Below are positions 1 through 64,000 of a stretch of 64,000 bases of DNA, one piece after another. The stretch comes from Clostridia bacterium (lineage in GTDB: Bacteria; Bacillota; Clostridia; Oscillospirales; CAG-272). The stretch is taken from the NCBI GenBank assembly GCA_017410065.1, contig JAFQRL010000032.1, positions 1,027 to 65,026 of the forward strand. The letters run 5' to 3'. How positions within the stretch are numbered: the stretch's first letter is position 1; each line of letters starts with the position of its first letter. The notes beneath the pieces are model-generated. The model did no database searches. It saw only the letters and a program-made list of their open reading frames with translations, and was not told the origin of the DNA. The position numbers and the translations under genes were made by a program.

Positions 1-1701
1 GTGCTTCTCGCGGTCTACGAATACCTTCGCCAAAACGGCTGCCGTTGGCTTATGCCCGGCGTTGACGGCGAGTTTATCCCGATGCAGGATATCAAGCCTG
101 TTAAATACCGCCATAAGCCAAGTATGCGTTATCGCGGCTGGTGCAACGAGGGCTCGGAGTCTCAGCAGTGTATGCTTGACGCCATAGAGTTCCTCCCCAA
201 GGTGGGTATGAACGTATTTATGATGGAGTTCAGAATACCCTCAGGCTATTACAGACGCTACTATAACCACCTTAATAACGAGGCAAACCGACCCGAGGAG
301 CCCGTATCCAACGAAACGGTCCTCGCCTGGAAGAGAATGTGCGAGGCGGAGCTTTCGCGCCGTGGCTTACAGTTCCACGATATCGGCCACGGCTGGACGG
401 TCGACCCCTTCGGAATCGACTCCTCCCTCCACAAATGGGACGGCGACAACGAGGACAAAATCCCCCCCGAATCAAGAAAGTATCTCGCTCTCTTAAACGG
501 CGAAAGAAAGCTTTATTCCTGCACGCCGAACCTCACCAATTTCTGTATGTCCAACGAAGAAGCGCGCAAAATATTCGTCCGCTACGTTGCCGACTACGCA
601 GAGCATCACGGAAACTCAGACTACCTCCACGTCTGGCTTGCCGACGGCTTCAATAAGCATTGCGAGTGCGAATCCTGTCAAAGCCGCACGACATCCGATT
701 GGTATATTATCCTTCTGAACGAGCTTGACGAGGAGCTGACTGCAAGAGCTCTACCGACACGCATAGTTTTCATCGCATATAACGACACAGTTTGGGCACC
801 GCTGACCGAGAGGATCAAGAATACGAAAAGATTTTCTCTGCTCACGGCTCCCATCACAAGAAAATACACCGAAACCCTTTCCAAAAGCACAGAGGACACC
901 GAATGTGTGCCGTACGTCAGAAATAAAAACGTGTTGCCGCGCTCTCTCGAATCGTCCATAGCTTATTTCAATAAATGGAAGGAGATGTGGAACGGAGCAA
1001 ATCTCACATACGAATATCACTTCTGGCGTCATCAGTATTTAGACGTTTCGGGCACCGCCCTTGCAAGGCGTATAAACGAGGATATCAAGGCGTATTACGA
1101 CGTTGGCATGAGCGGTATTATCGAGGACGGCTCCCAGCGCTCCTTCTTCCCCACGGGTCTCCCCTTCTACACCTACGCAAGAACGCTCTATGACGTGTCG
1201 CTCTCTTACGAAGAAATACTTGAAGAGTACCTCTCCTGCGCCTTTGGCGAGGACTGGAAAGAATTCCGCGATTATCTTGATAAGCTCGGAGCCGCCTTTG
1301 ACTTCGAATATATGGAGGGTCAGCGCAGCGCAAACATCGACATTGGTCTCTACTACAATCCGAGCCACGCGGAGAGCCTTCTCTCGGTCAGGGAGATCGT
1401 AAAGGAGGGGCGCCGTCTTGTTGAGGCTCACTTCAATTCCGACTACCGCATAAGAACTGTCAGCGTAAGACTTCTCGGCGACCACGCAGACTACGCGGAG
1501 ATGCTTTGCGAGGCGGTTGCCGCCAAGGCTCTCGGCAAGGACGACGAGGCAGACGCACTCTTTTCGAAGCTCAAGCTTGAATTCGGCAAGCGTGAGGTAT
1601 ACATCGAGCCCTACTACGATCAGGGTCTCGTTGGCTATTCTCTTGACAAGATCTTCGAGCGCCGCTCAAATCTTGAGCCCATAATCGTGCTTGATAACTG
1701 A
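1..1701 (+). CDS. DUF4838-like putative glycoside hydrolase, paralog 1 (5' end cut by window edge)
   Basis: Open from base 1. Aligns from about residue 88 of the three downstream paralogs (VLLAVYEYLRQNGCRWLMPGVDGE). Shares the RYRGWCNEG, HDIGHG, NFCMS and HVWLxD..HCECxxC motifs. Confidence 0.85.
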   Translation: MLLAVYEYLRQNGCRWLMPGVDGEFIPMQDIKPVKYRHKPSMRYRGWCNEGSESQQCMLDAIEFLPKVGMNVFMMEFRIPSGYYRRYYNHLNNEANRPEEPVSNETVLAWKRMCEAELSRRGLQFHDIGHGWTVDPFGIDSSLHKWDGDNEDKIPPESRKYLALLNGERKLYSCTPNLTNFCMSNEEARKIFVRYVADYAEHHGNSDYLHVWLADGFNKHCECESCQSRTTSDWYIILLNELDEELTARALPTRIVFIAYNDTVWAPLTERIKNTKRFSLLTAPITRKYTETLSKSTEDTECVPYVRNKNVLPRSLESSIAYFNKWKEMWNGANLTYEYHFWRHQYLDVSGTALARRINEDIKAYYDVGMSGIIEDGSQRSFFPTGLPFYTYARTLYDVSLSYEEILEEYLSCAFGEDWKEFRDYLDKLGAAFDFEYMEGQRSANIDIGLYYNPSHAESLLSVREIVKEGRRLVEAHFNSDYRIRTVSVRLLGDHADYAEMLCEAVAAKALGKDDEADALFSKLKLEFGKREVYIEPYYDQGLVGYSLDKIFERRSNLEPIIVLDN

Positions 1702-1959
1702 TCCTCCGCTCCAAAGAGAGCAAAAGGACACAGCTTATAATACAGGAAGTTCGCACCTGTCGGCTTGCCAGCAAGTGCGAACGACTGTATTTCAAGGAAT
1801 GTACGAAAATCACCGATTTTCGTTGTGATGCCGTAAGGCAGCACAGTTGCTTTCACCCACTAGTGAAAGCAACGGCACATATATTACAATATCTGTTTGA
1901 TCCACACCTTTGATTTACTTTGAGCACAGCTTATAGGATTTATGAAAGGAGCTTAAACT

Positions 1960-3924
1960 ATGCTTAAAATAAATAAGCTTATATCCGCCTCCGCGGTTGA
2001 CTACGCCGCCGAGGAATTGAAAAAATACCTTCGTATGATGATGCCCGAGGGAGGCGACGTTGAGATCGCCTACGACCCCGAGGCAAAGTGTGGCTTCCGT
2101 CTCGGACTTATGCAGGAGCTCGGACTTGATATTTCCGACGCCGAGGACGCAGAGCTTGACGATATTTTATATATCGACTGCGATAAGGAAGGCGGCATCA
2201 TCGCGGGAGACAACCCTCGCTCGGTGCTTCTCGCGGTTTATGAATACCTCCGTCAGATGGGCTGCCGTTGGCTTATGCCGGGCGTGGACGGCGAATATAT
2301 CCCGATGAAGGATATCGAGCCTGTGAAATACCGCCACAAGCCATCTATGAGATACAGAGGCTGGTGCAACGAGGGCACCGAATTTCAGCAGTGTATGCTT
2401 GATGCTATCGAGCTTGCTCCAAAGCTCGGCCTCAACGTATTTATGCTTGAATTCAGAATTCCCTCGGGCTACTACACCCGCTATTACGAGCACAAATTCA
2501 ACGAAAACAACCGCCCTCCCGAGCCTATCACCACCGAGCAGATAATTCGCTGGAAGGTACAGTGCGAGGCAGAAATACAGAAGCGCGGTCTAGAGTTCCA
2601 TAACATCGGCCACGGCTTCACCATCGACCCCTTCAAGATCCCCGGCACCGAGCAGTATCAGATCAAGGTGGACGACAGCATCATTCCCGAGGAAACCAAA
2701 AAGCATCTTGCGCTTTTTGAGGGCAAGCGCGGCTTTATGCACGGAAGCATTATCAACACCAACTTCTGTATGTCAAGCGAGGAGGCGAGGAGGATAGTCG
2801 TCTCCGACGTGGTCGACTACGCCGAGCATCATTCAAACACCGACTATCTTCACGTCTGGCTCTCGGACGGACAGAACTGCCATTGCGAGTGCGCCGAGTG
2901 CGCGAAGATGACCCCCTCCGATTGGTATATGGTGCTGATGAACGAGATAGACGAGGCACTCACCGCAAAGGGACTTCCCACCCGAATCGTGTTTATTGCC
3001 TACGTTGACTCCACCTGGGCACCCGAAAAGATCAGGATCAAAAACCCCGAAAGATTTGCCCTTCTTATTGCGCCCATCACACGCACCTACACCGAGACTC
3101 TCCCAGAGAAGAAGTCGGATATCGTCCTTCGCCCCTACGAAAGAAACAAGCTGACCTTCCCGAGAAGCCTTGAGGAATACCTCGCGTATTTCGATAAGTG
3201 GAAGGAGGTCTGGAGCGGCTCAAATATTACCTATGAATACCACTTCTGGCGTCAGCACTTCTATGAGGTCTCGGGCATCCTTCTCGCTCGCCGTATAAAC
3301 GAGGACGTTAAATGCTATATAGAAAACGGTCTTTCGGGAATCATCGAGGACGCATCCCAGCGCGCCTTCTTCCCCACGGGTCTTGCCTTCTACACCTACG
3401 CAAGATCTATGTTTGACGCAAGCCTCACCTCCGAGGAGCTTGAGGAGGAGTTCTTCTCTGCCGCCTTCGGCAAGGATTGGAAGCTTTTCAGAGATTATCT
3501 TCTTGAGCTTTCCAAAGCCATCCCCTATACCTACACCTCTCAAAGATTCAATCTTCAGAGCAAGACCTCACCCTATTACCGCCCCGACCTTGTTCCCACC
3601 ATAAAGAGCACTCACGAGGTGATCGAGCGCGGCAGAGCACTTATCAAGGAGCATTACGACTCTGATATCAGAGTGCAGACGGTTGCGGTTAGAGTGCTTG
3701 AAGCCCACACGATTTATGCGGAAAGCCTTGCTCTCGCTCTTGAGGCAAAGGCTGTTGGCGACGATGATCGCGCAAGCGAGCTTTTCGTTGAAATGATGGA
3801 TAAGATGGGCAAGCTTGAAGCAAAGATCGAAAGATACTACGACTTCACTCAATGCCGCTTCGCGCTTCAGCAGATCTTCAATTCCAAAACCGTAAAGCCT
3901 CAAAACGAGATACAGGACAACTGA
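1960..3924 (+). CDS. DUF4838-like putative glycoside hydrolase, paralog 2
   Basis: 654-aa ORF with RBS gaaaggag 8 nt upstream of the ATG. Carries the HCECAEC (CxCxxC) motif and a TIM-barrel-like RYRGWCNEG/HNIGHG core. The DUF4838 assignment is from memory of the family motif. Confidence 0.85.
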   Translation: MLKINKLISASAVDYAAEELKKYLRMMMPEGGDVEIAYDPEAKCGFRLGLMQELGLDISDAEDAELDDILYIDCDKEGGIIAGDNPRSVLLAVYEYLRQMGCRWLMPGVDGEYIPMKDIEPVKYRHKPSMRYRGWCNEGTEFQQCMLDAIELAPKLGLNVFMLEFRIPSGYYTRYYEHKFNENNRPPEPITTEQIIRWKVQCEAEIQKRGLEFHNIGHGFTIDPFKIPGTEQYQIKVDDSIIPEETKKHLALFEGKRGFMHGSIINTNFCMSSEEARRIVVSDVVDYAEHHSNTDYLHVWLSDGQNCHCECAECAKMTPSDWYMVLMNEIDEALTAKGLPTRIVFIAYVDSTWAPEKIRIKNPERFALLIAPITRTYTETLPEKKSDIVLRPYERNKLTFPRSLEEYLAYFDKWKEVWSGSNITYEYHFWRQHFYEVSGILLARRINEDVKCYIENGLSGIIEDASQRAFFPTGLAFYTYARSMFDASLTSEELEEEFFSAAFGKDWKLFRDYLLELSKAIPYTYTSQRFNLQSKTSPYYRPDLVPTIKSTHEVIERGRALIKEHYDSDIRVQTVAVRVLEAHTIYAESLALALEAKAVGDDDRASELFVEMMDKMGKLEAKIERYYDFTQCRFALQQIFNSKTVKPQNEIQDN

Positions 3925-4104
3925 TAGCATATCCTTAATATCCCCACAGATCTCAAAGCATTGTCTATCACCAATATTATTGCAAAGCACCCAAAAATCG
4001 GCAAAATGCAAAGCTATATTTACATATTTGCAAAATTTGCGATATGGTGCGATAGATAAATCGCCGAATAAACGGCAAAGCGCAAAAGAAATAAAGGAGT
4101 TTAT

Positions 4105-6060
4105 ATGCTCAAAATTAATAAACTCATTTCGGCCTCTCCCATAGATTTTGCGGCAGAGGAATTAAAAAAATATCTTCGCATGATGATGCCCGAGGGCGGC
4201 GACATTGAGATCGCCTACGACCCCGAGGCAAAGAGCGGCTTTCGCCTTGGACTTATGCAGGACCTCGGACTTGATATTTCCGACGCCGAGGACACAGAGC
4301 TTGACGATATTCTCTATATCGACTGCGATAAGGAGGGCGGCATCATCGCGGGCTCAAACCCTCGCTCGGTGCTCCTCGCGGTCTACGAATACCTTCGCCA
4401 AAACGGTTGCCGTTGGCTTATGCCGGGCGTGGACGGTGAATATATCCCGATGAAGGATATAGAGCCTGTGAAATACCGCCACAAGCCCTCTATGAGATAC
4501 AGAGGCTGGTGCAACGAAGGCGCGGAATATCAGCAGTCTATGCTTGAAACCATAGATTTTTCTCCCAAGGTCGGAAACAACGTCTATATGATGGAGTTTA
4601 AGGTGCCGCCGTATTACCGCAACTACTACGGTCATTACCAAAACGAAGAAAACCGCGCCTCTGAGCACGTCACCGACAGACAGATAGTTCAGTGGAAGCG
4701 GCAATGCGAGGCAGAGATCGCAAAGCGCGGTCTAGAGTTCCACGATATCGGCCACGGCTTCAACATAGATCCCTTCGGCATACGTTCCGCGGTGGGCTGG
4801 TCTTCGGTTGACGAGTCTGCCATCACAGACGAGCAAAGGCGTCATCTTGCTATGATCAACGGCAAGCGCGGCTTGTATTTCGGCAAGCCAACAAACACGA
4901 ACTTCTGTATGTCAAATCCCGATTCCCGCAGAATAGTTACGCAATACGTTGCCGACTATGCCGAAGCTCACAGCAATATAGATTATCTCCACGTTTGGCT
5001 TGCAGACGCATACCACAATCATTGCGAATGCGCCGAGTGCCGAAAGAAAACTCCCTCGGATTGGTATATGGTTTTAATGAATGATATCGACAAAGCACTT
5101 GAGGAGCGCAACCTCCAAACTCGCATAGTCTTTATCGTGTACGTGGATACGACCTGGGCACCGATCACCGAAAGAATAAAAAATCCCAAAAGATTTTCAA
5201 TACTTCTCGCCCCCATTTCAAGAAGCTATCTCGAAACGCTCCCCGAGGGCGACCCGAAGCCCGAGATCAAGCCCTTTGTTCTTAACAAAACTCCCCTGCC
5301 CGCAACTCTTGCGGAATATTTCGCCCATTTTGCAGGCTGGCGTGAATTCTGGCACGGCTCGGCTTTCGCCTATGAATATCACTTCTGGTGGCACCTCGTC
5401 TCGGACGTTGGAGGAATTTCTCTTTCAAGAAGGATAAGCGAGGATATCAGAGCATACGAGGATCACAAGGTGAACGGAATAGTTGAGGACGGCACCCAGC
5501 GTGCCTTCTTCCCCACAGGTCTTGTGTTCTACACCTACGCGCGAACTCTTTTCGACGCCTCCCTCTCCCCCGAGGACGTCGCAAAGGAATATTTCTCCGC
5601 GGCATTCGGCGAGGACGGCGAGCTCTTCCGCTCCTACCTTGAGAAGATCGGAGACCTGTTTGACGTTAAATATATGGAGGGCAAGCTCTCCGCAAACGAA
5701 GAAATCTGCGCTTTCTATAACCCCGCTATGTCTGATAAGCTTGCCTCGGCAGAGAAGCTTTTCGCCGAGGGCGAGGAGCTTATAAAAAGCCATTACAATT
5801 CGGACTGTCGCGTGAGAACGGTTTCCGTCCGCTTGCTTGAATTCCACCTTGAATATTGCAGAGCTCTTGCAAAAATTCTGGAGCGCAAGGCGGTGGGAGA
5901 CGACGGCGGCGCAAGCGAGCTTCTTAATAAATTCAGGTGCGAGCTGGGTCGCCGCGAGGCGGAATATCAGCTCTACTACGACCACAACCTGCATTTCAAC
6001 AGAATAAGAAGGATCGTCGAGTTTACAAAAACCAACCGCACAGATCATACTCAAATTTAA
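4105..6060 (+). CDS. DUF4838-like putative glycoside hydrolase, paralog 3
   Basis: 651-aa ORF with RBS aaaggag. Same motif set as paralog 2, and the N-terminal 90 aa are nearly identical. Confidence 0.85.
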   Translation: MLKINKLISASPIDFAAEELKKYLRMMMPEGGDIEIAYDPEAKSGFRLGLMQDLGLDISDAEDTELDDILYIDCDKEGGIIAGSNPRSVLLAVYEYLRQNGCRWLMPGVDGEYIPMKDIEPVKYRHKPSMRYRGWCNEGAEYQQSMLETIDFSPKVGNNVYMMEFKVPPYYRNYYGHYQNEENRASEHVTDRQIVQWKRQCEAEIAKRGLEFHDIGHGFNIDPFGIRSAVGWSSVDESAITDEQRRHLAMINGKRGLYFGKPTNTNFCMSNPDSRRIVTQYVADYAEAHSNIDYLHVWLADAYHNHCECAECRKKTPSDWYMVLMNDIDKALEERNLQTRIVFIVYVDTTWAPITERIKNPKRFSILLAPISRSYLETLPEGDPKPEIKPFVLNKTPLPATLAEYFAHFAGWREFWHGSAFAYEYHFWWHLVSDVGGISLSRRISEDIRAYEDHKVNGIVEDGTQRAFFPTGLVFYTYARTLFDASLSPEDVAKEYFSAAFGEDGELFRSYLEKIGDLFDVKYMEGKLSANEEICAFYNPAMSDKLASAEKLFAEGEELIKSHYNSDCRVRTVSVRLLEFHLEYCRALAKILERKAVGDDGGASELLNKFRCELGRREAEYQLYYDHNLHFNRIRRIVEFTKTNRTDHTQI

Positions 6061-6133
6061 TATCGCGGCAAAGCGGCGTTGAATTCAGCAGTTCGCCGGT
6101 CGTACCGACGCTCGGGTCAGGAGAATTCTTAAA

Positions 6134-6253
6134 ATGCTTATAATCAATAAACTAATATCCACCTCCGCGGTAGATTACGCCGCCGAGGAATTGAAAAAAT
6201 ACCTTCGTATGATGATGCCCGAGGGCGGCGACATAAAGATCGCCTCGGTTTAA
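6134..6253 (+). pseudogene. Truncated N-terminal relic of a DUF4838-like paralog (39 codons then TAA)
   Basis: Encodes MLIINKLISTSAVDYAAEELKKYLRMMMPEGGDIKIASV*. It is a nucleotide-level copy of the first ~110 nt of the paralogs. The 5' half is closest to the 1960 copy. The 3' half (atgatgcccgagggcggcgacataaagatc) is identical to the 6343 copy. Confidence 0.8.
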
Positions 6254-6342
6254 GCAAAACAGCGGTATCCCCCTGTGCCGAGCAGTCGGCTTAATAAAAA
6301 ACTAAAATATTAAAAAACACATAAAGAAAGCAGGTAAAGGCA

Positions 6343-8301
6343 ATGCTTAAAATCAACAAGATCACATCCTCAAACGTGGTTGACTACGCGGCAGAGGAGC
6401 TTAAGAAGTATCTCCGAATGATGATGCCCGAGGGCGGCGACATAAAGATCACCTACGCCCCCGAGGCACTTGACGGCTTCCGTCTCGGTCTTATGCAGGA
6501 CTTCGGACTTGACGTCTCCGACGTCAGCGACCCCGAGCTTGACGACCTTCTCTATATCGACTGCGACAAGAACGGCGGTATCATTGCAGGCGGCAACCCT
6601 CGCTCGGTGCTTCTCGCGGTTTACGAGTACCTCCGTCAAAACGGCTGTATATGGCTCTTCCCCGGTGTGGACGGCGAGTATATCCCTATGAAGGAAAACG
6701 AGCCCGTTAAATATCGCTTTGCCCCCTCCTGCCGTTACAGAGGACAGTGCAACGAGGGCGCAGAGTTCCAGCAGTCTATGATGGCATCTATCGAGTTTAT
6801 GCCCAAGATCGGTATGAACACCTTTATGATCGAATTCAAGAACCCTCACACCTATTACAGCTGGTATTACGACCACACAAGAAACGCAAGCCGCCCTGCC
6901 GAGCCCATCTCCTTTGACACCGCTCTCCAATGGAAGAGAATGTGCGAGACCGAGCTTGCAAAGCGCGGAATGATGTTCCACGATATCGGCCACGGCTTCA
7001 ACGTCGATCCCTTCGGCATCGACTCCACCCACGCCTGGAACAAGGTTGACGACAGCCTCATTCCCGACGATCAGAGAAAATACCTTGCCGAGATCGCGGG
7101 TAAGCGCAAGTTCTATCGCGATCAGCCCATCAACACCCAGTTCTGTATGTCCAACCCCGAGGCGCGCACGATGGTTGCGAAATACGTTGCCGAGTACGCC
7201 GAAAAGCACTCCAATATCGACTATCTCCACGTTTGGCTCGGAGACGACGCAAACAACCATTGCGAGTGCGAGGAGTGCCGCAAGAAGCTCCCCTCCGACT
7301 GGTATATACTTCTTATGAACGAGATCGACGAGGAGCTCACCAAGAAGAATCTCGCCACCCGCGTGGTGTTTATCGTTTACATAGACACCGTTTGGGCACC
7401 CCTCGTTCACAAGATCGAAAAGCCCGAAAGATTCTCCGCAATGATAGCTCCCATTCAGCGCAGCTACACCAAAACTCTCCCCGGGCTCGCAGAGGACTTC
7501 AAGCTTGAGCCCTTCAATCTCAATAAAAACGTCTTCCCGAGGGATCTTTCCATCTTCCTTGAATATTATAAGGAGTGGCAAAAGATGTGGAAGGGCGCGA
7601 CCTTCTGCTATGAATATCACTTCTGGCGCCATCAGGCTTGCGAGCTTTCGGGTACGGTGCTCGCAAAGCGCATAATCGAGGACGTGCGCGCATATAAGGC
7701 TAATGATATCAACGGCCTTATTGAGGACGGCTCCCAGCGCTCCTACTTCCCCAACGGCTTCGCCTTCTACACCTATGCAAGAATACTCTTTGATACCTCC
7801 CTCACCTACGAGCAGATCGCAGAGGAATATTATTCTCACGCATACGGCGCAGATTGGAAGATATTCCTTGATTACTTTGAGAGGCTCGGCGAGGCACTTG
7901 ACCAGGGCTATCTTGAGGGCGAAAAATCCTCCAACCCCGAGATCAGCGCATATTACAGGCCCGAGTATCTTGAAAACCTTAACAGAGCAGAGGCTATTCT
8001 CGCAGAGGGCGAGGAGCTCGTTAAGAGCCACTATAACTCCGACGAGAGAGTGCAGACCGTCTCCGTGAGACTTATGGAAAAGCACATCGAATATTGCCGC
8101 GGCTTCATCGAGATCTTCCGCCACAAGGCTATCGGAGACGACGACGGCGCAAGAAAGATCTTCGTTGACTTCTGCAACAGCTTCGGTGCTCACGAGCCCG
8201 AGATCGAGCTTTGGTACGACCACCTTATCTACACCTCCAACCTTCGCCGCATCATCGAGTTCCACCCAAGCCAGAAGCCTAACGAGGTAACTCAGCTTTG
8301 A
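6343..8301 (+). CDS. DUF4838-like putative glycoside hydrolase, paralog 4
   Basis: 652-aa ORF with the same motif set (HCECEEC) but more diverged than paralogs 1-3. Followed by a strong terminator. Confidence 0.85.
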   Translation: MLKINKITSSNVVDYAAEELKKYLRMMMPEGGDIKITYAPEALDGFRLGLMQDFGLDVSDVSDPELDDLLYIDCDKNGGIIAGGNPRSVLLAVYEYLRQNGCIWLFPGVDGEYIPMKENEPVKYRFAPSCRYRGQCNEGAEFQQSMMASIEFMPKIGMNTFMIEFKNPHTYYSWYYDHTRNASRPAEPISFDTALQWKRMCETELAKRGMMFHDIGHGFNVDPFGIDSTHAWNKVDDSLIPDDQRKYLAEIAGKRKFYRDQPINTQFCMSNPEARTMVAKYVAEYAEKHSNIDYLHVWLGDDANNHCECEECRKKLPSDWYILLMNEIDEELTKKNLATRVVFIVYIDTVWAPLVHKIEKPERFSAMIAPIQRSYTKTLPGLAEDFKLEPFNLNKNVFPRDLSIFLEYYKEWQKMWKGATFCYEYHFWRHQACELSGTVLAKRIIEDVRAYKANDINGLIEDGSQRSYFPNGFAFYTYARILFDTSLTYEQIAEEYYSHAYGADWKIFLDYFERLGEALDQGYLEGEKSSNPEISAYYRPEYLENLNRAEAILAEGEELVKSHYNSDERVQTVSVRLMEKHIEYCRGFIEIFRHKAIGDDDGARKIFVDFCNSFGAHEPEIELWYDHLIYTSNLRRIIEFHPSQKPNEVTQL

Positions 8302-8345
8302 TATTTGGCTGATAGGTAATTTTTCAGATCATTATTAAATAAAGA

Positions 8346-8382
8346 GGACGGGGAGTTGAAAACTCCCCGTCCTTTGGCTTTT
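8346..8382 (+). terminator. Rho-independent terminator after the paralog cluster
   Basis: GGACGGGGAGT-tgaaa-ACTCCCCGTCC hairpin followed by TTTGGCTTTT. Confidence 0.8.
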
Positions 8383-8480
8383 GGTGGATAGCCCACACTC
8401 TCCTTGATTTTCCCCTTCCCTTCACTTTTATAAAAGTCAATTTTGAACAACGCGAGAAGGAAACAGAGCAGTTTCCGTTA

Positions 8481-8509
8481 TTTACTTCGTTATATGCTTT
8501 TGATATAAT
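8481..8509 (+). promoter_or_regulatory. Candidate sigma-A promoter for the fucosidase gene
   Basis: TTTACT, 17-nt spacer, TGaTATAAT (extended -10), about 120 nt upstream of ATG 8628. Confidence 0.4.
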
Positions 8510-8627
8510 AAACGTAGCTGATGTCGGCGCAGATCGGCGGGATATTCCTATAAATCAAGCCTTGTCGGCAAGCAGCTTGCAAAAAGAACGGCACATAAGA
8601 AAAAACATTTTTATCAGGAGAACAATT

Positions 8628-10388
8628 ATGGACAATAATTTTAAGGAGATGCTTTCGGATCGCTTCGGTATGTTCGTTCACTACGGCGCATACAGTACCC
8701 TCGGCGGCAGATACAAGGGCGAGGAGATATGGGGACTTGGCGAATGGATACAGCGCAGAGCCGAAATTCGGATTGCCGACTACGAGGAGTATGCGGTGAA
8801 GAAATTCGCCCCCGCCCCCGATTTTGCAAAAAATCTTGTTAACCGCGCAAAGGCGGCAGGTGTTCGTTACATCGTGCTCACAAGCAAGCATCACGACGGC
8901 TTTTGCCTTTTCAACTCCAAGGTGAGTGACTACAATATTTATAAATACACAGGCCGCGACCTTTGCCGCGAGCTTGCCGATGCCTGCCGCGAGGAGGGCT
9001 TGGGGCTTGGCTTCTATTATTCCCACACCCTCGATTGGCACGAGAAAAACGCGGCGGGCAATTACGAGGTAGCCCACTCCGATAAGAACATCAGAAACCG
9101 CAATTATTGGGACTATCCCGACGATAATATAGATTTCGGGCAGTATTTCCGCGATAAATGCCTACCCCAGGTAAGAGAGCTTCTCACAAACTACGGCGAC
9201 CTTAAGCTCATCTGGTTTGACTATCCTCACGATATCACCTACGAGGAGAGCCTTGAGCTTCGTGAGCTTGTTAAAAGCATTCAGCCGAATTGCCTTATCA
9301 ATTCCCGAATCGGCCACGGCTTGCAGGACTATAACTCCCTCGGAGACAACGGACTTCCCTCCACTCCCCGAGGCGTGCCCACCGAGTGCCTTATTACTCT
9401 TAATCACACCTGGGGCTATAAGTCGGACGACCACGACTGGAAAAGCCCCGAGGATATAATCGGCGTGCTTTGCCGTACCCTCGCCGCCGATTCAACGCTT
9501 CTTCTCAACGTCGGACCTTACGGAAACGGCTACCTCACCCCCGAGACGGAAGCAATTCTTTCGGCTGTCGGCGAATGGACAAGCCGCAACCGCGAAGCGA
9601 TATACGGCGGCATCTCGGGCAACCCCTTCAAGTCGGTGTTCTCCTGGGGCGAGGTCGCCCGCCGCGGAAGCGATCTTTTCCTTTACGTTCGAAAGCCCGT
9701 GGAGAAGCTTTCGCTCTCGGGCGTGTTGGAGGCTCCCATCTCCGCCGAGCTTATCGGCTACGGCGCGGTGGACTTCTCCTTTGAGAACGAAACGGTCACG
9801 GTAAATTGCCCGAGCACCCCTCTCACAGTCCCCGTTTATAAGCTCCGCTTCGGCGGCGAGCCGAAAATATCCGATGCCCTCGCCATCGACAGCACCAAGG
9901 ATAGCCTCTCCGCCGCCTTCGCTTCGGTGGCTGAAAAGGTCAATATTGATGGCACGGCAAAACCGATCCACTACGAATACAACGTTTACGCCCCCGATTT
10001 CGGCAAAAACGGACTTACTCTCAACCGCATAGAATCCACAAACTTCTGGGTGTCCTCCGAGCAGGTGCTCACCTGGAGTGTAAGCTTCGGCGAGGCGGGA
10101 GACTACGGGGCGGAGATCGTTTGCACTATGCCCTCTTACGAGACGGTCTGCGGGGACCCCGAGCTTGCGGGCGCATACACCCTCTCGGTTGGAGATATGA
10201 AAAACCCTGTTTGCGAGGGTATAAAATACACCTACAATATCAGCTCCACAGGCGATTTCAACAAGCGCTTCGTTAAAGATGCGGGTATATTCAGAATAGA
10301 CGAGCCGAAAAAGCTGCGCGTCACCCTCTCAAAGGAATGTGACGAGCTTGGAATTGCGGTGATGGAGGTACGCCTTAAAAAGCTTTGA
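8628..10388 (+). CDS. Alpha-L-fucosidase (GH29)
   Basis: GMFVHYGAYS..GEWIQR..IVLTSKHHDGFCLFNS is the typical GH29 N-terminal catalytic region. Start moved to ATG 8628 (MDNNFKE), preceded by aggag. Confidence 0.85.
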   Translation: MDNNFKEMLSDRFGMFVHYGAYSTLGGRYKGEEIWGLGEWIQRRAEIRIADYEEYAVKKFAPAPDFAKNLVNRAKAAGVRYIVLTSKHHDGFCLFNSKVSDYNIYKYTGRDLCRELADACREEGLGLGFYYSHTLDWHEKNAAGNYEVAHSDKNIRNRNYWDYPDDNIDFGQYFRDKCLPQVRELLTNYGDLKLIWFDYPHDITYEESLELRELVKSIQPNCLINSRIGHGLQDYNSLGDNGLPSTPRGVPTECLITLNHTWGYKSDDHDWKSPEDIIGVLCRTLAADSTLLLNVGPYGNGYLTPETEAILSAVGEWTSRNREAIYGGISGNPFKSVFSWGEVARRGSDLFLYVRKPVEKLSLSGVLEAPISAELIGYGAVDFSFENETVTVNCPSTPLTVPVYKLRFGGEPKISDALAIDSTKDSLSAAFASVAEKVNIDGTAKPIHYEYNVYAPDFGKNGLTLNRIESTNFWVSSEQVLTWSVSFGEAGDYGAEIVCTMPSYETVCGDPELAGAYTLSVGDMKNPVCEGIKYTYNISSTGDFNKRFVKDAGIFRIDEPKKLRVTLSKECDELGIAVMEVRLKKL

Positions 10389-10402
10389 TAATATGTGGAG
10401 TA

Positions 10403-10447
10403 TCCCAAGCATTTTTGCGCGAGCCTCCCAAGCATTTTTGCGCGAGC
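10403..10447 (+). repeat. Tandem 23-bp direct repeat (tcccaagcatttttgcgcgagc x2) abutting a -35 box
   Basis: Two identical 22-mers at 10403-10424 and 10426-10447, separated by 1 nt. They end 3 nt before TTGACA. Confidence 0.9.
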
Positions 10448-10450
10448 TTC

Positions 10451-10479
10451 TTGACACCGCCGCCGAGATATGATAAAAT
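10451..10479 (+). promoter_or_regulatory. Near-consensus sigma-A promoter (TTGACA-17-TGaTAAAAT)
   Basis: TTGACA 10451-10456, 17-nt spacer, extended -10 TGATAAAAT 10471-10479. Lies 29 nt upstream of ATG 10508. Confidence 0.75.
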
Positions 10480-10507
10480 TTATCCGATAAAACCTTTGGA
10501 GGTCCTT

Positions 10508-11668
10508 ATGACGGATAGAGAATTAAGAGAAATAAAGCGCAGATTTCGCCCCGACAAATGCAATGCGGCAAGGGTCGTTGGCGCATACGTCAATTCAAAT
10601 AAAGAGATAGTATATAAAATAAATCAGCCCCTTGGGCTATCGGAGGAGGAGACCTCGGAGAAGCTTCTTTCGGTTATGAAGAAGGTGCTTTCGGGCAATA
10701 TTGGCACGAGTGTTTCCGAGATCGAGTTTTCCACCCATCAGGTAGAGTCGAGCGAGGAGCATAAGCTTCTTATGGAGCTGCGCGGTAGCGAGCTGCGCGA
10801 CCCCTCTTGCCTTGACCGCTTCTATAAAAGGGTTGCGGAGTCGGTGAAGCTGGAGAGCAATTTCGTGATACTTCTGCTTCACGACGTCTACGACGTTTAT
10901 AAAAAGAGCTCTGACGGCGAGAGCGCAGACTCAACCGAGATGTTCTCCTATATCACCTGTGCGATATGCCCTGTTAAGGATGCGCCCGAGTCTCTCACCT
11001 TCCGCGAGGCAGACAGTCTTTTCCACACCGCGGGCGGAGCGGCGACCCTCACCTCTCCCGAGCTCGGCTTCGTATTCCCCGCCTTTGACGACCGCACCAC
11101 CAATATCTACGGCGCGCTTTACTATTCAAGAAGCCGCACCGAAAGTCAGCCCGAGCTGACAAAGGCGATCTTCGGCTGTGAAGCTCCAATGCCTCAGGCA
11201 ATACAAAAGGCGACCTTCAATGATTCTCTCACCGAGGCACTCTCCGAGGAATGTACCCTGGAGGTGGTCCGTGCCGTTCACGCGGCGGTCGCCGATATGG
11301 TAACGGCTCATAAGGAGTCCCGCGACCCCGAGCCCCTCACGATAAATAAGAACACCGTCAAAACAGTGCTTGAAGCGGTTGGAGTTGAGCCCGAAAAGAT
11401 AGACAGACTCAGCGAGGCTATGGACGAGAGCTTCGGCCTCGGCGCAGACCTTACCCCGAAAAACGTCGTGGCATACAATAAATTCGATATGAAGATGCCC
11501 GAGGTGAAGATAAGCATTAATCCCGAATACGCAGATCTCGTTTCCACCCGCGAGCTGAACGGCGAGACCTATCTCACAATTAAAGTAACGGGCCCTGTGG
11601 AGCTCAACGGAATAGTAATTAACTGCGCGACCTCGGATAAGGATGAGGAGTCGGACGGCGAGGAATGA
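10508..11668 (+). CDS. Conserved clostridial protein of unknown function (DUF4317-like)
   Basis: 386 aa from ATG 10508 (ggagg RBS). The N-terminus MTDRELREIKRRFRPDKCN..VGAYVNSNKEI resembles DUF4317 proteins as I recall them. Acidic C-terminal tail. Confidence 0.75.
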   Translation: MTDRELREIKRRFRPDKCNAARVVGAYVNSNKEIVYKINQPLGLSEEETSEKLLSVMKKVLSGNIGTSVSEIEFSTHQVESSEEHKLLMELRGSELRDPSCLDRFYKRVAESVKLESNFVILLLHDVYDVYKKSSDGESADSTEMFSYITCAICPVKDAPESLTFREADSLFHTAGGAATLTSPELGFVFPAFDDRTTNIYGALYYSRSRTESQPELTKAIFGCEAPMPQAIQKATFNDSLTEALSEECTLEVVRAVHAAVADMVTAHKESRDPEPLTINKNTVKTVLEAVGVEPEKIDRLSEAMDESFGLGADLTPKNVVAYNKFDMKMPEVKISINPEYADLVSTRELNGETYLTIKVTGPVELNGIVINCATSDKDEESDGEE

Positions 11669-11711
11669 CCCGAAGCCCGTCAAAGCAAAACAAATATTCC
11701 AAAGCTAAAAG

Positions 11712-11792
11712 AAAAAGAGAGAACGACCACTCCGAAGCCCAAAAGCCAATCGCTTTTGAGATGCACCTCGGTGGGTATGTTCTCTCTTTTTT
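11712..11792. terminator. Candidate bidirectional terminator between convergent genes
   Basis: AAAAAGAGAGAAC..GTTCTCTCTTTTTT long hairpin with an A-tract and a T-tract. The loop is large (about 55 nt). Confidence 0.45.
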
Positions 11793-11883
11793 GTGGATGC
11801 CGCCCATTTTAAATCACGGGGCGCAAGGTCTATAAACAAAATTTCTTTTTGAAAAGGCTATGAGCCAACAGCCGCCGAAAAAA

Positions 11884-12261
11884 TCACTTTTTGGTGAACT
11901 TCACGCCGTCAAGCTTTACGCCGCCGTCGATCTTTTCGTATTCGTAGCTTTTGCAAACGTTCGCCTTATAGTATTCGACGAGCTGCTCCTTATATTGCTC
12001 AAAGGTGTCTGCCTCGTCGGGGTCGCCAACGTATTCGATCCTATCATAGGTGAGGATAAGCTGATCTTTTTTGACCTCAAATTTTGCATAGCACTTCACG
12101 TTATCATCAGAAAGAATAAAGGTGTCTCCGCTGATAACGAAGGAGGTGCCCGTCGTACTGCTGACGTATTTTCCGTCCTCGGGCTCACCGCAGGAAACAA
12201 GCGCGAGAGTTGAGCCAACAAGGATCAGGCAAAGAAGAAGCGCTGAAATAATTCTTTTCAT
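11884..12261 (-). CDS. Small lipoprotein, paralog A
   Basis: Signal peptide plus lipobox (LALVSC). gggag RBS. C-terminus IDGGVKLDGVKFTKK is shared with the neighbouring paralog. Confidence 0.8.
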   Translation of the reverse strand: MKRIISALLLCLILVGSTLALVSCGEPEDGKYVSSTTGTSFVISGDTFILSDDNVKCYAKFEVKKDQLILTYDRIEYVGDPDEADTFEQYKEQLVEYYKANVCKSYEYEKIDGGVKLDGVKFTKK

Positions 12262-12307
12262 ATTTTTCTCCCATACCGCCCCAAAAGGGCGCGATTTTCA
12301 TAAGAAA

Positions 12308-12336
12308 ATTATATCACAAAGCCGCGGCTTTGTCAA
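12308..12336 (-). promoter_or_regulatory. Sigma-A promoter for lipoprotein A (TTGACA-17-TGaTATAAT)
   Basis: The minus strand reads TTGACAaagccgcggctttgtgaTATAAT. The spacer contains the hairpin CAAAGCCGCGGCTTTG. Confidence 0.65.
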
Positions 12337-12350
12337 TAGAGCCTCTGTCC

Positions 12351-12734
12351 TTATATCTTCTTGAAGGTTGTGCCGCCCATTTTGAAGCCGCCGTCGATCT
12401 CCTCAAAGGTGAAGGTCTGCGGTCTGCCATCCTTATAATATGCCTGCATAGCCTCAAGGTAATCCTCAAGACCCTCGCCAAGCACCTCGACCTTATCAAC
12501 GGTGAGGGTGATCTTGCCGTTATCAATAAAGTAATCGCAAACAAGCACGAGCTTGCCGTCCGAGTCCTCGATATCCTGGGTCTGTATGATCTGCTCGTAG
12601 GCAACCTCTATGATCTGTCCGTTCTCATCTTGGTATTTTCCAGCGTCAATAAGCGTCTTGCCGCAAGAGGTAAGCCCAAGAATTGCCGCGCAAAGAATAG
12701 CGCAAAGAAGTATTGAAGTTATTATTCTTTTCAT
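12351..12734 (-). CDS. Small lipoprotein, paralog B
   Basis: Signal peptide plus lipobox (LGLTSC). aggag RBS. Same length and the same C-terminal motif (IDGGFKMGGTTFKKI) as paralog A. Confidence 0.8.
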   Translation of the reverse strand: MKRIITSILLCAILCAAILGLTSCGKTLIDAGKYQDENGQIIEVAYEQIIQTQDIEDSDGKLVLVCDYFIDNGKITLTVDKVEVLGEGLEDYLEAMQAYYKDGRPQTFTFEEIDGGFKMGGTTFKKI

Positions 12735-12779
12735 TGTTTTCTCCTAAATATGTTAATTATTGTTTACAGATTTTCTATT

Positions 12780-13703
12780 TTAACCCATCAAAGCCACGAA
12801 GGTGTCTCCGAAGGTAACGAGCACTAAAGCCGCGCACATCACAGCGTATCCAAGAATATTGAGCCTCGTTATCTTCTCCTTCAAGAAGATGAAGGAAAGG
12901 ATCGCGCTCACGATAAGGATACCCGAATTATTAAGAGTGTGAAGGAGGGTTATGTCATTGAGTATTGCTATAACGATAACGAGAAGATTTATCGCAAGAC
13001 CAACGATAACCGAGGTTATAAGCAGGAAGGTTAAGGAAAGCTTATTTTGCCCGAAGCACTTAAGCGAGCCCCGCTCTCTTATAAGTATCATAACGAGAGA
13101 GGCTATTGCCGCGAGGAAATAGGTGATGCACACCATCTCCTCCTTTTCATCAGCCCCCGAAAGTCTTTGCTGAATATCGGTGAGCGCGGCGTATGCACCG
13201 TTACAAAGAGCCAGCCCGATACAGCACGGAATAAATACCTTGAAATTGACCGCGCCCTCGTTTTTGCGGTAGCTTGCAAGATACACGCCGCCGATAACCA
13301 CAGCAACGCCTATCCATTTGAGCCAGGAAAGACCAACGCCGAAGCCGATCAACGCCGCAAGGGTGGGCACCACGATACCGCCCGCGATAGCAAATACCAT
13401 AAGGATGGTGTAGGGTCCCGACTGACTGCACTTGACCATAAAGTAATTATAGCCCGTAATCGCCGCCGCATTCAGCGCGCCGAGAAGCAGAGTGCGCCAT
13501 TCGGCTTCAAAGCGGAAGCCCATAAAGCAAAGAGAAATAAAGGCAACCGTGATACCGCTCACCGCCGTGAAAACAGGCGAGGCAAGACTCGGCTTACCTG
13601 GATAATGGTCGGTATATTTTTTACAGCAGAAGGACTGGAAGGAATAGAGGGTTATCATAAGCCCCATAAGAAGGACCTTCACAATAATCGGAGTTTCGCC
13701 CAT
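12780..13703 (-). CDS. DMT/EamA-like integral membrane transporter
   Basis: 307 aa with about 10 hydrophobic segments in two halves. gggag RBS. Confidence 0.7.
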   Translation of the reverse strand: MGETPIIVKVLLMGLMITLYSFQSFCCKKYTDHYPGKPSLASPVFTAVSGITVAFISLCFMGFRFEAEWRTLLLGALNAAAITGYNYFMVKCSQSGPYTILMVFAIAGGIVVPTLAALIGFGVGLSWLKWIGVAVVIGGVYLASYRKNEGAVNFKVFIPCCIGLALCNGAYAALTDIQQRLSGADEKEEMVCITYFLAAIASLVMILIRERGSLKCFGQNKLSLTFLLITSVIVGLAINLLVIVIAILNDITLLHTLNNSGILIVSAILSFIFLKEKITRLNILGYAVMCAALVLVTFGDTFVALMG

Positions 13704-13744
13704 TTTTATCTCCCTTCAAAAAATTATTCAAAGCCGCAATAAAT

Positions 13745-13772
13745 ATTATAACAAATTAATAGGGATTGTCAA
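13745..13772 (-). promoter_or_regulatory. Sigma-A promoter for the DMT transporter
   Basis: The minus strand reads TTGACA, 16-nt spacer, TATAAT. Confidence 0.6.
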
Positions 13773-13801
13773 GAATTATTTTAAATAAATTCTTTTAAAT
13801 A

Positions 13802-13830
13802 TTGATTTTTCGGGAAAAGTCTGCTACAAT
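13802..13830 (+). promoter_or_regulatory. Sigma-A promoter for the trmH-udk-SGNH operon
   Basis: TTGATT, 17-nt spacer, TGcTACAAT. Lies 44 nt upstream of the TTG start at 13874. Confidence 0.6.
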
Positions 13831-13873
13831 TATCTTATAAAAACAGCGAAGTCAGACGGCAAGGAGAATTCCC

Positions 13874-14725
13874 TTGAAGAATATAAAAAGAATAACCGAC
13901 TTTTCAGCCCCCGAGCTCGACGTATTCGTGAGGCTCACAGGTGCCCAGCTCCGCAACAGACTGGAGCCCGAAAAAGGAATATTTATAGCGGAAAGCCCCA
14001 CGGTCATCGAGGTCGCCCTTAACGCAGGGCTTGAGCCCGTGGCATTCCTCACCGACAAGAGGCTTATAAACACCGCCGTCAAAAGCATAATAGAGCGGCT
14101 TTCGGAGTACCCCACGGAGGACGGCTGTGGCGTTCCCATCTACGTTGCCGACCGCGAGGTGCTCACCTCTCTCACAGGCTTTGAGCTCACAAGGGGTGCC
14201 CTCTGCGCTATGCGTCGCCCAAGGCTTCCCTCGGTGGGCGAGCTCTGCCAAGGCGCAAGGCGAGTGGCGGTGCTTGAGGAGGTGGCGGACTCCACCAATA
14301 TCGGTGCGCTCTTTCGCTCCGCCGCCGCCCTCGGGATCGATGCCGTGCTCATCACGCCCACCTGCTGTGATCCTCTTTGCCGCAGAGCCGTGAGAGTCAG
14401 TATGGGAACGGTTTTCCAGGTGCCCTGGGGAAGGATAGGAAGCACCCCCGCAGATTGGCCCGAGCAGGGGATCTCGGAGCTTAAGTCCCTCGGCTTTAAG
14501 ACCGCCGCTATGGCGCTTTCGGATAATTCCGTCAGCATAGACGACCCCGCGCTCCTCGCAGAGCCAAGGCTTGCAATAGTCCTCGGCACAGAGGGCAACG
14601 GCTTGAAAAGCTCCACCATCGCAGATTGCGACTACACCGTGAAGATACCTATGTCCCACGGCGTGGATTCGCTGAACGTTGCCGCCGCAGGTGCCGTCGC
14701 ATTCTGGCAATTAACGAGAAAATAA
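13874..14725 (+). CDS. TrmH/SpoU-family RNA 2'-O-methyltransferase
   Basis: SPOUT motifs: NIGALFRSAAALG, LVLGTEGNG-like IVLGTEGNGL, and SLNVAAAGAVAFW. TTG start with aaggag 7 nt upstream. Confidence 0.85.
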   Translation: MKNIKRITDFSAPELDVFVRLTGAQLRNRLEPEKGIFIAESPTVIEVALNAGLEPVAFLTDKRLINTAVKSIIERLSEYPTEDGCGVPIYVADREVLTSLTGFELTRGALCAMRRPRLPSVGELCQGARRVAVLEEVADSTNIGALFRSAAALGIDAVLITPTCCDPLCRRAVRVSMGTVFQVPWGRIGSTPADWPEQGISELKSLGFKTAAMALSDNSVSIDDPALLAEPRLAIVLGTEGNGLKSSTIADCDYTVKIPMSHGVDSLNVAAAGAVAFWQLTRK

Positions 14726-14752
14726 AAATAACGATAAAAGGAAGTGCTGAAA

Positions 14753-15376
14753 ATGGAAAGCGTTACTATCATTGGCATTGCAGGCGGCTCGGGCAGCGGC
14801 AAGACCACCCTCGCAAGAAACATCGCAAATCACTTCGGAGATAAGATCGCCATTCTGCGCCACGACGATTACTATAAGGAGCATAGCGACCTTCCCTACG
14901 AGGAGCGCAACAAGCTGAATTACGACCATCCCGATGCCTTCGACACACCCCTCTTAATAAAGCATCTGGACGCGCTTCGCCAAGGTCATCCAATAGACTG
15001 CCCAACCTACGATTACACCCAGCACAACCGCTCGGATAAAACACGAAGAATAGAGCCTCGCGCAGTAATTCTTATCGAAGGAATACTTATCCTTTCCGAT
15101 CCGAGAGTCGTTGAAAGGCTGGATATGAAGATATACGTTGACACCGATGCAGACGTTAGAATTATCCGCCGTATAGTCCGCGACACAAAAAAGCGCGGCA
15201 GATCTCTTGAGTCGGTCATATCTCAGTATTTAGACACTGTAAAGCCGATGCACGAGGCTTTCGTTGAGCCGTCGAAAAGGCTTGCGGACATCATTATTCC
15301 CGAGGGCGGAAAGAACCCCGTCGCATACGGAATGATTATCGATAAGATCGAAAAAACTTTAAGTGAGCAAGGATAA
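14753..15376 (+). CDS. udk: Uridine kinase
   Basis: P-loop IGIAGGSGSGKTT followed by DDYYK..NYDHPDAFD, which is characteristic of Udk. ATG 14753 preferred over GTG 14744 because of RBS spacing. Confidence 0.9.
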   Translation: MESVTIIGIAGGSGSGKTTLARNIANHFGDKIAILRHDDYYKEHSDLPYEERNKLNYDHPDAFDTPLLIKHLDALRQGHPIDCPTYDYTQHNRSDKTRRIEPRAVILIEGILILSDPRVVERLDMKIYVDTDADVRIIRRIVRDTKKRGRSLESVISQYLDTVKPMHEAFVEPSKRLADIIIPEGGKNPVAYGMIIDKIEKTLSEQG

Positions 15377-15380
15377 AAAA

Positions 15381-16388
15381 ATGAGCAACAAAAAGAGAAT
15401 AATAACCCCCTTCAGCATAACCCAAAGGACCCTCTCCTCGGGCGAGCGGATCGAGCTTCCCCAAAACACAATAAAGGATAAGACCCGCCTCTCCTTCACC
15501 GCAAGACTTGATAGCCTCGGCGAGGGCAGAATTATAGTCGGCCACGGCTACGATCAGCCAAACGGCGGCTGGATAGAAATAACCGAAAGAGAGGTCTCCG
15601 CCTTTAATTTCTACTCCTGGAAGGACCCAAAAGCCCAGCCGATTGCCGAAAAAACGCAACACGGGCTTGACATATCCGAATTTATCACCGTCATAATCGA
15701 TAAAGACTATCAGCGCGGAGACTACGCAAGAATCACCACAGCGGCAGGCTCCTTCACCTATCCTGTCTCGGGAATCAGCGGCTACGACGGCTCGCCTCTC
15801 GCTATTGCAGACGGCGTCTCTCTTTCGGACTGTATACTGAACTTTACATCCGAAGCCTATGCCGCACCGATATGGCTATACGGCGACTCCTATTTAAATC
15901 ACGCAGACAGCGTCCGCTGGCCCTACTATCTCTATCAGGACGGCTACACCGACGTGCTCCTCGCCGCCTACCCGGGAGAAAACTCCCAAAGAGCCATAAT
16001 CGACTTTGAGCTTGCCGTAACAAGGGGCACTCCCGAATTCGCCCTGTGGCTGCTCGGAATGAACAACGGCGAGGGAGAGTCCGCCGAGCCAAACCCCTAT
16101 TGGCTCGCCGCAACCGAGCGTTTCCTTGCCATCTGCAAGGAAAAGGGCATCACGCCCATCCTCGCAACCATTCCCACCACCCCGAAAATAAACAACGCAC
16201 CCAAAAACGAATGGGTGCGCCGCTCGGGCTACCGCTATATAGATTTCAACCGCGCCGTCGGCGCAGATATCAGCCCAAGCTGGTATAGCGGAATGCTCAG
16301 CGAGGACCAGGTCCACCCCGCCGCCCTCGGCGCCCAAGCCCTCTACGCCCGCGTCCTCACCGACTTCCCCGAAATTATGCGAAGATAA
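15381..16388 (+). CDS. SGNH/GDSL-like hydrolase with an N-terminal extra domain
   Basis: Block I (LYGDSY) and the later GMNNGE and DQVHP blocks fit the SGNH fold. The RBS overlaps the udk stop. Confidence 0.7.
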   Translation: MSNKKRIITPFSITQRTLSSGERIELPQNTIKDKTRLSFTARLDSLGEGRIIVGHGYDQPNGGWIEITEREVSAFNFYSWKDPKAQPIAEKTQHGLDISEFITVIIDKDYQRGDYARITTAAGSFTYPVSGISGYDGSPLAIADGVSLSDCILNFTSEAYAAPIWLYGDSYLNHADSVRWPYYLYQDGYTDVLLAAYPGENSQRAIIDFELAVTRGTPEFALWLLGMNNGEGESAEPNPYWLAATERFLAICKEKGITPILATIPTTPKINNAPKNEWVRRSGYRYIDFNRAVGADISPSWYSGMLSEDQVHPAALGAQALYARVLTDFPEIMRR

Positions 16389-16398
16389 ATCCAAAACC

Positions 16399-16449
16399 AA
16401 AAGCTGCCCTTGATGCCCACAAAGCATTTTCGGCAGCTTTTATTTTTAT
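16399..16449 (+). terminator. Rho-independent terminator of the trmH-udk-SGNH operon
   Basis: AAAAGCTGCC..GGCAGCTTTT stem followed by ATTTTTAT. Confidence 0.75.
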
Positions 16450-16543
16450 AGTGTTCTTCTTTTTTTAATATAGCTTCCTTTTGTAAATATAGTTTTTTAT
16501 AATATAGCTCCTTATAATATACTTTTCCTATTAAAATTATTAT

Positions 16544-16575
16544 AAAAAGTGCGGCCGATTGCTCGACCGCATTTT
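16544..16575. terminator. Duplicate of the PFOR terminator hairpin
   Basis: aaaaaGTGCGGCCGattgctCGACCGCAtttt. The hairpin is identical to 17135-17157. Confidence 0.6.
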
Positions 16576-16608
16576 CGTTTGCTGTTAATTTATACTCTAA
16601 TCGAAGAA

Positions 16609-16766
16609 TTTTTGAGGGAGAATTGTCGCTTTGCGACCGACAGGCGTATACGAATACGTCGAGGTCGCAAAACGACGATAGGTGATATAGCTTTGAAAAG
16701 CCAAAGCCCACGAAAATTCATTTCGGGAATATATCACCGGTCTCACCAAAAATTACCGATTAAAAT
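16609..16766 (+). repeat. Structured intergenic element, copy A (most diverged)
   Basis: Aligns with 36211-36457 and 43602-43767. It keeps all helices through compensatory changes, e.g. GGTGATAT/ATATCACC in place of GGGAAG/CTTCCC. Confidence 0.75.
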
Positions 16767-17114
16767 TATACGTTGTAGAAGTCTACGAGTCTCTTAAGTC
16801 TCTCAAAGCCAACGGCGATCCCCGAGGGTTGCGCCTTGGGCGAGGAGATATTTGATGATGCTTTTTTAAGGAGCGCGCGGCAAAGTACAACTTTGCAAGA
16901 GCGCCTTGGGAAAGCAGCGCAAATATATACCGTTCAAGACGTGACGATCGGGGGTCGCCGTTGGCTCCGCCTTAGCGGTTGCTTCAGCCTTAGCGAAGAG
17001 CTCCTTTGCGCGCTCGGGGTAGCGTAGCGGCGGGGTGGTATTGAATGACAGCCTAAACGGCTGTCAGACCCGCACCGTGACCGAGCCGCAGCGAGACCTG
17101 CTGAGCAAGTCCGG
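16754..17114 (-). pseudogene. Fragmented relic of the PFOR 3' end
   Basis: Segments 16754-16805, 16969-17019 and 17098-17114 match the contiguous real 3' end 17178-17305 with 3, 2 and 1 mismatches. The match includes a stop-codon copy at 16767-16769. The segments are split by 163-bp and 78-bp unrelated inserts. Confidence 0.75.
16807..16966. repeat. 160-bp insert bounded by 18-bp inverted repeats (MITE-like)
   Basis: AGCCAACGGCGATCCCCG (16807-16824) versus the reverse complement of 16949-16966 (AGCCAACGGCGACCCCCG), 17/18 matching. It interrupts the PFOR relic. Confidence 0.55.
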
Positions 17115-17129
17115 AATCCAACATTGATT

Positions 17130-17158
17130 AAAAAGTGCGGCCGATTGCTCGACCGCAC
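17130..17158 (-). terminator. Rho-independent terminator of PFOR
   Basis: The minus strand reads GTGCGGTCGagcaatCGGCCGCAC followed by TTTTT, 32 nt after the stop codon. Confidence 0.75.
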
Positions 17159-17189
17159 CTTTATTTTACCGATTATTTACCGATAAAAA

Positions 17190-20100
17190 TTATACGTTGT
17201 AGAAGTCTACGAGCCTCTTAAGCCTCTCATACTTAGCCTTAGCAGTTGCTTCAGCCTTAGCGAAGAGCTCCTTTGCACGCTCGGGGAACTGCTGAGCAAG
17301 TCTGGTGTATCTAGCCTCGCCTGCGATGAACTCCTGGTAGGAGCCTGTGGGTTCCTTGGAATCGAGAGTGAAGGGGTTCTTGCCCTCTGCCTTAAGAGCG
17401 GGGTTGTATCTGAACATGTTCCAGTAGCCTGCCTCAACAGCCTTCTTCATCTCAGCCTGGCAGTTAGCCATACCGCCCTTGATGGAGTGCATCTCACAAG
17501 GAGCGTAGCCGATTACGAGAGAAGGTCCGGGATATGCCTCAGCCTCTGCAAGAGCCTTAAGGGTCTGGTTCATATCTGCGCCCATAGCGATCTGTGCAAC
17601 GTAAACGTAGCCGTAGGACATTGCGATCTCTGCAAGGTTCTTCTTGCCGATAGCCTTACCTGCTGCCGCGAACTGTGCAACCTGACCGATGTTGGAAGCC
17701 TTGGAAGCCTGTCCACCTGTGTTGGAGTAAACCTCGGTATCGAATACCATAATGTTTACGTCCTCGCCGGAAGCGATAACGTGGTCAAGACCGCCGAAGC
17801 CGATATCGTATGCCCAGCCGTCGCCGCCGAAGATCCAAACAGCCTTCTTGGAGAGGAACTTCTTCTCAGCGAGGATCTTGGGAGCGGTGGGGCAACCTGC
17901 AGCTGCTGCTGCCTCAAGCTCTGCAATAAGAGCCTTGGTTGCGGACTCGTTCTTCGCGCCGTTATCCTTGGTTGCAAGGAACTCAGCTGCTGCCGCCTTG
18001 AAGGACTCGGAAGCCTTCTCGGATGCTGCCATTTCCTCAACCATCTTGATAAGCTTATCGCGGATAGCCTTCTGACCAACGAACATACCGAGACCGTGCT
18101 CTGCGTTATCCTCGAAGAGGGAGTTAGCCCAAGCGGGACCTCTGCCGGACTCCTTGTTTACAGTGTAGGGAGTTGCGGGAGCGGAGCCACCCCAAATGGA
18201 GGAACAGCCTGTTGCGTTGGAGATATACATTCTCTCACCGAAGAGCTGGGTGATAAGACGAGCATAGGAGGTCTCTGCACAGCCTGCGCAAGAGCCCGAA
18301 TACTCAAGGAGAGGCTGCTTGAACTGGCTACCCTTAACGGATACTGCAACAAGCTCTGCCTTCTCGGAAACGTTTGCAACCGCATAGTCGTATGCAGGCT
18401 GCTGATCAAGCTGAGTTGCGATGGGCTTCATCTCGAGTGCGGGAGCCTTACCTGTCTTAGCAGCATTTGCGGTAACAGGGCAAGCCTTAACGCAAAGGGT
18501 ACAACCCATACAGTCAAGAGGAGAAACCGCCATTGTGAACTTGTAGTTGGTCTTAGCAACGGGCTTCTCGGTGAACTTGGTTACTGCGGGAGCTGCCGCA
18601 GCCTCATCCTCGGTCATAGCGAAGGGACGGATGCAGGCGTGAGGACATACGAACGCGCAGTTATTACACTGGATACAGGTCTCGGGATTCCACTGAGGAA
18701 CGGAAACGGCAACGCCGCGCTTCTCATAAGCGGTAGAGCCCTGGGGGAAGGTACCGTCTGCGTACTTAGCGAATGCCGCAACGCCGAGGGAATCACCCTT
18801 CATAGAGTTTACGGGAAGAACGATGTCGTTAACGAAGTCAACGAGATCGGCTCTTGTACCGTTTGCCTTTGCGCGAGGAGCATCAGCACCTGCGTTTGCC
18901 CACTCTGCGGGAACAGCTACAAGGTTAAGAGCATCCTTACCTGCGTCGATAGCCTTGTGGTTGAGGTCAACGATAGCCTGACCCTTCTTGAGGTAGGACT
19001 TGGTTGCCATATACTTCATATAGTCGATCGCTTCGTCGATGGGAAGGATCTTTGCAAGAGTGAAGAATGCAGACTGAAGAACGGTGTTCTTAACCTTTGC
19101 GTTACCGAGGTCGATAGCGATCTTGGTTGCGTTGATGGTGTAGAACTTGATGTTGTTCTTTGCGATATAGGACTTAACCGATGCGGGAATGTGAGCATCG
19201 AGCTCAGCATCGCTCCAAGGACAGTCAAGGAGGAAGGTACCGCCGGGCTTAACGTCGGATATCATATCGTACTTTGTGAGATATGCGTTGTTGTGGCAAG
19301 CAACGAAGTCTGCCTTATTGATATAATAAGAGGACTTGATGGGGCTATCACCGAATCTGAGGTGAGAAATAGTGATACCCGAGGTCTTCTTGGAGTCATA
19401 CTGGAAGTATGCCTGAATGAACTTATCGGTGTGGTCGCCGATGATCTTGATGGAGTTCTTGTTTGCACCAACTGTACCGTCGCCGCCGAGACCCCAGAAC
19501 TTGCACTGGATCATATCGGTGGGTGCGGTGTCGGGAGCAGCCTCCTCAGCAAGAGAAAGACCCATAAGGTCGTCTACGATACCGATAGTGAAGTGATTCT
19601 TCTTCTCGCCTGCCATATTCTTATAAACAGCGAATATGGATGCGGGAGTGGTATCCTTAGAGCCGAGACCGTATCTGCCGCCAAGAACCTTGATGCCGTC
19701 TCTGCCAACCTCGTTGAGGGCGGCGATAACGTCGAGGTAAAGGGGCTCGCCAAGAGAGCCGGGCTCCTTGGTTCTATCAAGAACGGAAACTACCTTTGCG
19801 GTTGCGGGAATAGCCTCGCTGAGCTTGGAAGCAACGAAGGGTCTGTAAAGACGAACCTTAACAAGACCTACCTTCTCGCCCTTTGCGTTGAGGTAATCGA
19901 TAACCTCCTCAGCAACGTCACAAACAGAGCCCATAGCAACGATAACTCTCTCTGCATCGGGTGCACCGTAGTAGTTGAAGAGCTTGTAGTTTGTGCCGAT
20001 CTTTGCGTTGACCTTGTCCATATACTCCTCAACGATAGCGGGAAGTGCCTCGTAGTAGGGGTTGCAAGCCTCTCTGTGCTGGAAGAAGATATCGCCGTTT

Positions 20101-20783
20101 TCAGCAGAGCCGCGAAGAGCGGGAGTCTCGGGGTTGAGAGAGCGATTGCGGAAGCCTGCGATAGCATCGAAATCAGCCATCTCTGCAAGATCCTTATAGT
20201 CCCAAGCAGCAACCTTGGTGATCTCGTGAGAGGTTCTGAAGCCGTCGAAGAAGTTAAGGAAGGGTACTCTGCCCTTGATGGTTGCAAGGTGAGCAACCGC
20301 ACCGAGGTCCATAACCTCCTGAGCGTTGGTCTCAGCCATCATTGCAAAGCCTGTCTGACGGCAAGCATAAACGTCGGAATGGTCGCCGAAGATGTTAAGA
20401 GCGTGGGAAGCAACGCATCTTGCGGAAACGTGAATTACGCAAGGAAGAAGCTCACCGGCGATCTTATACATATTGGGGATCATAAGGAGAAGACCCTGAG
20501 ACGCGGTGTAGGTGGTGGTGAGAGCGCCTGCTGCAAGAGAACCGTGAACGGTACCTGCTGCGCCTGCCTCGGACTGCATCTCAACAACCTTAACGTTCTG
20601 ACCGAAGATATTCTTCGCAGGCTCGCCAAAGATGTTCTTATCGGATGCGGACCAGGTGTCTGTTACCTCAGCCATAACCGAGCTGGGGGTGATGGGGTAG
20701 ATGGCAGCAACCTCTGTGAACGCGTAAGATACGTGCGCAGCAGCGGTGTTACCATCCATAGAAATTTTTCTTCTTTCTATCAT
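17190..20783 (-). CDS. nifJ: Pyruvate:ferredoxin (flavodoxin) oxidoreductase
   Basis: 1197 aa. MDGNTAAAHVSYAFTEVAAIYPITPSS N-terminus, two 4Fe-4S ferredoxin motifs (CIQCNNCAFVCPH and CMGCTLCVKACP), and the TPP domain GGDGWAYDIG. Start set at ATG 20783 after GGAGGA. Confidence 0.95.
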   Translation of the reverse strand: MIERRKISMDGNTAAAHVSYAFTEVAAIYPITPSSVMAEVTDTWSASDKNIFGEPAKNIFGQNVKVVEMQSEAGAAGTVHGSLAAGALTTTYTASQGLLLMIPNMYKIAGELLPCVIHVSARCVASHALNIFGDHSDVYACRQTGFAMMAETNAQEVMDLGAVAHLATIKGRVPFLNFFDGFRTSHEITKVAAWDYKDLAEMADFDAIAGFRNRSLNPETPALRGSAENGDIFFQHREACNPYYEALPAIVEEYMDKVNAKIGTNYKLFNYYGAPDAERVIVAMGSVCDVAEEVIDYLNAKGEKVGLVKVRLYRPFVASKLSEAIPATAKVVSVLDRTKEPGSLGEPLYLDVIAALNEVGRDGIKVLGGRYGLGSKDTTPASIFAVYKNMAGEKKNHFTIGIVDDLMGLSLAEEAAPDTAPTDMIQCKFWGLGGDGTVGANKNSIKIIGDHTDKFIQAYFQYDSKKTSGITISHLRFGDSPIKSSYYINKADFVACHNNAYLTKYDMISDVKPGGTFLLDCPWSDAELDAHIPASVKSYIAKNNIKFYTINATKIAIDLGNAKVKNTVLQSAFFTLAKILPIDEAIDYMKYMATKSYLKKGQAIVDLNHKAIDAGKDALNLVAVPAEWANAGADAPRAKANGTRADLVDFVNDIVLPVNSMKGDSLGVAAFAKYADGTFPQGSTAYEKRGVAVSVPQWNPETCIQCNNCAFVCPHACIRPFAMTEDEAAAAPAVTKFTEKPVAKTNYKFTMAVSPLDCMGCTLCVKACPVTANAAKTGKAPALEMKPIATQLDQQPAYDYAVANVSEKAELVAVSVKGSQFKQPLLEYSGSCAGCAETSYARLITQLFGERMYISNATGCSSIWGGSAPATPYTVNKESGRGPAWANSLFEDNAEHGLGMFVGQKAIRDKLIKMVEEMAASEKASESFKAAAAEFLATKDNGAKNESATKALIAELEAAAAAGCPTAPKILAEKKFLSKKAVWIFGGDGWAYDIGFGGLDHVIASGEDVNIMVFDTEVYSNTGGQASKASNIGQVAQFAAAGKAIGKKNLAEIAMSYGYVYVAQIAMGADMNQTLKALAEAEAYPGPSLVIGYAPCEMHSIKGGMANCQAEMKKAVEAGYWNMFRYNPALKAEGKNPFTLDSKEPTGSYQEFIAGEARYTRLAQQFPERAKELFAKAEATAKAKYERLKRLVDFYNV

Positions 20784-20912
20784 TGGATTGTCCTCCATAT
20801 AAAAATTTATTAACAAAGGTAGTATAAACGCGCAAAAAAGACAAGCTCTCGCACGTCCACGTAATATTATAACACTAAATTATTAAAAAGTAAAGAGGTA
20901 AAAGGAAAGTTT

Positions 20913-20930
20913 TTGACAATTCTTTGTCAA
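20913..20930. promoter_or_regulatory. Perfect 7-4-7 palindrome TTGACAA-ttct-TTGTCAA upstream of PFOR
   Basis: Seen directly. Lies about 130 nt upstream of the PFOR start and 5 nt from the stop of the convergent-side MFS gene. Confidence 0.35.
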
Positions 20931-20934
20931 GCTT

Positions 20935-22269
20935 TTACTTCCCCGCTCTTGCTTTTGCCCGAGATATAAAGGGTATTACCGCAAACATAAGCAGAGTGAC
21001 GAGCGCACCCACGAGGAATATTTCGGGAGCGGGGATATATTCGGTGGTCATAATATCCGCGCCCGCATCCTGAAGCTTTACGCCCATAGCCTTGTTTATG
21101 CCGTTTCCGATCGCGGGGCCCGCAAGCATAGGTATAAGCACGCTGAACACCATCCTCACACCCTGAAGCTTACCCACGGCACCCTCGGGCGTGTAGTCTC
21201 TCACGGTGGAGCCGCAAAGCGCGCTGACGAAGATATATCCGCAGATCATCACGAAGCCGAATATACCGAAAACGATAAGTGCGGCGGTCTTATTCGAAGG
21301 AGGCGCAAAGTACATACCGAAAAGCCCTGCCGCCATAATCGCCGAGGCAACGTAAAGAAGCTTCGTCTTGTCCATCTTATCCGAGAGTCTGCCGAGGAAG
21401 ACGTTTATCACCGCGCCAAGAACGATAGCCACGCCGAACACCACGCTGTATTCGATCTCGGTGAAGCCGAGATAGGTCTTCATATAAATGATGAGATAGG
21501 GCATAAAGATCTGGCAAGCCACGCCGTAGATAAGCACGGCAATAAAGGTGACATAAAGAGGAAGATTATTCTTCACCACGGAGGGCTTGAAGCCGTAGAA
21601 GATCTCTCTGAAGCTTCCCGACCGCCGAAGGGTGGGGCTGTCCTTGATAATGAAGATACCGAGAAGTCCCGAAAGGGAGATGATAACGCCGAGCCCGATG
21701 AATACCGCCCGATAGCTTGTCAAGGAAACGAGGATACCGAAGCCGCCCGCCACCGCAAGCATTGCGATAAGAGGAAGTATGGAAATCACGCCCTCGACCG
21801 TGCCGCGGAATGAGGGTCTTGTGTTGTCCGTGACCCAGGCGTTGAAGGCGGCATCGTTTGCCGTCGAGCCAAAGAGGGTCATCACGCAGTCGCCAACGAC
21901 CAAAAGCGCGAGAGTGAGCGTTACCGCCTGTACGCCCTGCGTATTGAATATAGCTCCCACAAGCTCTGTGCTTGTGCAACCGAAGAGCGCGACCGTCACG
22001 CCCCATATAAGATATCCGTAGGATATGAGAGTGCGCCTGTTTCCAAGCTTATCCGAGAGCACTCCCGCGATCAGAGTGACCGCCGTTGCCGTCACGCCGC
22101 TGAGCTGTACCATAAGGGTGATAGCATCAAGATTCGGCGCGACCGTGTCGAATATAAAGAGATTGAAATACATATTCTCCACCGACCAGGCAAGCTGACC
22201 TATCGTGCCGAACAGTATAAGGATCAACCAGCTTTTTCTGCCGAATACCGTTTTTTCGTTTCCGTTCAT
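20935..22269 (-). CDS. MFS/GPH-family glycoside-cation symporter
   Basis: 444 aa with about 12 TM segments. The N-terminus WLILILFGTIGQLAWSVENMYFNLF is typical of GPH-like sugar transporters. Confidence 0.75.
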   Translation of the reverse strand: MNGNEKTVFGRKSWLILILFGTIGQLAWSVENMYFNLFIFDTVAPNLDAITLMVQLSGVTATAVTLIAGVLSDKLGNRRTLISYGYLIWGVTVALFGCTSTELVGAIFNTQGVQAVTLTLALLVVGDCVMTLFGSTANDAAFNAWVTDNTRPSFRGTVEGVISILPLIAMLAVAGGFGILVSLTSYRAVFIGLGVIISLSGLLGIFIIKDSPTLRRSGSFREIFYGFKPSVVKNNLPLYVTFIAVLIYGVACQIFMPYLIIYMKTYLGFTEIEYSVVFGVAIVLGAVINVFLGRLSDKMDKTKLLYVASAIMAAGLFGMYFAPPSNKTAALIVFGIFGFVMICGYIFVSALCGSTVRDYTPEGAVGKLQGVRMVFSVLIPMLAGPAIGNGINKAMGVKLQDAGADIMTTEYIPAPEIFLVGALVTLLMFAVIPFISRAKARAGK

Positions 22270-22286
22270 TTTCCGTTTTCCTTACC

Positions 22287-22363
22287 TTCCATTTTCAATT
22301 TTCCACTTTCCATTTTCAATTTTCCATTTTCAACTTTCCATTTTCAATTTTCCATTTTCAACT
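22287..22363. repeat. 14-bp tandem repeat (ttccattttcaaNt, about 5.5 units)
   Basis: Units start at 22287, 22308, 22322, 22336 and 22350. The array spans the last codons and the stop (22330-22332) of the AraC gene, and ends 18 nt from the MFS start codon. Confidence 0.9.
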
Positions 22364-23172
22364 TTCAACTTCCTCCACTCTCTCGGCGAGCAGCCTTCCC
22401 TTGCGCGGAAGGCTGTGCCAAAGGCGGATACCGAGCCGAAGCCCGAGGCCTTCGCGATCCTTCCAACCGTCCAATCGGTGGAGGAAAGAAGTCTTTTTGC
22501 CTGCTTCACTCTCAGGGAGGTCAGGTAGCCGAGCACCGTTCTGCCCGTGTATTCCTTGAAAAGTCGGCAGAGATAAAATTCGCTGAGGTAAAACCTCTCG
22601 GAGAGGGAGGTGAGGCTTATCTGCTCGGTATAGTGTGTGTCGATATACTTCAGTATATCCGCAACTCTGTCAAGCGTCGGGGTGGCAACCGTGGTGCGGC
22701 TGGCAATATTTTCGCAAGAGAGAGTCGCATCGAGAAGCCCGAGAACGGCGGCATAGCTGCCAAGCCCCGCGTCCTCTCGCGTGACCCTTCCGATCATTTC
22801 ATCTATAAGCCTCGAAATCCTCTCTCGCGCCTCTCCCTCGGGCCTTGCGATGAAAAGCTCGCAGTCGGGCTCCGCTCCGCAGGGGAAATGTGCGGCAGGA
22901 AGGGTTATAAGCAGTCTCGCGTAACCGCCCCCCGCATCAAGAGTTCGGTGCTCCGTGTCGGGTGCGAGCAAAAAGGCGTCTCCCGCCTTAAGATGATAAA
23001 AGGCGTCCTTAACGAAAAGGTATCTGTCGCCCTCGGTGAGCAGATAAAATTCGTATTTATCGTGAGCCTCACAGCGCGCCATATTGTTGAAGGCTATCCT
23101 CTCATAGCCAACCTTCACGTCGTATCCCTTCTCGGAAAATCCTATAACCGTTTCTCCTCCCCCCTCTCTCAT
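22330..23172 (-). CDS. AraC-family transcriptional regulator (cupin + HTH)
   Basis: N-terminal cupin sensor and C-terminal HTH (YLSEFYLCRLFKEYTGRTVLGYLTSLRVKQAKRLL). Confidence 0.85.
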   Translation of the reverse strand: MREGGGETVIGFSEKGYDVKVGYERIAFNNMARCEAHDKYEFYLLTEGDRYLFVKDAFYHLKAGDAFLLAPDTEHRTLDAGGGYARLLITLPAAHFPCGAEPDCELFIARPEGEARERISRLIDEMIGRVTREDAGLGSYAAVLGLLDATLSCENIASRTTVATPTLDRVADILKYIDTHYTEQISLTSLSERFYLSEFYLCRLFKEYTGRTVLGYLTSLRVKQAKRLLSSTDWTVGRIAKASGFGSVSAFGTAFRAREGCSPREWRKLKVENGKLKMES

Positions 23173-23340
23173 CGGATCAAAGCTCCGCGTTTAATTTTTT
23201 TACTACTCATCATTTTAGCATATAAGAAGTCAATAATCAAGCAGTTTTGGGGATTTTTATTCAAAAAAAGGCAAATTTTGCTCAAGAAAATCTGCTATAA
23301 TAGAGTTGATAGATCAAAAGCTAAAAAGCGAGGTATAAAA

Positions 23341-24429
23341 ATGAAAGCAAAGCAGCTTGCAATTATGTCGGCAGAAACGATGATGAAAAAATTTGCCGCC
23401 CCCGACCTTCCCCCTGTAACGAAGTTCCACTACCATCAGGGAGTATTTCTTTCGGGAATGCTTCATACATATCATCTCACGGGTGATGAAAGATATTACA
23501 ATTACGCAAAGGAATGGGTCGACTCCACCCTCGGCGAGGACGGTCTTCCCTACAATATGGAGACCACAGCCCTCGACGATATGCAGCCCGGCATCCTTCT
23601 ATACGAGCTCTACGAGCGAACGGGCGACCCACGCTATAAAAAGACCCTCGACAAAATTATATGGCATATAGACCGCTGGCCCAAGAGTGCCGAGGGCGGC
23701 TTCTTCCATAAGGACAACGGCAGAAGCGCAAATATGTGGCTCGACGGAATGTATATGGGCGGCCCCGTTACCGCGGAGTACGGCGCAAGATTTGCAAGAC
23801 CAGACCTCTTTGACGAGGTCCATCATCAGATGGCTCTTATGAGAGACCGCATAACGGACGAGCAAACAGGGCTGATGTACCACGCATACGACCAGGAGCG
23901 AAAGGCGACCTGGGCAGACCCCGTCACAGGCAGAGCCGCTCACTATTGGGGCAGAGCTATGGGCTGGTATGCGGTCGCAATGTTCCAGATAGCCGAGCTT
24001 CTTCCCGATAGCTACGAAAAGAAAAAGGAATTTTTAGATAAGGGCACAGAGCTCCTTCGCGCCCTCTTTAAGTATCAGGATAAAAAGACGGGGCTTTGGT
24101 ATCAGGTGATTGATAAGACCGAGGATCCCGAAAACTGGCACGAGACCTCCTGCTCCTGCCTCTTCCTCTACGCCCTTTGCCTTGCGGTTAAGGCGGGGAT
24201 GCTTGATAAGGAGGAGATGCGCCCCATAGCCTCCCTCGCCTTTGAGGGTATCAAGTCAAAGCTCGTTTTCGGCGAGGATGGCTACCTCGGTGTCAGCGGC
24301 GTTTGCATCGGCACAGGCGTTGGAGACCTTGCTCACTACTACGCCCGCCCCACCAGCGAAAACGACCTTCACGGCGTTGGCGCGTTCCTTCTTATGGCTT
24401 GCGAATACGCGAGTATATTTGAGGATTGA
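23341..24429 (+). CDS. GH105/GH88-type unsaturated glycuronyl (rhamnogalacturonyl) hydrolase
   Basis: YteR-like motifs: HYHQGVFL, MWLDGMYMGGP, WGRAMGWY. Start at ATG 23341, because the upstream part of the ORF overlaps the AraC gene antisense. Confidence 0.75.
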   Translation: MKAKQLAIMSAETMMKKFAAPDLPPVTKFHYHQGVFLSGMLHTYHLTGDERYYNYAKEWVDSTLGEDGLPYNMETTALDDMQPGILLYELYERTGDPRYKKTLDKIIWHIDRWPKSAEGGFFHKDNGRSANMWLDGMYMGGPVTAEYGARFARPDLFDEVHHQMALMRDRITDEQTGLMYHAYDQERKATWADPVTGRAAHYWGRAMGWYAVAMFQIAELLPDSYEKKKEFLDKGTELLRALFKYQDKKTGLWYQVIDKTEDPENWHETSCSCLFLYALCLAVKAGMLDKEEMRPIASLAFEGIKSKLVFGEDGYLGVSGVCIGTGVGDLAHYYARPTSENDLHGVGAFLLMACEYASIFED

Positions 24430-24540
24430 TCAAAGCTCGCGAGCGGTGATCCGCCCCTCAAAATCTTCGTTTTTGTAAACAGTTATTTGCATTTATTTAA
24501 ATAATCGCAATGAAGCAACACCGCGTTGAAAGGAAACAAA

Positions 24541-25692
24541 ATGAAAACTCCCGAAACCTCAAAGCATTTTAAAAGAGTTATCGACCCTGTCACAGGCGTA
24601 CCTCACTACGTTCTCGCAACAAGGCTTGCAAAGTATCAGCAGTCCCTCTATTACGTTAACAATCCTATGTCGAGCGACGGCAGATACCTTTGGTTTTGGT
24701 CGGTTATAAATCCCATTTATCCCGACGGCGCAGGAAAGCTTTTGAGCTTTATCGATTTTGAAACCGATGAGATCACCATCTGCTACGACATTCCCTACCA
24801 AAGCGCTCCCTACGTAGATCCCGACGACGGAACCGTCTATTTTATCACGGGCTCTTCCCTCTGCAAAAGAGAGCCGAAAAAGGATAAATTTGCCGAGGTG
24901 GTTTGCCGGATACCCGTGTTCACAAACGGCGGCGGCTACGCCACTCACTTAACGAGAACCCGTGACAAAAACAAATTCTTCCTTGACATAGGAATAAAAT
25001 GTGGCGGCGGAGTTCAAGGACTTCTCGATATACGCGACGGCTCATTTACAGAGTGGTGCAGAACCGAGCGTCCCCACAATCACGGTCAGCTAAACCCGCA
25101 AAACGATGACCTTGCGCTGATGGCGTACGACTCCTTTGCAAACGCTGACGGCACAAAAAATCGCATTCCCTACGACGAGAACGGAATTTATCAAAGACTT
25201 TGGACTCTCACCTCTGACGGCAAACGCAAAATGTGGCCACCGAAAAATAACTATGCCACACACGAATGGTGGTCGGCAGACGGAAAGACAATCTACTATT
25301 GCTCCGACTATTACGGCATCTATGGTATCGACATTGAGACAGGCGAGGACATAACAATCCTTGAAGGTATTGACCCCTGGCACGCATACAGCACGAAAGA
25401 CGACTCCCTCTTCATCTGGGACGAAAAGAAGCTCGAGCGCTACGGCGGCAAATGGTACAGAGGTTGCCCCTCGGCTCTCAATTTCTTTAACAGAACCACG
25501 GGCAAAAATCTCGTCGTTATTTCCGAAATGCCCGAAAACGGCCACACCCCCGAAAACCAAAATTCCTACCACATCGATCCCCACCCACGCTTTACCGAAA
25601 ACGAAAAATACGCCATCTTTACCACCACCGAGCTCGGCGGCGTTGATCTCGGTGTCGTAGTTGTTGACGAGCTTGTGGAGCTTACTAAGTAA
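24541..25692 (+). CDS. PL22-like oligogalacturonate-lyase-family protein, paralog 1
   Basis: About 383 aa, beta-propeller-like. HEWWSADGK and YHIDPHPRF..FTTTELGG resemble Ogl HEFW and HPHPSF..FTSD. Start at ATG 24541 to match the paralog N-termini (MKTPETSKHF). Confidence 0.7.
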   Translation: MKTPETSKHFKRVIDPVTGVPHYVLATRLAKYQQSLYYVNNPMSSDGRYLWFWSVINPIYPDGAGKLLSFIDFETDEITICYDIPYQSAPYVDPDDGTVYFITGSSLCKREPKKDKFAEVVCRIPVFTNGGGYATHLTRTRDKNKFFLDIGIKCGGGVQGLLDIRDGSFTEWCRTERPHNHGQLNPQNDDLALMAYDSFANADGTKNRIPYDENGIYQRLWTLTSDGKRKMWPPKNNYATHEWWSADGKTIYYCSDYYGIYGIDIETGEDITILEGIDPWHAYSTKDDSLFIWDEKKLERYGGKWYRGCPSALNFFNRTTGKNLVVISEMPENGHTPENQNSYHIDPHPRFTENEKYAIFTTTELGGVDLGVVVVDELVELTK

Positions 25693-25776
25693 TAACGCAT
25701 CATTCGCTTTCGCAAAAAGGCACATATTGAACGGAGAGCATCGCATCCGGACATTTATATTCAGGAGCATAAACCG

Positions 25777-26478
25777 ATGAACACCAGCGTTTTTTTATCT
25801 AACGAAATTTGTCAATCGGGCAAGCACGTTCTTCTATCGTCTGCCGAAGCAGGCGCGACCTTCCGCCTTTATAGCCTGCCAAAAGGTAAGTGCGCAATCT
25901 CGGACTGCAACGGAGAAAACGTCAGAATTTTCATTTTGCTTGAAGGATCTTTAAAAATCGGAGAGCTTATGCTCGGCGAAAGAGGAATACTCACCGTCAT
26001 AAAAACGGAAAGCATTCAAATAGCCGCGCTTAGCGATTCAAGACTGCTTGAGATCAGCCTCAAAAAAACAGCCGATGCGTGCAGTATTTCGTCCCCGAAC
26101 CCTCTTCTCTACCGCTTAGCTCCCAAATACAGAGAAGATTGCAAGAGCGAAAAAACCGTCAGCCGTATGCTCCTGCAAAGCGGCGTTATTCCGGGAATAG
26201 CGATAGGAAGCGTTGAAACACACGGCAAGGATACCGTTGCGGCACACTGCCACCCCGATTGCGACCAATTTTTCTTTTCCTTTGCCGAAAACGATATGTC
26301 GGTAATAATCGACGCTGACACAGTACCGATGAAGGGCGAGAGGCTTTTGCACATTCCTTTAGGAAGCACACACGGCGTTGAGGTTTGCGACGGCGGCTGC
26401 GCCCATTACCTTTGGATCGATTTTATATTAAACGAGCAGGGCGCCGAATATATGGACTCCGCCCACGAATTTATATAA
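25777..26478 (+). CDS. Cupin-domain protein
   Basis: AAHCHPDCDQFFFS..HIPLGSTHGVE is a cupin metal-binding pattern. aggag RBS. Confidence 0.6.
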   Translation: MNTSVFLSNEICQSGKHVLLSSAEAGATFRLYSLPKGKCAISDCNGENVRIFILLEGSLKIGELMLGERGILTVIKTESIQIAALSDSRLLEISLKKTADACSISSPNPLLYRLAPKYREDCKSEKTVSRMLLQSGVIPGIAIGSVETHGKDTVAAHCHPDCDQFFFSFAENDMSVIIDADTVPMKGERLLHIPLGSTHGVEVCDGGCAHYLWIDFILNEQGAEYMDSAHEFI

Positions 26479-26560
26479 TTGCAAAGCGAAAGTCCCTCAT
26501 CACCCACCATAATATTCAGTTTCTGCTTAATATCAACATTAATAATAGGAGAAATGCTCA

Positions 26561-27712
26561 ATGAAAACCGTTAAAACCTCAAGGCTGTTCGAAAGAAAGC
26601 AAGACAAGATAAGCGGCGTTCCCTACTACGTCCTAACGGAAAAGAAATGCGCCTATCAGCAAGGCTTCTATTTTGTAAATAATTCCATAACGCTCGATGG
26701 CAGGTATCTGTGGTTCTATACAGCCGAAAGCCCCGTTTACGATGCATCTTTAAGAAATATGGGCTACGTTGACTTCCTTACCGACGAGGTCGTGATCTGC
26801 CACGATATAATCATAGACGATACCTCTCCGTACGTAGATCCCCAAACCGGAACGGTCTATTACACCAAGGGCGCGTCCGTCTATATGCGCGAGCCCGGCA
26901 AGAACAAAGCGGCAAAAAAGCTTTGCACAGTACCGTTTGGCGGATATATACGGACAATAGCCAGCCACCTGACGCCCCTGTCGGACGGCAAGAGCTTTTT
27001 ACTTGACATTCAGCGCTATAACTTCGGTAACATTCAGGGAACTATCAATATCGAAACGGGTGAGTTCACCGAATGGTCACGCTGTGATCATCAAACGGGG
27101 CACGGTCAGATCAACCCCAAAAACGACGCCCTCGGGCTTTTCGCCTATGAGTCGCACGTGGATCTTGCGACAGGCAAAAAGGTCTTCGGCGTTCCTATAG
27201 ACGAAAACGGAGTTTATCAAAGGCTTTGGACTATTACGGCAGACGGCGTCCGCACCTGCTACCCTGCAAGAGATAATTACGCCTCACACGAATGGTGGTC
27301 GGCAGACGGAAAGAAAATATTCTACGTCAACGATTTCGGAATACAGCGTCTTGACCTGACAACCGGCGAGCATATCTGCGTTCACGAATGCTACCCCTGG
27401 CACGCTCATACGACAAAGGACGAAAATTATTATGTTTTCGACGAGAAGGTTCTTGATCGCTACGATGGAAAATGGTTCAGAGGCTGTCCTGCCGCGGTCA
27501 AATTTTATAACCGCATAACGAATAAGGAAATTGCCATCGTCACTGAAATGCCCGAAAACGGATTCTCCCCAAGCAACCAATGCACGTACCACATCGACCC
27601 GCATCCTCGATTTACCGATGACGAAAAATACATAGTTTTCACAACCACAGAGCTTGGCGGTGTTGATCTGGCTGTTGCCGTAGTTGACGAGCTTGTGGAG
27701 CTTACAAAGTAA
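26561..27712 (+). CDS. PL22-like protein, paralog 2
   Basis: 383 aa, collinear with paralogs 1, 3 and 4. Identical C-terminal tail VVDELVELTK as paralog 1. Confidence 0.7.
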   Translation: MKTVKTSRLFERKQDKISGVPYYVLTEKKCAYQQGFYFVNNSITLDGRYLWFYTAESPVYDASLRNMGYVDFLTDEVVICHDIIIDDTSPYVDPQTGTVYYTKGASVYMREPGKNKAAKKLCTVPFGGYIRTIASHLTPLSDGKSFLLDIQRYNFGNIQGTINIETGEFTEWSRCDHQTGHGQINPKNDALGLFAYESHVDLATGKKVFGVPIDENGVYQRLWTITADGVRTCYPARDNYASHEWWSADGKKIFYVNDFGIQRLDLTTGEHICVHECYPWHAHTTKDENYYVFDEKVLDRYDGKWFRGCPAAVKFYNRITNKEIAIVTEMPENGFSPSNQCTYHIDPHPRFTDDEKYIVFTTTELGGVDLAVAVVDELVELTK

Positions 27713-27830
27713 AGCGTAGCCAAAGCCAAAAGAGGCGGAAGATTTGCGCCAAATCCATAAAAATTCAATGATGAACCCACAAAACACCCAAAAACTATAA
27801 CTTTTTTCATATAAATCAGGAGAAAACCGA

Positions 27831-28991
27831 ATGAAAACACCAATGACCTCGAAGCATTTCACAAAAGTCGTTGACCCCAAAACGGGTATACCCCACTACG
27901 TTCTCGCAACAAGGCTTGCAAAGTATCAGCAGGGCTTCTACTTCGTGAATAATTCTATGACGCGTGACGGCAGATATCTTTGGTTTTACGCCGTGCCCGC
28001 ACCTGTCTACGACACTATGAGCCGCAATATGGGCTACGTTGACTTCCTCACCGACGAGGTGGTAATATGCTACGACGTACTCTTTGACGATGCCACACCC
28101 TTTGTCGACCCTGACACAGGCGACGTTTACTTCACCCACAAAAAGGGTATCTACAAGCGCGAGCCGAAAAAGGATGCGACCGCCGTGAAGCTCTGCACCG
28201 TGAATATCCCGGGGCACGTGAACAAGCTTGCCACTCATCTCACGAGATGCTCCGATAAATCCCGCTTCTTCCTTGATATAAACAGGGGCGACTTCGGCTG
28301 TATTCAGGGCACCGTCAATATTGAAACAGGCGAATTCACCGAATGGAGCCGCGCGCCGCTTGGCGTTAATATGAACCACGGACAAATAAACCCAAGTAAC
28401 GACCGCCTTGCCCTCTGCGCCTACGACGGATGGTCAAGCCTTGAAAGCGGTGAACATCACCGCATCCCCTATGACGAAAACGGCGTTTATCAAAGGCTTT
28501 GGACGCTCACCGCAGACGGAGGTCGCAAAATGCACCCAGCAATGCACAACTACGCCACCCACGAATGGTGGTCGGGTGACGGCAAAAAGATCTATTATTG
28601 CTGTGACGGGTACGGCATCTACGGCATCGATCTTGAAACAGGCGAGGATATCACCATCCTTGAGGGCGTTGACCCTTGGCACGCTCACTCCACAAGAGAC
28701 GACTCCTATTTCATCTATGATGAAAAGAAGCTTGAACGCTACGGCGGCAAGTGGTACAGAGGCTGTCCCGCCGCCCTGAATTTCCTAAACAGAAAAACAG
28801 GAAAGCACCTTGTGGTTATCTCCGAGATGCCCGAGAACGGCTTCACTCCGGAAAATCAGACGGCTTACCACATCGACCCTCACCCGAGATTTTCCGAAAA
28901 CGAAAAATACGTTATATTCTCAACCTCCGAGCTTGGCGGTTGTGATCTTGCGATAGCATCGGTTGAGGAGCTCATAAAGCTCACGAGCTAA
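27831..28991 (+). CDS. PL22-like protein, paralog 3
   Basis: 386 aa with the same motif set. aggag RBS. Confidence 0.7.
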   Translation: MKTPMTSKHFTKVVDPKTGIPHYVLATRLAKYQQGFYFVNNSMTRDGRYLWFYAVPAPVYDTMSRNMGYVDFLTDEVVICYDVLFDDATPFVDPDTGDVYFTHKKGIYKREPKKDATAVKLCTVNIPGHVNKLATHLTRCSDKSRFFLDINRGDFGCIQGTVNIETGEFTEWSRAPLGVNMNHGQINPSNDRLALCAYDGWSSLESGEHHRIPYDENGVYQRLWTLTADGGRKMHPAMHNYATHEWWSGDGKKIYYCCDGYGIYGIDLETGEDITILEGVDPWHAHSTRDDSYFIYDEKKLERYGGKWYRGCPAALNFLNRKTGKHLVVISEMPENGFTPENQTAYHIDPHPRFSENEKYVIFSTSELGGCDLAIASVEELIKLTS

Positions 28992-29026
28992 ACCGTCCAA
29001 AACGTTGAAAAAGAAGGCAGAATTTT

Positions 29027-30175
29027 ATGAAAACCCCAGAAACATCAAGGCTTTTTAAAAGGGTCACAGACCCCAAAACAGGCGTGCCTCACTACGTGCT
29101 CACCGAAAGGGCTTGCGAATATCAGCAAGGCTTCTACTTCGTGAATAATTCTATGACGCGTGACGGCAGATACCTTTGGTTCTACGCTACGGCGGCACCC
29201 GTTTATCACGATATGTATAGAAATCTTGGCTACGTTGACTTTCTCACCGACGAGATAGTTATCTGCTACGACGCCCTCTTTCACGCCGCCACCCCATATA
29301 TCGATCCCGACACAGGCACGGCGTATTTCACCAACGACAAGACCCTCTATAAAAGAGAGCCGGGCAAGGATAAAAAGGCCGAAAAGCTCTGCTACGTCAA
29401 CATTCCGGGCTACGTCACCTGCCTTGCCACCCACCTGACGCGCCTTTCGGATAAGGAAAGCTTTTTCCTTGATATCCGCCGCGCCGACTTCGGCGGCATA
29501 CAGGGAGTTGTGAACGTGAAGGACGGCTCATTCACCGAATGGAGACGTGATGAGCAGCCCATAAACCACGGTCAGATAAACCCTGTCAACGATAGCCTTG
29601 CACTTTGCGCCTATGATTCCGCGGGAAGCCTTAAGGACGGAAAAAATCTGCGCGTCCCATACGATGAGGCAGGCGTTTATAAAAGGCTCTGCACGGTGAC
29701 ATCGAGCGGCAACAAGACCGACTATGCCCCGAGAAACAACTACGCTACCCACGAATGGTGGTCTGCCGACGGCAAAAAAATCTACTACGTGAACGACCTG
29801 GGTATTCAACGCCTGGATCTCACCACAGGCGAGCATATCTGCATCCACGAGTGCAAGCCCTGGCACGCCCACACCACATCCGACGAAAAATATTACGTTT
29901 ACGACGAAAAGGTTCTGGATAGATACGGCGGCAGATGGTTTCGCGGTTGCCCTGCGGCGGTTAAATTCTACAACCGCGAGACCGACAGGGAGATCACCGT
30001 TGTCACCGAGATGCCCGAGAACAAAAACAGTCCCGAAAGGCAAAACTACTACCACATCGACCCCCACCCGAGGTTTTCGGAAAACGAAAAATACGTTATT
30101 TTCTCAACCACCGAGCTTGGCGGATGCGACCTTGCGGTGGCATCGGTGGAGGAGCTGGTCTCGCTAACGAAATAA
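29027..30175 (+). CDS. PL22-like protein, paralog 4
   Basis: 382 aa with the same motif set. Followed by the hairpin GAGAATAAGCCG..CGGTTTATTCTC. Confidence 0.7.
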   Translation: MKTPETSRLFKRVTDPKTGVPHYVLTERACEYQQGFYFVNNSMTRDGRYLWFYATAAPVYHDMYRNLGYVDFLTDEIVICYDALFHAATPYIDPDTGTAYFTNDKTLYKREPGKDKKAEKLCYVNIPGYVTCLATHLTRLSDKESFFLDIRRADFGGIQGVVNVKDGSFTEWRRDEQPINHGQINPVNDSLALCAYDSAGSLKDGKNLRVPYDEAGVYKRLCTVTSSGNKTDYAPRNNYATHEWWSADGKKIYYVNDLGIQRLDLTTGEHICIHECKPWHAHTTSDEKYYVYDEKVLDRYGGRWFRGCPAAVKFYNRETDREITVVTEMPENKNSPERQNYYHIDPHPRFSENEKYVIFSTTELGGCDLAVASVEELVSLTK

Positions 30176-30334
30176 TCAAGGAAAAGGGAGAATAAGCCGT
30201 CCTTGCGGTTTATTCTCTCATATTATATCGGGGTGTTAGGGACGGCGGAGCATTTTTTTGCGCCGTACCCCGCCGCAGCACCGCCCGGTGGGCACAATTT
30301 GTTCTTTTTGTATTATAAATAATTATTTTTGTTA

Positions 30335-30363
30335 TTGACACCCCTCGCCTTATGATGTATAAT
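30335..30363 (+). promoter_or_regulatory. Consensus sigma-A promoter (TTGACA-17-TATAAT)
   Basis: TTGACA 30335-30340 and TATAAT 30358-30363, 30 nt upstream of ATG 30394. Confidence 0.75.
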
Positions 30364-30393
30364 CTAGGTAAATAAAAACCTCGGAGGCAGGCT

Positions 30394-32739
30394 ATGTTTA
30401 TAGGTTATATTGAAGACGCAAAATTTGAATACTACCGTGCGGGATCGGATACTCCCCTTCAGCCCTCTATCGTTGACGGCTGTGCCGTGTGGGATTGGAA
30501 AAAGCTTTATAACTCCGCACTTGATATCAGAGTATCTCTCGGCAGAGAGTGCTTTGTCGGCTCGGTAACGCTTCCCTTCTCGGGCTTCACCAAGGTGTAC
30601 GGTATTGAAATTTATTCGGGCGACTCTCTCATATCCCGATATATGGCAGAGCCCGAGACCTATTTCACCACCGATAAAACCGTCTCCGTTGGCGCGACTC
30701 TCTCCGCCTTCACCATCCGTTTATACGATGCCTTCAGCACCATAACTCTCGGCAAGATCCGCATCTCCGCCGCCTACGAGGACGGCGCGCCTCTCATCTG
30801 GCCCACTCCCAAAAATGCGGAGTTTGGGGAGGGGCGTGTTAAAATTTCGGGCATTTCTTGCTCCGCCGACCCTGCGGAGGCATTTGCGGCAGAGCTTCTT
30901 TCAGAGGGACTTTCGGCAAAGCTCGGATCTCTTCCCGAAAATGAGAGGGGAGTTCCCGTGAGCCTTAAGCTCTCCCCCGAGCTTGAAAAGGAGAGGCTTG
31001 TGATCGAGGTCACGGAAAGCGAGGCTCGCATCACCGCGGGCGCACCTCTTTCCCTCAACCGCGCCGCTTGTATCCTTGCGGCTATATGCGAGGGCGGCTC
31101 GCTCCCCATCTGCAAAATAGACGACACTCCCACCCTTGAGATGCGCGGCTTCCATATCGGGCTTCCCAAGAGGGAAAATATAGATTTCGCAAAAAAGCTT
31201 TACCGCTACGTGCTTCTGCCTCTCGGCTATAATCAGCTTATCGTTCAGTTCTGCGGAGGTATGCGCTACGACCGTCACCCCGAGATAACCGAGGCGTGGC
31301 TTGAAGGCAACCGCCTTGCAAGAGAGGGCAAGCAGCCTACCTTCCCTCACGACTATATGGGAGCCGAGGGCACGGTGCTTGAAAAGGACGAGGTCCGCGG
31401 GCTGCTTGACTACGCAAGATCTCTCGGCTTTGAGATAATACCCGAGGTGCAGAGCCTCGGCCACGTTCAGTATATCACCTATGCTCACCCCGAGATCGGC
31501 GAGAGAGATGAGAATGAGACACAGGTGAAGGACACGAGAGCCGAGGACCTTCGCCCCAGCGAATTCTTCACCCATTGCTATTGCCCCTCAAACGAAAAGA
31601 GCTATGAGATCATCTTCGATATAATGGAGGAGATCATCGAGGTCGCGCGCCCCGAGCGTTATCTCCATATCGGTCACGACGAGGTATACCATCTTGGCGT
31701 TTGCCCGAAATGTCGCGGCAAGAGCCACGCAGACCTTTTCGTCTCCGACGTTATGCGCCTTTATAATTTCCTCAAGGAGCGCGGTCTTGGCACTATGATG
31801 TGGGGCGATATGCTTCAGCCCACCACAAAGTACGAAACCAAGCCCTCAATAGATATGCTCCCCAAGGATATCGTTCAGCTTGATTTTATATGGTATTTCC
31901 ACCTGGGGCTTGATATCGAGGATAACCTTCTTGAGAAGGGCTATAAGGTTGGCATCGGCAATCTTTATTCCTCCCACTTCCCAAGATATAAGAGCCGCGC
32001 CTTGAAGGACGGTATGATCGGCGGTCAGCTTTCCACCTGGTGCGCCGTTAACGAATACGCAATGGGCAAAAAGGGCAAATTCTGGGATGCGACCTACACC
32101 GCCGAGATGCTCTGTCGCCCCGAGCTGTACGACCCCGATATGCGCTGGGTTTACAGCCATATAATTTCAAAATATATTCAGCCTGTGCAAAGAGACCTTA
32201 TCCGCGGAAAATGGAGCCCCGAGGGCTGGAGCAGAAAGGATATCGCTCTCCCGTATTCTCTCGGCGAGGGTGTTCCCGAGGTCATTCGAAAGAATCGCCC
32301 GAATGCCACCGTGGCAAGGGACATCAGAGTTGAGGTCGGCGAGAGCTTTGAGAGAATAAGGCTTGAGAGTGCCTGCCTGAATATCGGTCTCCGAATTCCG
32401 TGGGAGCCTCTCTATATCTCAGGCACCGTCACTCTTGAATACGAGGACGGCACTAAATCGGACGCGCCTCTCGAATACGCGGGCGGCACTCATTATATCA
32501 AACGCCGCTACGGCGAGCCCTTCCCCGAGCCCGCCCACAGGCACACAGGCTATTCGGGCACCTGGTTTGCAGACCCCTCCCTTGAGATCACCTGTGACGG
32601 TGCTCCCTATCTTCTCACCGAGCTTATAATCGAAAACCCCGAGCCCGAAAAGAAGATAAAAGCCATATCCTATAAGCCCACAGAGGACGACTACACGAAG
32701 GTCATCATCACCTCGATCAGCGGCTCAAACAGAAAATAA
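30394..32739 (+). CDS. GH20-like (hexosaminidase-fold) glycoside hydrolase
   Basis: 781 aa. MRGFHIGLP at the barrel start, SLGHVQY, and HIGHDEV (compare the GH20 H-x-G-G-D-E motif) followed by CPKC. Confidence 0.6.
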   Translation: MFIGYIEDAKFEYYRAGSDTPLQPSIVDGCAVWDWKKLYNSALDIRVSLGRECFVGSVTLPFSGFTKVYGIEIYSGDSLISRYMAEPETYFTTDKTVSVGATLSAFTIRLYDAFSTITLGKIRISAAYEDGAPLIWPTPKNAEFGEGRVKISGISCSADPAEAFAAELLSEGLSAKLGSLPENERGVPVSLKLSPELEKERLVIEVTESEARITAGAPLSLNRAACILAAICEGGSLPICKIDDTPTLEMRGFHIGLPKRENIDFAKKLYRYVLLPLGYNQLIVQFCGGMRYDRHPEITEAWLEGNRLAREGKQPTFPHDYMGAEGTVLEKDEVRGLLDYARSLGFEIIPEVQSLGHVQYITYAHPEIGERDENETQVKDTRAEDLRPSEFFTHCYCPSNEKSYEIIFDIMEEIIEVARPERYLHIGHDEVYHLGVCPKCRGKSHADLFVSDVMRLYNFLKERGLGTMMWGDMLQPTTKYETKPSIDMLPKDIVQLDFIWYFHLGLDIEDNLLEKGYKVGIGNLYSSHFPRYKSRALKDGMIGGQLSTWCAVNEYAMGKKGKFWDATYTAEMLCRPELYDPDMRWVYSHIISKYIQPVQRDLIRGKWSPEGWSRKDIALPYSLGEGVPEVIRKNRPNATVARDIRVEVGESFERIRLESACLNIGLRIPWEPLYISGTVTLEYEDGTKSDAPLEYAGGTHYIKRRYGEPFPEPAHRHTGYSGTWFADPSLEITCDGAPYLLTELIIENPEPEKKIKAISYKPTEDDYTKVIITSISGSNRK

Positions 32740-32796
32740 AAACTCAAAGCCGCGCAAGACGATAATCACAGCCCTGCGCGGCAATAAACCTAAATT

Positions 32797-32814
32797 TGCA
32801 AATAATTGTTTGCA
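32797..32814. promoter_or_regulatory. Operator-like palindrome TGCAAA-N6-TTTGCA
   Basis: The 26-nt block 32795-32820 is 22/26 identical to 39395-39420. Lies 44-69 nt upstream of the MFS ATG. Confidence 0.5.
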
Positions 32815-32863
32815 TTTTTACCTATTTTAAGATATTTCGGCATTATCAAAGGTCGTAATTAAA

Positions 32864-34084
32864 ATGAAAATTTCGGGATCATCAAAGCTGATATTCCTTT
32901 GCTGGCTGGCATACACCTGCTCCTACGTTGGCAAGCTCAGCTACAGCGCAAACATAAACCCCATCGGCACAGCCTTCGGCGTCAGCTATTCGGAGACGGG
33001 TCTCGTTGCCACCCTTTTCTTCTTCGCATACGGAGTCGGACAGGTGGTAAACGGACTTCTCTGCAAAAGGTATAATGTTAAATACACGGTGTTCGCCGCC
33101 CTCACGGTCGGTGCGCTAATGAATCTTCTTATTCCTCTTGTGCCCGATTTCCGCTTTATCAAATACATCTGGCTTGTCAACGGCGCGGCTCTCTCCTTCC
33201 TTTGGACCTCACTTATAAGGTTGCTTTCGGAAACTCTGCCCACCGCCCACATCCCGAGAGCCACGGTTGCTATGGGCACAACTGTTGCCACAGGAACCTT
33301 TATCATCTACGGCATCAGCTCGCTTCTCGTTTCGACCCTTTCCTATAAGATCACCTTCTACGTTGCCGCGGCGATAATGCTCTCTGCCGCGCTAATATGG
33401 CTTTTCAGCTATTCACCCCTCGTCAACCCTCTCCTTGCCGAGCGAGCAAGTGAGGTCGCGAGTGTCGCCGTCGACGAAAAGAAAAGTCTCGGCACAATTC
33501 GCGGAAGCCTTTGGGCTTTTATCGGCGTGGTTGCCCTGTTTGCCGTCTCAAATAATCTTATCAAGGACGGACTCACCACCTGGACTCCCGATATTCTCGA
33601 TAAAATTTACGGCACCCCCGAGTGGCTGTCCATTCTTCTTACCCTGGTTCTTCCACTTCTCGGCATCTTCGGCGCAATGCTCGCCATCAGAATTCAGAAG
33701 AAAACGAAAAGCTTTATCCTCTCCTGCTTCCTTCTTTTCTTCTGCTCCCTCGCCCTTATCGTCACGGTGCTTGTGTTCCTTATGAACCCCTCTCTTCCCG
33801 TCACGGTCTCCTGCTTCGCTCTTGTTTCCTGCTTTATGGCAAGCATAAACAATATCGTCACAAGTATGATACCCCTCGCCCTTAAAGAAAGAATGGGCTC
33901 GGGCAAGCTTGCGGGAGTTCTGAACGGCTTCTGCTACATTGGCAGTACCGTCAGCGCATACGGGCTCGGATACATCGCCACCACCGGCGGCTGGTTTGCC
34001 GTGTTCTACGTGCTCATCGGCGTTTGCGCCCTTGCCTCGGCGGTCGGAATTACTTATTATATCATAAACAGGATAAAAATATGA
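32864..34084 (+). CDS. MFS transporter
   Basis: 406 aa, 12 TM segments. Confidence 0.75.
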   Translation: MKISGSSKLIFLCWLAYTCSYVGKLSYSANINPIGTAFGVSYSETGLVATLFFFAYGVGQVVNGLLCKRYNVKYTVFAALTVGALMNLLIPLVPDFRFIKYIWLVNGAALSFLWTSLIRLLSETLPTAHIPRATVAMGTTVATGTFIIYGISSLLVSTLSYKITFYVAAAIMLSAALIWLFSYSPLVNPLLAERASEVASVAVDEKKSLGTIRGSLWAFIGVVALFAVSNNLIKDGLTTWTPDILDKIYGTPEWLSILLTLVLPLLGIFGAMLAIRIQKKTKSFILSCFLLFFCSLALIVTVLVFLMNPSLPVTVSCFALVSCFMASINNIVTSMIPLALKERMGSGKLAGVLNGFCYIGSTVSAYGLGYIATTGGWFAVFYVLIGVCALASAVGITYYIINRIKI

Positions 34085-34899
34085 AATACGCGATAGATCA
34101 CGATCTTCACATACACTCATACCTCTCCTCCTGCTCAAGCGACCCTAAGCAAAGCCCCGAATTTATTCTCGGCTACGCCAAGGAAAACGGATTTTCCACC
34201 GTCTGCATAACAGACCATTATTGGGATAGCGCAACAGGCGGCTTCATTTCGGATGGATATTCAAAGCAGAATTTTGATCATATAACATCCATCCTTCCCT
34301 TGCCGAAGGTGGGCGAGGTTGAAATGCTCTTTGGCTGCGAGACCGATATAAGAGCCGACCTCACCCTCGGCACCGTGCCCGAGCGATATCCCGAATTTGA
34401 CTTTATGGTTATCCCCACCACCCACCTTCATATGAAGGGCTTCACTATCAGCGAGGAGGATATCTTCATCCCCGAAAAGTGCGCCGAGCTCTGGGCATCC
34501 CGACTTGACGCGCTCCTTGATATGAGCCTCCCTTTTGAGAAGGTCGGCATAGCTCACCTCACCTGCTATCTCACAAACAAAAGCTCAAAGGAAAATTTTC
34601 TTGAAACGATGCGCCTTATCCAAAACGAAAGGATGCACTATCTCTTTGAAAAGGCGGCAAAGGTTGGCGCGGGAGTAGAGCTCAACCTTTCGGATATCAG
34701 CCTCACCAAAAAATACCCTGACGTGCTGATGCCCATATACAAAGCGGCAAAGGACGCGGGCTGTAAATTCTACCTCGGCAGCGACTCCCACCACCCCTCC
34801 GAATTCAAAAACGCAAAGAAATATTTCGAAGCGATGGCAGAAGCCCTCGCTCTCACCGAGGACGATAAGATACCCTTTATCCGAGATCGAAAGAGATAA
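34081..34899 (+). CDS. PHP-domain metal-dependent phosphoesterase
   Basis: N-terminal DHDLHIHS motif. The ATG overlaps the MFS stop (ATGA), indicating translational coupling. Confidence 0.7.
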   Translation: MKYAIDHDLHIHSYLSSCSSDPKQSPEFILGYAKENGFSTVCITDHYWDSATGGFISDGYSKQNFDHITSILPLPKVGEVEMLFGCETDIRADLTLGTVPERYPEFDFMVIPTTHLHMKGFTISEEDIFIPEKCAELWASRLDALLDMSLPFEKVGIAHLTCYLTNKSSKENFLETMRLIQNERMHYLFEKAAKVGAGVELNLSDISLTKKYPDVLMPIYKAAKDAGCKFYLGSDSHHPSEFKNAKKYFEAMAEALALTEDDKIPFIRDRKR

Positions 34900-35068
34900 A
34901 TCTCAAAAAATGGGACACCTCCCCGCCCCAAAACGCCTTTTTATTTCGGTGTGTCACTTCTCTCTAAAGCCAAGTTTGATCGTCTTCGATAGCACGCATT
35001 AAAAGTGCCCAGCCGCGAAACGAGGATCGCCCAGCCGAGAAATCTTTGGCAAATAGAAAGGATACAGT

Positions 35069-36022
35069 ATGAAAACCTCTTTGATAGTCCACCCCGAGGA
35101 GCTAACAAGGCGATATATAAAAAAGCTTTATAGCTCAGGCGCAGATATTATCGGTATACACCCCACAGGCGGCGAGACCGCAAAGCATTCCCTCGATCAC
35201 CTTCTTGAAATGCTTGAAGGTGACGAGCTTCCCTCGCTTCTCCGCTATGCAAGCGAGCTCGGGCTTGAGATAGAATACGAGCTACACTCGGCAAGCTACC
35301 TTCTCCCCCGAGAGCTTTTTACCGAACACCCCGAATACTTCAGAATGAACGATAAGGGCGAGAGGGTGTCCGATTTTAATTTCTGTGTGTCCTCGGAGGA
35401 AGCCCTTGAAATTTATTCGAGCCGAGCCGCGGCACTTGCAGAAAAGCTCTACCTCTCGCGCCCATACTACTATCTTTGGATGGACGATAAAAAGGGAGCG
35501 TTTTGCCAATGCGAGCTATGCAAAAGCCTCACCCCCTCGGATCAGCAATTAAAGGTTGCAAATCGGGTGGTCGAGAAGTTGAGGGCAAAAAACCCGAAGG
35601 CACATCTTGCGTATCTCGCTTATTTCGAGTGCGTTGAACCGCCAAAGGCAGTTGCACGGGATCAAGGTATTTTCCTTGAATACGCACCCTTTGAAAAATA
35701 CACAGCCAAGGGCGCAGACGCCCCCGAGCTTATAAAGCGAGAGCGCGAGGCTCTCCTTCCGCTCATAAAGCTTTTCGGCAAGAAAAACTTCAAGGTGCTT
35801 GAATATTGGTATGATAATTCAATGCTCTCCGAATGGAAGAAGCCGCCAAAGAAATTCACCCTGGACATTGAGGCTATGCGGCAGGACGTGTCCGATTTTC
35901 GCGCTATCGGAGCAGATTTTCTCGCATCGTTCGCCTGCTTCCTCGGCGAGGATTACGAAGCCCTCTACGGTGAGGTGGATCTCTCCGATCTCCCACGGCT
36001 TGCAAAATCCAAAGCTGAATAA
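35069..36022 (+). CDS. Short DUF4838-like protein (catalytic-core-only paralog)
   Basis: 317 aa. NFCVSSEEA..YLWMDDKKGAFCQCELC..TPSDQQ aligns with the NFCMSSEEA..HVWLSDGQNCHCECAEC..TPSDWY core of the 650-aa paralogs. Confidence 0.75.
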   Translation: MKTSLIVHPEELTRRYIKKLYSSGADIIGIHPTGGETAKHSLDHLLEMLEGDELPSLLRYASELGLEIEYELHSASYLLPRELFTEHPEYFRMNDKGERVSDFNFCVSSEEALEIYSSRAAALAEKLYLSRPYYYLWMDDKKGAFCQCELCKSLTPSDQQLKVANRVVEKLRAKNPKAHLAYLAYFECVEPPKAVARDQGIFLEYAPFEKYTAKGADAPELIKREREALLPLIKLFGKKNFKVLEYWYDNSMLSEWKKPPKKFTLDIEAMRQDVSDFRAIGADFLASFACFLGEDYEALYGEVDLSDLPRLAKSKAE

Positions 36023-36043
36023 GAAGCTTAAAACCAAATAATA

Positions 36044-36093
36044 AAAGGCTTGCCAAGGTATCAAAACGATATCAAAGCAAGCCTTTGTTTTTT
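36044..36093. terminator. Bidirectional rho-independent terminator
   Basis: AAAGGCTTGC..GCAAGCCTTT stem with an upstream A-tract and downstream GTTTTTT. Near-identical copy at 43467-43516. Confidence 0.75.
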
Positions 36094-36100
36094 ATGTTTT

Positions 36101-36177
36101 TATAAAACAGCATAAATGCTGTGCGTATATTGCTCGGCGGCGTTAGGGGTTGCCGCCGTTTGCTTTGCAAACCGCAA
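36101..36177. repeat. 77-bp hairpin-rich repeat, copy 1
   Basis: tataaaacagcataaatgctgtgcgtatattgctcggcggcgt..gcaaaccgcaa. Repeated exactly 160 bp downstream with about 4 differences. Confidence 0.85.
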
Positions 36178-36210
36178 AATTACCGCCGTATAAAACCAAA
36201 CTTAACACCT

Positions 36211-36457
36211 TTTTCGAGGGATTTTTGGATGAGGAGCTTTGATTAACGACCGACAGGCAGTATATAACAGCATAAATGCTGTGCGTATATTGCTCGGCGG
36301 CGTAAGGGGTTGCCGCCGTTTGCTCCGCAAACCGCAATAGTACGCAATACGTCGAGGTCGTTAAACGAAGCTAAGGAATACCGCTCTGAAAATTCACAGC
36401 CTACGAAAACTTATTTCGGGAATAACATTCCTGTCCTCGCCAAAAAGCACCGAAAAA
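36211..36457 (+). repeat. Structured intergenic element, copy B (interrupted by a 77-bp repeat)
   Basis: Same order of helices as copies A and C. The apical part of the second helix is split by the insertion 36261-36337. Ends 4 nt before the rhaD stop codon. Confidence 0.8.
36261..36337. repeat. 77-bp hairpin-rich repeat, copy 2 (nested inside element copy B)
   Basis: Near-identical to 36101-36177. Flanked by agta..agta. Confidence 0.85.
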
Positions 36458-36461
36458 TCAC

Positions 36462-37274
36462 CTAGTCCAGATATTCCTTGCGATAATCCAGCCCAAATAC
36501 TCCCGCCAGCTCCTTAAGCTGCTCGTCGGTGATGCCGTTCTTGATGCCTGCGTTTACGGAAAGCATATAGAGCTGTGCCGCCTTCTCAACGGTCTCGATA
36601 AGACCGAACGCCTCGTCAAGGTCCTTACCAACGCCGTAGATGCCGTGAGCCGCCCAAAGGCAAATCCTCTCCTTCTTAAGCTTCTCTGCGGTAGCCTCGC
36701 CGATCTCGTTGGTGCCGCAAGCCATCCAAGGAAGAACTGCAACGCCCTCGGGGAAAACGACGATGGACTCGGTCTGCATCTGCCAGAGAGTTCTGGTAAT
36801 AGCTCTCTCGGAAAGATCGTGAATAAGAGTCATCGCGATAGTGTTGGTGGGGTGAGTGTGCATAACGACTCTGTGACTCGGGTCGATAGCAAGTCTTGTG
36901 ATGTGAGAAAGAAGGTGCGCGGGAAGCTCGGAGGTGGGTCTGCCGCCGTCGGTGTAGCCCCAAAGAAGCTTTGCGGTCCTGCCGTCCTCGCCGATCTTGA
37001 TGATACCGAGGTTGTGGGCGGGATCATACTGCACGTTCTTGAAATACTTGCCCGTTCCCGTTACAAGGAAGATCTTTCCAACGATCGCAGATGCGTCGAA
37101 GGTCATAGGAATGTCGCGGATAACACAGCTTGTGTCAAGATACTGCGAAACCTCCTCCTCGTCAAGAAGAACGGAAAGGTTGCCGCCGTTTCTCTCGTCC
37201 CAACCGAGTCTGTAAAGGTTGGTGAGCGTTCTCACCGTCTCCACCATAAAAGGTGCTTCAAGAATATTTTTCAT
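36462..37274 (-). CDS. rhaD: L-rhamnulose-1-phosphate aldolase
   Basis: LGWDERNGGNLSV, TGTGKYFKNVQ and SELPAHLLSH are collinear with E. coli RhaD. Start at ATG 37274 (ggag RBS). Confidence 0.9.
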   Translation of the reverse strand: MKNILEAPFMVETVRTLTNLYRLGWDERNGGNLSVLLDEEEVSQYLDTSCVIRDIPMTFDASAIVGKIFLVTGTGKYFKNVQYDPAHNLGIIKIGEDGRTAKLLWGYTDGGRPTSELPAHLLSHITRLAIDPSHRVVMHTHPTNTIAMTLIHDLSERAITRTLWQMQTESIVVFPEGVAVLPWMACGTNEIGEATAEKLKKERICLWAAHGIYGVGKDLDEAFGLIETVEKAAQLYMLSVNAGIKNGITDEQLKELAGVFGLDYRKEYLD

Positions 37275-37316
37275 AATATACTCCATTCCGCCATATAGGC
37301 TTTAAATTATTTCTTT

Positions 37317-39368
37317 TTATTTTATTCTTCTCAACATTTGCGCGGGGCTCTTTCCCGTGGGCAGGGTTACCTTTCCGCCCTCGGTGATATACCGCTCGCC
37401 GCTGAATATTTCCTCGTATTCGCCGTCCTCGGGAAGCGAAACAGCGGTGACACCGTCAGCTGTATTATAAACTCCTATAAGCGCATCGTTTACGTAAACA
37501 GGCACACCGCCCTCGGCGTAAATATGCACTCCCGCGAGCCTTGCTATCTCCCGCAGCACGTCGGCGTGAATATGACCAAGCGAGCTATAATAAACCGTGT
37601 GATCCCCACGGTCAACCGACCCGAGCGAGCATTGCCCCGATTGCTTGAATTCGCCAAGGCGCAAGACACTCTCATCGTCAATAAAGAAGGTGGGTGACTT
37701 CGCCTCGCCATATCCGTACTCGGTGCCGAAGCCCATCGACCGTGCATCGTCAACCTCAAGCCGCAAAAGCCTCATCCCGAGAAGCTTCTCGACTCTTGCA
37801 AGCGAAACTCCCCTATCGGATATATAATCGGGAGCACCAACAAAAAGCGTTGATCTGCCGCCCGACATAACGCGCTCCTTAATAATGCGCCTTTGCTCAT
37901 CGGTAAGGCTGTATGCATTCAGGAAAATGAAGAGCTTGTATTTTTCTATATCGATAGAAGGAAGATCACTCATCGAATAAAGATCGTATGGCGCGCCGAG
38001 CCTTCCAAGCCCCTCGCGTTGCTCGGTGATAAGCTCGTCGTTCATTCCCGAGCATTTATTCACGTAGTATAGCGATTCGCAATCGGCAAGCACGCATATC
38101 TCCGAGGCGGAATTCATCTCAAGGCTATCAAGCCTCTCCGAAAGCAGCCTCAGCCTCCGCACCTCGTCCATCAATCTCTCGTCGTAATACCAGCCCTCAA
38201 GCATATCAAACCACCAGGTGCCGCACCGCTTTGCAAGCCTGAGCATCATCTCGCGGCGCATACCCTGAACGGTCTTTTCGTACGTCTGGAGCGTATCAAG
38301 CCGCTTGAATTTATGTATCAGCTGATAAAGAGCATCCATTGTGCTCTCGTCTCCGCATATTCTGCGAGTGTTGCTCTCCAGAGTGGGAACGGTGCATGTG
38401 AGATTATCAAAGGATGCAAAGTAGACCTTCCCCGAAAGCTCAAGAGAATCGTCCAGCGTCATATGCGCGCCGAAATCCTCGTATTGCCTGAAGCGATATG
38501 AGGAGGGCGTGGCAATAAGATCTATATCGGGAGAGCCGTTCACTCTGTCAAGATCAAGATGCCCCGCATTCCACATTCTCTCCCCCGAAAGCTCCATTAT
38601 ATAGCCGAAGAAAACGCCGAGAAGCTTATTGTGGCAAAGCACCTCTTGCGCCTCGCGGCAGAAATAAAGCACAGTGTCCGATATGAGCCTTGCGTGAAAA
38701 CGCCTGTACTCAATAACGTCTCTATCCTCAGTGGGATCAAGAAAGATCTCCCGAGACGGACGGATCAGCCGCTTCCCCGTGGGTATCTCGGCTTTTTGGT
38801 CTTCGGTATATCGGCGGTAAGCCGCAAGCTTTGTGGGATGGCTCGCCTCATAATCAAAATCGCTGAACCATTCGTTTGTGTGCCCTCCAACGAGATAATA
38901 GCCGAGTATCCTATCACCCCACCTATCCTCCGCGTGGCGAAGCAGAGCCTTAAGAAACTCTGCCGTATCACGCCTGTAATCCTCATCGGCGGCAACCTGC
39001 GAAAGATGGGTGAAGGAGCTTGGAAGCCCCTCGTGCTCGCGAAGCCACCAATCCCTCGTGTCAAGCTGAATATTCACGAAAACGTAGCCCTCGGGAGCAT
39101 TTTTCTCGAAGAACTCCATTTGTCTGTCGAAGACCTCAAAGCGATACTCCCCATCTCCGACCCACGGCTCGCCGTAGAGCGAATAGAGCATATTTATGCC
39201 CGAGCGCATACCCGAGCAATATACGTGAAATATTCGGACGCCCGCGGCATAAAAATCTCCGACGTTATTTTCCGTCGGACGGAAGGATTTGAAGGCAAGC
39301 GAATCCACCGTCTTGCCGTCAACGGAAATTTTATTCCGTCCACCGTCTCTCACAATTTTCACTATCAT
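37317..39368 (-). CDS. Uncharacterised glycoside-hydrolase-like protein inside the rha operon
   Basis: 683 aa. GGHTNEW (a clan GH-A-like NE acid/base motif) and a GH42-like overall layout. The start is uncertain (ATG 39368 with a weak RBS, or TTG 39401). Confidence 0.55.
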   Translation of the reverse strand: MIVKIVRDGGRNKISVDGKTVDSLAFKSFRPTENNVGDFYAAGVRIFHVYCSGMRSGINMLYSLYGEPWVGDGEYRFEVFDRQMEFFEKNAPEGYVFVNIQLDTRDWWLREHEGLPSSFTHLSQVAADEDYRRDTAEFLKALLRHAEDRWGDRILGYYLVGGHTNEWFSDFDYEASHPTKLAAYRRYTEDQKAEIPTGKRLIRPSREIFLDPTEDRDVIEYRRFHARLISDTVLYFCREAQEVLCHNKLLGVFFGYIMELSGERMWNAGHLDLDRVNGSPDIDLIATPSSYRFRQYEDFGAHMTLDDSLELSGKVYFASFDNLTCTVPTLESNTRRICGDESTMDALYQLIHKFKRLDTLQTYEKTVQGMRREMMLRLAKRCGTWWFDMLEGWYYDERLMDEVRRLRLLSERLDSLEMNSASEICVLADCESLYYVNKCSGMNDELITEQREGLGRLGAPYDLYSMSDLPSIDIEKYKLFIFLNAYSLTDEQRRIIKERVMSGGRSTLFVGAPDYISDRGVSLARVEKLLGMRLLRLEVDDARSMGFGTEYGYGEAKSPTFFIDDESVLRLGEFKQSGQCSLGSVDRGDHTVYYSSLGHIHADVLREIARLAGVHIYAEGGVPVYVNDALIGVYNTADGVTAVSLPEDGEYEEIFSGERYITEGGKVTLPTGKSPAQMLRRIK

Positions 39369-39396
39369 ACGAATAAAGCATCCTTTTTGCTTTATT

Positions 39397-39414
39397 TGCA
39401 AACATATATTTGCA
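39397..39414. promoter_or_regulatory. Operator-like palindrome TGCAAA-N6-TTTGCA (second copy)
   Basis: Lies in the rhaA-GH intercistronic spacer. The block 39395-39420 matches 32795-32820. Confidence 0.5.
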
Positions 39415-39431
39415 TTTTTAGCTAAAATCGG

Positions 39432-40676
39432 TTATCTTTTAAGCTGAACTTCAGCCTCGTATTTTCTCATTTCCTCTATCCATTCAGCACCCAGAGGAGC
39501 ACCGCACACCTCAAGATATCTATCCCACACAGCGCCGAAGGGCATAGTTTTAAGCTCCTCGGTAAGGGCGAACATAGAGGTGAAATCAGCCTTGTTCTGG
39601 TAGTCCGCAAGGAGTGCGTGAGGTGTGAGGAGTGCCGAAAGGAGAGCCTTTTGCACGTTTCTCATACCGATCACCCAAGCGGCGAGACGGTTGATGGAAG
39701 CATCAAAATAATCAAGAGCGATAAACACTCTGTCAAGAGCACCGCAACGAACTATCTCCTTTGCGATCTCCTTCGTTTCATCGTCGAATGCAACGACGTG
39801 GTCGGAATCCCATCTCACGCCCCTTGTTATATGAAGGGCGATCTTCTCATTGAAGGCGAGAAGCGCGGGGATCTTATCCGAGACCACCTCGGTGGGATGA
39901 TAATGTCCGTTGTCCATAAGAGGGGTTATACCCTTCCTTGTGGAATAGGAAAGGCAGAACTCGGCAGAGCCAACGGTGTAGGACTCAAGCCCGATGCCGA
40001 AGACCTTGGATTCAAGCGTGATATAAACGAGGCTCTTGTCATAGGGCTCGGAGAGCATCTCGTCAAGGGACTCCTTGAAGCGAAGCCTCGGGCTATATCT
40101 GTCCGCGGGGACCTCCTTATATCCGTCGGGGATCCATACGTTGACCACGCAGGGCACGCCTGTTTCCTTAGCGAAATATTCCGCAATTCGGATGCACGCC
40201 TTGCCGTGCCTTATCCAATAATCTCTCACGTCCTTATCGGGCGAGGAGAGAGTGAGATTATCCTTGACCATAGGATGGCTGAAGAAGGTGGGGTTAAAAT
40301 CAAGACCAACACCAAGCTCTCTCGCAAGCTCCACCCAGGGAGCAAAATGCTTTGGCTCAATAGCATCACGACCCACAGCCTCTCCCTCGGCAAAGATGGC
40401 GTAGCAGGCGTGAACATTTATCTTTTTAGTACCGGGGATAAGAGAAAACGCCTTTCTCATATCCGCCATAAGCTCCTCGGGGCTCGTCGCTCTGCCGGGA
40501 TAATTTCCCGTGGTCTGAATTCCGCCCGAAAGTGCCTCCTTGCTATCAAAGCCCATAACGTCGTCGCCCTGCCAGCAATGCATTGCCACAGGCACACTGC
40601 GAAGTCTCTCTATCGCCGCATCGGTGTCTATGCCGTACTTTGCATATTCCACCCTCGCAAGCTCGTATGCGTTCAT
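39432..40676 (-). CDS. rhaA: L-rhamnose isomerase
   Basis: MHCWQGDDV, GGIQTTGNYPG and RWDSDHVV are collinear with E. coli RhaA. Start at ATG 40676 (aaaggaag RBS), not the upstream Met. Confidence 0.92.
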   Translation of the reverse strand: MNAYELARVEYAKYGIDTDAAIERLRSVPVAMHCWQGDDVMGFDSKEALSGGIQTTGNYPGRATSPEELMADMRKAFSLIPGTKKINVHACYAIFAEGEAVGRDAIEPKHFAPWVELARELGVGLDFNPTFFSHPMVKDNLTLSSPDKDVRDYWIRHGKACIRIAEYFAKETGVPCVVNVWIPDGYKEVPADRYSPRLRFKESLDEMLSEPYDKSLVYITLESKVFGIGLESYTVGSAEFCLSYSTRKGITPLMDNGHYHPTEVVSDKIPALLAFNEKIALHITRGVRWDSDHVVAFDDETKEIAKEIVRCGALDRVFIALDYFDASINRLAAWVIGMRNVQKALLSALLTPHALLADYQNKADFTSMFALTEELKTMPFGAVWDRYLEVCGAPLGAEWIEEMRKYEAEVQLKR

Positions 40677-40702
40677 ATTCTTTCTTCCTTTCAAAATCAA
40701 AT

Positions 40703-40834
40703 CAGCCGCAGGCTGCATGTAATCCGCGAAGCGGTATATCATCACGGCACAGCCGTGTATATCATCAGCCCTTCGGGCTGTATATCATCAACACGCAAGT
40801 GTTGCATATCATCCGCCATCGGCGGTATATCATC
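40703..40834 (-). repeat. Array of 6 GC mini-hairpins separated by (G)TATATCATC
   Basis: Hairpins CAGCCgcaGGCTG, CCGCgaaGCGG, ACGGCacaGCCGT, AGCCCttcGGGCT, AACACgcaaGTGTT and CGCCatcGGCG. Five spacers match gtatatcatc, with a 21-24 bp period. Confidence 0.9.
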
Positions 40835-42197
40835 AGCTCCACCCCGGAGCGACCTCGTCCGTCTCGTCCGCCCTCTCGTCAAGCTCGCCGCAACACTTCA
40901 TCTGCACCATAAGATTGCCGATAGCCGTTGCCTCAATAGGCATTGCCACAACTCGCCTGCCTGTGTACCTTGCAGTCAGATCGTTGAGATAACCGTTCTT
41001 CGCGCCGCCGCCAACTATGTATATCTCGGAGTATTCCTTTTTTACGTTTTCCTCAAGATCGCGGATCGCATCCTCATAGCAGGATGCAAGGCTGTGGTAA
41101 GCGCTATTGAAATAGTCCGCCGCGCACTTGGGAGTTGCCTTGCCGTGAGCGGCAAGATATTCGCTGATAGCAGCCTTCATTGATTCGGGAGCCATAAAGG
41201 CGGGGTCGTTAACGTCAAAGAGCTCGTTGAAGCTGCTTTTTCTTGCCATCTCGGCGATCTCGCCGTAGCCCGTCTCGGGGCAAAGCTCGGACCTCAAAGA
41301 TTGAATTATCCACATTCCCGTGATATTCTTAAGGTAGGTGAAATAGCCAACACCGCCCTCGTTTGAGTAGCCCGAAAGTCGGCTTCGCTCATCGGTGAGA
41401 GCCTCGTCAAGCTTAACTCCCAGCAAGGACCAGGTTCCCGACGAAATATACGGAGCATCCGACTCCATCTCAATTGCCTCGACCGCGCTTGCGGTGTCGT
41501 GAGTGGCACAAAGCACAACGTCAAGGTCGCCTCCGACCTCGCGCGCTACCTCCGCAGAAAGCCTTCCAACCAACTCGCCGGGCATATAAATGGGTGCGAT
41601 AAGCGACCTCGGGAAACCAAGCCTCTCGAAAAGCCCCTCGTCAAGCTGAAGGGTGTTCACGTTCACAAGCGCGCAGGTGGATGCGTTGGTGAATTCCTTC
41701 TTTTTCACGCCTGTGAGCTTATACATAAGATATTCGGGTATCATAAGAAAATCGGTCGCGCCGTCAAGTCTGCCACAAAGCTTATCCGCATAAAGCTGAT
41801 ATACCGTGTTGAAGCTCTGGAACTGTGTTCCCGTTATAGAGAAAAGCTCCGCAGGGGGAACGATCTCGTGAACGAGCCTGATGGGCTCCTCGGTCCTTGA
41901 ATCTCTGTATGCATAGGTGGGAAGGATCTCCTCCTCGCCGCGCATAAGAACGTAGTCAACGCCCCAGGTGTCGATAGAAAGGCTCTCGATTTTCGGATAT
42001 TCGGCAAACGCCTTGGCAATTCCCGCCTTGACCTCGGAGAAAAGCCTCTCGGTGTTCCACACAAGATGACCCTCCACCGTGTCCATTCCGTTTGCAAAAC
42101 GGTAGACCTCGCGAGTGCAGATCTCGCCGTCCTCCACCCAGCCAACAATGTGGCGTCCGCTTGATGCTCCAATGTCGATCGCAAGATAGTATTTCAT
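40833..42197 (-). CDS. rhaB: Rhamnulokinase
   Basis: FGGY-kinase N-terminus YLAIDIGASSGR plus RhaB-like length and context. ggagg RBS. Confidence 0.88.
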   Translation of the reverse strand: MKYYLAIDIGASSGRHIVGWVEDGEICTREVYRFANGMDTVEGHLVWNTERLFSEVKAGIAKAFAEYPKIESLSIDTWGVDYVLMRGEEEILPTYAYRDSRTEEPIRLVHEIVPPAELFSITGTQFQSFNTVYQLYADKLCGRLDGATDFLMIPEYLMYKLTGVKKKEFTNASTCALVNVNTLQLDEGLFERLGFPRSLIAPIYMPGELVGRLSAEVAREVGGDLDVVLCATHDTASAVEAIEMESDAPYISSGTWSLLGVKLDEALTDERSRLSGYSNEGGVGYFTYLKNITGMWIIQSLRSELCPETGYGEIAEMARKSSFNELFDVNDPAFMAPESMKAAISEYLAAHGKATPKCAADYFNSAYHSLASCYEDAIRDLEENVKKEYSEIYIVGGGAKNGYLNDLTARYTGRRVVAMPIEATAIGNLMVQMKCCGELDERADETDEVAPGWS

Positions 42198-42311
42198 AAA
42201 AGTCCTCCAAAAATATTTGAAGCTAATATACTAACTATATAATAACATATTACTTTGCCTTTTACAAGACTTAAAATTATTATAAAAACTGTCCAAATTT
42301 AATCTTTTCTC

Positions 42312-42340
42312 TTGAAATGTGCCGCATTTTATGATAAAAT
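42312..42340 (+). promoter_or_regulatory. Sigma-A promoter for the AraC regulator (TTGAAA-17-TGaTAAAAT)
   Basis: TTGAAA 42312-42317, 17-nt spacer, tatgaTAAAAT 42335-42340. Confidence 0.65.
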
Positions 42341-42379
42341 AGGTATAGATTACCAAAGAAACATAGAAGGAAAAAGAAA

Positions 42380-43339
42380 ATGGAGAAAAGCTTACTCTCA
42401 CGGCTCAACCTCTTAAACGAGGAGGAGACCCTCTTTTTGCAAAACCTTGAAGCCGACGTGATCCGCAATTCGCAAAACCCGAATTTCACCATAGCGGGCG
42501 CAAGAGTCCATAAGGGCAGAAGCGACATCACCCTCCACATTCATTCGCGCTACGAGCCCTTCCCTCTCCATAAGCACGACTTCATTGAGATAATGACTGT
42601 CGTTTCGGGAAATATCACCCACCACATAGACGACGCCACCATCCCCCTCTGCGACGGCGATATCCTGATTATGAATAAGCATATCTCTCATTCAATAGAC
42701 AAAACGAGCGAGGATGATATAGGAATAAACTTCATAATTTCGGACACCTTCCTCGGCCACGTTGCCCCCGACCTTCAGGACACCGTCTTTTCCGAATTCA
42801 TTAAGGAAAACTCCAAGGAGCGAGGTGAGCCGATTTACCTTTGGTTCAGAACAAAGGAAAACAAGCAGATAGGAAACCTGCTTGAAAACCTTGTTTACGA
42901 GCTGATAGGAGATCACCCCGACCACCCCGTTGTGGCAAATACCCTCTCGCTTCTTCTCCGCTATCTTTCCCTCGGCAGAGACGACCTTCTCAAAAGCTCC
43001 ACCCTCTATAAAACCGCCACCCGAAAAAGAGAGATCGCCGAATATATCAGCAGCAACTACCGCGCCGCAAGCCTCTCCGAGCTCTCCGAGCGCACATACC
43101 TCTCCGAGCCCTATCTCTCCAAGATCATACGCACCCTTTTCGGTAAATGCTTCAAGGAGCTGGTCGTAGACGAGCGTATGCACCGCGCCTGCCTCCTCCT
43201 CACAAAAACCGATATGCCCGTCAGCGTTATCATCCGCAGCGTCGGCTACGAAAACGAATCCTACTTCCACCGCGAATTCCGCCGCCGCTACGGCTCCTCG
43301 CCCCTCTCAATGCGCAAATCCTCAAAAGCCAAAGTATAG
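42380..43339 (+). CDS. AraC-family regulator, divergent from the rha operon (RhaR/RhaS-like role inferred)
   Basis: Cupin N-terminus (HKHDFIEI) and C-terminal AraC HTH (YLSEPYLSKIIRTLFGKCFKE..). The role is inferred from the divergent position. Confidence 0.8.
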   Translation: MEKSLLSRLNLLNEEETLFLQNLEADVIRNSQNPNFTIAGARVHKGRSDITLHIHSRYEPFPLHKHDFIEIMTVVSGNITHHIDDATIPLCDGDILIMNKHISHSIDKTSEDDIGINFIISDTFLGHVAPDLQDTVFSEFIKENSKERGEPIYLWFRTKENKQIGNLLENLVYELIGDHPDHPVVANTLSLLLRYLSLGRDDLLKSSTLYKTATRKREIAEYISSNYRAASLSELSERTYLSEPYLSKIIRTLFGKCFKELVVDERMHRACLLLTKTDMPVSVIIRSVGYENESYFHREFRRRYGSSPLSMRKSSKAKV

Positions 43340-43466
43340 TAAAAATCCATAGCATACCAAAAATTCATATCATACCAAAATCCAAATCACACACAAGGCA
43401 AGAATGCCCGCCCCAAAATCGCAAAACGCCCGCGTTTTGTAAACAACAATTAACAAAACATAACAA

Positions 43467-43516
43467 AAAGGCTCGCCGAGATATCAAAGCGATATCAAAG
43501 CAAGCCTTTGTTTTTT
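43467..43516. terminator. Bidirectional rho-independent terminator (copy of 36044-36093)
   Basis: AAAGGCTCGC..GCAAGCCTTT followed by GTTTTTT. One C/A mismatch on the + strand becomes a G-U pair on the - strand. Confidence 0.7.
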
Positions 43517-43601
43517 ATGTTTTTCAAGCACCGAAAAGCTTTAATTTCTTCCGAATTCGGAGCAAAAATCGCCGAATTTCCTTAACCAACTCTCTCCCCG
43601 A

Positions 43602-43767
43602 TTTTCGAGGGATTTTTGGATGAGAAGCTTTGATTGGCGACCGATAATCGTATACGAATACGATGAGGTCGTCAAACGAAGCTAGGGAAGATAGCATTGA
43701 GAAAACACAGCCTACGAAAACTCATTTCGGGTAAAACCTTCCCGGTCTCGCCAAAAAGCACCGAAAA
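43602..43767 (+). repeat. Structured intergenic element, copy C (uninterrupted reference copy)
   Basis: 166 nt. Nested helices TTTTCGAGG/TCTCG..AAAA, GGCGACC/GGTCGTC, ATCGTA/TACGAT, GGGAAG/CTTCCC and CGAAA/TTTCG. Ends at the base before the metA stop codon. Confidence 0.8.
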
Positions 43768-44709
43768 TCAATCGGTGGGTTCGGGGCGAAGCTCCGCTAT
43801 CTCACTAATCTCATACGGCGTCGCCTGATATACAAAGTAGTTCAGCCAGTTTGTGAAAAGCAGAGTTGCGTGTCCGCGCCACCTTATAAGGGGCTCCTTG
43901 GTGTCGTCGTCGTTCGGGAAATAATTTTCGGGGATCTTCGGGTTGATGCCCGCCTTTTTATCCCTTGTGTATTCCTTATTAAGAGTGTCCTTATCGTACT
44001 CCGAATGACCCGTGAGGAATATCTGTCTGCCGTGCTTTGTAGATATGGCGTAAACACCCGCCTTCTCGGAGGAGGATAGGATCCTTAACTCGGGCACAGC
44101 CTCAACGTCCTCGCGAAGGACCGTGGTGTATCTTGAATGGGGAACGTAGAAAATATCGTCGAAGCCGCGGAAAAGGATCGATCTCTTATAGTCCACGACG
44201 TGCTCGTAAACGCCCGAAAGCTTTTCATCCATCAGCACCTTATCAACGCCGAAGTGATAATAAAGCCCCGCCTGCGCGCCCCAGCAAATATGCAGAGTGC
44301 TCTGCACGTGAGACTTGGACCACTCCATTATCTCGCAAAGCTCCGCCCAATAGTCAACCTCCTCAAAAGCCATCTTCTCAACAGGCGCACCTGTGATGAT
44401 CATTCCGTCAAAGTATCTGTCCTTAATCTCGGCGAAGGTCTTATAGAAGGCGAGAAGATGCTCCTCGGAGGTGTTCTTGGATTTATGAGTCTCGGTGTGA
44501 ATAAGCTCGATCTCCACCTGCAAGGGCGTGTTACCGAGCAGGCGCGAAAGCTGTGTCTCGGTGTCCACCTTCGTGGGCATAAGATTAAGAATAAGTATCT
44601 TCAAGGGACGGATATCCTGAGTTATTGCTCGGGTCTCCGTCATAACGAAGATGTTTTCCTCCTCAAGTATTCTCACCGCAGGAAGCTCGTTTGGTATTTT
44701 GATCGGCAT
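43768..44709 (-). CDS. metA: Homoserine O-acyltransferase
   Basis: [41 protein letters not shown] is collinear with E. coli MetA. Confidence 0.92.
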
Positions 44710-44769
44710 ATCATTGCCCTCCTTTTATTATTTAGAGAATAGCTCTCTTTGGCGGGCAATTTGCCCGCA

Positions 44770-46056
44770 TCAGATAGATTCAAGCGCCTCTCTCAGATCC
44801 TCAATAAGATCCTCTGCGCTTTCAATTCCGCAGGAATAGCGGATAAGATCGGGGGAAACACCCGCCGCCATAAGCTCCTCGTCGTTCATCTGACGGTGAG
44901 TTGCGCTTGCGGGGTGCAAGCAACAGGTGCGCGCATCGGCAACGTGGGTCTCGATCGCGCCAAGCTTCAAATTCTTCATAAACTTTTCAGCCGCCGCTCT
45001 GCCGCCCTTCACGCCGAAGGAAACAACGCCGCAGGAGCCGTCGGGAAGATATTTCGATGCAAGCTCGTAATATTCGTCACCCTCAAGGTTAGGATATTTT
45101 ACCCAGGTTACGTTGGGGTGAGACTTAAGGAATTTCGCAACCGCAAGACCGTTCTCGCAATGCCTCTGCATACGAACGTGAAGGCTCTCAAGTCCGAGCC
45201 CGAGAAGGAACGCCGACTGAGGCGACTGCGTGCAGCCGAAGTCACGCATCAGCTGCGCGGTAGCCTTGGTGATATACGCGCCCGCAAGACCGAATCTCTC
45301 GTAGTAATTAACGCCGTGGTAGCTTTCGTCGGGAGTGCAAAGGCAATCAAACTTGCCCGACTTCGCCCAGTCGAACTTACCCGAATCAACGATACATCCG
45401 CCAACCGCACTTCCGTGACCGTCCATATACTTGGTGGTGGAATGTGTGACGATGTCCGCGCCCCACTCGAAGGGACGGCAGTTAATGGGAGTTGCGAAGG
45501 TATTATCTATGATAAGCGGAACTCCGTGCTCGTGTGCCACCTTGGCAAAAAGCTCAATATCAAGCACCGTGAGTGCGGGGTTTGCGATGGTCTCGCCGAA
45601 GACCGCCTTGGTATTCTCTCTCATTGCGGCGCGAAGCTCATCCTCGGTCGCCTTTGGAGAAACAAAGGTGAACTCAACGCCCATTCGCTTCATCGTAACC
45701 GCAAAGAGATTATAGGTGCCGCCGTAGATCGCGCTGGAGGCAACCACGTGGTCGCCCGCCGATGCAATATTGAATATCGCAAAGAAGTTTGCCGCCTGAC
45801 CCGAGGAGGTAAGCATAGCCGCCGTGCCGCCCTCAAGCTCGCAGATGCGCGCCGCGACCGTGTCGCAGGTGGGGTTCTGAAGCCTTGAATAGAAATAGCC
45901 CGATGCCTCAAGGTCGAAAAGCTTTCCCATATCCTCGCTTGTGCCGTATTTGAAGGTGGTGCTCTGAATGATCGGTATCTGCCTCGGCTCACCGCTGGCA
46001 GGCGAATAGCCGCCCTGCACGCACTTGGTTTCAATTCTTAAATTTTTCTTTTCCAT
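44770..46056 (-). CDS. metY: O-acetylhomoserine sulfhydrylase (PLP-dependent)
   Basis: QSTTFKY, YSRLQNPT and HSTTKYMDGHG (PLP lysine motif) are typical of MetY/CysD. Confidence 0.9.
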   Translation of the reverse strand: MEKKNLRIETKCVQGGYSPASGEPRQIPIIQSTTFKYGTSEDMGKLFDLEASGYFYSRLQNPTCDTVAARICELEGGTAAMLTSSGQAANFFAIFNIASAGDHVVASSAIYGGTYNLFAVTMKRMGVEFTFVSPKATEDELRAAMRENTKAVFGETIANPALTVLDIELFAKVAHEHGVPLIIDNTFATPINCRPFEWGADIVTHSTTKYMDGHGSAVGGCIVDSGKFDWAKSGKFDCLCTPDESYHGVNYYERFGLAGAYITKATAQLMRDFGCTQSPQSAFLLGLGLESLHVRMQRHCENGLAVAKFLKSHPNVTWVKYPNLEGDEYYELASKYLPDGSCGVVSFGVKGGRAAAEKFMKNLKLGAIETHVADARTCCLHPASATHRQMNDEELMAAGVSPDLIRYSCGIESAEDLIEDLREALESI

Positions 46057-46095
46057 ATTAATCTATCCTTTCTCGATATAGAGATTATTTATCAT

Positions 46096-46346
46096 AAAAA
46101 CAAAAAGGGCGTGCGTCTCCGATCAAAACCATTGAGACGAACGACCTGTCCGCGGTACCACTCAAATTGCGCAAATGCGCCCCTCAAGGCTCAAATAAGC
46201 CTCGCGCCTCTAACGCTGCGCCTGCGTGCCGCCCTAACCCAAAGGCTCGGAGGACCTGCTCGGGAGCCATAGGATATCCGACACCGTGCCACCGCCTCAC
46301 ACCACACGCGGCTCTCTGAAAGCACCCCTTCGGTTCCCTCTCCGTC
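46096..46346 (-). promoter_or_regulatory. T-box leader (Met specifier AUG) with intrinsic terminator
   Basis: The minus strand carries the AGAGA stem I element and the specifier context ccuAUGgcuccc (CAT at 46268-46270). It also carries the T-box sequence UUGAGUGGUACCGCGG (46150-46168). A terminator helix follows, ending in UUUUUGUUUUU (46096-46106). Confidence 0.8.
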
Positions 46347-46385
46347 ATTGCATTTATTATTGACGGAAGCTTTCCCGTCTAGTAA

Positions 46386-46414
46386 ATTTTATCATACAGC
46401 GAGCCTTTTGTCAA
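46386..46414 (-). promoter_or_regulatory. Sigma-A promoter for the T-box-metY-metA unit
   Basis: The minus strand reads TTGACA, 17-nt spacer, TGaTAAAAT. Confidence 0.75.
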
Positions 46415-46605
46415 GGAGTTTTCAAAAATAAATTTCTCCCTCCGACAGGAAAGAAGAAAACGCGCTTTGCTCAAAATACACAAAAAGCCAAAAAAGGTTA
46501 AAATCTTTTTTATACCTTTCCGTATTTTGGTTGTACCTTTACTTGGCATAATCAGGCTTTTGTATTTTTTCATTGGTAATAATAGACAAAATTCACTTCG
46601 CTATC

Positions 46606-46634
46606 TAGACATTTTGAATAAAATATGCTATAAT
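46606..46634 (+). promoter_or_regulatory. Sigma-A promoter (TAGACA-17-TGcTATAAT)
   Basis: Lies about 70 nt upstream of the small ORF at 46705. Confidence 0.6.
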
Positions 46635-46704
46635 ATTTACACGGAATTTTAGCAAGGTGTAGAATTTCAAACATTTTTGCATCACCTCACAGAAAGGAGA
46701 AGGT

Positions 46705-46842
46705 ATGAAGCAAGAAAAGAAAAAAGAACTTTACGAGGAGGCGAAGTCAGAGCTCGTTGAGCTCGACCCCAAAGACGTCATTGCAACCTCTGAAGCCACC
46801 CTTGATCCCGACGGCAACTACGACGACAAGGCGTGGACCTAA
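46705..46842 (+). CDS. Small acidic protein, 45 aa (absent from the ORF track, below its length cutoff)
   Basis: aaaggaga RBS 7 nt upstream of the ATG. Encodes MKQEKKKELYEEAKSELVELDPKDVIATSEATLDPDGNYDDKAWT*. Ends 30 nt before the next gene. Confidence 0.55.
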   Translation: MKQEKKKELYEEAKSELVELDPKDVIATSEATLDPDGNYDDKAWT

Positions 46843-46872
46843 AAAAGATAATATACGAAAGGAATTAATACT

Positions 46873-48963
46873 ATGAAAAGAACACCATCTAAACTCGTTG
46901 CACTCCTGCTCGCTCTCGTTCTTTGCATATCCGCTGTTTGCGTCACAGCATTTGCATCCGAGGATGTCGGCGAGGGCGAGGCAGCGCAGCCCAAAATCAT
47001 CAGCCAGAACGTAATGTACGGCGGCAACTTCTCGCTTATGTTTGCCGTTGACGCCTCCACCTGCTCCGGCGACACCGTTACTCTTAAGGTATACGATGCC
47101 GAGCCCACGGCAGACGCCACCCCCGTATGGTCGAGCACTATGAGCACCGCGGCGGATACCACCGCAATAAACGGTATAGAGTGCTTCACTTTCACCACCC
47201 CCGGCGTTGCGGCAAAGTATATGGATAAGAATTACTATATCACCGCCACCTCCGCAGGCGTTGTGAGCGAGGTTAAGAAATACTCTGTTGCAGAGTACCT
47301 CTACGAAAGACTTTACGGCAACGAGGTTGCCTTCGGCACCTCCGCGCTTGAGCTTGCTCAGGCAAAGCTTTATTTCTCAACTCTTGAGTTTGGCAAAAAT
47401 GCTCAGGACCTCCTCTTCAACTACGACGAGGATACCACAAACGACAGAACCACCTTCGTCACCGACCTTTGCTACGTTACCATCAATTCTAAAAACGGCA
47501 TCAAGGGAACGCTCAACGATGGCAAAACCGCTCTCCTTGTTAATAAGGGCGACTTCATCTCGGTTGGCTCTGCAACCGTTAAATTCAACGGCAAGGAGTG
47601 GGAAGCAGGCGAGTTTGCAGTGCAAAGCATATCGGGCTCGGATATAATCTCCACCGAGACACTCACCGAGAACACGATCGTTGCAAACAGCCACCTTATC
47701 ATCGACCCCACCCGCTTCTTCTCGGTATCCGCCGAGCCCGAGGCTGAAACCTTCGATGATATGACTTCGATCAACAATAGTATTTATACCTCTCAGAATG
47801 TGACCTCTATGGAGCTTGCGGACGTTGACGGTGACACAAAGCTTAAATATACCTTTGCTTCCACCAACACCTCAAACCACTATGCATATTTCAAGCTCGG
47901 CTCAACCTCTACCAACGCAAAGATGGTGGTTTGGGAAGCCGATGTCGATTTTGATAATATGTATAAAGATGGTCAAGCCGCAGGTGCTAACGTCGGCAAC
48001 GCCGTTCGTATCACTATTGGTGCAATTGCGTTCAATATCAACGTAAACACAACCGGTCTCACCTGCTACGATGGTCCCGATAACTGGTACGCAACCATTT
48101 CCGATAATACAGACCACAAGGCTCACATTAGAATTGAATACTTTGAGACCACCGACTCAAGCGGCGCTGCCGTATTCGACACCAACTTCTATGTTGACGG
48201 CACGCTTTGCGAGGCGGCATCTGCTAAAAAGTACAAGGCATACACCGCAAGCAGCTCGGTTGACAACGTAACTCAGGTCTCGGTTTCCTCCGATTACAAC
48301 ATCAGCGGTGAGTATTACTTCGATAACGTTAAGTTATTCAAGACCTACGAGCCCGAAGAGCTTCTCCTTAACGAATACTACACCTTCGAGGGTGAAACCG
48401 CGGTTGACTCCTCCAAAATTTACGCAACTACACTTGCCGCCCTTTCAATCGTCGATGGCGCTGAAGGTAACGCTATGAAATTCGCTCTCGGCACATCGGC
48501 TCAGGAAAGAGTTTCCTTCTACCCCCTCACCACAGAGGAAAACGCAAATAAGGCTATCTTTGAATTTACCTTCACCGATCATTTTGCAACCTCAACCGCA
48601 TCGAATTCAACTGTGCTCACCTTCTATGCAGGAACTGAAAAGGTATACGACTTCCGCCTTAACAACGGTAAGCTTCTCACCGCAGATAGCAACAGTATAA
48701 GCTGGGGCTTGCAATTCACTCCCGGCAATACCTACACCCTTCGCTTTGAGCTCTGGATGGACGGTACAACCCTTGAGGTTAACGTTTGGTGCAACGGTGT
48801 GCAAGTTAAGAGACCCTCGAATTACGGAAGCAATGTAACCGGCAGAAGCGAGGACCTCATAGACGGAATCACCAAGCTTGAATGGCTCGACGGTAGCACA
48901 GGTAGCACAGGCTACTATATCGTTGATAACGTTCGCTTCACAAAGCTCAATACAAACGACTGA
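46873..48963 (+). CDS. Secreted protein of unknown function (696 aa)
   Basis: Cleavable signal peptide (LLLALVLCISAVCVTAFASE). Thr/Ser/Asn-rich with a beta-rich composition. I recognise no catalytic motif. Confidence 0.8.
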   Translation: MKRTPSKLVALLLALVLCISAVCVTAFASEDVGEGEAAQPKIISQNVMYGGNFSLMFAVDASTCSGDTVTLKVYDAEPTADATPVWSSTMSTAADTTAINGIECFTFTTPGVAAKYMDKNYYITATSAGVVSEVKKYSVAEYLYERLYGNEVAFGTSALELAQAKLYFSTLEFGKNAQDLLFNYDEDTTNDRTTFVTDLCYVTINSKNGIKGTLNDGKTALLVNKGDFISVGSATVKFNGKEWEAGEFAVQSISGSDIISTETLTENTIVANSHLIIDPTRFFSVSAEPEAETFDDMTSINNSIYTSQNVTSMELADVDGDTKLKYTFASTNTSNHYAYFKLGSTSTNAKMVVWEADVDFDNMYKDGQAAGANVGNAVRITIGAIAFNINVNTTGLTCYDGPDNWYATISDNTDHKAHIRIEYFETTDSSGAAVFDTNFYVDGTLCEAASAKKYKAYTASSSVDNVTQVSVSSDYNISGEYYFDNVKLFKTYEPEELLLNEYYTFEGETAVDSSKIYATTLAALSIVDGAEGNAMKFALGTSAQERVSFYPLTTEENANKAIFEFTFTDHFATSTASNSTVLTFYAGTEKVYDFRLNNGKLLTADSNSISWGLQFTPGNTYTLRFELWMDGTTLEVNVWCNGVQVKRPSNYGSNVTGRSEDLIDGITKLEWLDGSTGSTGYYIVDNVRFTKLNTND

Positions 48964-49064
48964 TTTATAATCAAGTCAAGCAATACGAAAAGGGCGAGCC
49001 CATAAGAGTGCCGCTCTAAAAGGCAGTTTTCAATTTAAGGAAACAGTACCTACCAACAGGAAAA

Positions 49065-49106
49065 AGGACAGAGAATGTTTTTACACTCTCTGTCCTCTTT
49101 TCTTTG
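49065..49106. terminator. Bidirectional terminator between convergent genes
   Basis: AGGACAGAGA..TCTCTGTCCT stem, with an A-tract upstream and CTTTTCTTTG downstream. Confidence 0.75.
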
Positions 49107-49162
49107 CAAGCACTGCATTTGCAGACACAAATGCATATAGTGAAAAATACCTTGATTTTAAA

Positions 49163-49198
49163 ATATTAAACCTTATATTTATATTAAACCTTATATTT
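49163..49198. repeat. Perfect 18-bp tandem duplication covering the stop codon of the Na/Pi gene
   Basis: atattaaaccttatattt x2 (49163-49180 and 49181-49198). The second unit contains the real stop (49184-49186) and the first a silent copy. Confidence 0.9.
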
Positions 49199-50962
49199 TT
49201 CGGAGAGCTCCGCATACTTTTTCTGATATGCCGCGCTGTCGTGCTTGATATCCGAAAGATATTTATGCATATCAAGGGCATCGTAGGAGGAGATCTCAAT
49301 AACGCAACCGCCGATGTTTGAGCAATGGTCGGAAACGCGCTCGAAGTTATTAAGAAGATCCGCAAGGATGAAGCCGTGCTCGATGGTGCACTGGCTCTTC
49401 TGGAGACGGATGATGTGGTTTGCCTTGATCTTATCCTTAAGGTCGTCGACCACCTGCTCAAGAGGCTCGATATCTGCGGCAAGCTCAACGTCGTTTTCCG
49501 CAAAGGCGATCTCCGCAAGCTTAAGGATATCGTAAACCGCCGCTCTCATAACCGAGAGCTCTGCCTGTGCTTCCTTGGAGAATTCAAACTTCTTATCTCT
49601 CATCTCCTCGGCGGATTCAACGATGTTTACCGCGTGGTCGGAAATGCGCTCAAAGTCTCCGATTATATGAAGAAGCTTGGTTATCTGCTTTGAGTCTCTT
49701 TGGTCGGGCTCGGCGGCAGAGATCTTAACGAGGTATGAGCCGAGGGCGTCCTCGTACATATCCGCCTTGTTTTCAAGCTCGCGGATACTGTCTGCAACCT
49801 TGGAATCGTAGTTCTCAAAGAGGGAGAGCGAATCGTAAAGCGCGCGGCAAGAGATGTCTGCCATAACCGCCGTGACCTCTGTTGCTCGCTCGACTGCAAC
49901 CGCGGGGGTCGCAAGGAGACGCTCGTCAAGAAGGTTTACGTGCTCCTCTGCCTCGCCCTTCTTGTCTCTGACCGTGAGGCAAGCGAGCTTGCCGAGCAGC
50001 TTATAGAAGGGAGCGATAGCCGCAACAGAAAGCATCTTGAATACCGTGTGGATAATTGCGATATCCCACATATTCGTGGTGAGATCCACAAGGCCGAGGG
50101 GGAATATTGCGTTGACGATATAGAATATGGAAAGCCAAAGAACAACGCCGATGATGTTGAAATAAAGGTGAACAATTGCGGCGCGCTTACCGTTTTTGTT
50201 TGCGCCGATGGATGAAAGGAGTGCGGTTACGCAGGTACCGATATTCTGACCCATAACGATGGGGATCGCCGCGCCGTAGGTAATAGCACCCGTAACGGTG
50301 AGCGACTGAAGAATACCGACAGACGCGGAGGAGGACTGAACGACGGCAGTGAGGATAAGACCCGCAAGCACACCGAGAATGGGGTTGCTTTCAAGGGCGG
50401 TGACTATCTCGCCGAAGCCTTGAGTGAAGGCAGGATCCTTGCTGAGTCCGCTGACCGCGCCCGACATAAAATCCATACCTGTCATAAGCACGGCAAAGCC
50501 GAGAAGAACCGTGCCGATGTCCTTCTTCTTGCCCCTCTTAACAAAGAGGATAAGGCAAATACCGATAAGCGCAAGTATGGGCATCCACGCATCGGGCTTA
50601 AGAAGCTCAACGATGCTGAGCGCGCCCTGTGCGCCGTCAATGCCCGCAAGAGCCGTGAGCCAAGCGGTGACAGCCGTACCGACGTTCGCACCCATAATAA
50701 CTCCGATAGCCTGGAGAAGGGTCATCGTACCCGAGTTTACAAAGCCGACCACCATAACCGTGGTTGCCGACGAGGACTGAATAACGCAGGTTACGATAAG
50801 TCCGAGAAGAAATCCCTTGAAGGGATTTGACGTCATTTTGCCAAGGGTTTTCTTTAGTCCCGAGCCCGCGCTCTTTTTAAGCGAATCGCCCATAACGTCC
50901 ATTCCGTAAAGGAACAGAGCAAGACCCAGCACAAGACCAAGCACCGAGGTTAAAATATCCAT
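49184..50962 (-). CDS. Na/Pi-cotransporter-family protein with C-terminal PhoU-like repeats
   Basis: Two NptA repeats (QSSSATTVM and QSSSASVGI) plus a C-terminal PhoU-like helical domain. Start set at MDIL (ATG 50962). Confidence 0.85.
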   Translation of the reverse strand: MDILTSVLGLVLGLALFLYGMDVMGDSLKKSAGSGLKKTLGKMTSNPFKGFLLGLIVTCVIQSSSATTVMVVGFVNSGTMTLLQAIGVIMGANVGTAVTAWLTALAGIDGAQGALSIVELLKPDAWMPILALIGICLILFVKRGKKKDIGTVLLGFAVLMTGMDFMSGAVSGLSKDPAFTQGFGEIVTALESNPILGVLAGLILTAVVQSSSASVGILQSLTVTGAITYGAAIPIVMGQNIGTCVTALLSSIGANKNGKRAAIVHLYFNIIGVVLWLSIFYIVNAIFPLGLVDLTTNMWDIAIIHTVFKMLSVAAIAPFYKLLGKLACLTVRDKKGEAEEHVNLLDERLLATPAVAVERATEVTAVMADISCRALYDSLSLFENYDSKVADSIRELENKADMYEDALGSYLVKISAAEPDQRDSKQITKLLHIIGDFERISDHAVNIVESAEEMRDKKFEFSKEAQAELSVMRAAVYDILKLAEIAFAENDVELAADIEPLEQVVDDLKDKIKANHIIRLQKSQCTIEHGFILADLLNNFERVSDHCSNIGGCVIEISSYDALDMHKYLSDIKHDSAAYQKKYAELSEKYKV

Positions 50963-51070
50963 AAAAGCACCTTTCTTTTTCTGCATAGACCGCTATGCAA
51001 TAGTTTATTTCCGAGCCCTCGCACCGCGAGAGCCTGTCCTTCGGTAATACTTTTGTTCATATCTTGTTTA

Positions 51071-51099
51071 ATTTTAACACATAACAGGCGATTTGTCAA
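51071..51099 (-). promoter_or_regulatory. Sigma-A promoter for the Na/Pi transporter (TTGACA-17-TGtTAAAAT)
   Basis: The minus strand reads TTGACAaatcgcctgttatgtgtTAAAAT. Confidence 0.7.
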
Positions 51100-51186
51100 G
51101 AAAATATTAAGCGTGCCGATAAGCTTCGGCAATATTCACAAAACCTCTATCGCAAGCCCCCAAGAGATAGTTTAATTTTTGCCAAA

Positions 51187-51292
51187 CATAACGCGGTGGC
51201 TTGATGCTCCCCGAGCATCAAGCAGTTATGATTGCCCAAAGGGCAAGTTATGAGTTATGAGATGCTCCGCATCGTTATGAACGGCAAAGCCG
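51187..51292. repeat. Array of GC hairpins separated by GTTATGA
   Basis: CTTGATGCTCcccGAGCATCAAG, TTGCCCaaaGGGCAA, GATGCtccGCATC and CGGCaaaGCCG. GTTATGA occurs at 51225, 51247, 51254 and 51274, with an inverted CATAAC at 51187. Confidence 0.85.
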
Positions 51293-51368
51293 CGTTTAAA
51301 CAACATATTTCGTCTGCTGCGCCACCCGTTTTCAAATAATTCAGAAACAGTCTCCAAACAAGCTCCAT
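51255..51368 (-). CDS. Hypothetical 37-aa ORF divergent from the XRE gene
   Basis: AAGGAG 6 nt before the ATG. Encodes MELVWRLFLNYLKTGGAADEICCLNAALPFITMRSIS*. Driven by the consensus promoter at 51414-51442. The 3' third overlaps the hairpin array, so coding status is uncertain. Confidence 0.35.
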   Translation of the reverse strand: MELVWRLFLNYLKTGGAADEICCLNAALPFITMRSIS

Positions 51369-51413
51369 AAAATTCTCCTTATGTATGGGGATTATATCCC
51401 CTTAATAAATAAG

Positions 51414-51442
51414 ATTATAACCCCCATAATATTAATTGTCAA
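51414..51442 (-). promoter_or_regulatory. Perfect consensus sigma-A promoter (TTGACA-17-TATAAT) firing away from the XRE gene
   Basis: The minus strand reads TTGACAattaatattatgggggtTATAAT. The -35 box lies 15 nt upstream of the XRE ATG on the opposite strand. The palindrome GGGGATataATCCCC follows at about +5 to +20. Confidence 0.75.
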
Positions 51443-51457
51443 GATGGAGGTTAAAAA

Positions 51458-51664
51458 ATGATTGTTTTTGATAAGCTTTGGGATACTATGAAAAGAAAAG
51501 GCTTCAGCACCTACAAGCTTCGCGAGGAGTGCGGAATTGATAGCAAGACCGTTCGAAGGCTGAAGGCTAACGACAACATTGAAAGCAAAACTCTGAACAA
51601 GCTTTGCGCAGCATTGGACTGCAAGATTGAGGATATTATGGAGTATATCCCAGACAAAGTCTAG
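51458..51664 (+). CDS. XRE/Cro-C1-type helix-turn-helix regulator (68 aa)
   Basis: KGFSTYKLREECGIDSKTVRRLKANDNIESKTLNKLCAALDCKIEDIMEY is a typical short HTH_XRE protein. ggagg RBS. Confidence 0.85.
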   Translation: MIVFDKLWDTMKRKGFSTYKLREECGIDSKTVRRLKANDNIESKTLNKLCAALDCKIEDIMEYIPDKV

Positions 51665-51696
51665 TAAGGTCTGCTTTCTGATAAAAACACCAAAAA

Positions 51697-51756
51697 TAAA
51701 AAATCAGAGCAACGGCGAAGGAGAATTTCCCTTTCGTTATTGCTCTGATTTTTTTA
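51697..51756. terminator. Bidirectional terminator (XRE / copA)
   Basis: aaaaaATCAGAGCAA..TTGCTCTGATttttttt. Confidence 0.75.
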
Positions 51757-51793
51757 CAACGCGCCTAGGGGCGCAATTCATTGCATTTTGGCA

Positions 51794-54361
51794 TCAAGCC
51801 AAATATGCCTTATATCCCTGTGCCTCAACGGTGGCAACTATCGCATCTGCCACAGCTCCGTCCTTAACCGTGACGACCGCCTCGCCCGATACGTGGCTGA
51901 CCTCCGCGGCGACAACGCCGTCCATAGCCTCTATGGCAGACCTTACTCTCGCCTCGCAATGAGGGCACATCATACCCTCGACCTTAACAGTTATTTTCAT
52001 AATTTCTTCTCCTTCCGTTTTTTCGGCGCGGCACGCCTTCCTCTCACAGCCTTGATCATCAAAATTAACCGCCCCACAGCAGTTTTTCTCTGCCGAAGGC
52101 TTTCCGCCATCCTCTCCTTTGGGAGAGGTGAGCTGCTTCGGGGCATTTTTTCTTTCAAAGAAATTCAGCCTCAAAGCGTTCATCACCACCGAGAAACTTG
52201 AAAGGCTCATAGCAAGAGCGCCGATCATCGGACTCATCTCCCAGCCGAGCCAAGCCACAAAGGCACCCGCCGCAAGCGGTATTCCGACAGTGTTATAAAT
52301 AAACGCCCAGAAAAGGTTTTCTCTTATGTTTTTGAGCACCGCGCGACCAAGCCGCACCGCACGCGGAACGTCGGAGAGCCTGTCTCTCATAAGCACAAGA
52401 TCCGCCGACTCAATAGCTATATCCGTTCCTCCGCCGATCGCCGCGCCAACGTCCGCAAGCGCAAGTGAGGGAGCATCGTTTATGCCGTCGCCGACCATAA
52501 TCACGCCGCCCTCCTCGGAGAGCTTCTTTACCGTTTCCGCCTTTCCGTCGGGAAGCATACCCGAATAGACCTCGTCTATCCCTGCCTCCTTTGCTATGGC
52601 GGCGGCACAGATGGCGTTGTCGCCCGTGAGCATAACCACTCTCATACCGAGCCGTCTCAGCTCTGCGATTGCAGAGGGGCTATCCTCGCGCAGCTTATCC
52701 GAAACGGCAATAATTCCAAGCAAAGAGCCGCCCCGTGTAAAGAATAATGGCGTTTTGCCCTCGCCCGAGAGCCGCTCATAGTCTGCGCGCTCGCGCTCTG
52801 TCGCGCCGAATTTTTCGTTGTAATAGCCAAAGCTCACGCCGAGAAGCTCCTCGCCGAAAAGCATCCCTCTAACACCCGCTCCCGCCATCAGAGAAAACTC
52901 CGAGCAGGGGCGAAGCTCTGCCCCTCGACAAGCCGCGTATTCAACCACCGCTCTCGCAAGAGGGTGCTCGCTTTTGCTCTCAAGGGAATATGCAAGCGAG
53001 ATAAGCTCCCGCTCCTCGGCGCCGTAGCACAGAACGTCCACCACCGAGGGCTTACCTTCGGTAACCGTTCCCGTTTTATCAAGGACGACTATCCTCGCCT
53101 TGCCCGCAAGCTCTATCGCCTCGGCGCTTTTATAAAGTATTCCGCGCCTTGCGCCAACTCCCGCACCCACGGTTATTGCCACAGGCGTTGCAAGACCGAG
53201 CGCACAGGGACAGCTGATAACGAGCACCGATATTCCTCTGCCGAGGGCATATCCGATACCCGCGCCCACAGCGCACCAAATACCAAAAGTCACAAGCGCA
53301 ACAAGAAGCACCGCAGGCACGAAAATGCCCGAGACCTTATCCGCCACCCTTGCGATGGGTGCCTTCGTTGCGCTCGCGTCCTCAACAAGCCTTATGACAG
53401 CGGAGATCGCCGTATCCTCGCCGACCTTCGTTGCCCTGCATCTGAGGTAGCCCGACTGATTAACGGTTGCGGCGAGCACCGTGTCACCCACCGACTTCTC
53501 GCAGGGCACCGACTCTCCCGTGAGAGCCGCCTCGGAGACCGAGCTCTCGCCCTCGATAACCACGCCGTCAACAGGCACCGCGTCACCCGGCTTCAGGATG
53601 AACACCTCGCCCACAAGCACGTCCTCGGCAGGGACAGTAACCTCCGCGCCGTCTCGCTCAACGGTGGCAAGCTTCGGCGCAAGGCTCATAAGAGACCTGA
53701 CCGCATCGGTGGTCCTTCCCTTTGCCCGCTCCTCAAGAAGCTTTCCGACCGTGATAAGGGTGAGTATCATCGCGGCAGACTCAAAATAAAGTCCGTGTAG
53801 ATAGCCCATAGCCTCCTCGGGAGCCAAAATCATCTTCACCACCATAACGGTGCTGTAAACGAAGGATGCTCCCGAGCCGAGGGAAACGAGAGTGTCCATA
53901 TTCGGAGCACCCACGAAAAGCCCCTTCGCGCCTCGAACGAAAAATTTATAATTGATAAGAAGCACCGCAAGGGAAAGTATAAGCTCTATTATTCCAATGA
54001 CGTGCGCTCTTTCGGCAATAAAGCTCGGCAGAGGTGCTCCGAGCATCACGTGCCCCATCGTTATATACATAAGCGGAAGGAGCAGAGCGGCGGAGCTTAT
54101 AAGCCTTGCAAAAACCTTTTTACTATTATTTTGTAAATTATTATTTACATTTTTTCTTTGATTTGTGTATTCTGCGGCACCGTATCCCGCGGCAGTCACC
54201 GCAGATATTATGCTCTCCGAGCTTTCGTCTCCCCAAACTGAGAGCACGCCCGAGAGAAGATTAACGGCGCACCTCTCAACGCCCCCGAGAGATGAGACCG
54301 CCCTCTCAACTCTTGAGGAGCAGGCGGCACAGCTCATTCCCGTAACGGTAAATTTTCTCAT
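51794..54361 (-). CDS. copA: Copper-translocating P1B-type ATPase with N- and C-terminal HMA domains
   Basis: N-terminal GMSCAACSS, CPC motif (SCPCALGLATP), DKTGT and GDGINDAP. An extra C-terminal HMA domain (GMMCPHCEARV) follows a Cys-rich linker. Confidence 0.92.
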   Translation of the reverse strand: MRKFTVTGMSCAACSSRVERAVSSLGGVERCAVNLLSGVLSVWGDESSESIISAVTAAGYGAAEYTNQRKNVNNNLQNNSKKVFARLISSAALLLPLMYITMGHVMLGAPLPSFIAERAHVIGIIELILSLAVLLINYKFFVRGAKGLFVGAPNMDTLVSLGSGASFVYSTVMVVKMILAPEEAMGYLHGLYFESAAMILTLITVGKLLEERAKGRTTDAVRSLMSLAPKLATVERDGAEVTVPAEDVLVGEVFILKPGDAVPVDGVVIEGESSVSEAALTGESVPCEKSVGDTVLAATVNQSGYLRCRATKVGEDTAISAVIRLVEDASATKAPIARVADKVSGIFVPAVLLVALVTFGIWCAVGAGIGYALGRGISVLVISCPCALGLATPVAITVGAGVGARRGILYKSAEAIELAGKARIVVLDKTGTVTEGKPSVVDVLCYGAEERELISLAYSLESKSEHPLARAVVEYAACRGAELRPCSEFSLMAGAGVRGMLFGEELLGVSFGYYNEKFGATERERADYERLSGEGKTPLFFTRGGSLLGIIAVSDKLREDSPSAIAELRRLGMRVVMLTGDNAICAAAIAKEAGIDEVYSGMLPDGKAETVKKLSEEGGVIMVGDGINDAPSLALADVGAAIGGGTDIAIESADLVLMRDRLSDVPRAVRLGRAVLKNIRENLFWAFIYNTVGIPLAAGAFVAWLGWEMSPMIGALAMSLSSFSVVMNALRLNFFERKNAPKQLTSPKGEDGGKPSAEKNCCGAVNFDDQGCERKACRAEKTEGEEIMKITVKVEGMMCPHCEARVRSAIEAMDGVVAAEVSHVSGEAVVTVKDGAVADAIVATVEAQGYKAYLA

Positions 54362-56082
54362 TATTCCACCGCCTTAAAGATTGCCACGTACACAGTCTCA
54401 CCGCCGCTTTGAACGGTATAAACAGACATTTCAAGCCCATAGGTCGATTCTATTCCCATAAAGTAGCTGTTTGTCATAAAGCTTGAATACGGAAGGAAGG
54501 TGAGAACGAACTCACGGGGCATACCGCCCTCCGCAAGCCTTGCAAAGAGTGCCGACACCTCGGATTTATTATTGATGATAAAATCGTAGGAGGTATCGCC
54601 GAGATCTGTGTCAAAATAGCTTTTCGGATAGTCCTTGCTTGTCTCTAGGGAAACGATATCCGCCCACATATCGGTGTAAACGTATTTATCCGCGTGAGAA
54701 TAGGTAGGCGCAAGGAAGGAGCCGTAGCCAACGGTCTCAAATCTTCCGTCAAGATACTGCGCGATACTGCTGGTGCTCTCGTATCTTATATCGCCCTCGG
54801 TGGTGTCCACCATATACCATTCGCCGTCTATCTTAACGTAATTCCAGGCGTGACCCGCACCGCCGTCGACCGACGAGCCAAAGTCTCTCACGCACTCGAT
54901 TCCCTCAATACCGCAAAGCAAAACGTACGCCTTGCTCTTGCCGTCGCAAACGGCTCTGCCAACCTCAAACACACCCTCAAGATAATAGCAGGTGTTCCTT
55001 TTCTCCTCGTCGCCCGTGCCCGCGTTATAATAAGCGTCGTAGTCGTAGGAGACCGCCTCGATCAGGTATTCGTATATAGCAAGAGCCTTTTCGTAATCGC
55101 TCATACCGTCGGTGATAATATCGCGGAGTATCATTTTTGCCCGCTCATAGAAAAGCTCCGCCTTTGTGCCCTCCATCGGGAAGGTGGGCTTATAGCCGTG
55201 CTCCACCGCCCACCAAAGCTCCTCGGAGTTATAGACATCAAGAGTCTTCTCCCGAAGCTCAATGGCAAAGTCGTCAAAATCGTCCGCGCGACCCTCGCCC
55301 GAAAACGCCGAGCGGATAATTGAATTCGCGCTTTTCACGCTCTTATAGGTGCGCTCCTCGGTTTGAGGCGTGGTGTAGCTTGCCGCACCCTCGTTATAAA
55401 TTATCTCAAAATTAACGAGATACGCGGTGCTCGGATAGTAGGACATCTTAAGGGAGGTATGACTTCCGAATTCGGAATTGAGATCAAAGTCGGTCTTTGC
55501 GTTGAAGTCCTCGGAGATGCCCGAAAAATCTATCGTCAGCTTCTGGACGTGATTTGCCGCCGAGGCGTCTATTATCCTGTTTGCCTCGTAGAGGCTCGTC
55601 ACCTTATAGGTGGTGCCGTCCACCTTCGTGGTGGTAAAGCCGTAGCCGTCGCCCGTTATCATAAATTCGCTCGTTACGGCAAATTTTCCCGCGACGACCC
55701 CTGCCGCCGTGGCAACTATCTCGGTCCTTCCAACCTTGTTTGCGGTTATAATTCCGTTTTCAACCGAAACCACCGTAGGGCAAGCGGAGCTCCATTCAAG
55801 CCCCTCCGTGCCGCCGTCAAAATATTTCGATAGGTCGGCACTCTCGCCGACAGTCAGATGAACCGCCGTCGCGTCGCTATCCGCGGCAGAGCCGTCCACC
55901 CACTCCGAGGGAGGCTGCTCCTCCCCCTCGGGAAAGACCACCTCTCCGCCCTCCGTGTTCTCGCCGCCAGCGTCAAATGCGCCGTTTATGGCATCGCTCA
56001 CCTCGCCGAGCATATCCTCGCAGCCAAAGAGCGAAAGGCAGATGGCAAGAGCCAAAAGCATTGCTATTATTCTTTTTTTCAT
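54361..56082 (-). CDS. Lipoprotein with Big_2 Ig-like and transglutaminase-like cysteine protease domains
   Basis: Lipobox LSLFGC. A Big_2-like segment (VVSVENGIITANKVGRTEIVATAAG). A transglutaminase core (CDGKSKAYV..GHAWNYV..DTT). The stop overlaps the copA start (TAATG). Confidence 0.8.
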   Translation of the reverse strand: MKKRIIAMLLALAICLSLFGCEDMLGEVSDAINGAFDAGGENTEGGEVVFPEGEEQPPSEWVDGSAADSDATAVHLTVGESADLSKYFDGGTEGLEWSSACPTVVSVENGIITANKVGRTEIVATAAGVVAGKFAVTSEFMITGDGYGFTTTKVDGTTYKVTSLYEANRIIDASAANHVQKLTIDFSGISEDFNAKTDFDLNSEFGSHTSLKMSYYPSTAYLVNFEIIYNEGAASYTTPQTEERTYKSVKSANSIIRSAFSGEGRADDFDDFAIELREKTLDVYNSEELWWAVEHGYKPTFPMEGTKAELFYERAKMILRDIITDGMSDYEKALAIYEYLIEAVSYDYDAYYNAGTGDEEKRNTCYYLEGVFEVGRAVCDGKSKAYVLLCGIEGIECVRDFGSSVDGGAGHAWNYVKIDGEWYMVDTTEGDIRYESTSSIAQYLDGRFETVGYGSFLAPTYSHADKYVYTDMWADIVSLETSKDYPKSYFDTDLGDTSYDFIINNKSEVSALFARLAEGGMPREFVLTFLPYSSFMTNSYFMGIESTYGLEMSVYTVQSGGETVYVAIFKAVE

Positions 56083-56084
56083 TT

Positions 56085-57884
56085 TCAGTCCTCCTCACTG
56101 ACCCTGCGGAACTCCGAGATAGCGGCGCGGAAGTCCTCCACCGCCGCAGAAACGACCCTCGGATCGGTCATATCTATCTCGCAGACCTTAAGGCTGTCAA
56201 GGGGCGACATACTGCCGCCGCACTTAAGAAAGTCAATATATTTTTTCACGTACTCCTCGCCCTCCGACTCAATTCGCTTAACGATAGCCGAAGCGGCTGA
56301 AATACAGGTCGCGTACTTATAAACGTAAAAGTTCATATAAAAGTGAGGGATCCTCGCCCACTCGTATTGGATCTCGCCGTCGCACACGACGCGGGGCCCG
56401 AAATACTTTTTCACAAGCCCATAGTAGACCTCGGAGAGAGTGTCCGCCGTCAGGGGCGTGCCGCCCTCGACGAGAGAATAGACCTCCTTTTCAAATTCGG
56501 CAAACATCGTCTGCCGATAAAGGGTCGCCCGATAGGTGTCCATAATTCTGTCAAGAATGTATAATTTTTCGTTTTTCGACCCACACTCCGAGAGCATCTT
56601 ATGGGCTAAAAGAAGCTCGTTTACCGTGGATGCCACCTCCGCAACGAAGATGGTGTAGGAGGAGTTGTGAGGCTCGTTATACCTTCTTGAAAAATAGGAG
56701 TGCATAGAATGGCCGCCCTCGTGAGCGAGAGTGGAGACCTCGTTATAGCTATCCGTATAGTTCATCAGGATATAAGGCTTCGTGTAGGCACTGCCCGCGC
56801 TGAACGCGCCGCCCCGCTTCGCCCTTGTGGGATAAACGTCCACCCACCTCTCACAAAGAAGCCCCCTCTCCATCACCGAGCGGTACTCCTCGCCGAAGAC
56901 GCGGACCGTGTCAAGCACAAGCTCCACCGCACGGTCATAGGTATATTTCGTTTGCGAGTCGGGTGCCATAGATGCGTAAACGTCGTAAAGATGCATCTTT
57001 GAAAGCCCGAGCCTCTCTCTTTTCAGCTCGTAATATTCATAGAGCGCATCAAGGCTTTCGTTCACCGAGGTGATAAGATTTTCGTAGATGGTGGGCGTTA
57101 CCTCGTCTCTTGCGGTGGAGGCGGTTATTGCGTTCTCATAATTTCTCACCGCCGCGAGAGTGCACTTTTCCTTTATATATGCGTTGAAGGTGGTGGCAAA
57201 GGTGTTTTTGAAATCGGCGTAAACCTTATACAGCCGCTTGAATGCCGCTCTGCGCACCCGACGCTCTCCGCTCATAAGCATATCGATATAGTTTGCCTCG
57301 GAAAGCTCAACGCGCTCGCCGCCCTCCCCCGATATTTTGCCGAAATGAAGCTCGGAATTTGAAAAGATACTGCGGATATCGCTATGAGTGCCAAGGCAGT
57401 CTCCAAGCCTTGCGAGGAGCCTTTCGCCCTCGCCGTCAAGTGTGTGAGGCTTTCGCGCCTCTGCAAGCTCGATAATTCTTTTAAAGCTTGAAAGACCCTC
57501 GCACTCCGAGAAAAGCTCCTTTATGCGCCCCTCATCAAGCTCTATAAGCTTCGGACGCACGAACCAGGATGCGCTGTCCGCCTCCGAGGAAAGCGAGCGG
57601 ACCCTCGCCATCTTTGCCTGGGATGGGTTATCCGCCGTATTCACCGAATAGGAAAGAAAGGCAAAATCCCAAAGCTTTTCGATGACCCCCTCAAGGGTCA
57701 CAAGCTCTGTGAGCGCGCGGCAGAGCGACTCGCCGCTCTCGCACATTTTCCCCTCCCACTCGGGATATTTTCCGATCATTTCGCGCGCCTTGGCGAAATC
57801 CGCCTCAAACGCCTCGTCACTTTCATATATCTCGGATAAATTCCATTTATATTTTTCGTCTATCTTGCTTCTTTCCTCTGCCAT
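56085..57884 (-). CDS. pepF: Oligoendopeptidase F (M3B)
   Basis: HEGGHSMHSY zinc motif and a PepF-like length of 599 aa. ggag RBS. Confidence 0.9.
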   Translation of the reverse strand: MAEERSKIDEKYKWNLSEIYESDEAFEADFAKAREMIGKYPEWEGKMCESGESLCRALTELVTLEGVIEKLWDFAFLSYSVNTADNPSQAKMARVRSLSSEADSASWFVRPKLIELDEGRIKELFSECEGLSSFKRIIELAEARKPHTLDGEGERLLARLGDCLGTHSDIRSIFSNSELHFGKISGEGGERVELSEANYIDMLMSGERRVRRAAFKRLYKVYADFKNTFATTFNAYIKEKCTLAAVRNYENAITASTARDEVTPTIYENLITSVNESLDALYEYYELKRERLGLSKMHLYDVYASMAPDSQTKYTYDRAVELVLDTVRVFGEEYRSVMERGLLCERWVDVYPTRAKRGGAFSAGSAYTKPYILMNYTDSYNEVSTLAHEGGHSMHSYFSRRYNEPHNSSYTIFVAEVASTVNELLLAHKMLSECGSKNEKLYILDRIMDTYRATLYRQTMFAEFEKEVYSLVEGGTPLTADTLSEVYYGLVKKYFGPRVVCDGEIQYEWARIPHFYMNFYVYKYATCISAASAIVKRIESEGEEYVKKYIDFLKCGGSMSPLDSLKVCEIDMTDPRVVSAAVEDFRAAISEFRRVSEED

Positions 57885-58093
57885 ATTCCGTCTCCGTAAG
57901 ACTGCCCGCGGTGCGGCAAAGCCACCGCCCGAGAGCTGTTTTTATATGTATTATCTTACCATATTAATGCTTTTAATTCAAGTAAATATCGCATAAAATA
58001 TATTAATTTTTTGATAATAACCAATAAATGGGGCGACCTCCGCGCAAGGCAAAGGTCGCCATCTCTTATAAACGGGAAAGGGCAGAGGCAAAA

Positions 58094-58310
58094 GTGATGT
58101 TACTCGCTTCGCTCATAATGATGCTTTTGCTTACGCAAAAATGATGTTATTCGCTTCGCTCATAATGATGTTGCTCCCTACGGTCGCGGGTGATATGATG
58201 CTTGCCCACTGTGCCGCAGGCACAACATCATTGCCGTAGGCTACATCATTGCCGCAGGCTACATCATTAGGCGAAGCCGACATCACTTGCCCATAAGGGC
58301 AAACATCGTT
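58094..58310. repeat. Inverted array: five (A)ATGATGTT motifs then five AACATCATT motifs, interleaved with mini-hairpins
   Basis: Forward motifs at 58094, 58117, 58140, 58164 and 58194. Reverse motifs at 58224, 58243, 58261, 58280 and 58302. Hairpins GCCgtaGGC, GCCgcaGGC, GGCgaaGCC, TGCCCataaGGGCA and TTTTGCttacGCAAAA. Confidence 0.85.
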
Positions 58311-58366
58311 CGGCGCACATGCTTTATAGCAGGTCGCCGAGGTCGCCGAGTATTATAAAATTTGCT

Positions 58367-59110
58367 TTATAGAGTGCTGAAAAAAAGCATAAGGCAGAAG
58401 CCAAAAAGCAAGGAATAGGTAGCCGCTCGCTCGTTGCCGTGAGAATGGGTCTCGGGTATCATATCGTGGCTGGCAACGTATAGCATCGTGCCTCCCGCGA
58501 AGGCAAGCGAAAAGGGCAATATTATCCTGGCAAGCGAGACGGCATAGTAGCCGATAAAGGTGCCGACCACTTCCACAAGCCCCGTGGCAAGGGCGGTGAG
58601 CAGAGTGCGGCAGGGCGAGATCCCCGCCGAGAGCATAGGAGCAATAATTATCATCCCCTCGGGTATATTCTGAATGGCTATGCCGAGAGCTATGAACATT
58701 CCCATCTCCGCATCCCCCGAGCCAAATCCCACCCCTGCGGCTATTCCCTCGGGCAGATTGTGTATCGCAATCGCCATCACAAAAACGAGAATTCTCCCCG
58801 TCCTCTCGGGGCTATCCATGCCGTCAAGCCCGAGGAATTTATGCGCAAAGGGAGTGGCAAGATCAAGAAGGTTTACCGCAAGCGCACCCGCAAAAACACC
58901 GATTATGCAAACAATTATTCCCATTTTGCCCCCAAATTCAATAGAAGGCAATATAAGCCCCATCACCGCCGAGGCAATGCTCACCCCTGCGGCAAAGGAA
59001 AGAGTTACGTCGGACGCCCTGTGAGTTATCCTCCGCGCGGCAAAGCCGATCACAGCGCCCAGCATAGTTGCTCCTCCCACGCCAAGGGCACAAAGTAAAA
59101 CGATATTCAT
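58367..59110 (-). CDS. zupT: ZIP-family zinc/metal transporter
   Basis: 247 aa, 8 TM segments. Two HNxPEG-type motifs (IHNLPEGIA and IQNIPEGMI). Confidence 0.85.
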   Translation of the reverse strand: MNIVLLCALGVGGATMLGAVIGFAARRITHRASDVTLSFAAGVSIASAVMGLILPSIEFGGKMGIIVCIIGVFAGALAVNLLDLATPFAHKFLGLDGMDSPERTGRILVFVMAIAIHNLPEGIAAGVGFGSGDAEMGMFIALGIAIQNIPEGMIIIAPMLSAGISPCRTLLTALATGLVEVVGTFIGYYAVSLARIILPFSLAFAGGTMLYVASHDMIPETHSHGNERAATYSLLFGFCLMLFFSTL

Positions 59111-59160
59111 ATTTTTCTTTTACCGATTTTTTATTTTCACCGAAAACGGTGCCGTATTCA

Positions 59161-59214
59161 GTATATGCGAAAATTCCGTCCTTGCCTGTATATGCGAAAT
59201 TTGTGCCCTTGCCT
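59161..59214 (+). repeat. Tandem 27-bp direct repeat abutting a -35 box
   Basis: gtatatgcgaaaattccgtccttgcct followed by gtatatgcgaaatttgtgcccttgcct. Ends 3 nt before TTGACA. Confidence 0.85.
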
Positions 59215-59217
59215 TCA

Positions 59218-59246
59218 TTGACAAGCCGCCTATTTTGTGCTATACT
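59218..59246 (+). promoter_or_regulatory. Sigma-A promoter (TTGACA-17-TGcTATACT) for the NUDIX gene
   Basis: TTGACA 59218-59223 and TATACT 59241-59246. Confidence 0.7.
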
Positions 59247-59345
59247 TTATTTTGTAAAATAAAAGGCGACCGCAAGAGACTCGCCCTCCCTTGCGGCAAC
59301 AGGATGAAGAAAACCCATCTTCAGCCTTTCGGAACGGAGCATATA

Positions 59346-59849
59346 ATGGAGCTTTGGGAATTAACGGACGGGGACGGCGTGCCCCAAGGAAAAATGTACG
59401 ACAGGCACTCGGGCGACCCCATACCCGAGGGCTATTTCTTCCGCGTGGCGGAGGTTTGGGTGCATATCGGAGACAAAACCCTCGTCACTCGCCGCCACCC
59501 CGATAAATGGGCGGGGCTTCTTTGGGAGGTACCGGGCGGCGGTGTTCTTGCAGGCGAGGAGCCACGCGCGGCGGCGGCAAGAGAGCTCTCCGAGGAGGTG
59601 GGCATCTCGGCAGACCCCGAGAGCCTTCAAAAAATATCAGTCACCCGCCATAAAAACGCAATAGTCTATTCCTTCCTTCTTGAGCTTTCGGAGCTGCCCG
59701 AGATAACCCTCCAGCCAACCGAGGTGGTGGACTTCCGCTTCGCCACAAGCGAGGAGCTCGATCAGCTTTCCCCCGAAATGACCCTTGGCACCTCGGAGAG
59801 GCTTTCCCTCGTGAGAGAATATATCGCGGAGTATTGTGCCTCAAAATAA
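59346..59849 (+). CDS. NUDIX hydrolase
   Basis: Nudix box GGGVLAGEEPRAAAARELSEEVGI. Start at ATG 59346 (ggag RBS). Confidence 0.85.
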   Translation: MELWELTDGDGVPQGKMYDRHSGDPIPEGYFFRVAEVWVHIGDKTLVTRRHPDKWAGLLWEVPGGGVLAGEEPRAAAARELSEEVGISADPESLQKISVTRHKNAIVYSFLLELSELPEITLQPTEVVDFRFATSEELDQLSPEMTLGTSERLSLVREYIAEYCASK

Positions 59850-59949
59850 TTCTCGGAAAATTTACAGCTTCGAATTGATTTGCACAAGGCTCATATATTA
59901 AACTAATAAGAGAAAACTGCGGACAAAGTCCGCCGAATACGGAGATATT

Positions 59950-60657
59950 ATGGAAAACGGTAAAACGCCTGCGCTCGTTTGCAGGCAGGTAACAAAGCAA
60001 TACGGCGAGGCAGTCGCTCTTAACGATTTCAATTTCACGGTGCACGAGGGCAGAATAGTCGGGCTTCTCGGCCCCTTCGGCTGCGGAAAAAGCACGCTTC
60101 TGAAAATGGCGGCGGGAATAGAGCGGCTCGGCTCGGGAGAGCTTTTGGTCCTCGGCGAGACCCCCTCTCACGCCCTTATGAGCTCGGTGGCTTATATGCC
60201 CGACCGCCCAAACATCCCAGACTTCGGGTCGGTGGGTCATCTCATCAGATATTATAAGGACTTCTTCCCCGATTTCCGCCCCTCGGTGATAGAGAGTATT
60301 CTTCCCGAGCTCGGTATCACGGCGAAGGATAAGATCAGATTCCTTTCCCCCACGGTGCTTCGCAAGCTTCAGCTTTCTCTCACTATGTCCCGCGCGGCAA
60401 AGCTATATCTTCTTGACGAGCCGCCCGCCTTCACTATGGATGGCTCCGCGGAGTTCGTCTCAAGAGTTATAATGGCAAACTGCCCCGAGAGCTCTACGGT
60501 GATAGTTGCCTCCTCGCAGGTGGCAGACGTTGAATATATGCTGGACGATTTCTTCTTCATCACCTACGGCGGCAGAATACTTCTCTCGGGTAGCGCAAGG
60601 GTCGCCCGCGAGGGTAGCGGCAGATCTCTTGCCGAGCTTGCAAGGGAGGTGTACTGA
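59950..60657 (+). CDS. ABC-transporter ATP-binding protein with degenerate signature and H-loop
   Basis: Walker A GPFGCGKS and Walker B LYLLDEP. The signature is LSPTV instead of LSGGQ, and there is no H-loop His (VIVASSQ). Confidence 0.75.
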   Translation: MENGKTPALVCRQVTKQYGEAVALNDFNFTVHEGRIVGLLGPFGCGKSTLLKMAAGIERLGSGELLVLGETPSHALMSSVAYMPDRPNIPDFGSVGHLIRYYKDFFPDFRPSVIESILPELGITAKDKIRFLSPTVLRKLQLSLTMSRAAKLYLLDEPPAFTMDGSAEFVSRVIMANCPESSTVIVASSQVADVEYMLDDFFFITYGGRILLSGSARVAREGSGRSLAELAREVY

Positions 60658-61478
60658 TGCTATTTAAGCTTATTTTTCACGATATGCTTGCCGATTCAAG
60701 GCGTAGATTTATTCTTCTCGCAATTTCTCTTGTCTCCGCCGTCGCTTCTATCGGCGCAGGCATTGGCTCTGTGGCGGCAAGAGCAGACGGAAACGAGCAG
60801 CTTTCCCTCTCTCTTGAGCTGATCCCATATCTTGCAACCCTTATCTCGGGCGTGGTGCTGATCATTCTCTATATCAGCATATATAAGGGCTTCCACCGCG
60901 CACTGTATTCCACCGAGGGTCAGCTTGCTTTCACAAGACCTGTGAGCCGCGGTGCGGTGCTTCTTTCAAAAACTATCGCGGATTCCATCTGGATATCCGT
61001 CTTTTCCCTTCTTAACCTTGGCATAAGCACGGTTATGATAACCACCTCCTCCGCCTCGGGCACTCTTATAAAGGAGCTTGTGGGAGAGAGCCTTCTCCCC
61101 GTAATCGCAGAGAACACAGCGCTTTACCTGCCCCTTCTTCTGGCATACGGCATCATCTCAAGCGTATCGGGGCTTCTTATTGCCGAGCTCGCCATCACCT
61201 TCGGTGCGCTTATCCCGAGAAACCATAAGCTCATCTGCGGAATAGGCATATTCTTCGGCGCAAGATCTGTGCTATCTGTTCTCGCGGATACCGTCTCCAC
61301 CGTCCTCACCCTCCCGCTTTACGAGCTCCGCGACGGAGGAATGGCCCTTCCCGAATCGGCACTCCCCACCCATTCGCTAACGGTTATAGTTGTCAGCCTC
61401 ATCGTTGATACAGGCGTGATAGTCGGCGCGTATCTCATCTCGCGCCTTATAGTCAATAAAAAGCTTTCCTTCAGATAA
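60657..61478 (+). CDS. Polytopic membrane protein (ABC-2-like permease partner)
   Basis: 273 aa, about 6 TM segments. The start overlaps the ATPase stop (TGATG). Confidence 0.7.
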   Translation: MLFKLIFHDMLADSRRRFILLAISLVSAVASIGAGIGSVAARADGNEQLSLSLELIPYLATLISGVVLIILYISIYKGFHRALYSTEGQLAFTRPVSRGAVLLSKTIADSIWISVFSLLNLGISTVMITTSSASGTLIKELVGESLLPVIAENTALYLPLLLAYGIISSVSGLLIAELAITFGALIPRNHKLICGIGIFFGARSVLSVLADTVSTVLTLPLYELRDGGMALPESALPTHSLTVIVVSLIVDTGVIVGAYLISRLIVNKKLSFR

Positions 61479-61486
61479 TTATAAAA

Positions 61487-61528
61487 AAGCGAGAGCACCT
61501 CGGCGACAAAACCGATCTGCTCTCGCTT
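61487..61528. terminator. Hairpin terminator between convergent permease and LysR genes
   Basis: AAGCGAGAGCA..TGCTCTCGCTT. The T-tract is best on the minus strand (TTTTTTAT). Confidence 0.6.
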
Positions 61529-61539
61529 CTTATCATCTT

Positions 61540-62430
61540 TTAATTATCAAATTCGTTTTCCTTTATATATTCTATAAGTGCAGAGAGGGGTCTGGATATC
61601 CATTTGTTTTTATGGTAGAGAAGCTGCTTCCAGATCTCAAAGCTTGCGTCCACAACGTTCAGATAAACCAGCTTTCCCTCGCGGACCTTCTTTTCGGTGG
61701 CGAAGTCGGGAAGAAAGGCAACTCCCGCGCCTGCCTCAAGCACGCTTGCTATGATATCGGTCCGCTCAAGCTCAAGTATGGGAGTGAGCTCGATGGATTT
61801 TTTCGCAAGAAGCTCGTCAAGAGGGCGACGGTAGCCCGTGTTCTTCTCCGTGGCAATAAAGGGCATTGCCACGATCTGCTCGATGGTCAGCGGCTTATCG
61901 GTGGCGTAGGGGGAGTCCGCACCTGTAACGAAATGTATTCCCACCCTTTGCTCCTTTGCGATAATATAATCGCTCTGATATGCGTGAATATCCATCGTGA
62001 GCATTATGTCCGCCTCGTTTCTATCAAGCATACGGAACATATCCTGAGTATCAAGGCTTGTGAATTTCAAGGAGATTCCCGGGTATTTTCTGTGGAAATC
62101 CATATAGTTATTGAATATCATCTGCTCGCAGACCGAATGAGGCACGAGCACGTGGAGAGCTCCCTCCACAGGCTTTGTCAGATTGAAATTCTGATTAAAC
62201 TCCTCGTTCATTCGGCATATCTTCTGCGCATATTCAAGAAGCTCCGCGCCCTTTTCGGTTAGGGATATGGTGTGATTTATTCTCTCAAAAAGCAAGCACC
62301 CAAGCTCCTCCTCCAGCTGCTTTATCTGGAAGGATATGGTGGACTGGGAATATCCAAGGATATTCGCCGCCTTTGTGAAGCTGTTTTGCTCTGCAACTCT
62401 GATGAATGAAAGCAGATTTCTTATTTCCAT
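61540..62430 (-). CDS. LysR-family transcriptional regulator
   Basis: N-terminal HTH FIRVAEQNSFTKAANILGYSQSTISFQIKQLEEELG. 296 aa. Confidence 0.88.
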   Translation of the reverse strand: MEIRNLLSFIRVAEQNSFTKAANILGYSQSTISFQIKQLEEELGCLLFERINHTISLTEKGAELLEYAQKICRMNEEFNQNFNLTKPVEGALHVLVPHSVCEQMIFNNYMDFHRKYPGISLKFTSLDTQDMFRMLDRNEADIMLTMDIHAYQSDYIIAKEQRVGIHFVTGADSPYATDKPLTIEQIVAMPFIATEKNTGYRRPLDELLAKKSIELTPILELERTDIIASVLEAGAGVAFLPDFATEKKVREGKLVYLNVVDASFEIWKQLLYHKNKWISRPLSALIEYIKENEFDN

Positions 62431-62586
62431 TTCAAACTCTTTTCTCTTATCGATTTTTTCAATGACCGCACCAAAAAACTCCCGTTTGTCCGATCTTGTA
62501 AAATATTATATAATATACGGGCGGAAAAATCAATAGGAGATGCGAATATTGATCATATTTTAATAGCCACAAAAGAGGTAGTTTAT

Positions 62587-63702
62587 ATGCTTTCAAGCTT
62601 TGATTTTTCATCGAACACAACCGCGGGATGTGCAAATCAGCACTTCTTCATACCCTCCGAGGGCGTGCGGACAGGCCGCGCATTTTTCAAAATAAAATGC
62701 GGCGGAGAATATAATTATTCTCTGCTCTTTTCGGGCACCCTTGACGGCTCATACAGGCGCTTGAGCTTCCCAAACGAGCCCTGCTCCGACTGGGAGATCC
62801 ACCGCGCGAGAGTGGGCAGACTCGCCTCGCTCCCCGATGATATCTCTCCCGAGGATATAACCGATGATGAAGCCCTCACCCCCGAATGGCTCTCCGAGCT
62901 CACCTTCTCGGGCAGCCCCAACCGCAAGGCGGAGGATGGATTTTTCGCAAGCGACCCCGTGCGCCTCTCCTTCTCCGAGGGCGAGCTTCTTTGCCTGGAG
63001 CTTGAATATTCGGGAGGAAAGATCCCCTGCCACCCCGAGGTGACTATCCCTGTTTATAACAAGCGCGACACAGAGGGCAATGTCCTTTGGGAATACACCG
63101 TGAATATGCCCCTACCCACGATGATCGGCTGTGACCGCCCCATAAAAGAGAGGGTTGCCTACCTCGGCGACTCCATCACCCAGGGAGCAGACACTCCAAC
63201 AAACTCATACTCCCATTGGGTCGCGCGCTTCGCTGAAAAGCTTCCCGACTGCTACGCCCATTGGAATATCGGCATCGGCTACGGAAAGGCGGCGGACGCC
63301 GCAAGCTTCGGCGCGTGGTATCAAAAGGCACTCACCGCAGACACGGTCTTTCTCTGCTACGGCGTGAACGACGTAAACTCCGACTATACCGCAGAGCATA
63401 TAAAGGGCGACCTTTTTAAGATCGTCTCCGACCTTAAGTCGAGAGGAAAAAGAGTTATCCTTCAAACCGTGCCGCCCTTCAACTATCCCGAGCCTCGCCG
63501 CCTTGTGTGGGAGGAGGTCAACCGCTATATCAAGGAGGAGCTCTCCGCCCTCGCGGACCGCGTCTTCGACCCGAATTTCATCCTCTCCCTCTCCAAAGAA
63601 GAGCCTCACCTCGCGCGCTACGGCGGTCATCCCGACCCCGAGGGCTGCGCCCTTTGGGCAAACGCCTTGTACGAAGCGGTAAAGGATATGTTCCCCGCGT
63701 AG
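62587..63702 (+). CDS. SGNH/GDSL hydrolase with an N-terminal beta-rich domain
   Basis: Block I YLGDSITQG, block III CYGVNDV, and GGHPDP near the C-terminus. Confidence 0.75.
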   Translation: MLSSFDFSSNTTAGCANQHFFIPSEGVRTGRAFFKIKCGGEYNYSLLFSGTLDGSYRRLSFPNEPCSDWEIHRARVGRLASLPDDISPEDITDDEALTPEWLSELTFSGSPNRKAEDGFFASDPVRLSFSEGELLCLELEYSGGKIPCHPEVTIPVYNKRDTEGNVLWEYTVNMPLPTMIGCDRPIKERVAYLGDSITQGADTPTNSYSHWVARFAEKLPDCYAHWNIGIGYGKAADAASFGAWYQKALTADTVFLCYGVNDVNSDYTAEHIKGDLFKIVSDLKSRGKRVILQTVPPFNYPEPRRLVWEEVNRYIKEELSALADRVFDPNFILSLSKEEPHLARYGGHPDPEGCALWANALYEAVKDMFPA

Positions 63703-63743
63703 TGCACTTAAGAACAACTACCGTAAAGCACCTATCAAACATT

Positions 63744-63785
63744 AAAGAGGCTGCCTCAAATTGAGATAGCCTCTTTTCATATTTT
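63744..63785. terminator. Hairpin terminator between convergent genes
   Basis: AAAGAGGCT..AGCCTCTTT followed by TCATATTTTC. Confidence 0.6.
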
Positions 63786-63854
63786 CTTGCCCTCAAGGGC
63801 AAACACCGCTTGGCAAAACCGCTTTATCACAGTTCGCCGTCATGTGTTCATTAA

Positions 63855-64000
63855 CTACGAACCGATCACGGTAGTACCAATATTGGAGTAATAATAGGTC
63901 CACTCCTCCACCTCGTCGCCCTCATTAAGGCTGATGGAGTGATAAATGAGTACACCGTCCTGGAACTTTATCTCGTGGTGCTCGTCGCTGTTGTCGGGAG
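63855..64000 (-). CDS. 3' end of an unidentified gene running out of the window
   Basis: 47 sense codons then TAG (..PDNSDEHHEIKFQDGVLIYHSISLNEGDEVEEWTYYYSNIGTTVIGS*). GC3-rich codon usage like the neighbouring genes. Not in the ORF track because it is short. Confidence 0.4.
   Translation of the reverse strand, partial: PDNSDEHHEIKFQDGVLIYHSISLNEGDEVEEWTYYYSNIGTTVIGS

Follow-up and report, generated by a model that had tools for sequence, protein, structure and literature searches.

A strain-variable hairpin-linker array between rhaB and rhaA in a gut Clostridia genome, a probable member of a dispersed Gut-1-like family of mini-repeats

Why should the short spacer between two rhamnose genes be filled with small hairpins whose stems all differ, separated by a linker that hardly changes? 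The question arises in the window analysed here, a stretch of 64,000 nucleotides from an uncultured Clostridia MAG of the ruminant gut. The features of the rha locus in the window are as follows, beginning at rhaA.

39432–40676, minus strand, rhaA, L-rhamnose isomerase (NF002203, 623.8 bits)
40684–40690, minus strand, rhaA ribosome-binding site AAGGAAG, outside the hairpins (from the sequence)
40693–40702, minus strand, T-rich tail ATTTGATTTT 3' of hairpin 6
40703–40715, minus strand, terminal hairpin 6, CAGCC-tgc-GGCTG
40716–40723, minus strand, linker 6, ATTACATG
40724–40734, minus strand, hairpin 5, CCGC-ttc-GCGG
40735–40742, minus strand, linker 5, ATGATATA
40743–40757, minus strand, hairpin 4, CACGGC-tgt-GCCGTG
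40758–40765, minus strand, linker 4, ATGATATA
40766–40780, minus strand, hairpin 3, CAGCCC-gaa-GGGCTG
40781–40788, minus strand, linker 3, ATGATATA
40789–40804, minus strand, hairpin 2, CAACAC-ttgc-GTGTTG
40805–40812, minus strand, linker 2, ATGATATG, a one-mismatch copy
40813–40825, minus strand, hairpin 1, CCGCC-gat-GGCGG
40826–40835, minus strand, linker 1, TGATGATATA, which includes the rhaB stop codon
40836–40850, minus strand, hairpin H0, GCTCC-ggggt-GGAGC, in the final rhaB codons (APGWS)
40833–42197, minus strand, rhaB, rhamnulokinase (best match TIGR02627, 395.8 bits, under the cut-off of 527.95)
42239–42267, minus strand, promoter-like site TTGTAA-17-TATTAT with a TG extension, upstream of rhaB (consensus match only)

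The rhaB-rhaA spacer is 156 nt long in the window and holds six perfect GC-rich hairpins, with a seventh lying in the 3' end of rhaB. The hairpins, whose stems of 4–6 bp are all different within the array and whose loops measure 3–4 nt, alternate with a linker of 8–10 nt that reads (G)ATGATATA(C) on the sense strand. On that strand the spacer begins with the TGA inside TGATGATATA, continues with five hairpins that have ATGATAT(A/G) between them, and finishes with ATTACATG, the sixth hairpin and ATTTGATTTTGAAAGGAAGAAAGAAT-ATG. The preliminary description had seen hairpins alternating with a nearly invariant 10-mer, and the coordinates, the linker copies and the folding all bear this anatomy out. 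The overlap of the 10-mer with the end of rhaB is likewise real, as the stop codon TGA (40835–40833) falls within the first linker. The array had also been said to end about 25 nt before the ribosome-binding site; by our measurement it ends about 12 nt before AAGGAAG and 26 nt before the rhaA ATG.

Both the linker and the hairpins stand out statistically. On the minus strand, GATGATATAC occurs exactly at 40734, 40757, 40780 and 40825 and with one mismatch at 40804, which gives five copies within 101 nt at spacings of 23, 23, 24 and 21 nt. Over both strands of the 64-kb window and with at most one mismatch, 17 copies were observed where 2.7 are expected, and none of 100 shuffles reached 17. Compared with shuffles, the fold of the array as RNA gave z = -3.45 and -4.24, and with DNA parameters z = -7.4 and -8.25; the minimum-energy DNA fold consists of exactly seven local hairpins on either strand. 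Alignment A2 contains only units that had already been chosen for being perfect hairpins, which makes its 100% pairing circular. Against such circularity we cut five related arrays at linker positions only, and in this unbiased test an end-anchored perfect stem of at least 4 bp was present in 43 of the 45 inter-linker segments, compared with 4.5% of shuffled segments. Avoidance of identical stems in adjacent units was not significant (P 0.12–0.46).

Does the array belong to the rha transcript? The only promoter-like site in the rha operon lies upstream of rhaB and no strong terminator was found between rhaB and rhaA; therefore the array is probably co-transcribed inside the rha transcription unit, and the promoter and terminator scan in this way supports its earlier placement there. 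A lenient terminator scan passed only the hairpin at 40715–40703 with ATTTGATTTT, which has a 5-bp stem and an interrupted T-run. We rejected the idea that the linkers serve as promoters through the -10-like TATCAT or TGATATAC, as no promoter-like site was called in the array, and also a coding role, as units spaced at 21–25 nt do not keep to multiples of three and other strains lack the linker ATG.

Four further assemblies of the same species (L001, L002, L003 and L088), taken from the cluster with RhaA identity >90%, show how variable the array is. That of L001 is identical to the window's array, and the others have about 15 units in a spacer of 360 nt (L002), about 6 units in 160 nt (L003) and about 11 units in 247 nt (L088). 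Within this one species, strains have between about 5 and 15 units, and the flanks (400 nt per side) remain 97.5–98% identical despite the reshuffled and duplicated units. L088 contains a duplicated 4-unit block, and the array of L002 resembles a window-type 5' half fused to an L088-type 3' half; a 3-unit higher-order repeat is found in L084, from a sister species. In its unit number, which varies between close strains, and in its duplicated multi-unit blocks, the array has the properties of a VNTR or minisatellite. As a result, the recombination hotspot proposed in the preliminary description is supported, since unit number and order differ among strains with flanks about 98% identical, while its statement that the array differs from tandem duplication is only half right, since tandem duplication of multi-unit blocks does occur (L088, L084).

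The linkers at the rha locus also vary by strain (ATGATATA, ATTCCATA, ATTACATA, ATGCCATA and AGGACATA). The hairpin repertoire is small and variable in order, with stems such as CCGCC, CAACAC, CAGCCC, CACGGC, CCGC, CTGCGC, CAAGGC and others. Hence the claim that each stem is different holds within the array, but the stems are drawn from a limited repertoire common to other arrays and loci. Related stems can be separated by paired changes, e.g., CTGCGC...GCGCAG versus CCGTGC...GCACGG. At the two ends, the T-rich tail ATTTGATTTT is kept as the array end across all strains, and hairpin H0 is retained in L002, L003 and L088 and missing from the sister species L084.

In the sister species (RhaA 85% identical; L084–L087), the rhaB-rhaA spacer is only 40 nt long and has no array, that is, the site is empty. 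L084 instead carries an array of about 370 nt between the terminator of the metY T-box leader and the metY start, with linkers ATGATATA, ATGAGATA and similar; the metY leader of the window has a single degenerate unit only and no array. Of 80 further loci with RhaA (identity at most 76%; 1.29 Mb in total), none has an array near rhaA; one, from an Acutalibacteraceae MAG (L013), carries an array in another part of the locus. Since the rha operon of the sister species lacks it, the array is not a conserved rha regulator. At the level of sequence, these comparisons show it to be a recent, strain-variable insertion directly after the rhaB stop, in the window's species only. The array is neither unique to this locus nor invariant in relatives, two of the circumstances in which the preliminary description had been prepared to abandon its reading.

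How far, then, do such arrays extend? In the contigs of four gut metagenomes, depth reached 400–890 over 40738–40805 compared with 3–9 on the flanks, an excess of 50–150 times that may include other species of the communities. Many of these contig ends run on into other contexts of GTATATCATC plus hairpin, thus forming foreign junctions. Moreover, the 64-kb window itself has three hairpin-linker arrays, two of them outside the rha operon.

51190–51295, third array of the window, linker GTTATGA
58090–58310, second array of the window, linker AATGATGT that changes over to ACATCATT, situated between stop and terminator of zupT

Only the rha array matches model R1, which misses the other two because their linkers differ. 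Contigs from other samples break inside the array at 58090–58310. We then scanned with the loose patterns GTATNNNATC x3 (metagenome and viral contigs) and GATGATAT x3 (viral contigs), followed by hairpin filtering; most matches were ordinary tandem repeats, and about ten true family members remained after the filter. The relatives recovered are L094, L101, L104, L134, L155, L182, L189 and the viral contig L384, and L013 and L407–L419 also belong to the family through identical units. Searching a plasmid database with the L084 array gave no match.

When 83 units were oriented by their linker, the consensus was AT[G/T]NNATA followed by a hairpin beginning with C and ending with G. Identical units are present at unrelated loci, for example ATTACATA-CCGCttcGCGG-ATTACATA, CACGGC...GCCGTG, CCGCAAC...GTTGCGG and CAATGCttcGCATTG. 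Many arrays are built of two oppositely oriented halves whose arms are balanced at 3–5 units each, and the linkers of these inverted-half arrays can pair over long range. The ATNNNATA orientation faces the start of the downstream gene in all eight cases that could be judged. The REP/BIME-like nature suggested earlier therefore stands as regards behaviour (dispersed, multi-copy in the source communities and strain-variable), but not as regards the canonical REP features.

We further searched for a described RNA family to which the arrays might be assigned. No Rfam family reached its threshold anywhere in the window, and the best permissive match was Gut-1 (RF01706), with 19.3 bits and E 0.14 at 40712–40790 on the minus strand against a threshold of 50. 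Related arrays scored 45.7 and 37 bits (L189) and 25.7 bits (L101) with the same model. In fact, the L189 contig bears a ATGATATA-type array together with a near-threshold Gut-1 array, which links the ATGATATA-type arrays to Gut-1. The Gut-1 consensus has three mini-hairpins with (G)UGAAAU in between (RF01706), and its seed alignment contains variable hairpins linked by GUGAUAUU that flips to AAUAUCAC (PMC2864571, supplement 95). The seed sequences sit just after terminators and tRNA genes, and Weinberg et al. (2010) recorded Gut-1 only as a motif of human gut metagenomes that is likely a non-coding RNA (PMC2864571). Our literature search found no later work on it.

The resemblance is considerable. 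According to the model, the seed and our unit alignments, the layout of at least three variable-stem hairpins with a linker of the UGAAAU/UGAUAU type is present in the arrays. Both kinds are runs of mini-hairpins with covarying stems and a linker (G)UGAAAU or GUGAUAUU, the rha linker having the UGAUAU core in common; both have UUC/UUGC loops on the same strand; and both are of gut origin, Gut-1 being found in gut metagenomes only. However, the rha linker is AUGAUAUA, or AUUCCAUA and similar in other strains, and the rha array is unidirectional, lies between two cistrons, is strain-hypervariable and comes from the ruminant gut. Gut-1 was described as a standalone sRNA of three hairpins, whereas the rha array is dispersed and variable in number and, being unidirectional and intercistronic, does not stand alone. 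The terminator- or tRNA-adjacent context with inverted halves seen in Gut-1 fits instead the array at 58090–58310 and those of L134, L155, L013 and L407. In kind, the array is thus closest to the Gut-1 motif, and in behaviour to REP/BIME elements or a structured VNTR. Among described elements, the closest designation for the rha array is a variant of Gut-1, a known kind that is itself uncharacterised.

Like REP, BIME and REPIN elements, the units are short extragenic palindromes that are multi-copy in the source communities, clustered and variable in copy number; they are located after stop codons or terminators and inside operons, and inverted pairs exist. They differ from proteobacterial REP/BIME in that neighbouring palindromes are dissimilar, the units are direct and not alternating, and the host is a Firmicute. 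REP hairpins are defined by GT[AG]G at 0–2 nt 5' of the foot, a stem of 7–20 nt and a length of 21–65 nt (PMC6006769), whereas here the tetranucleotide 5' of the foot reads (A/C)ATA or, on the opposite strand, TCAT, the stems of the family have 4–7 bp and the hairpins 11–18 nt. Neither the approximately 40 ORFs of the window nor the ORFs beside nine other arrays include a RAYT/Y1 HUH transposase gene, and no transposase or other propagating enzyme was identified in the same places. Tandem units in operons, overlap with the upstream stop codon and strain-variable copy number are also shared with MIRU, the intercistronic minisatellites of Mycobacterium reportedly described by Supply et al. in 1997. 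MIRU units, however, are 46–101 bp long, mutually similar and contain small ORFs, and are not composed of hairpin plus linker; the rha array has a period of 21–25 nt and is non-coding.

A short conserved element that alternates with variable segments of strain-variable content also recalls CRISPR. The preliminary description had dismissed this, rightly, as the repeat has 8–10 nt (CRISPR 23–50) and the palindromic "spacers" are common to several loci. The variable segments here are self-complementary and form a small shared repertoire, there is no leader, genomes appear to have many small arrays, and no cas domains were found in the window. Guide arrays of the TIGR or CRISPR type were rejected as well: in TIGR arrays it is the conserved segments that pair, but here pairing is a property of the variable ones, which are also common to several loci. 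Sponge sRNAs of the CsrB/RsmZ type have many hairpins on a string with a conserved GGA motif in the loops; in our arrays conservation lies in the single-stranded linker, and the loops belong to the variable part. Matches to archaeal C/D-box sRNAs reached at most 16 bits against thresholds of 36–65, and a C/D-box sRNA or K-turn was rejected because the motif is not conserved among strains, the boxes being absent from variants with GATTCCATAC linkers.

Taken together, these results favour, with a probability of about 0.6, the reading that the rha array is a local and passively co-transcribed copy of a dispersed, fast-evolving and recombination-prone family of structured mini-repeats in gut Clostridia (Oscillospirales-like MAGs). 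Its unit would consist of a directional AT-rich linker of 8 nt, AT[G/T]NNATA, with G on one side and C on the other, and then of a short perfect GC-rich hairpin. The array arose or landed directly after the rhaB stop, and it would gain, lose and reorder units through unequal recombination or slippage, the conserved linkers keeping the register. Multi-unit blocks are duplicated in the course of this, and the stems keep their perfect pairing although both arms change. In the mRNA it would fold as independent hairpins, like beads on a string, and leave the ribosome-binding site of rhaA free. Side effects on mRNA stability, termination and translation are reported for REP elements (PMC6006769) and likewise for BIME-2 arrays. 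Any effect of the present array on rha expression is probably a side effect. Such effects might include a barrier to 3' exonucleases for the rhaB segment, cleavage in the AU-rich single-stranded linkers between hairpins, and a weak attenuating effect of the last hairpin together with its U-rich tail ATTTGATTTT. The array is probably incidental to rhamnose metabolism, and it was probably not selected as a rhamnose regulator. The analysis lent no support to the role in mRNA stability or processing proposed in the preliminary description, nor to a regulatory role specific to rha.

Two further observations bear on the alternatives, and one of them is strand asymmetry. In 59 distinct hairpins, GNA triloops (18:2) and GNRA tetraloops (10:0) favour the strand complementary to the ATNNNATA orientation. 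At the rha operon this GNA/GNRA-rich strand is antisense to the mRNA and equals the plus strand of the window, whose GC skew is negative throughout; the loop-rich strand is therefore probably the leading-strand template. Mini-hairpins of the C-GNA-G kind, such as d(GCGAAGC)-type hairpins, are exceptionally stable in DNA. The location of these stable loops suggests that the structure of the array matters on the strand antisense to the rha mRNA, possibly as single-stranded DNA, or else in antisense or read-through RNA.

The other observation concerns a gene neighbourhood. Directly downstream of arrays L094 and L182 come PF05635 four-helix-bundle (Avd-like) genes with 68% identity to each other, and all 13 places fetched for two PF05635 homologues have at least part of the same arrangement, several of these contigs ending before the tRNA genes or inside the array. 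The module runs from tRNA genes, a terminator and TTTTTTAT-CCAATCC-gaa-GGATTGG to four units of the same orientation, and then through a conserved centre (TTCGGATTG) to three units of the opposite orientation and the four-helix-bundle gene. Its stems differ between the two homologue groups. As the architecture is kept between species while the stems change, the array at the tRNA/PF05635 locus looks, from its sequence, like a functional element and not junk. Among RNA runs, none contained the window's locus, and the one for L094 gave coverage of the tRNA and rpiB only.

What else could the rha array be? A chance pattern, an assembly artefact, a CRISPR-like array and a cluster of C/D-box sRNAs are all refuted by the results above. 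The linker-copy shuffles, the segment hairpin test and the DNA fold exclude chance; the array was found in four independent assemblies (identical in L001, variant in L002, L003 and L088) and is therefore no assembly artefact; repeats of 8–10 nt, palindromic "spacers" and the absence of cas genes argue against a CRISPR-like array. The sub-threshold C/D-box matches come from UGAUGA...CUGA strings, which are lost in strains with GATTCCATAC linkers. It is also conceivable, though we regard it as unlikely, that the array was selected as a cis-acting RNA module that makes the rhaB and rhaA segments differ in stability or processing, or attenuates read-through into rhaA. Its position within the operon with the ribosome-binding site left free, the terminator-like last hairpin with ATTTGATTTT, the perfect stems and the linker orientation toward the downstream gene start (8/8) would suit such a role, and the reported effects of REP elements include mRNA stabilisation, transcription termination and an influence on translation (PMC6006769). 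Such selection is hard to reconcile with the lack of the array in the sister species and in 80 other rha operons, with a unit number of about 5 to about 15 within one species, and with related arrays that lie upstream of promoters or past terminators, outside mRNAs. The stable loops, moreover, are on the antisense strand, and this asymmetry argues against the design of an mRNA stabiliser.

That same asymmetry, with its C-GNA-G and C-GNRA-G loops, would suit a single-stranded-DNA repeat propagated by a hairpin-specific enzyme, either a RAYT/IS200-like HUH transposase or another protein, which would recognise the linker and the hairpin foot on the GNA/GNRA strand and leave the arrays as its footprints or substrates. 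Folding of both strands into exactly the local hairpins with DNA parameters, presence/absence polymorphism at two loci (rha and metY), identical units at unrelated loci, the REPIN-like inverted-half arrays and the use by HUH enzymes of a guide tetranucleotide 5' of the hairpin foot (PMC6006769) all point the same way. We nevertheless consider this explanation doubtful: no Y1/HUH gene is present in the 64-kb window or beside the nine other arrays, the GT[AG]G foot is absent and the stems are shorter than in described REPs, and the loop-rich strand is apparently the leading-strand template, whereas IS200/RAYT enzymes work on the lagging-strand template. Another alternative makes the array a multimeric protein-binding platform, in which inert hairpins would space single-stranded UGAUAUA linkers as an RNA sponge or as DNA sites. 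The linker is indeed the conserved part and the structure the variable part, and the arrays beside the Avd-like PF05635 genes form a conserved module. Yet the linker drifts between strains at the same locus (ATGATATA, ATTCCATA, ATGCCATA, AGGACATA), the period varies between 19 and 25 nt and therefore allows no helical phasing, the surroundings of the rha array encode no partner protein, and copy number is unconstrained, so that a platform appears highly improbable at this locus.

If the rha array is a copy of a dispersed repeat family, as we favour, Gut-1 takes on another meaning. It has stood in Rfam since 2010 as an orphan "sRNA" from human gut metagenomes only, without host, context or function, and would be recast as a broad family of hairpin-linker arrays that vary in unit number and occur in Clostridia of gut and rumen. 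This family would have definable insertion sites, empty and filled pairs in sister species, strain-level polymorphism and strand-asymmetric loops, and it recurs beside tRNA operons and Avd-like four-helix-bundle genes. A more speculative and rather improbable extension is that Gut-1-like arrays are the product or substrate of an undescribed strand-specific machinery of gut Firmicutes that acts on single-stranded nucleic acid. Such machinery would read the 8-nt linker and the foot of a C-GNA-G or C-GNRA-G mini-hairpin, and units would be written, copied or moved into "safe" sites just past stop codons or terminators. The tRNA operon-terminator-array-PF05635 module could then be its home locus or encode a partner protein, and the arrays would represent structured mobile repeats of bacteria that form a class of their own, new and separate from both REP/RAYT and CRISPR. 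On the practical side, metagenome assemblies are broken up by the arrays, which could also be used as strain markers.

Two details of the window's array remain to be mentioned. The unit of hairpin 5, CCGC-ttc-GCGG, is also present in L002, L003, L088 and L094. Linker 6, ATTACATG, looks degenerate in the window, yet it equals the standard ATTACATA linker type of other arrays.

Besides the array between rhaB and rhaA, two further arrays of hairpins and linkers lie in the window.
58090-58310, second array, in two halves inverted relative to each other
51190-51295 (context 51360-51660), third array, with linker GTTATGA (TCATAAC on the minus strand)
One half of the second array has about five units with linker AATGATG(T/C)T and the other about five units with linker ACATCATT. 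It is flanked by the zupT stop codon (58367) and a terminator-like hairpin (58060-58032), and contig ends from three other samples fall within it. A perfect sigma-70-like promoter (51442..51414, minus strand) and a 37-codon ORF starting at 51367 lead into the third array. Near it lies a divergent small ORF (51461-51660, plus strand), whose product, judged by eye, resembles an Xre-type HTH protein.

In other contigs, arrays form part of a conserved module, in the order tRNA genes, terminator, two-orientation hairpin array and a gene for a PF05635 four-helix-bundle (Avd-like) protein. The module with this gene, in whole or in part, was found at the following places.
L094, 2023-2620, and L182, 3849-4408, both contigs with related arrays
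L407-L419, loci of homologues of the PF05635 gene (e.g. L407, 1-764; L417, 2022-2860)
The first hairpin of the module's array is CCAATCC-gaa-GGATTGG and the centre is TTCGGATTG; across species the stems differ and the architecture is kept. Most contigs carrying the module's PF05635 gene are shorter than 2 kb and start near or within the array. In the sister species (L084, 4303-5010), the leader of metY (Cys_Met_Meta_PP) contains a T-box-like element, scoring 62.3 bits with RF00230, below the threshold of 93, and directly 3' of its terminator about 15 hairpin units form an array that shows a three-unit higher-order repeat. An array of the same family as the rha array is also present in an IMG/VR viral contig (L384, 120-330), with linkers TATATCAT/ATGATATA and a terminal CCATTGC...GCAATGG-ATAAAAAA; the adjacent gene codes for a polyvalent protein of 1978 aa that contains an ART-PolyVal domain.

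The window holds several DUF4838 paralogues, at 1960-8301 and 35069-36022.
1960-3924 and 4105-6060, two DUF4838 ORFs of about 650 aa each, by domain scan
6343-8301, third ORF of similar size, a candidate paralogue
35069-36022, DUF4838 paralogue ORF of 317 aa
These paralogues adjoin MFS transporters and genes for fucosidase, GH88 and GH20, which makes the window a glycan-utilisation region; no mobile-element genes were found in it. The ORF directly downstream of rhaA (37317-39401, minus strand, 694 aa) has no Pfam or NCBIfam match; it is kept between rhaA and a class II aldolase gene in every strain, and the sister species has it too, with 683 aa.

An MFS transporter gene at 20935-22269 (minus strand) is preceded closely by a short tandem repeat.
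22253-22370, 7/14-nt tandem repeat TTTTCCATTTTCAA, about eight copies
A nearly identical repeat occurs in the flank of each of two human-gut seed sequences (BAAY01013587.1 and hgutS8_s8_175002) of the Gut-1 RNA motif (RF01706).

Follow-up and report, generated by a model that had tools for sequence, protein, structure and literature searches.

What preserves one elaborate fold beside unrelated genes is the question raised by a unit of ~168 nt that recurs, next to core metabolic genes that lie tens of kilobases apart, in a 64-kb stretch of DNA from a Clostridia bacterium (the whole stretch is referred to here as the window). An earlier note, made from the sequence alone, had proposed an undescribed structured RNA or single-stranded DNA element.

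Copies and fold of the unit

An nhmmer profile of three copies matched the window at 43592–43774 (E 7.5e-61), at 16591–16774 (8e-56) and at 36201–36258 plus 36337–36467, with no other convincing match in the 64 kb. Together with a covariance model, it bears out the three copies described in the earlier note (C, A and B), all of which lie on the + strand and share a pairwise identity of 74–85%. The units, including those found elsewhere, are 118–170 nt long, contain no ORF and occupy at least seven independent sites. In the features that follow, the borders of A, B and C are the limits given by the covariance model (cmsearch), and fold energies are + strand MFE values.

16549 to 16580, − strand: intrinsic terminator past copy A in the gene sense.
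16598 to 16765, + strand: copy A, the subtype with TAATCG...CGATTA termini, followed by the relic PFOR 3′ end (cmsearch 174.5 bits; fold −67 kcal/mol, z −9.6).
16766 to 16810, − strand: relic duplicate of the last ~14 PFOR codons plus stop (ERLKRLVDFYNV, then the stop), from sequence and ORF translation; the intact gene ends at 17190.
17155 to 17189, − strand: fragment resembling the element start (TTTTTATCGGTAAATAATCGGTAAAA), directly after the true PFOR stop and followed by the duplicated terminator, from sequence.
36043 to 36103, no strand given: repeated bidirectional terminator R3 near copy B, from sequence and strain alignment.
36101 to 36198, + strand: free R2 copy between terminator R3 and copy B, from sequence, strain alignment and repeat search.
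36211 to 36264, + strand: 5′ part of copy B, up to the arm-1 apical loop GTATA, from nhmmer and the covariance model.
36265 to 36345, + strand: nested R2 copy within the arm-1 apical loop of copy B (repeat family D18, 93% identical to 36101–36183; strain alignment).
36346 to 36459, + strand: 3′ part of copy B, from the covariance model, with the rhaD stop TAG at 36462–36464.
43462 to 43520, no strand given: repeated bidirectional terminator R3 near copy C, beyond the element in the metA sense, from sequence.
43527 to 43598, + strand: debris of related elements (CACCGAAAAG..., GGAGCAAAAATCGCCGAATTTCC) between terminator and copy C.
43602 to 43770, + strand: copy C, full length (169 model positions; cmsearch 196 bits; fold −64 kcal/mol, z −6.1).
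43768 to 43770, − strand: metA stop codon TGA, adjoined by copy C.

Since the terminator at 16549–16580 lies beyond copy A, that copy is inside a 3′ UTR. Copy B, which spans 36211–36459 overall, is split by the 81-nt second repeat R2; the interruption suspected earlier is thus real, and the insert is a copy of the neighboring repeat at 36101–36183. The bidirectional terminator said to be shared by B and C exists as well (about 36043–36103 and 43462–43520). This R3 is a near-identical unit of ~55 nt (GGCT[C/T]GCC..ATATCAAAGCAAGCC plus A- and T-runs) that follows two + strand genes unrelated to each other, and it therefore behaves as a third repeat family. The debris at 43527–43598 resembles a subfamily of short variants present on contigs L003 and L121.

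The unit has a Y-shaped three-way-junction fold in which a long closing helix carries two arms. The closing helix is an imperfect terminal inverted repeat of ~27 nt, GATTTTCG-N5-TTTTTGG-N2-GAGA, present at both ends, and the element termini read TTTTCGG... and ...CCGAAAA; in copy C the repeat (GATTTTCG...CGAAAATC) overlaps the complement of the metA TGA. Arms 1 and 2 show no sequence relationship; the apex of arm 1 (GTATAYGAATAC) is invariant, and arm 2 encloses a CGAAA-N5-TTTCG hairpin. Covariation was evaluated on an alignment (A3) of ten distinct full-length copies, three from the window and seven from other contigs. The + strand consensus comprises 56 pairs with 97.1% of cells paired, and 16 of these pairs (44 cells) carry double compensatory changes, a level reached by 0 of 500 shuffles (slid controls were 34–50% paired), with only about 14 copies of the family available, many of them related by descent or conversion. 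Every helix listed in the earlier note was recovered by RNAalifold, and the covariation it claimed is borne out: the fold is kept across diverged subtypes through compensatory substitutions. However, the mirror structure on the − strand comes close to this (53 pairs, of which 15 have double changes; 96.8% paired), and thus covariation proves a selected fold and not a strand or a molecule; the alifold energy is nearly equal between the strands (−43.5 on + vs −42.9 on −). Compensatory changes alone cannot tell selection on RNA, on single-stranded DNA and on a cruciform apart, and their abundance in a multicopy family is not enough to identify an RNA gene.

The element had not been recognized as any named RNA family, and the Rfam check agrees. 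Rfam 15 at gathering score gave no match in the whole window, and searches up to E 10 over copies C and A gave chance matches only; nor was a tRNA or tmRNA found. A hammerhead-like core, considered on account of the motif GGATGAG, was rejected because the junction of the fold leaves just 0, 1 and 2 nucleotides unpaired.

Junctions with stop codons and the better-folding strand

Read in the sense of the adjoining gene, every full-length copy starts 0–7 nt past the stop codon and lies upstream of that gene's terminator. At metA, the TGA (43768–43770) runs directly into TTTTCGG, 0 nt from copy C; at rhaD in the window, the TAG (36462–36464) stands 4 nt before the T-run (TAG-gtga-TTTTT); and the TAA of the PFOR relic (16766–16768) is 3 nt past the terminal inverted repeat of copy A. 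The abutment reported for these three stops is correct. On other contigs the rhaD junction is TAA directly followed by TTTTTT (L004), TAA-ta (L002) or TGA-tc (L127), while in L010 the PFOR gene is intact and its TAA falls inside the element's terminal repeat. Further hosts whose stops are abutted are an ACT-domain gene (L011) and two 669-aa paralogues (L121). Read in gene sense, the left flank mostly consists of T(G/A)A and a subsequent T-run, with CCTCC or CTGTT in short variants, and no direct repeat that would represent a target-site duplication was present at any of 15 aligned junctions. In absolute terms, the seven complete units found in ~100 kb of chromosome all point the same way; the sole inverted piece is a 45-nt fragment after pyrD, which also follows a stop codon. 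At metA itself, the last codons (CACCGATTGA) pair with the first element bases TTCGGTG, followed by CTTTTTGG (window 43759–43777, − strand), and this pairing makes a hairpin that resembles an intrinsic terminator and overlaps the stop codon.

Such positions might be expected of a host-selected 3′-UTR module, read with the upstream mRNA (on the window − strand), that stabilizes or processes the transcript or modulates termination and that spread by duplication and gene conversion, not by transposition. It would account for the common orientation of all full-length copies to the upstream gene, between stop and terminator, and is compatible with a − sense fold that still reaches −44 to −66 kcal/mol, with the terminator-like hairpin formed by the last metA codons and the element start, and with segmental duplication that moves gene 3′ ends along with the element (seen for the PFOR relic and for the two 669-aa paralogues). 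We nevertheless consider this explanation improbable, given that the − strand folds worse, that the genes served are functionally unrelated, that short variants lie upstream of start codons and point the other way, that a sister lineage manages at the same genes without the element, and that copies in a decayed or partial state are tolerated.

The + strand, antisense to the gene whose 3′ UTR holds a full-length copy, is the one to which the strand-specific evidence leans. Of 14 copies, 12 have the lower MFE on +, by a margin of 1–13 kcal/mol, and DNA folding parameters again favor + (−38 vs −28 kcal/mol). In the mirrored helices, 33 G–T cells at 12 positions are set against 4 A–C cells on the + strand, as the earlier note had sensed; its statement that all non-Watson–Crick pairs are G–T on + is overstated, since the − strand has 23 G–U cells of its own at helix extensions. 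GC skew is negative throughout the window, and a third-codon-position decomposition assigns a component of −0.12 to replication, which together give the + strand a lagging-strand composition. Mutation bias, whether linked to transcription or to replication, was rejected as the source of the + strand G–T excess because the expected deamination bias favors A–C, the opposite direction.

Small RNAs made from the + strand, either cis-antisense or trans-acting, would be transcribed convergently to the 3′ end of the neighboring gene and would use the Y fold as a functional scaffold. The MFE difference and the ratio of 33 G–U to 4 A–C cells speak for them, as do unpaired + strand positions that are 50% A, which is typical for structured RNAs, and a G–U asymmetry opposed to the expected mutational bias on a strand of lagging, C-rich composition. 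Moreover, the short variants run in the same direction as pyr genes, so that their + sense form is certainly transcribed. Such RNAs are still an unlikely explanation of the family as a whole. The element has no conserved + strand promoter in front of it, scans upstream giving only weak, nonconserved 9-of-12 matches, and at site A and in L010 a gap of only 18–30 nt separates it from the terminator hairpin, which leaves no room for a promoter there. In L121 the elements lie between co-directional minus-strand genes, and the + sense 3′ end is not followed by a terminator. Fragments, mosaics, nested insertions and a species-restricted range are atypical for RNA genes, and the − strand has its own G–U pairs and an equal alifold energy. 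Thus, of the claim that + is the folded strand, a somewhat better fold on + stands, whereas covariation chooses no strand.

Distribution, exchange and interpretation

The metA product is seen on metagenome contigs from several gut samples, and its nearest relatives among the GTDB representatives, with ≤85% identity, come from animal-gut MAGs of uncultured Eubacteriales/Oscillospiraceae. Exact-protein look-ups of two genes beside site A found nothing on record. An IUPAC pattern of the conserved blocks, GGTCGNNAAACGA-N24-44-ACGAAAANNNATTTCG, had 0 matches in 185,579 GTDB species representatives (Bacillus included). A looser pattern matched 30 JGI metagenome contigs, with true copies only in L010 and L011, and gave 3 matches in the viral collection, all by chance; BLASTN against plasmid and phage collections gave none, and nhmmer and the covariance model gave 0 matches in the 1.25 Mb that surround metA in 80 related species. 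In those 80 GTDB relatives the regions downstream of metA are not syntenic with the window, and they therefore offer no empty-site comparison. One was supplied by a sister lineage reached through protein homologues, as MetA homologues at 89–94% identity led to sister-lineage contigs. The lineage with 89% MetA identity (L129–L131) is syntenic (metA, araC-type regulator, rhaB, rhaA, rhaD) and has no element at the metA or the rhaD site: behind its metA TGA come TTTTTGGGTTTTACG and, within 116 bp, a terminator, and behind its rhaD TGA comes TTGCTTTATC. In the lineages at 91% and 94%, diverged copies adjoin the rhaD and metA stops. The range of the family is limited to a few strains or species that are close relatives, and in its behavior it resembles a young family of structured repeat DNA of the bcr1, BOX or REP sort.

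Filled and empty lineages also show what the element does to its host genes. MetA ends in ...EPTD at the stop in both, and every filled strain has RhaD ending in ...EYLD, whether the stop is TAG, TAA or TGA. The genes are therefore neither truncated nor given a stop by the element, and its role as a donor of stop codons or of altered C-termini was rejected, the C-termini being the same with and without it.

Chance similarity or an assembly artefact has next to no probability. Contigs do break at these repeats, L126 ending at site A, but the same copies were recovered from independent assemblies of at least eight samples, with E-values down to 1e-61, which refutes such an origin.

Turnover of copies (gain, loss and exchange) is visible already between strains and sister species, and copies recombine with one another into mosaics. 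The metA-site copy of L003 and L004 is the type that the window carries at rhaD, and the rhaD-site copy of L004 is largely the window's metA type, with a recombinant A–C mismatch. The R2 insertion in copy B is missing from the orthologous copy of L002 and L004. Other irregular forms are terminal duplications of 20 nt, 5′ fragments and 3′ halves that stand alone, and partial copies in tandem. Site A lies within a segmental duplication, in which the PFOR relic (16766–16810) adjoins copy A, while the intact PFOR stop (17190) is followed only by the piece of ~30 nt resembling the element start and by the duplicated terminator; one further strain carries other sequence in place of the 5′ half of copy A and has R2 in the same loop. 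That loop, the arm-1 apical loop, has been entered between GTATA and CGAATAC four times by other repeats: by R2 in copy B of the window, in site A of L126 and in L132, and by a different tandem repeat of ~125 nt in L127. Short variants (118 and 132 nt) inside the pyr operon of L003 have the common closing-helix termini and arm-1 apex with other interiors; they are co-directional with the pyr genes, and each ends just before a Shine–Dalgarno sequence and start codon.

Several observations on neighboring repeats belong beside these. The R2 family (~85–100 nt, with hairpins CAGCAT..ATGCTG and CGGCGGC..GCCGCCG) occurs at window 36101–36198 and 36265–36345, at L126 15640–15720 and at L132 1720–1810; the nested copy is polymorphic between strains, and the free copy is bracketed on both sides by TATAAAAC. 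Behind PFOR, the segmental duplication covers ~420 bp (16766–17190), with relic PFOR 3′ pieces at about 16770–16810 and 16985–17040 and a doubled terminator (16549–16580 vs about 17120–17150), and its unit is repeated once more in another strain, where the contig ends. The ~125-nt repeat of L127 (GTTCTTGCGAGAGCGCCGATGCTCGGCGGCACTGCG...GGTTATA; 16276–16636) forms a tandem of two or more copies, with a gap in the assembly, and is inserted into the rhaD-site element of that sister lineage at the arm-1 loop; downstream of this rhaD-site repeat cluster, at 17100–17180, are tandem repeats of ~16 nt (AATCAACTTTTTAAATC / AATCAATTTTTCAAATC). In L003, short variants and tandem fragments at 12627–13000 and 14619–14910 fill the intergenic regions of the pyrD, pyrF, pyrE, pyrB operon. 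Elsewhere in the window, 1–8301 and 24526–30175 hold two tandem arrays of four paralogous genes each, one encoding DUF4838-family proteins of ~650 aa and the other ~385-aa proteins without a Pfam match, beside glycoside hydrolases. A tandem repeat with a 14-nt period (TTTCCATTTTCAAY; 22284–22385) separates genes for an MFS transporter and an AraC-type regulator, and a motif of ~31 nt, ATTTGCAAAYA-N4-TTTGCATTTTT, stands at five intergenic places (24471, 32794, 39394, 54129 and 58903), where it may be a common operator or promoter element.

Collectively, restriction to a species cluster, empty orthologous sites, mosaics, fragments, nested insertions, subfamilies with shared termini and unrelated neighboring genes indicate a repeat family, not an RNA gene. 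We assign a probability of about 0.7 to the reading that the element represents a lineage-specific, noncoding and nonautonomous interspersed repeat family, MITE/REP-like in kind, of an uncultured gut Oscillospiraceae/Eubacteriales bacterium, which has probably spread by mobility or conversion. What the earlier note had seen is real: the element is strongly structured and covarying, is absent from Rfam, abuts stop codons and folds somewhat better on +. A dedicated structured RNA gene, in contrast, is not supported, in view of a narrow family with empty sister sites, mosaic and fragment copies, nested repeats, variant orientation and no conserved + promoter. The note had also named a transposase-linked MITE family as an explanation that would refute it; no transposase link was found, and Pfam lists for the window and ~250 kb of same-species DNA revealed neither an autonomous parent element nor a transposase.

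As an interspersed repeat, the element would keep its fold because a trans-acting recombinase or transposase, or the copying itself, recognizes a folded single strand or a cruciform, with the window + strand as the better-folding strand in such recognition. Insertion would be directed to the T-rich sequence immediately past stop codons. From its position, the element would be cotranscribed in antisense within the 3′ UTR, and this antisense form (−44 to −66 kcal/mol) would probably serve as a 3′-exonuclease barrier or a processing site, by analogy with REP, BOX and ERIC.

Besides the missing target-site duplications, the missing parent element and the small set of available, often related copies, two features go against this reading. 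Exact abutment to stop codons is untypical of classical MITEs, and the better-folding + strand with its A-rich loops is antisense and of lagging composition, unlike a simple 3′-UTR passenger or an IS200/IS605 top strand. Stop abutment, missing target duplications and the antisense-strand preference fit no standard mechanism, and they thus leave room for a new homing mechanism or a + strand RNA function. We regard as speculative and rather unlikely the idea of a mobile unit, folded in a strand-specific manner, that inserts as single-stranded DNA or by way of an RNA intermediate at the first nucleotides past the stop, and whose arm-1 loop (GTATAYGAATAC) is a landing pad for at least two repeat families. 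A possible route would be priming by the A-run 3′ end, ...CCGAAAA(A), on the post-stop T-run, as in target-primed reverse transcription. If this homing and landing-pad idea were true, it would describe an ecosystem of layered repeats that target hairpins, in a lineage of gut Clostridia. More generally, if confirmed genome-wide, the combination of stop abutment, an antisense-strand fold and a reused hairpin loop could mean site-specific, single-strand-dependent mobility in Firmicutes.

The interspersed repeat described here thus provides a well-covarying structured example from the poorly studied, uncultured gut Oscillospiraceae. Repeats of this kind break metagenome assemblies, as at site A, where a contig ends, and they remodel the 3′ UTRs of central metabolic genes, namely PFOR, metA, the rhamnose operon and the pyr operon.

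Comparison with known systems

Systems whose folded single strands recombine share some traits with the present repeat. Like IS200/IS605 PATEs and attC sites, it folds asymmetrically between strands, lacks target duplications and keeps to one direction along the chromosome (7 of 7 complete copies in ~100 kb), and like attC it stands directly past an ORF, the recombining strand of attC being antisense to the ORF. Unlike PATEs, it has no similar left and right subterminal hairpins, its ends are inverted repeats and no TnpA is nearby; its better-folding strand has lagging-strand composition, the opposite of what IS200/IS605 would lead one to expect; and it has neither the RYYYAAC/GTTRRRY core of attC nor a cassette array or integrase nearby. 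PATEs are further marked by a conserved tetra- or pentanucleotide 5′ of the left end, where the present element mostly has T(G/A)A and a T-run. An attC site, a retron, a DGR, a group II intron and a TnpB omega-RNA were all rejected, as the core motifs are absent, no RT, integrase or TnpB gene is adjacent and the left flanks are inconsistent.

Classical MITEs (Correia/NEMIS, RUP, ERIC, Nezha) resemble it in being small and present in many copies, with terminal inverted repeats, subfamilies that have common termini and different interiors, presence/absence polymorphism and stable RNA folds. They differ in that the present element has no target-site duplication or identified parent IS and in that its insertion point is tied to stop codons, not to a short target such as TA.

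The REP/BIME sequences of Enterobacteria and Pseudomonas are thought to be mobilized as folded single strands by RAYT; they stabilize upstream mRNA, and IS elements such as IS1397 insert into their loops. The present element is likewise an extragenic palindrome in 3′ UTRs between stop and terminator, with mosaics and loop insertions, but no RAYT gene was seen beside it. It is a 168-nt three-way junction of 42–46% G+C, whereas REP sequences are simple G+C-rich hairpins of 20–40 nt with a GTAG or CGTC head (PMC3733652), heads that the element lacks.

Judged by analogy, the closest described architecture is that of bcr1 from the Bacillus cereus group. This ~155-bp repeat is cruciform-like, with two stem-loops whose structure is kept by compensatory changes, and is both transcribed and mobile (PMC3184786; for bcr1 and the bcr group A repeats, Okstad 2004, Klevan 2007 and Kristoffersen 2011, via PMC3184786). 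The likeness is one of description and not of sequence alignment, a relationship in sequence not being expected, and direct repeats of 5 bp flank bcr1, whereas the present element has none. Moreover, the present element belongs to a Clostridia MAG lineage and bcr1 is restricted to the B. cereus group, and only the former abuts stop codons and hosts other repeats; inverted repeats that overlap gene 3′ ends are on record in other bacteria (PMC2775950). Yet both are Firmicute intergenic repeats of ~155–170 nt in which a closing stem with two stem-loops is accompanied by compensatory changes, and both are lineage-specific, with a distribution that differs between close strains; cotranscription with neighboring genes, as for bcr1, would be a further common trait. 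Lineage-specific structured intergenic repeats were already known as a class, and what is new here is this repeat family.

Follow-up and report, generated by a model that had tools for sequence, protein, structure and literature searches.

The window (the whole stretch of 64,000 nt that was analyzed) carries a gene for a ZIP-family metal transporter (zupT; PF02535; 58367–59110, minus strand) and a gene for oligoendopeptidase F (pepF; 56085–57884, minus strand), and the spacer between these two genes is 482 nt long (57885–58366). The genes in this neighborhood encode the ZIP transporter, PepF, and NUDIX and ABC proteins, and the contig is chromosomal. A likely pepF promoter, TTGAAT-17-TAAGAT, lies on the minus strand at 57981–57953. 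Between this promoter and zupT, starting ~18 nt past the zupT stop codon, the spacer holds a block of repeats and hairpins (58032–58348) that is the subject of this report. A coding role for the array region was considered and rejected, as the sole overlapping open reading frame is 51 aa long and the region aligns as hairpins.

The core of the block is a pair of convergent arms. In the left arm (58094–58208, plus strand), five RTGATGYT linker words start at 58094, 58118, 58141, 58165, and 58195 (spacings of 24, 23, 24, and 30 nt), with hairpins between them; read on the minus strand, this becomes the reverse-word arm. The right arm (58224–58310, minus strand) contains reverse words, ACATC(A/G)(T/C)T, starting at approximately 58225, 58243, 58261, 58280, and 58303 (spacings of ~18, 18, 19, and 23 nt), which alternate with the hairpins GCCgtaGGC, GCCgcaGGC, GGCgaaGCC, and TGCCCataaGGGCA in a manner resembling the Gut-1 motif discussed below. 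The arms meet at a central hairpin, GTGCC-gca-GGCAC (GTGCCgcaGGCAC; 58211–58223), which sits at the dyad and is 97% paired across copies of the same class. The five forward words, the five inverted copies around this hairpin, and the mini-hairpins between them, including those of the right half, had all been described in the original prediction and are all present in the sequence. It had also reported a 29-bp direct repeat in the left half; the repeat is real, but its extent is that of a 47-nt tandem duplication (58088–58134 and 58135–58181, 85% identical). On the right arm, an 18-nt tandem duplication (58225–58242 and 58243–58260) amounts to one extra unit. Finally, an apex box (GATGCTTGCCC; 58197–58207) is complementary to 58297–58307 (GGGCAAACATC), the two forming the strands of a helix, P0, that competes with the outer hairpin; its 3′ strand overlaps both that hairpin (58289–58302) and the degenerate outermost word. 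There are 338 strict words in 2.37 Mb on both strands, which gives 0.03 expected per 217 nt, and the six strict matches alone have a Poisson P of ~1e-12; chance is thus no explanation of the array.

The arms are bounded by further palindromic modules. On the zupT side lies hairpin module A (CGGCGCACATGC-tttata-GCAGGTCGCCG; 58311–58339), the junction past which strains differ, and at its edge is a 9-nt tandem duplication (AGGTCGCCG twice; 58331–58348) that is polymorphic between strains. On the pepF side the block begins with hairpin A′ (GGCGACCT-13 nt-AGGTCGCC; 58032–58060), which is also predicted, weakly, to be a minus-strand terminator. A 13-nt inverted pair, 58032–58044 with 58335–58347, is part of the palindromic module A. 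The intervening stretch at 58061–58093 is a putative degenerate copy of a "TTATAC..CGGGCGGTAA" module found ahead of the array in paralogues, an identity proposed from comparison by eye with C7:5045, C1, C42, L045, and others. Beyond hairpin A′, toward pepF, lies native pepF upstream DNA that is shared with locus L253, where PepF is 81% identical and the upstream region has neither zupT nor an array. The pepF promoter, which lies outside the element, is kept almost letter for letter in L253. Since this promoter is conserved in an array-less locus, the pepF-side boundary can be placed at hairpin A′.

We then compared the spacer with those of relatives. Several species of the genus retain the zupT–pepF arrangement. 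Conservation of the array in close relatives, which the original prediction had expected, was not found: the orthologous zupT–pepF spacers of seven related species contain no such array, with lengths of ~80–170 nt (L136, L137, L142, and L146), ~600 nt (L133), 182 nt (L250), and 508 nt (L251). One of these species has a tandem repeat of another kind, three copies of gcacgcacggataaaaacgaggttt just upstream of pepF (L251:3640–3740), which is unrelated to the Gut-1 arrays. Within the species of the window, three contigs of other samples, with a 99% identical ZupT (L246–L248), agree with the window as far as hairpin module A and then run into a different array, which consists of "aaggtatagtgtgttacac...cgggcggtaa" followed by a GTGAAAT-class array like those at C24:41 and C47:51401. 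Different strains therefore carry different arrays past the same junction hairpin. Since the contigs L246–L248 end inside the array, replacement and a tandem extra insertion both fit. The 9-nt duplication of AGGTCGCCG is present in L246–L248 and absent in L249, which belongs to the same species; with the 47-nt and 18-nt duplications and the strain differences, it provides the variation in unit number that had been predicted. In a search for an alignable empty site, none turned up: the contig with an identical ZupT proved to be the same strain, the strains with 99% identity ended inside the array, and a contig with a 96% identical PepF had an unrelated upstream region. No target-site duplication was recognizable at the element, and no transposase, recombinase, or insertion sequence with matching ends was identified. 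From its absence at the orthologous sites and the strain difference at hairpin A, the zupT–pepF array is quite likely a mobile or exchangeable insertion.

The element is far from unique in its genome. BLAST with 58119–58339 found paralogues at C1:36556–36756 (85% identity), C42:23329–23529 (82%), and C22:16500–16644 (75%), as well as matches in 19 of the 40 relatives searched. The original prediction had proposed enrichment of the 8-mer, or of periodic clusters of it, elsewhere in the genome. The exact 8-mer is not enriched (37 + 32 found genome-wide vs. ~42 expected per strand), and outside this locus it gave no strict periodic cluster, but the degenerate word [AG]TGA[AT][AG]T forms ~49 clusters in the 2.37-Mb genome; a search with the exact 8-mer is misleading because only the degenerate word reveals the family. 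These clusters fall into five linker classes, GTGAAGT, GTGAAAT, ATGAAAT, ATGATAT, and GTGATGT, the last of which is that of the zupT–pepF copy, and nearly all two-armed clusters consist of forward words followed by the reverse complements of their own class. By crude ORF calling, the clusters are essentially all intergenic and occupy convergent, tandem, and divergent spacers, and a tally on the same crude ORFs found 19 of 39 arms co-oriented with the upstream gene, i.e., no orientation bias. Module A (GGCGACCTGC..GCAGGTCGCC) recurs ~16 times in the genome; most of these copies adjoin arrays, and some arrays have one on each side. A pattern scan of genome contigs gave many spurious hits across unrelated phyla, and true copies were confined to ~29 Clostridia loci. 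The zupT–pepF array is almost certainly a member of a hairpin-and-linker repeat family of gut Clostridia.

Several other arrays of the genome illustrate the variety within this family. The rha array in the same window (~40736–40833; C30:41762–41859) comprises five hairpins joined by ATATCAT; it is one-directional, of the ATGATAT class, and belongs to the same superfamily, as had been surmised from a shared word. A conserved box, GATGCATACCGTTTTTAACGGTATC, with 14 copies in the genome, lies beside some other ATGATAT-class copies. Elements of two classes also occur head to tail, with GTGATGT followed by GTGAAGT at C22:16500–16860 and ATGAAAT followed by GTGAAGT at C19:55343–55775, so arrays can stack in tandem. 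GTGAAGT-class arrays start with a homologous long hairpin, cAGAAAGAGAGAAC...GTTCTCTCTTTCTG, found genome-wide (e.g., C22:81303, C23:35089, C26:8930, C42:21793, and L013), and end with a second module, AGCGTGTT(C/A)TCCGTTAAGGATAACACGCT, of which there are 12–14 copies. Because the long hairpin is homologous between copies and its stem covaries, this "terminator" belongs to the repeat. The zupT–pepF copy is likewise a repeated head-to-head element and not an ordinary terminator, in line with the original prediction, which had likened it to an iteron, centromere-like, or BIME-type organization. The BIME-like part of that comparison stands, in that array and module A form a mosaic of palindromic units. 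A plasmid or phage iteron or a parC-type centromere was rejected, since the locus is chromosomal and has no adjacent rep or par gene, and copies of the element are scattered across many contigs.

We next turned to known RNA families. The Rfam model of Gut-1 (RF01706) matches 58238–58311 on the minus strand with 32.5 bits (E 1e-4), short of the gathering score of 50, and the right arm covers model positions 1–77 on that strand, i.e., the model from end to end. Gut-1 is marked by at least three short hairpins with a constant GUGAAAU-type linker of 7 nt, and the same plan is found here, with the linker UGAUGU in place of UGAAAU. Genome-wide, RF01706 has 49 matches at E ≤ 0.01, of which 13 are above threshold, often one per strand of the same element, and the above-threshold copies share their hairpins position by position with the zupT–pepF copy. 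Across the order, 65 of 151 genomes have RF01706 matches, at least 28 of them in the richest genome, and many of these matches lie at contig ends, as would be expected of a repeat that breaks assemblies. Other Rfam families (SNORD83, mir-598, and rli62) gave chance-level matches only and were set aside. Gut-1 was described as a motif of human-gut metagenomes to which no function was assigned (Weinberg et al. 2010, Genome Biol 11:R31, PMC2864571). An inverse array (AUAUCAC plus hairpins) is visible in the unmodelled flank of that published alignment (PMC2864571), which indicates that Gut-1 as modelled in Rfam represents a single arm of a unit with dyad symmetry. The zupT–pepF element represents a new linker variant, related to Gut-1 at a sub-threshold score. 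Our literature search found no publication linking Gut-1 or PF05635, the protein family considered below, to such repeats.

To assess which parts of the element are constrained, we aligned 24 copies of the GTGATGT class (class D) from MAGs of Clostridia, Eubacteriales, Oscillospiraceae, and Acutalibacteraceae. Under a model of nested word–word helices plus local hairpins, 97.2% of cells are paired in these 24 copies, compared with 28–50% when the partners are slid. Helix P0, in which the outermost degenerate word and the 5′ half of the outer hairpin pair with the apex box, is 97.3% paired across the same copies; the sequence of the box varies among cassettes, and the apex copy tracks it in 13 of ~22 complete cassettes. 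P0 competes with the nested ladder as well as with the outer hairpin, and either fold may form. Compensatory changes were seen in four local hairpins (hpL2, hpL3, hpR1, and hpR2) of the 24 copies, and one local-hairpin position is occupied by GCC/GGC, TAC/GTA, or CAC/GTG in different copies. We infer that selection has maintained the pairing of the hairpins and not their sequence. The linker helices are near-invariant within a class, and what looks like covariation of the linkers is variation between classes. Each element carries one linker class throughout, and the hairpins in between stay position-homologous across classes; the linkers must therefore have changed in concert, which points to a sequence-specific reader.

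The strand on which the element might act was harder to read. Local stems genome-wide contain 736 Watson–Crick, 5 G·U, and 5 A·C pairs, and loops that are TNC or TNNC on the word-forward strand are GNA or GNNA on the opposite strand. Since the element is dyad symmetric, the same design is present on either strand, and the two strands fold better than shuffled sequences by z scores of −4.6 and −5.5, as any inverted repeat would. G·U pairs are concentrated on one strand in H1 (39 vs. 2) and H4 (17 vs. 3). Choosing the strand by wobble pairs was nevertheless abandoned, as the indications conflict: H1 and H4 favor the plus strand, a mismatch in P0 favors the minus strand, and the local stems favor none.

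A small protein gene accompanies some of the arrays. Complete copies of the unit, such as those at C15:6865, C28:5984, and L117, are cassettes in which a tRNA gene is followed by a terminator, a two-armed array, a sigma-70 promoter, and a gene of the PF05635 family. Of the seven PF05635 genes in the genome, four lie immediately downstream of an array, and two of the genome's array–PF05635 cassettes sit behind tRNA-Leu and tRNA-Ser. In the GTGATGT cassette of L117, the order is tRNA-Met, terminator, array, a TTTACA-17-TATAAT promoter, a ribosome-binding site, and a 119-aa gene. In relatives, the GTGATGT arrays of L006, L008, and L117 immediately follow a tRNA-Met or tRNA-Gln gene and its terminator. 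Since a terminator precedes the array and the next promoter comes after it, a role at the DNA level is favored in the complete cassettes. We scored 87 PF05635 loci (80 from the metagenome and the seven of the studied genome): an RTGAWRT array lies upstream in 29, usually abutting a good sigma-70 promoter, and 58 are without one. At C33:931–1239 and C37:5559–5846, PF05635 genes lacking an RTGAWRT array are accompanied by other short repeats (gaaagttgaaaatggaaaattgaaaatg; cactcttcacttttcac) and by duplicated boxes on both sides.

The cassette proteins match TIGR02436, "four helix bundle protein," with E values of ~1e-27 to 1e-31, and their profile matches PDB 2RLD, an entry with five chains, at E 2e-46; PF05635 is considered Avd-like (PMC10053308). 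In a tree built from 28 cassette proteins, the linker class of the accompanying array requires four changes (the minimum being three), whereas shuffles required 12.2 on average and none of 200 was as low; the four proteins of the TG class form one group. Array and PF05635 gene thus diverge as a unit. Such clustering is also predicted by co-inheritance of a linked cassette and is no proof of binding. No PF05635 gene lies beside the zupT–pepF copy, where only the array and its flanking hairpins are present, and the occurrence of complete cassettes elsewhere identifies this copy as a gene-less derivative. No PF05635 gene of the GTGATGT clade was found in the assembly, in which the best match to the L117 protein is ~51% identical.

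Taking these lines of evidence together, we consider that 58032–58348 is probably an inserted, gene-less modular repeat that works as a folded nucleic acid and whose linkers are read by a class-specific factor, for which PF05635 is the best candidate. The folded form would be the dyad-symmetric, two-armed array of mini-hairpins with constant 7–8-nt linkers and palindromic bounding modules, within which the linkers would be the sequence-specific part recognized by the class-specific factor. That reader would best be sought in the small, pentameric PF05635/TIGR02436 four-helix-bundle (Avd-like) protein encoded downstream of complete copies. Gene-less copies would be derivatives that spread, or were exchanged, at the flanking hairpin modules, and the zupT–pepF copy would have settled in a harmless position between the zupT stop codon and the pepF promoter. 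Taken by itself, the proposal that the PF05635 protein binds the linkers, as DNA or as RNA, is a tentative one, suggested by the linkage of gene and array. More doubtful still is its extension to a recognition code, in which each PF05635 clade would read its own linker class, cassettes would dock behind tRNA genes, and gene-less arrays would be satellites, served in trans or orphaned and exchanged at junction hairpins.

Any role for the element as a local cis-acting sequence, whether as a zupT terminator, a stabilizer of its 3′ untranslated region, or a pepF operator, is very improbable. Its start ~18 nt past the zupT stop codon, where no other intrinsic terminator was seen, would suit such a role, and by analogy with REP sequences stable hairpins would be expected to block 3′ exonucleases. 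However, the element is absent from the same spacer in seven related species, and other strains have a different array past that same hairpin A; its paralogues lie in unrelated contexts that include divergent promoter regions, and the pepF promoter lies outside it and is conserved without it in L253. A somewhat better case, although still an unlikely one, can be made for a bona fide sRNA of the Gut-1 family with its own transcription, folding as a ladder or as a multiloop closed by P0 and acting in trans, for example as a protein sponge. Gut-1 is classed as a certain RNA by Rfam and by Weinberg et al. (PMC2864571), both strands fold far above shuffles, the hairpins covary, the G·U pairs of H1 and H4 are biased to one strand, and a promoter-like box, TTGCTA-17-TGtTATACT, lies upstream of some paralogues. 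Against this, ~40 or more copies per genome, at which assemblies break, is the behavior of a repeat; no orientation bias relative to neighboring genes was seen in the crude ORF tally, the array of complete cassettes lies where transcription is not expected, and the local stems are almost without wobble pairs. The promoter-like box is itself a palindrome (GGTATA..TATACC) and poorly kept in the zupT–pepF copy, and a sigma-70 promoter driving the array in paralogues is accordingly doubtful.

A purely selfish repeat of the REP/BIME, BOX, or MITE kind, spread by host recombination, by slippage, or by a transposase acting on single-stranded hairpins, with no reader and with PF05635 as a passenger, has in our view a minor but real chance. 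The family is high copy, intergenic, and found in either orientation; it forms mosaics with other palindromic modules, changes its unit number by tandem duplication, and is polymorphic in presence and absence and between strains. Its stems are almost wobble-free, and on one strand its loops are of the C-GNA-G or GNRA type, which are very stable in DNA mini-hairpins. What tells against a repeat with no reader is that the ~8 linkers of an element are of the same class while the hairpins are position-homologous, a concerted change that is hard to obtain without a sequence-specific reader, and that arrays are linked to PF05635 genes, with their class clustered by protein clade. Nor is there a Y1 or RAYT gene, a target-site duplication, or an insertion sequence with matching ends. 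The cognate Y1 (RAYT-like) gene that the original prediction had suggested elsewhere in the genome did not materialize, as PF01797 has no match in this 96%-complete genome under a search that did return matches in control genomes.

At the zupT–pepF locus itself, the element is probably neutral. Since 2010, Rfam has listed Gut-1 as an orphan, "human-gut-only" sRNA. That picture is altered here: the model captures just half of a unit with dyad symmetry, and this unit is a repeat that occurs in multiple copies, varies between strains, falls into several linker classes, and is found in ~40% of the genomes sampled from the order. The Avd-like gene that lies behind tRNA genes in complete copies offers a concrete, testable partner for both orphans, Gut-1 and PF05635. 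If the reading of the linkers as a code were true, gut Clostridia would harbor a mobile or regulatory element of a new kind, and both Gut-1 and the 23S-IVS protein family, long-standing orphans, would gain a function. On a practical level, the arrays break metagenome assemblies at the sites where they lie and can pass for regulators of neighboring genes.

Among known systems, the REP/BIME sequences of Proteobacteria with their RAYT (TnpA-REP) transposases resemble the present family in their abundance of intergenic palindromic units, which form mosaics and often face each other head to head, as well as in a variable unit number and positions in 3′ regions. High-copy, intergenic, imperfect palindromes in mosaics are likewise what is found here (~49 clusters and ~16 copies of module A). 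Unlike REP/BIME, the family has no RAYT/Y1 gene and belongs to a different host phylum, and it is built from mini-hairpins of 9–16 nt and a constant linker, in contrast to REPs of ~35 bp with a 5′ GTAG. BOX elements of Streptococcus pneumoniae have the structure boxA-boxB(n)-boxC, and Correia elements are repeats of the MITE type. With these BOX, Correia, and MITE elements the present family shares a modular build, a variable number of internal units, complementary ends that fold the whole element, and an intergenic, non-coding nature; the sequences are not similar, no terminal inverted repeat accompanied by a target duplication was recognized here, linker classes have no counterpart there, and a protein gene accompanies complete copies here. 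The Avd/PF05635 proteins of diversity-generating retroelements and of 23S rRNA intervening sequences (PDB 2RLD, 2GSC, and 4DWL) represent the same gene family as that of the cassettes; the cassettes examined differ from those systems in having no reverse transcriptase, template repeat, or rRNA context beside them, and the zupT–pepF copy differs further in having no gene at all. The closest likeness is to Gut-1 (RF01706), which likewise consists of short hairpins split by a constant (R)UGAWRU linker and likewise comes from gut Clostridia. Whereas the Rfam model covers three hairpins from a single arm, the actual unit has two convergent arms and an apex box flanked by hairpin modules, and whereas the motif has been described as an orphan sRNA of the "human gut only," the unit is multi-copy and often lies next to a PF05635 gene.
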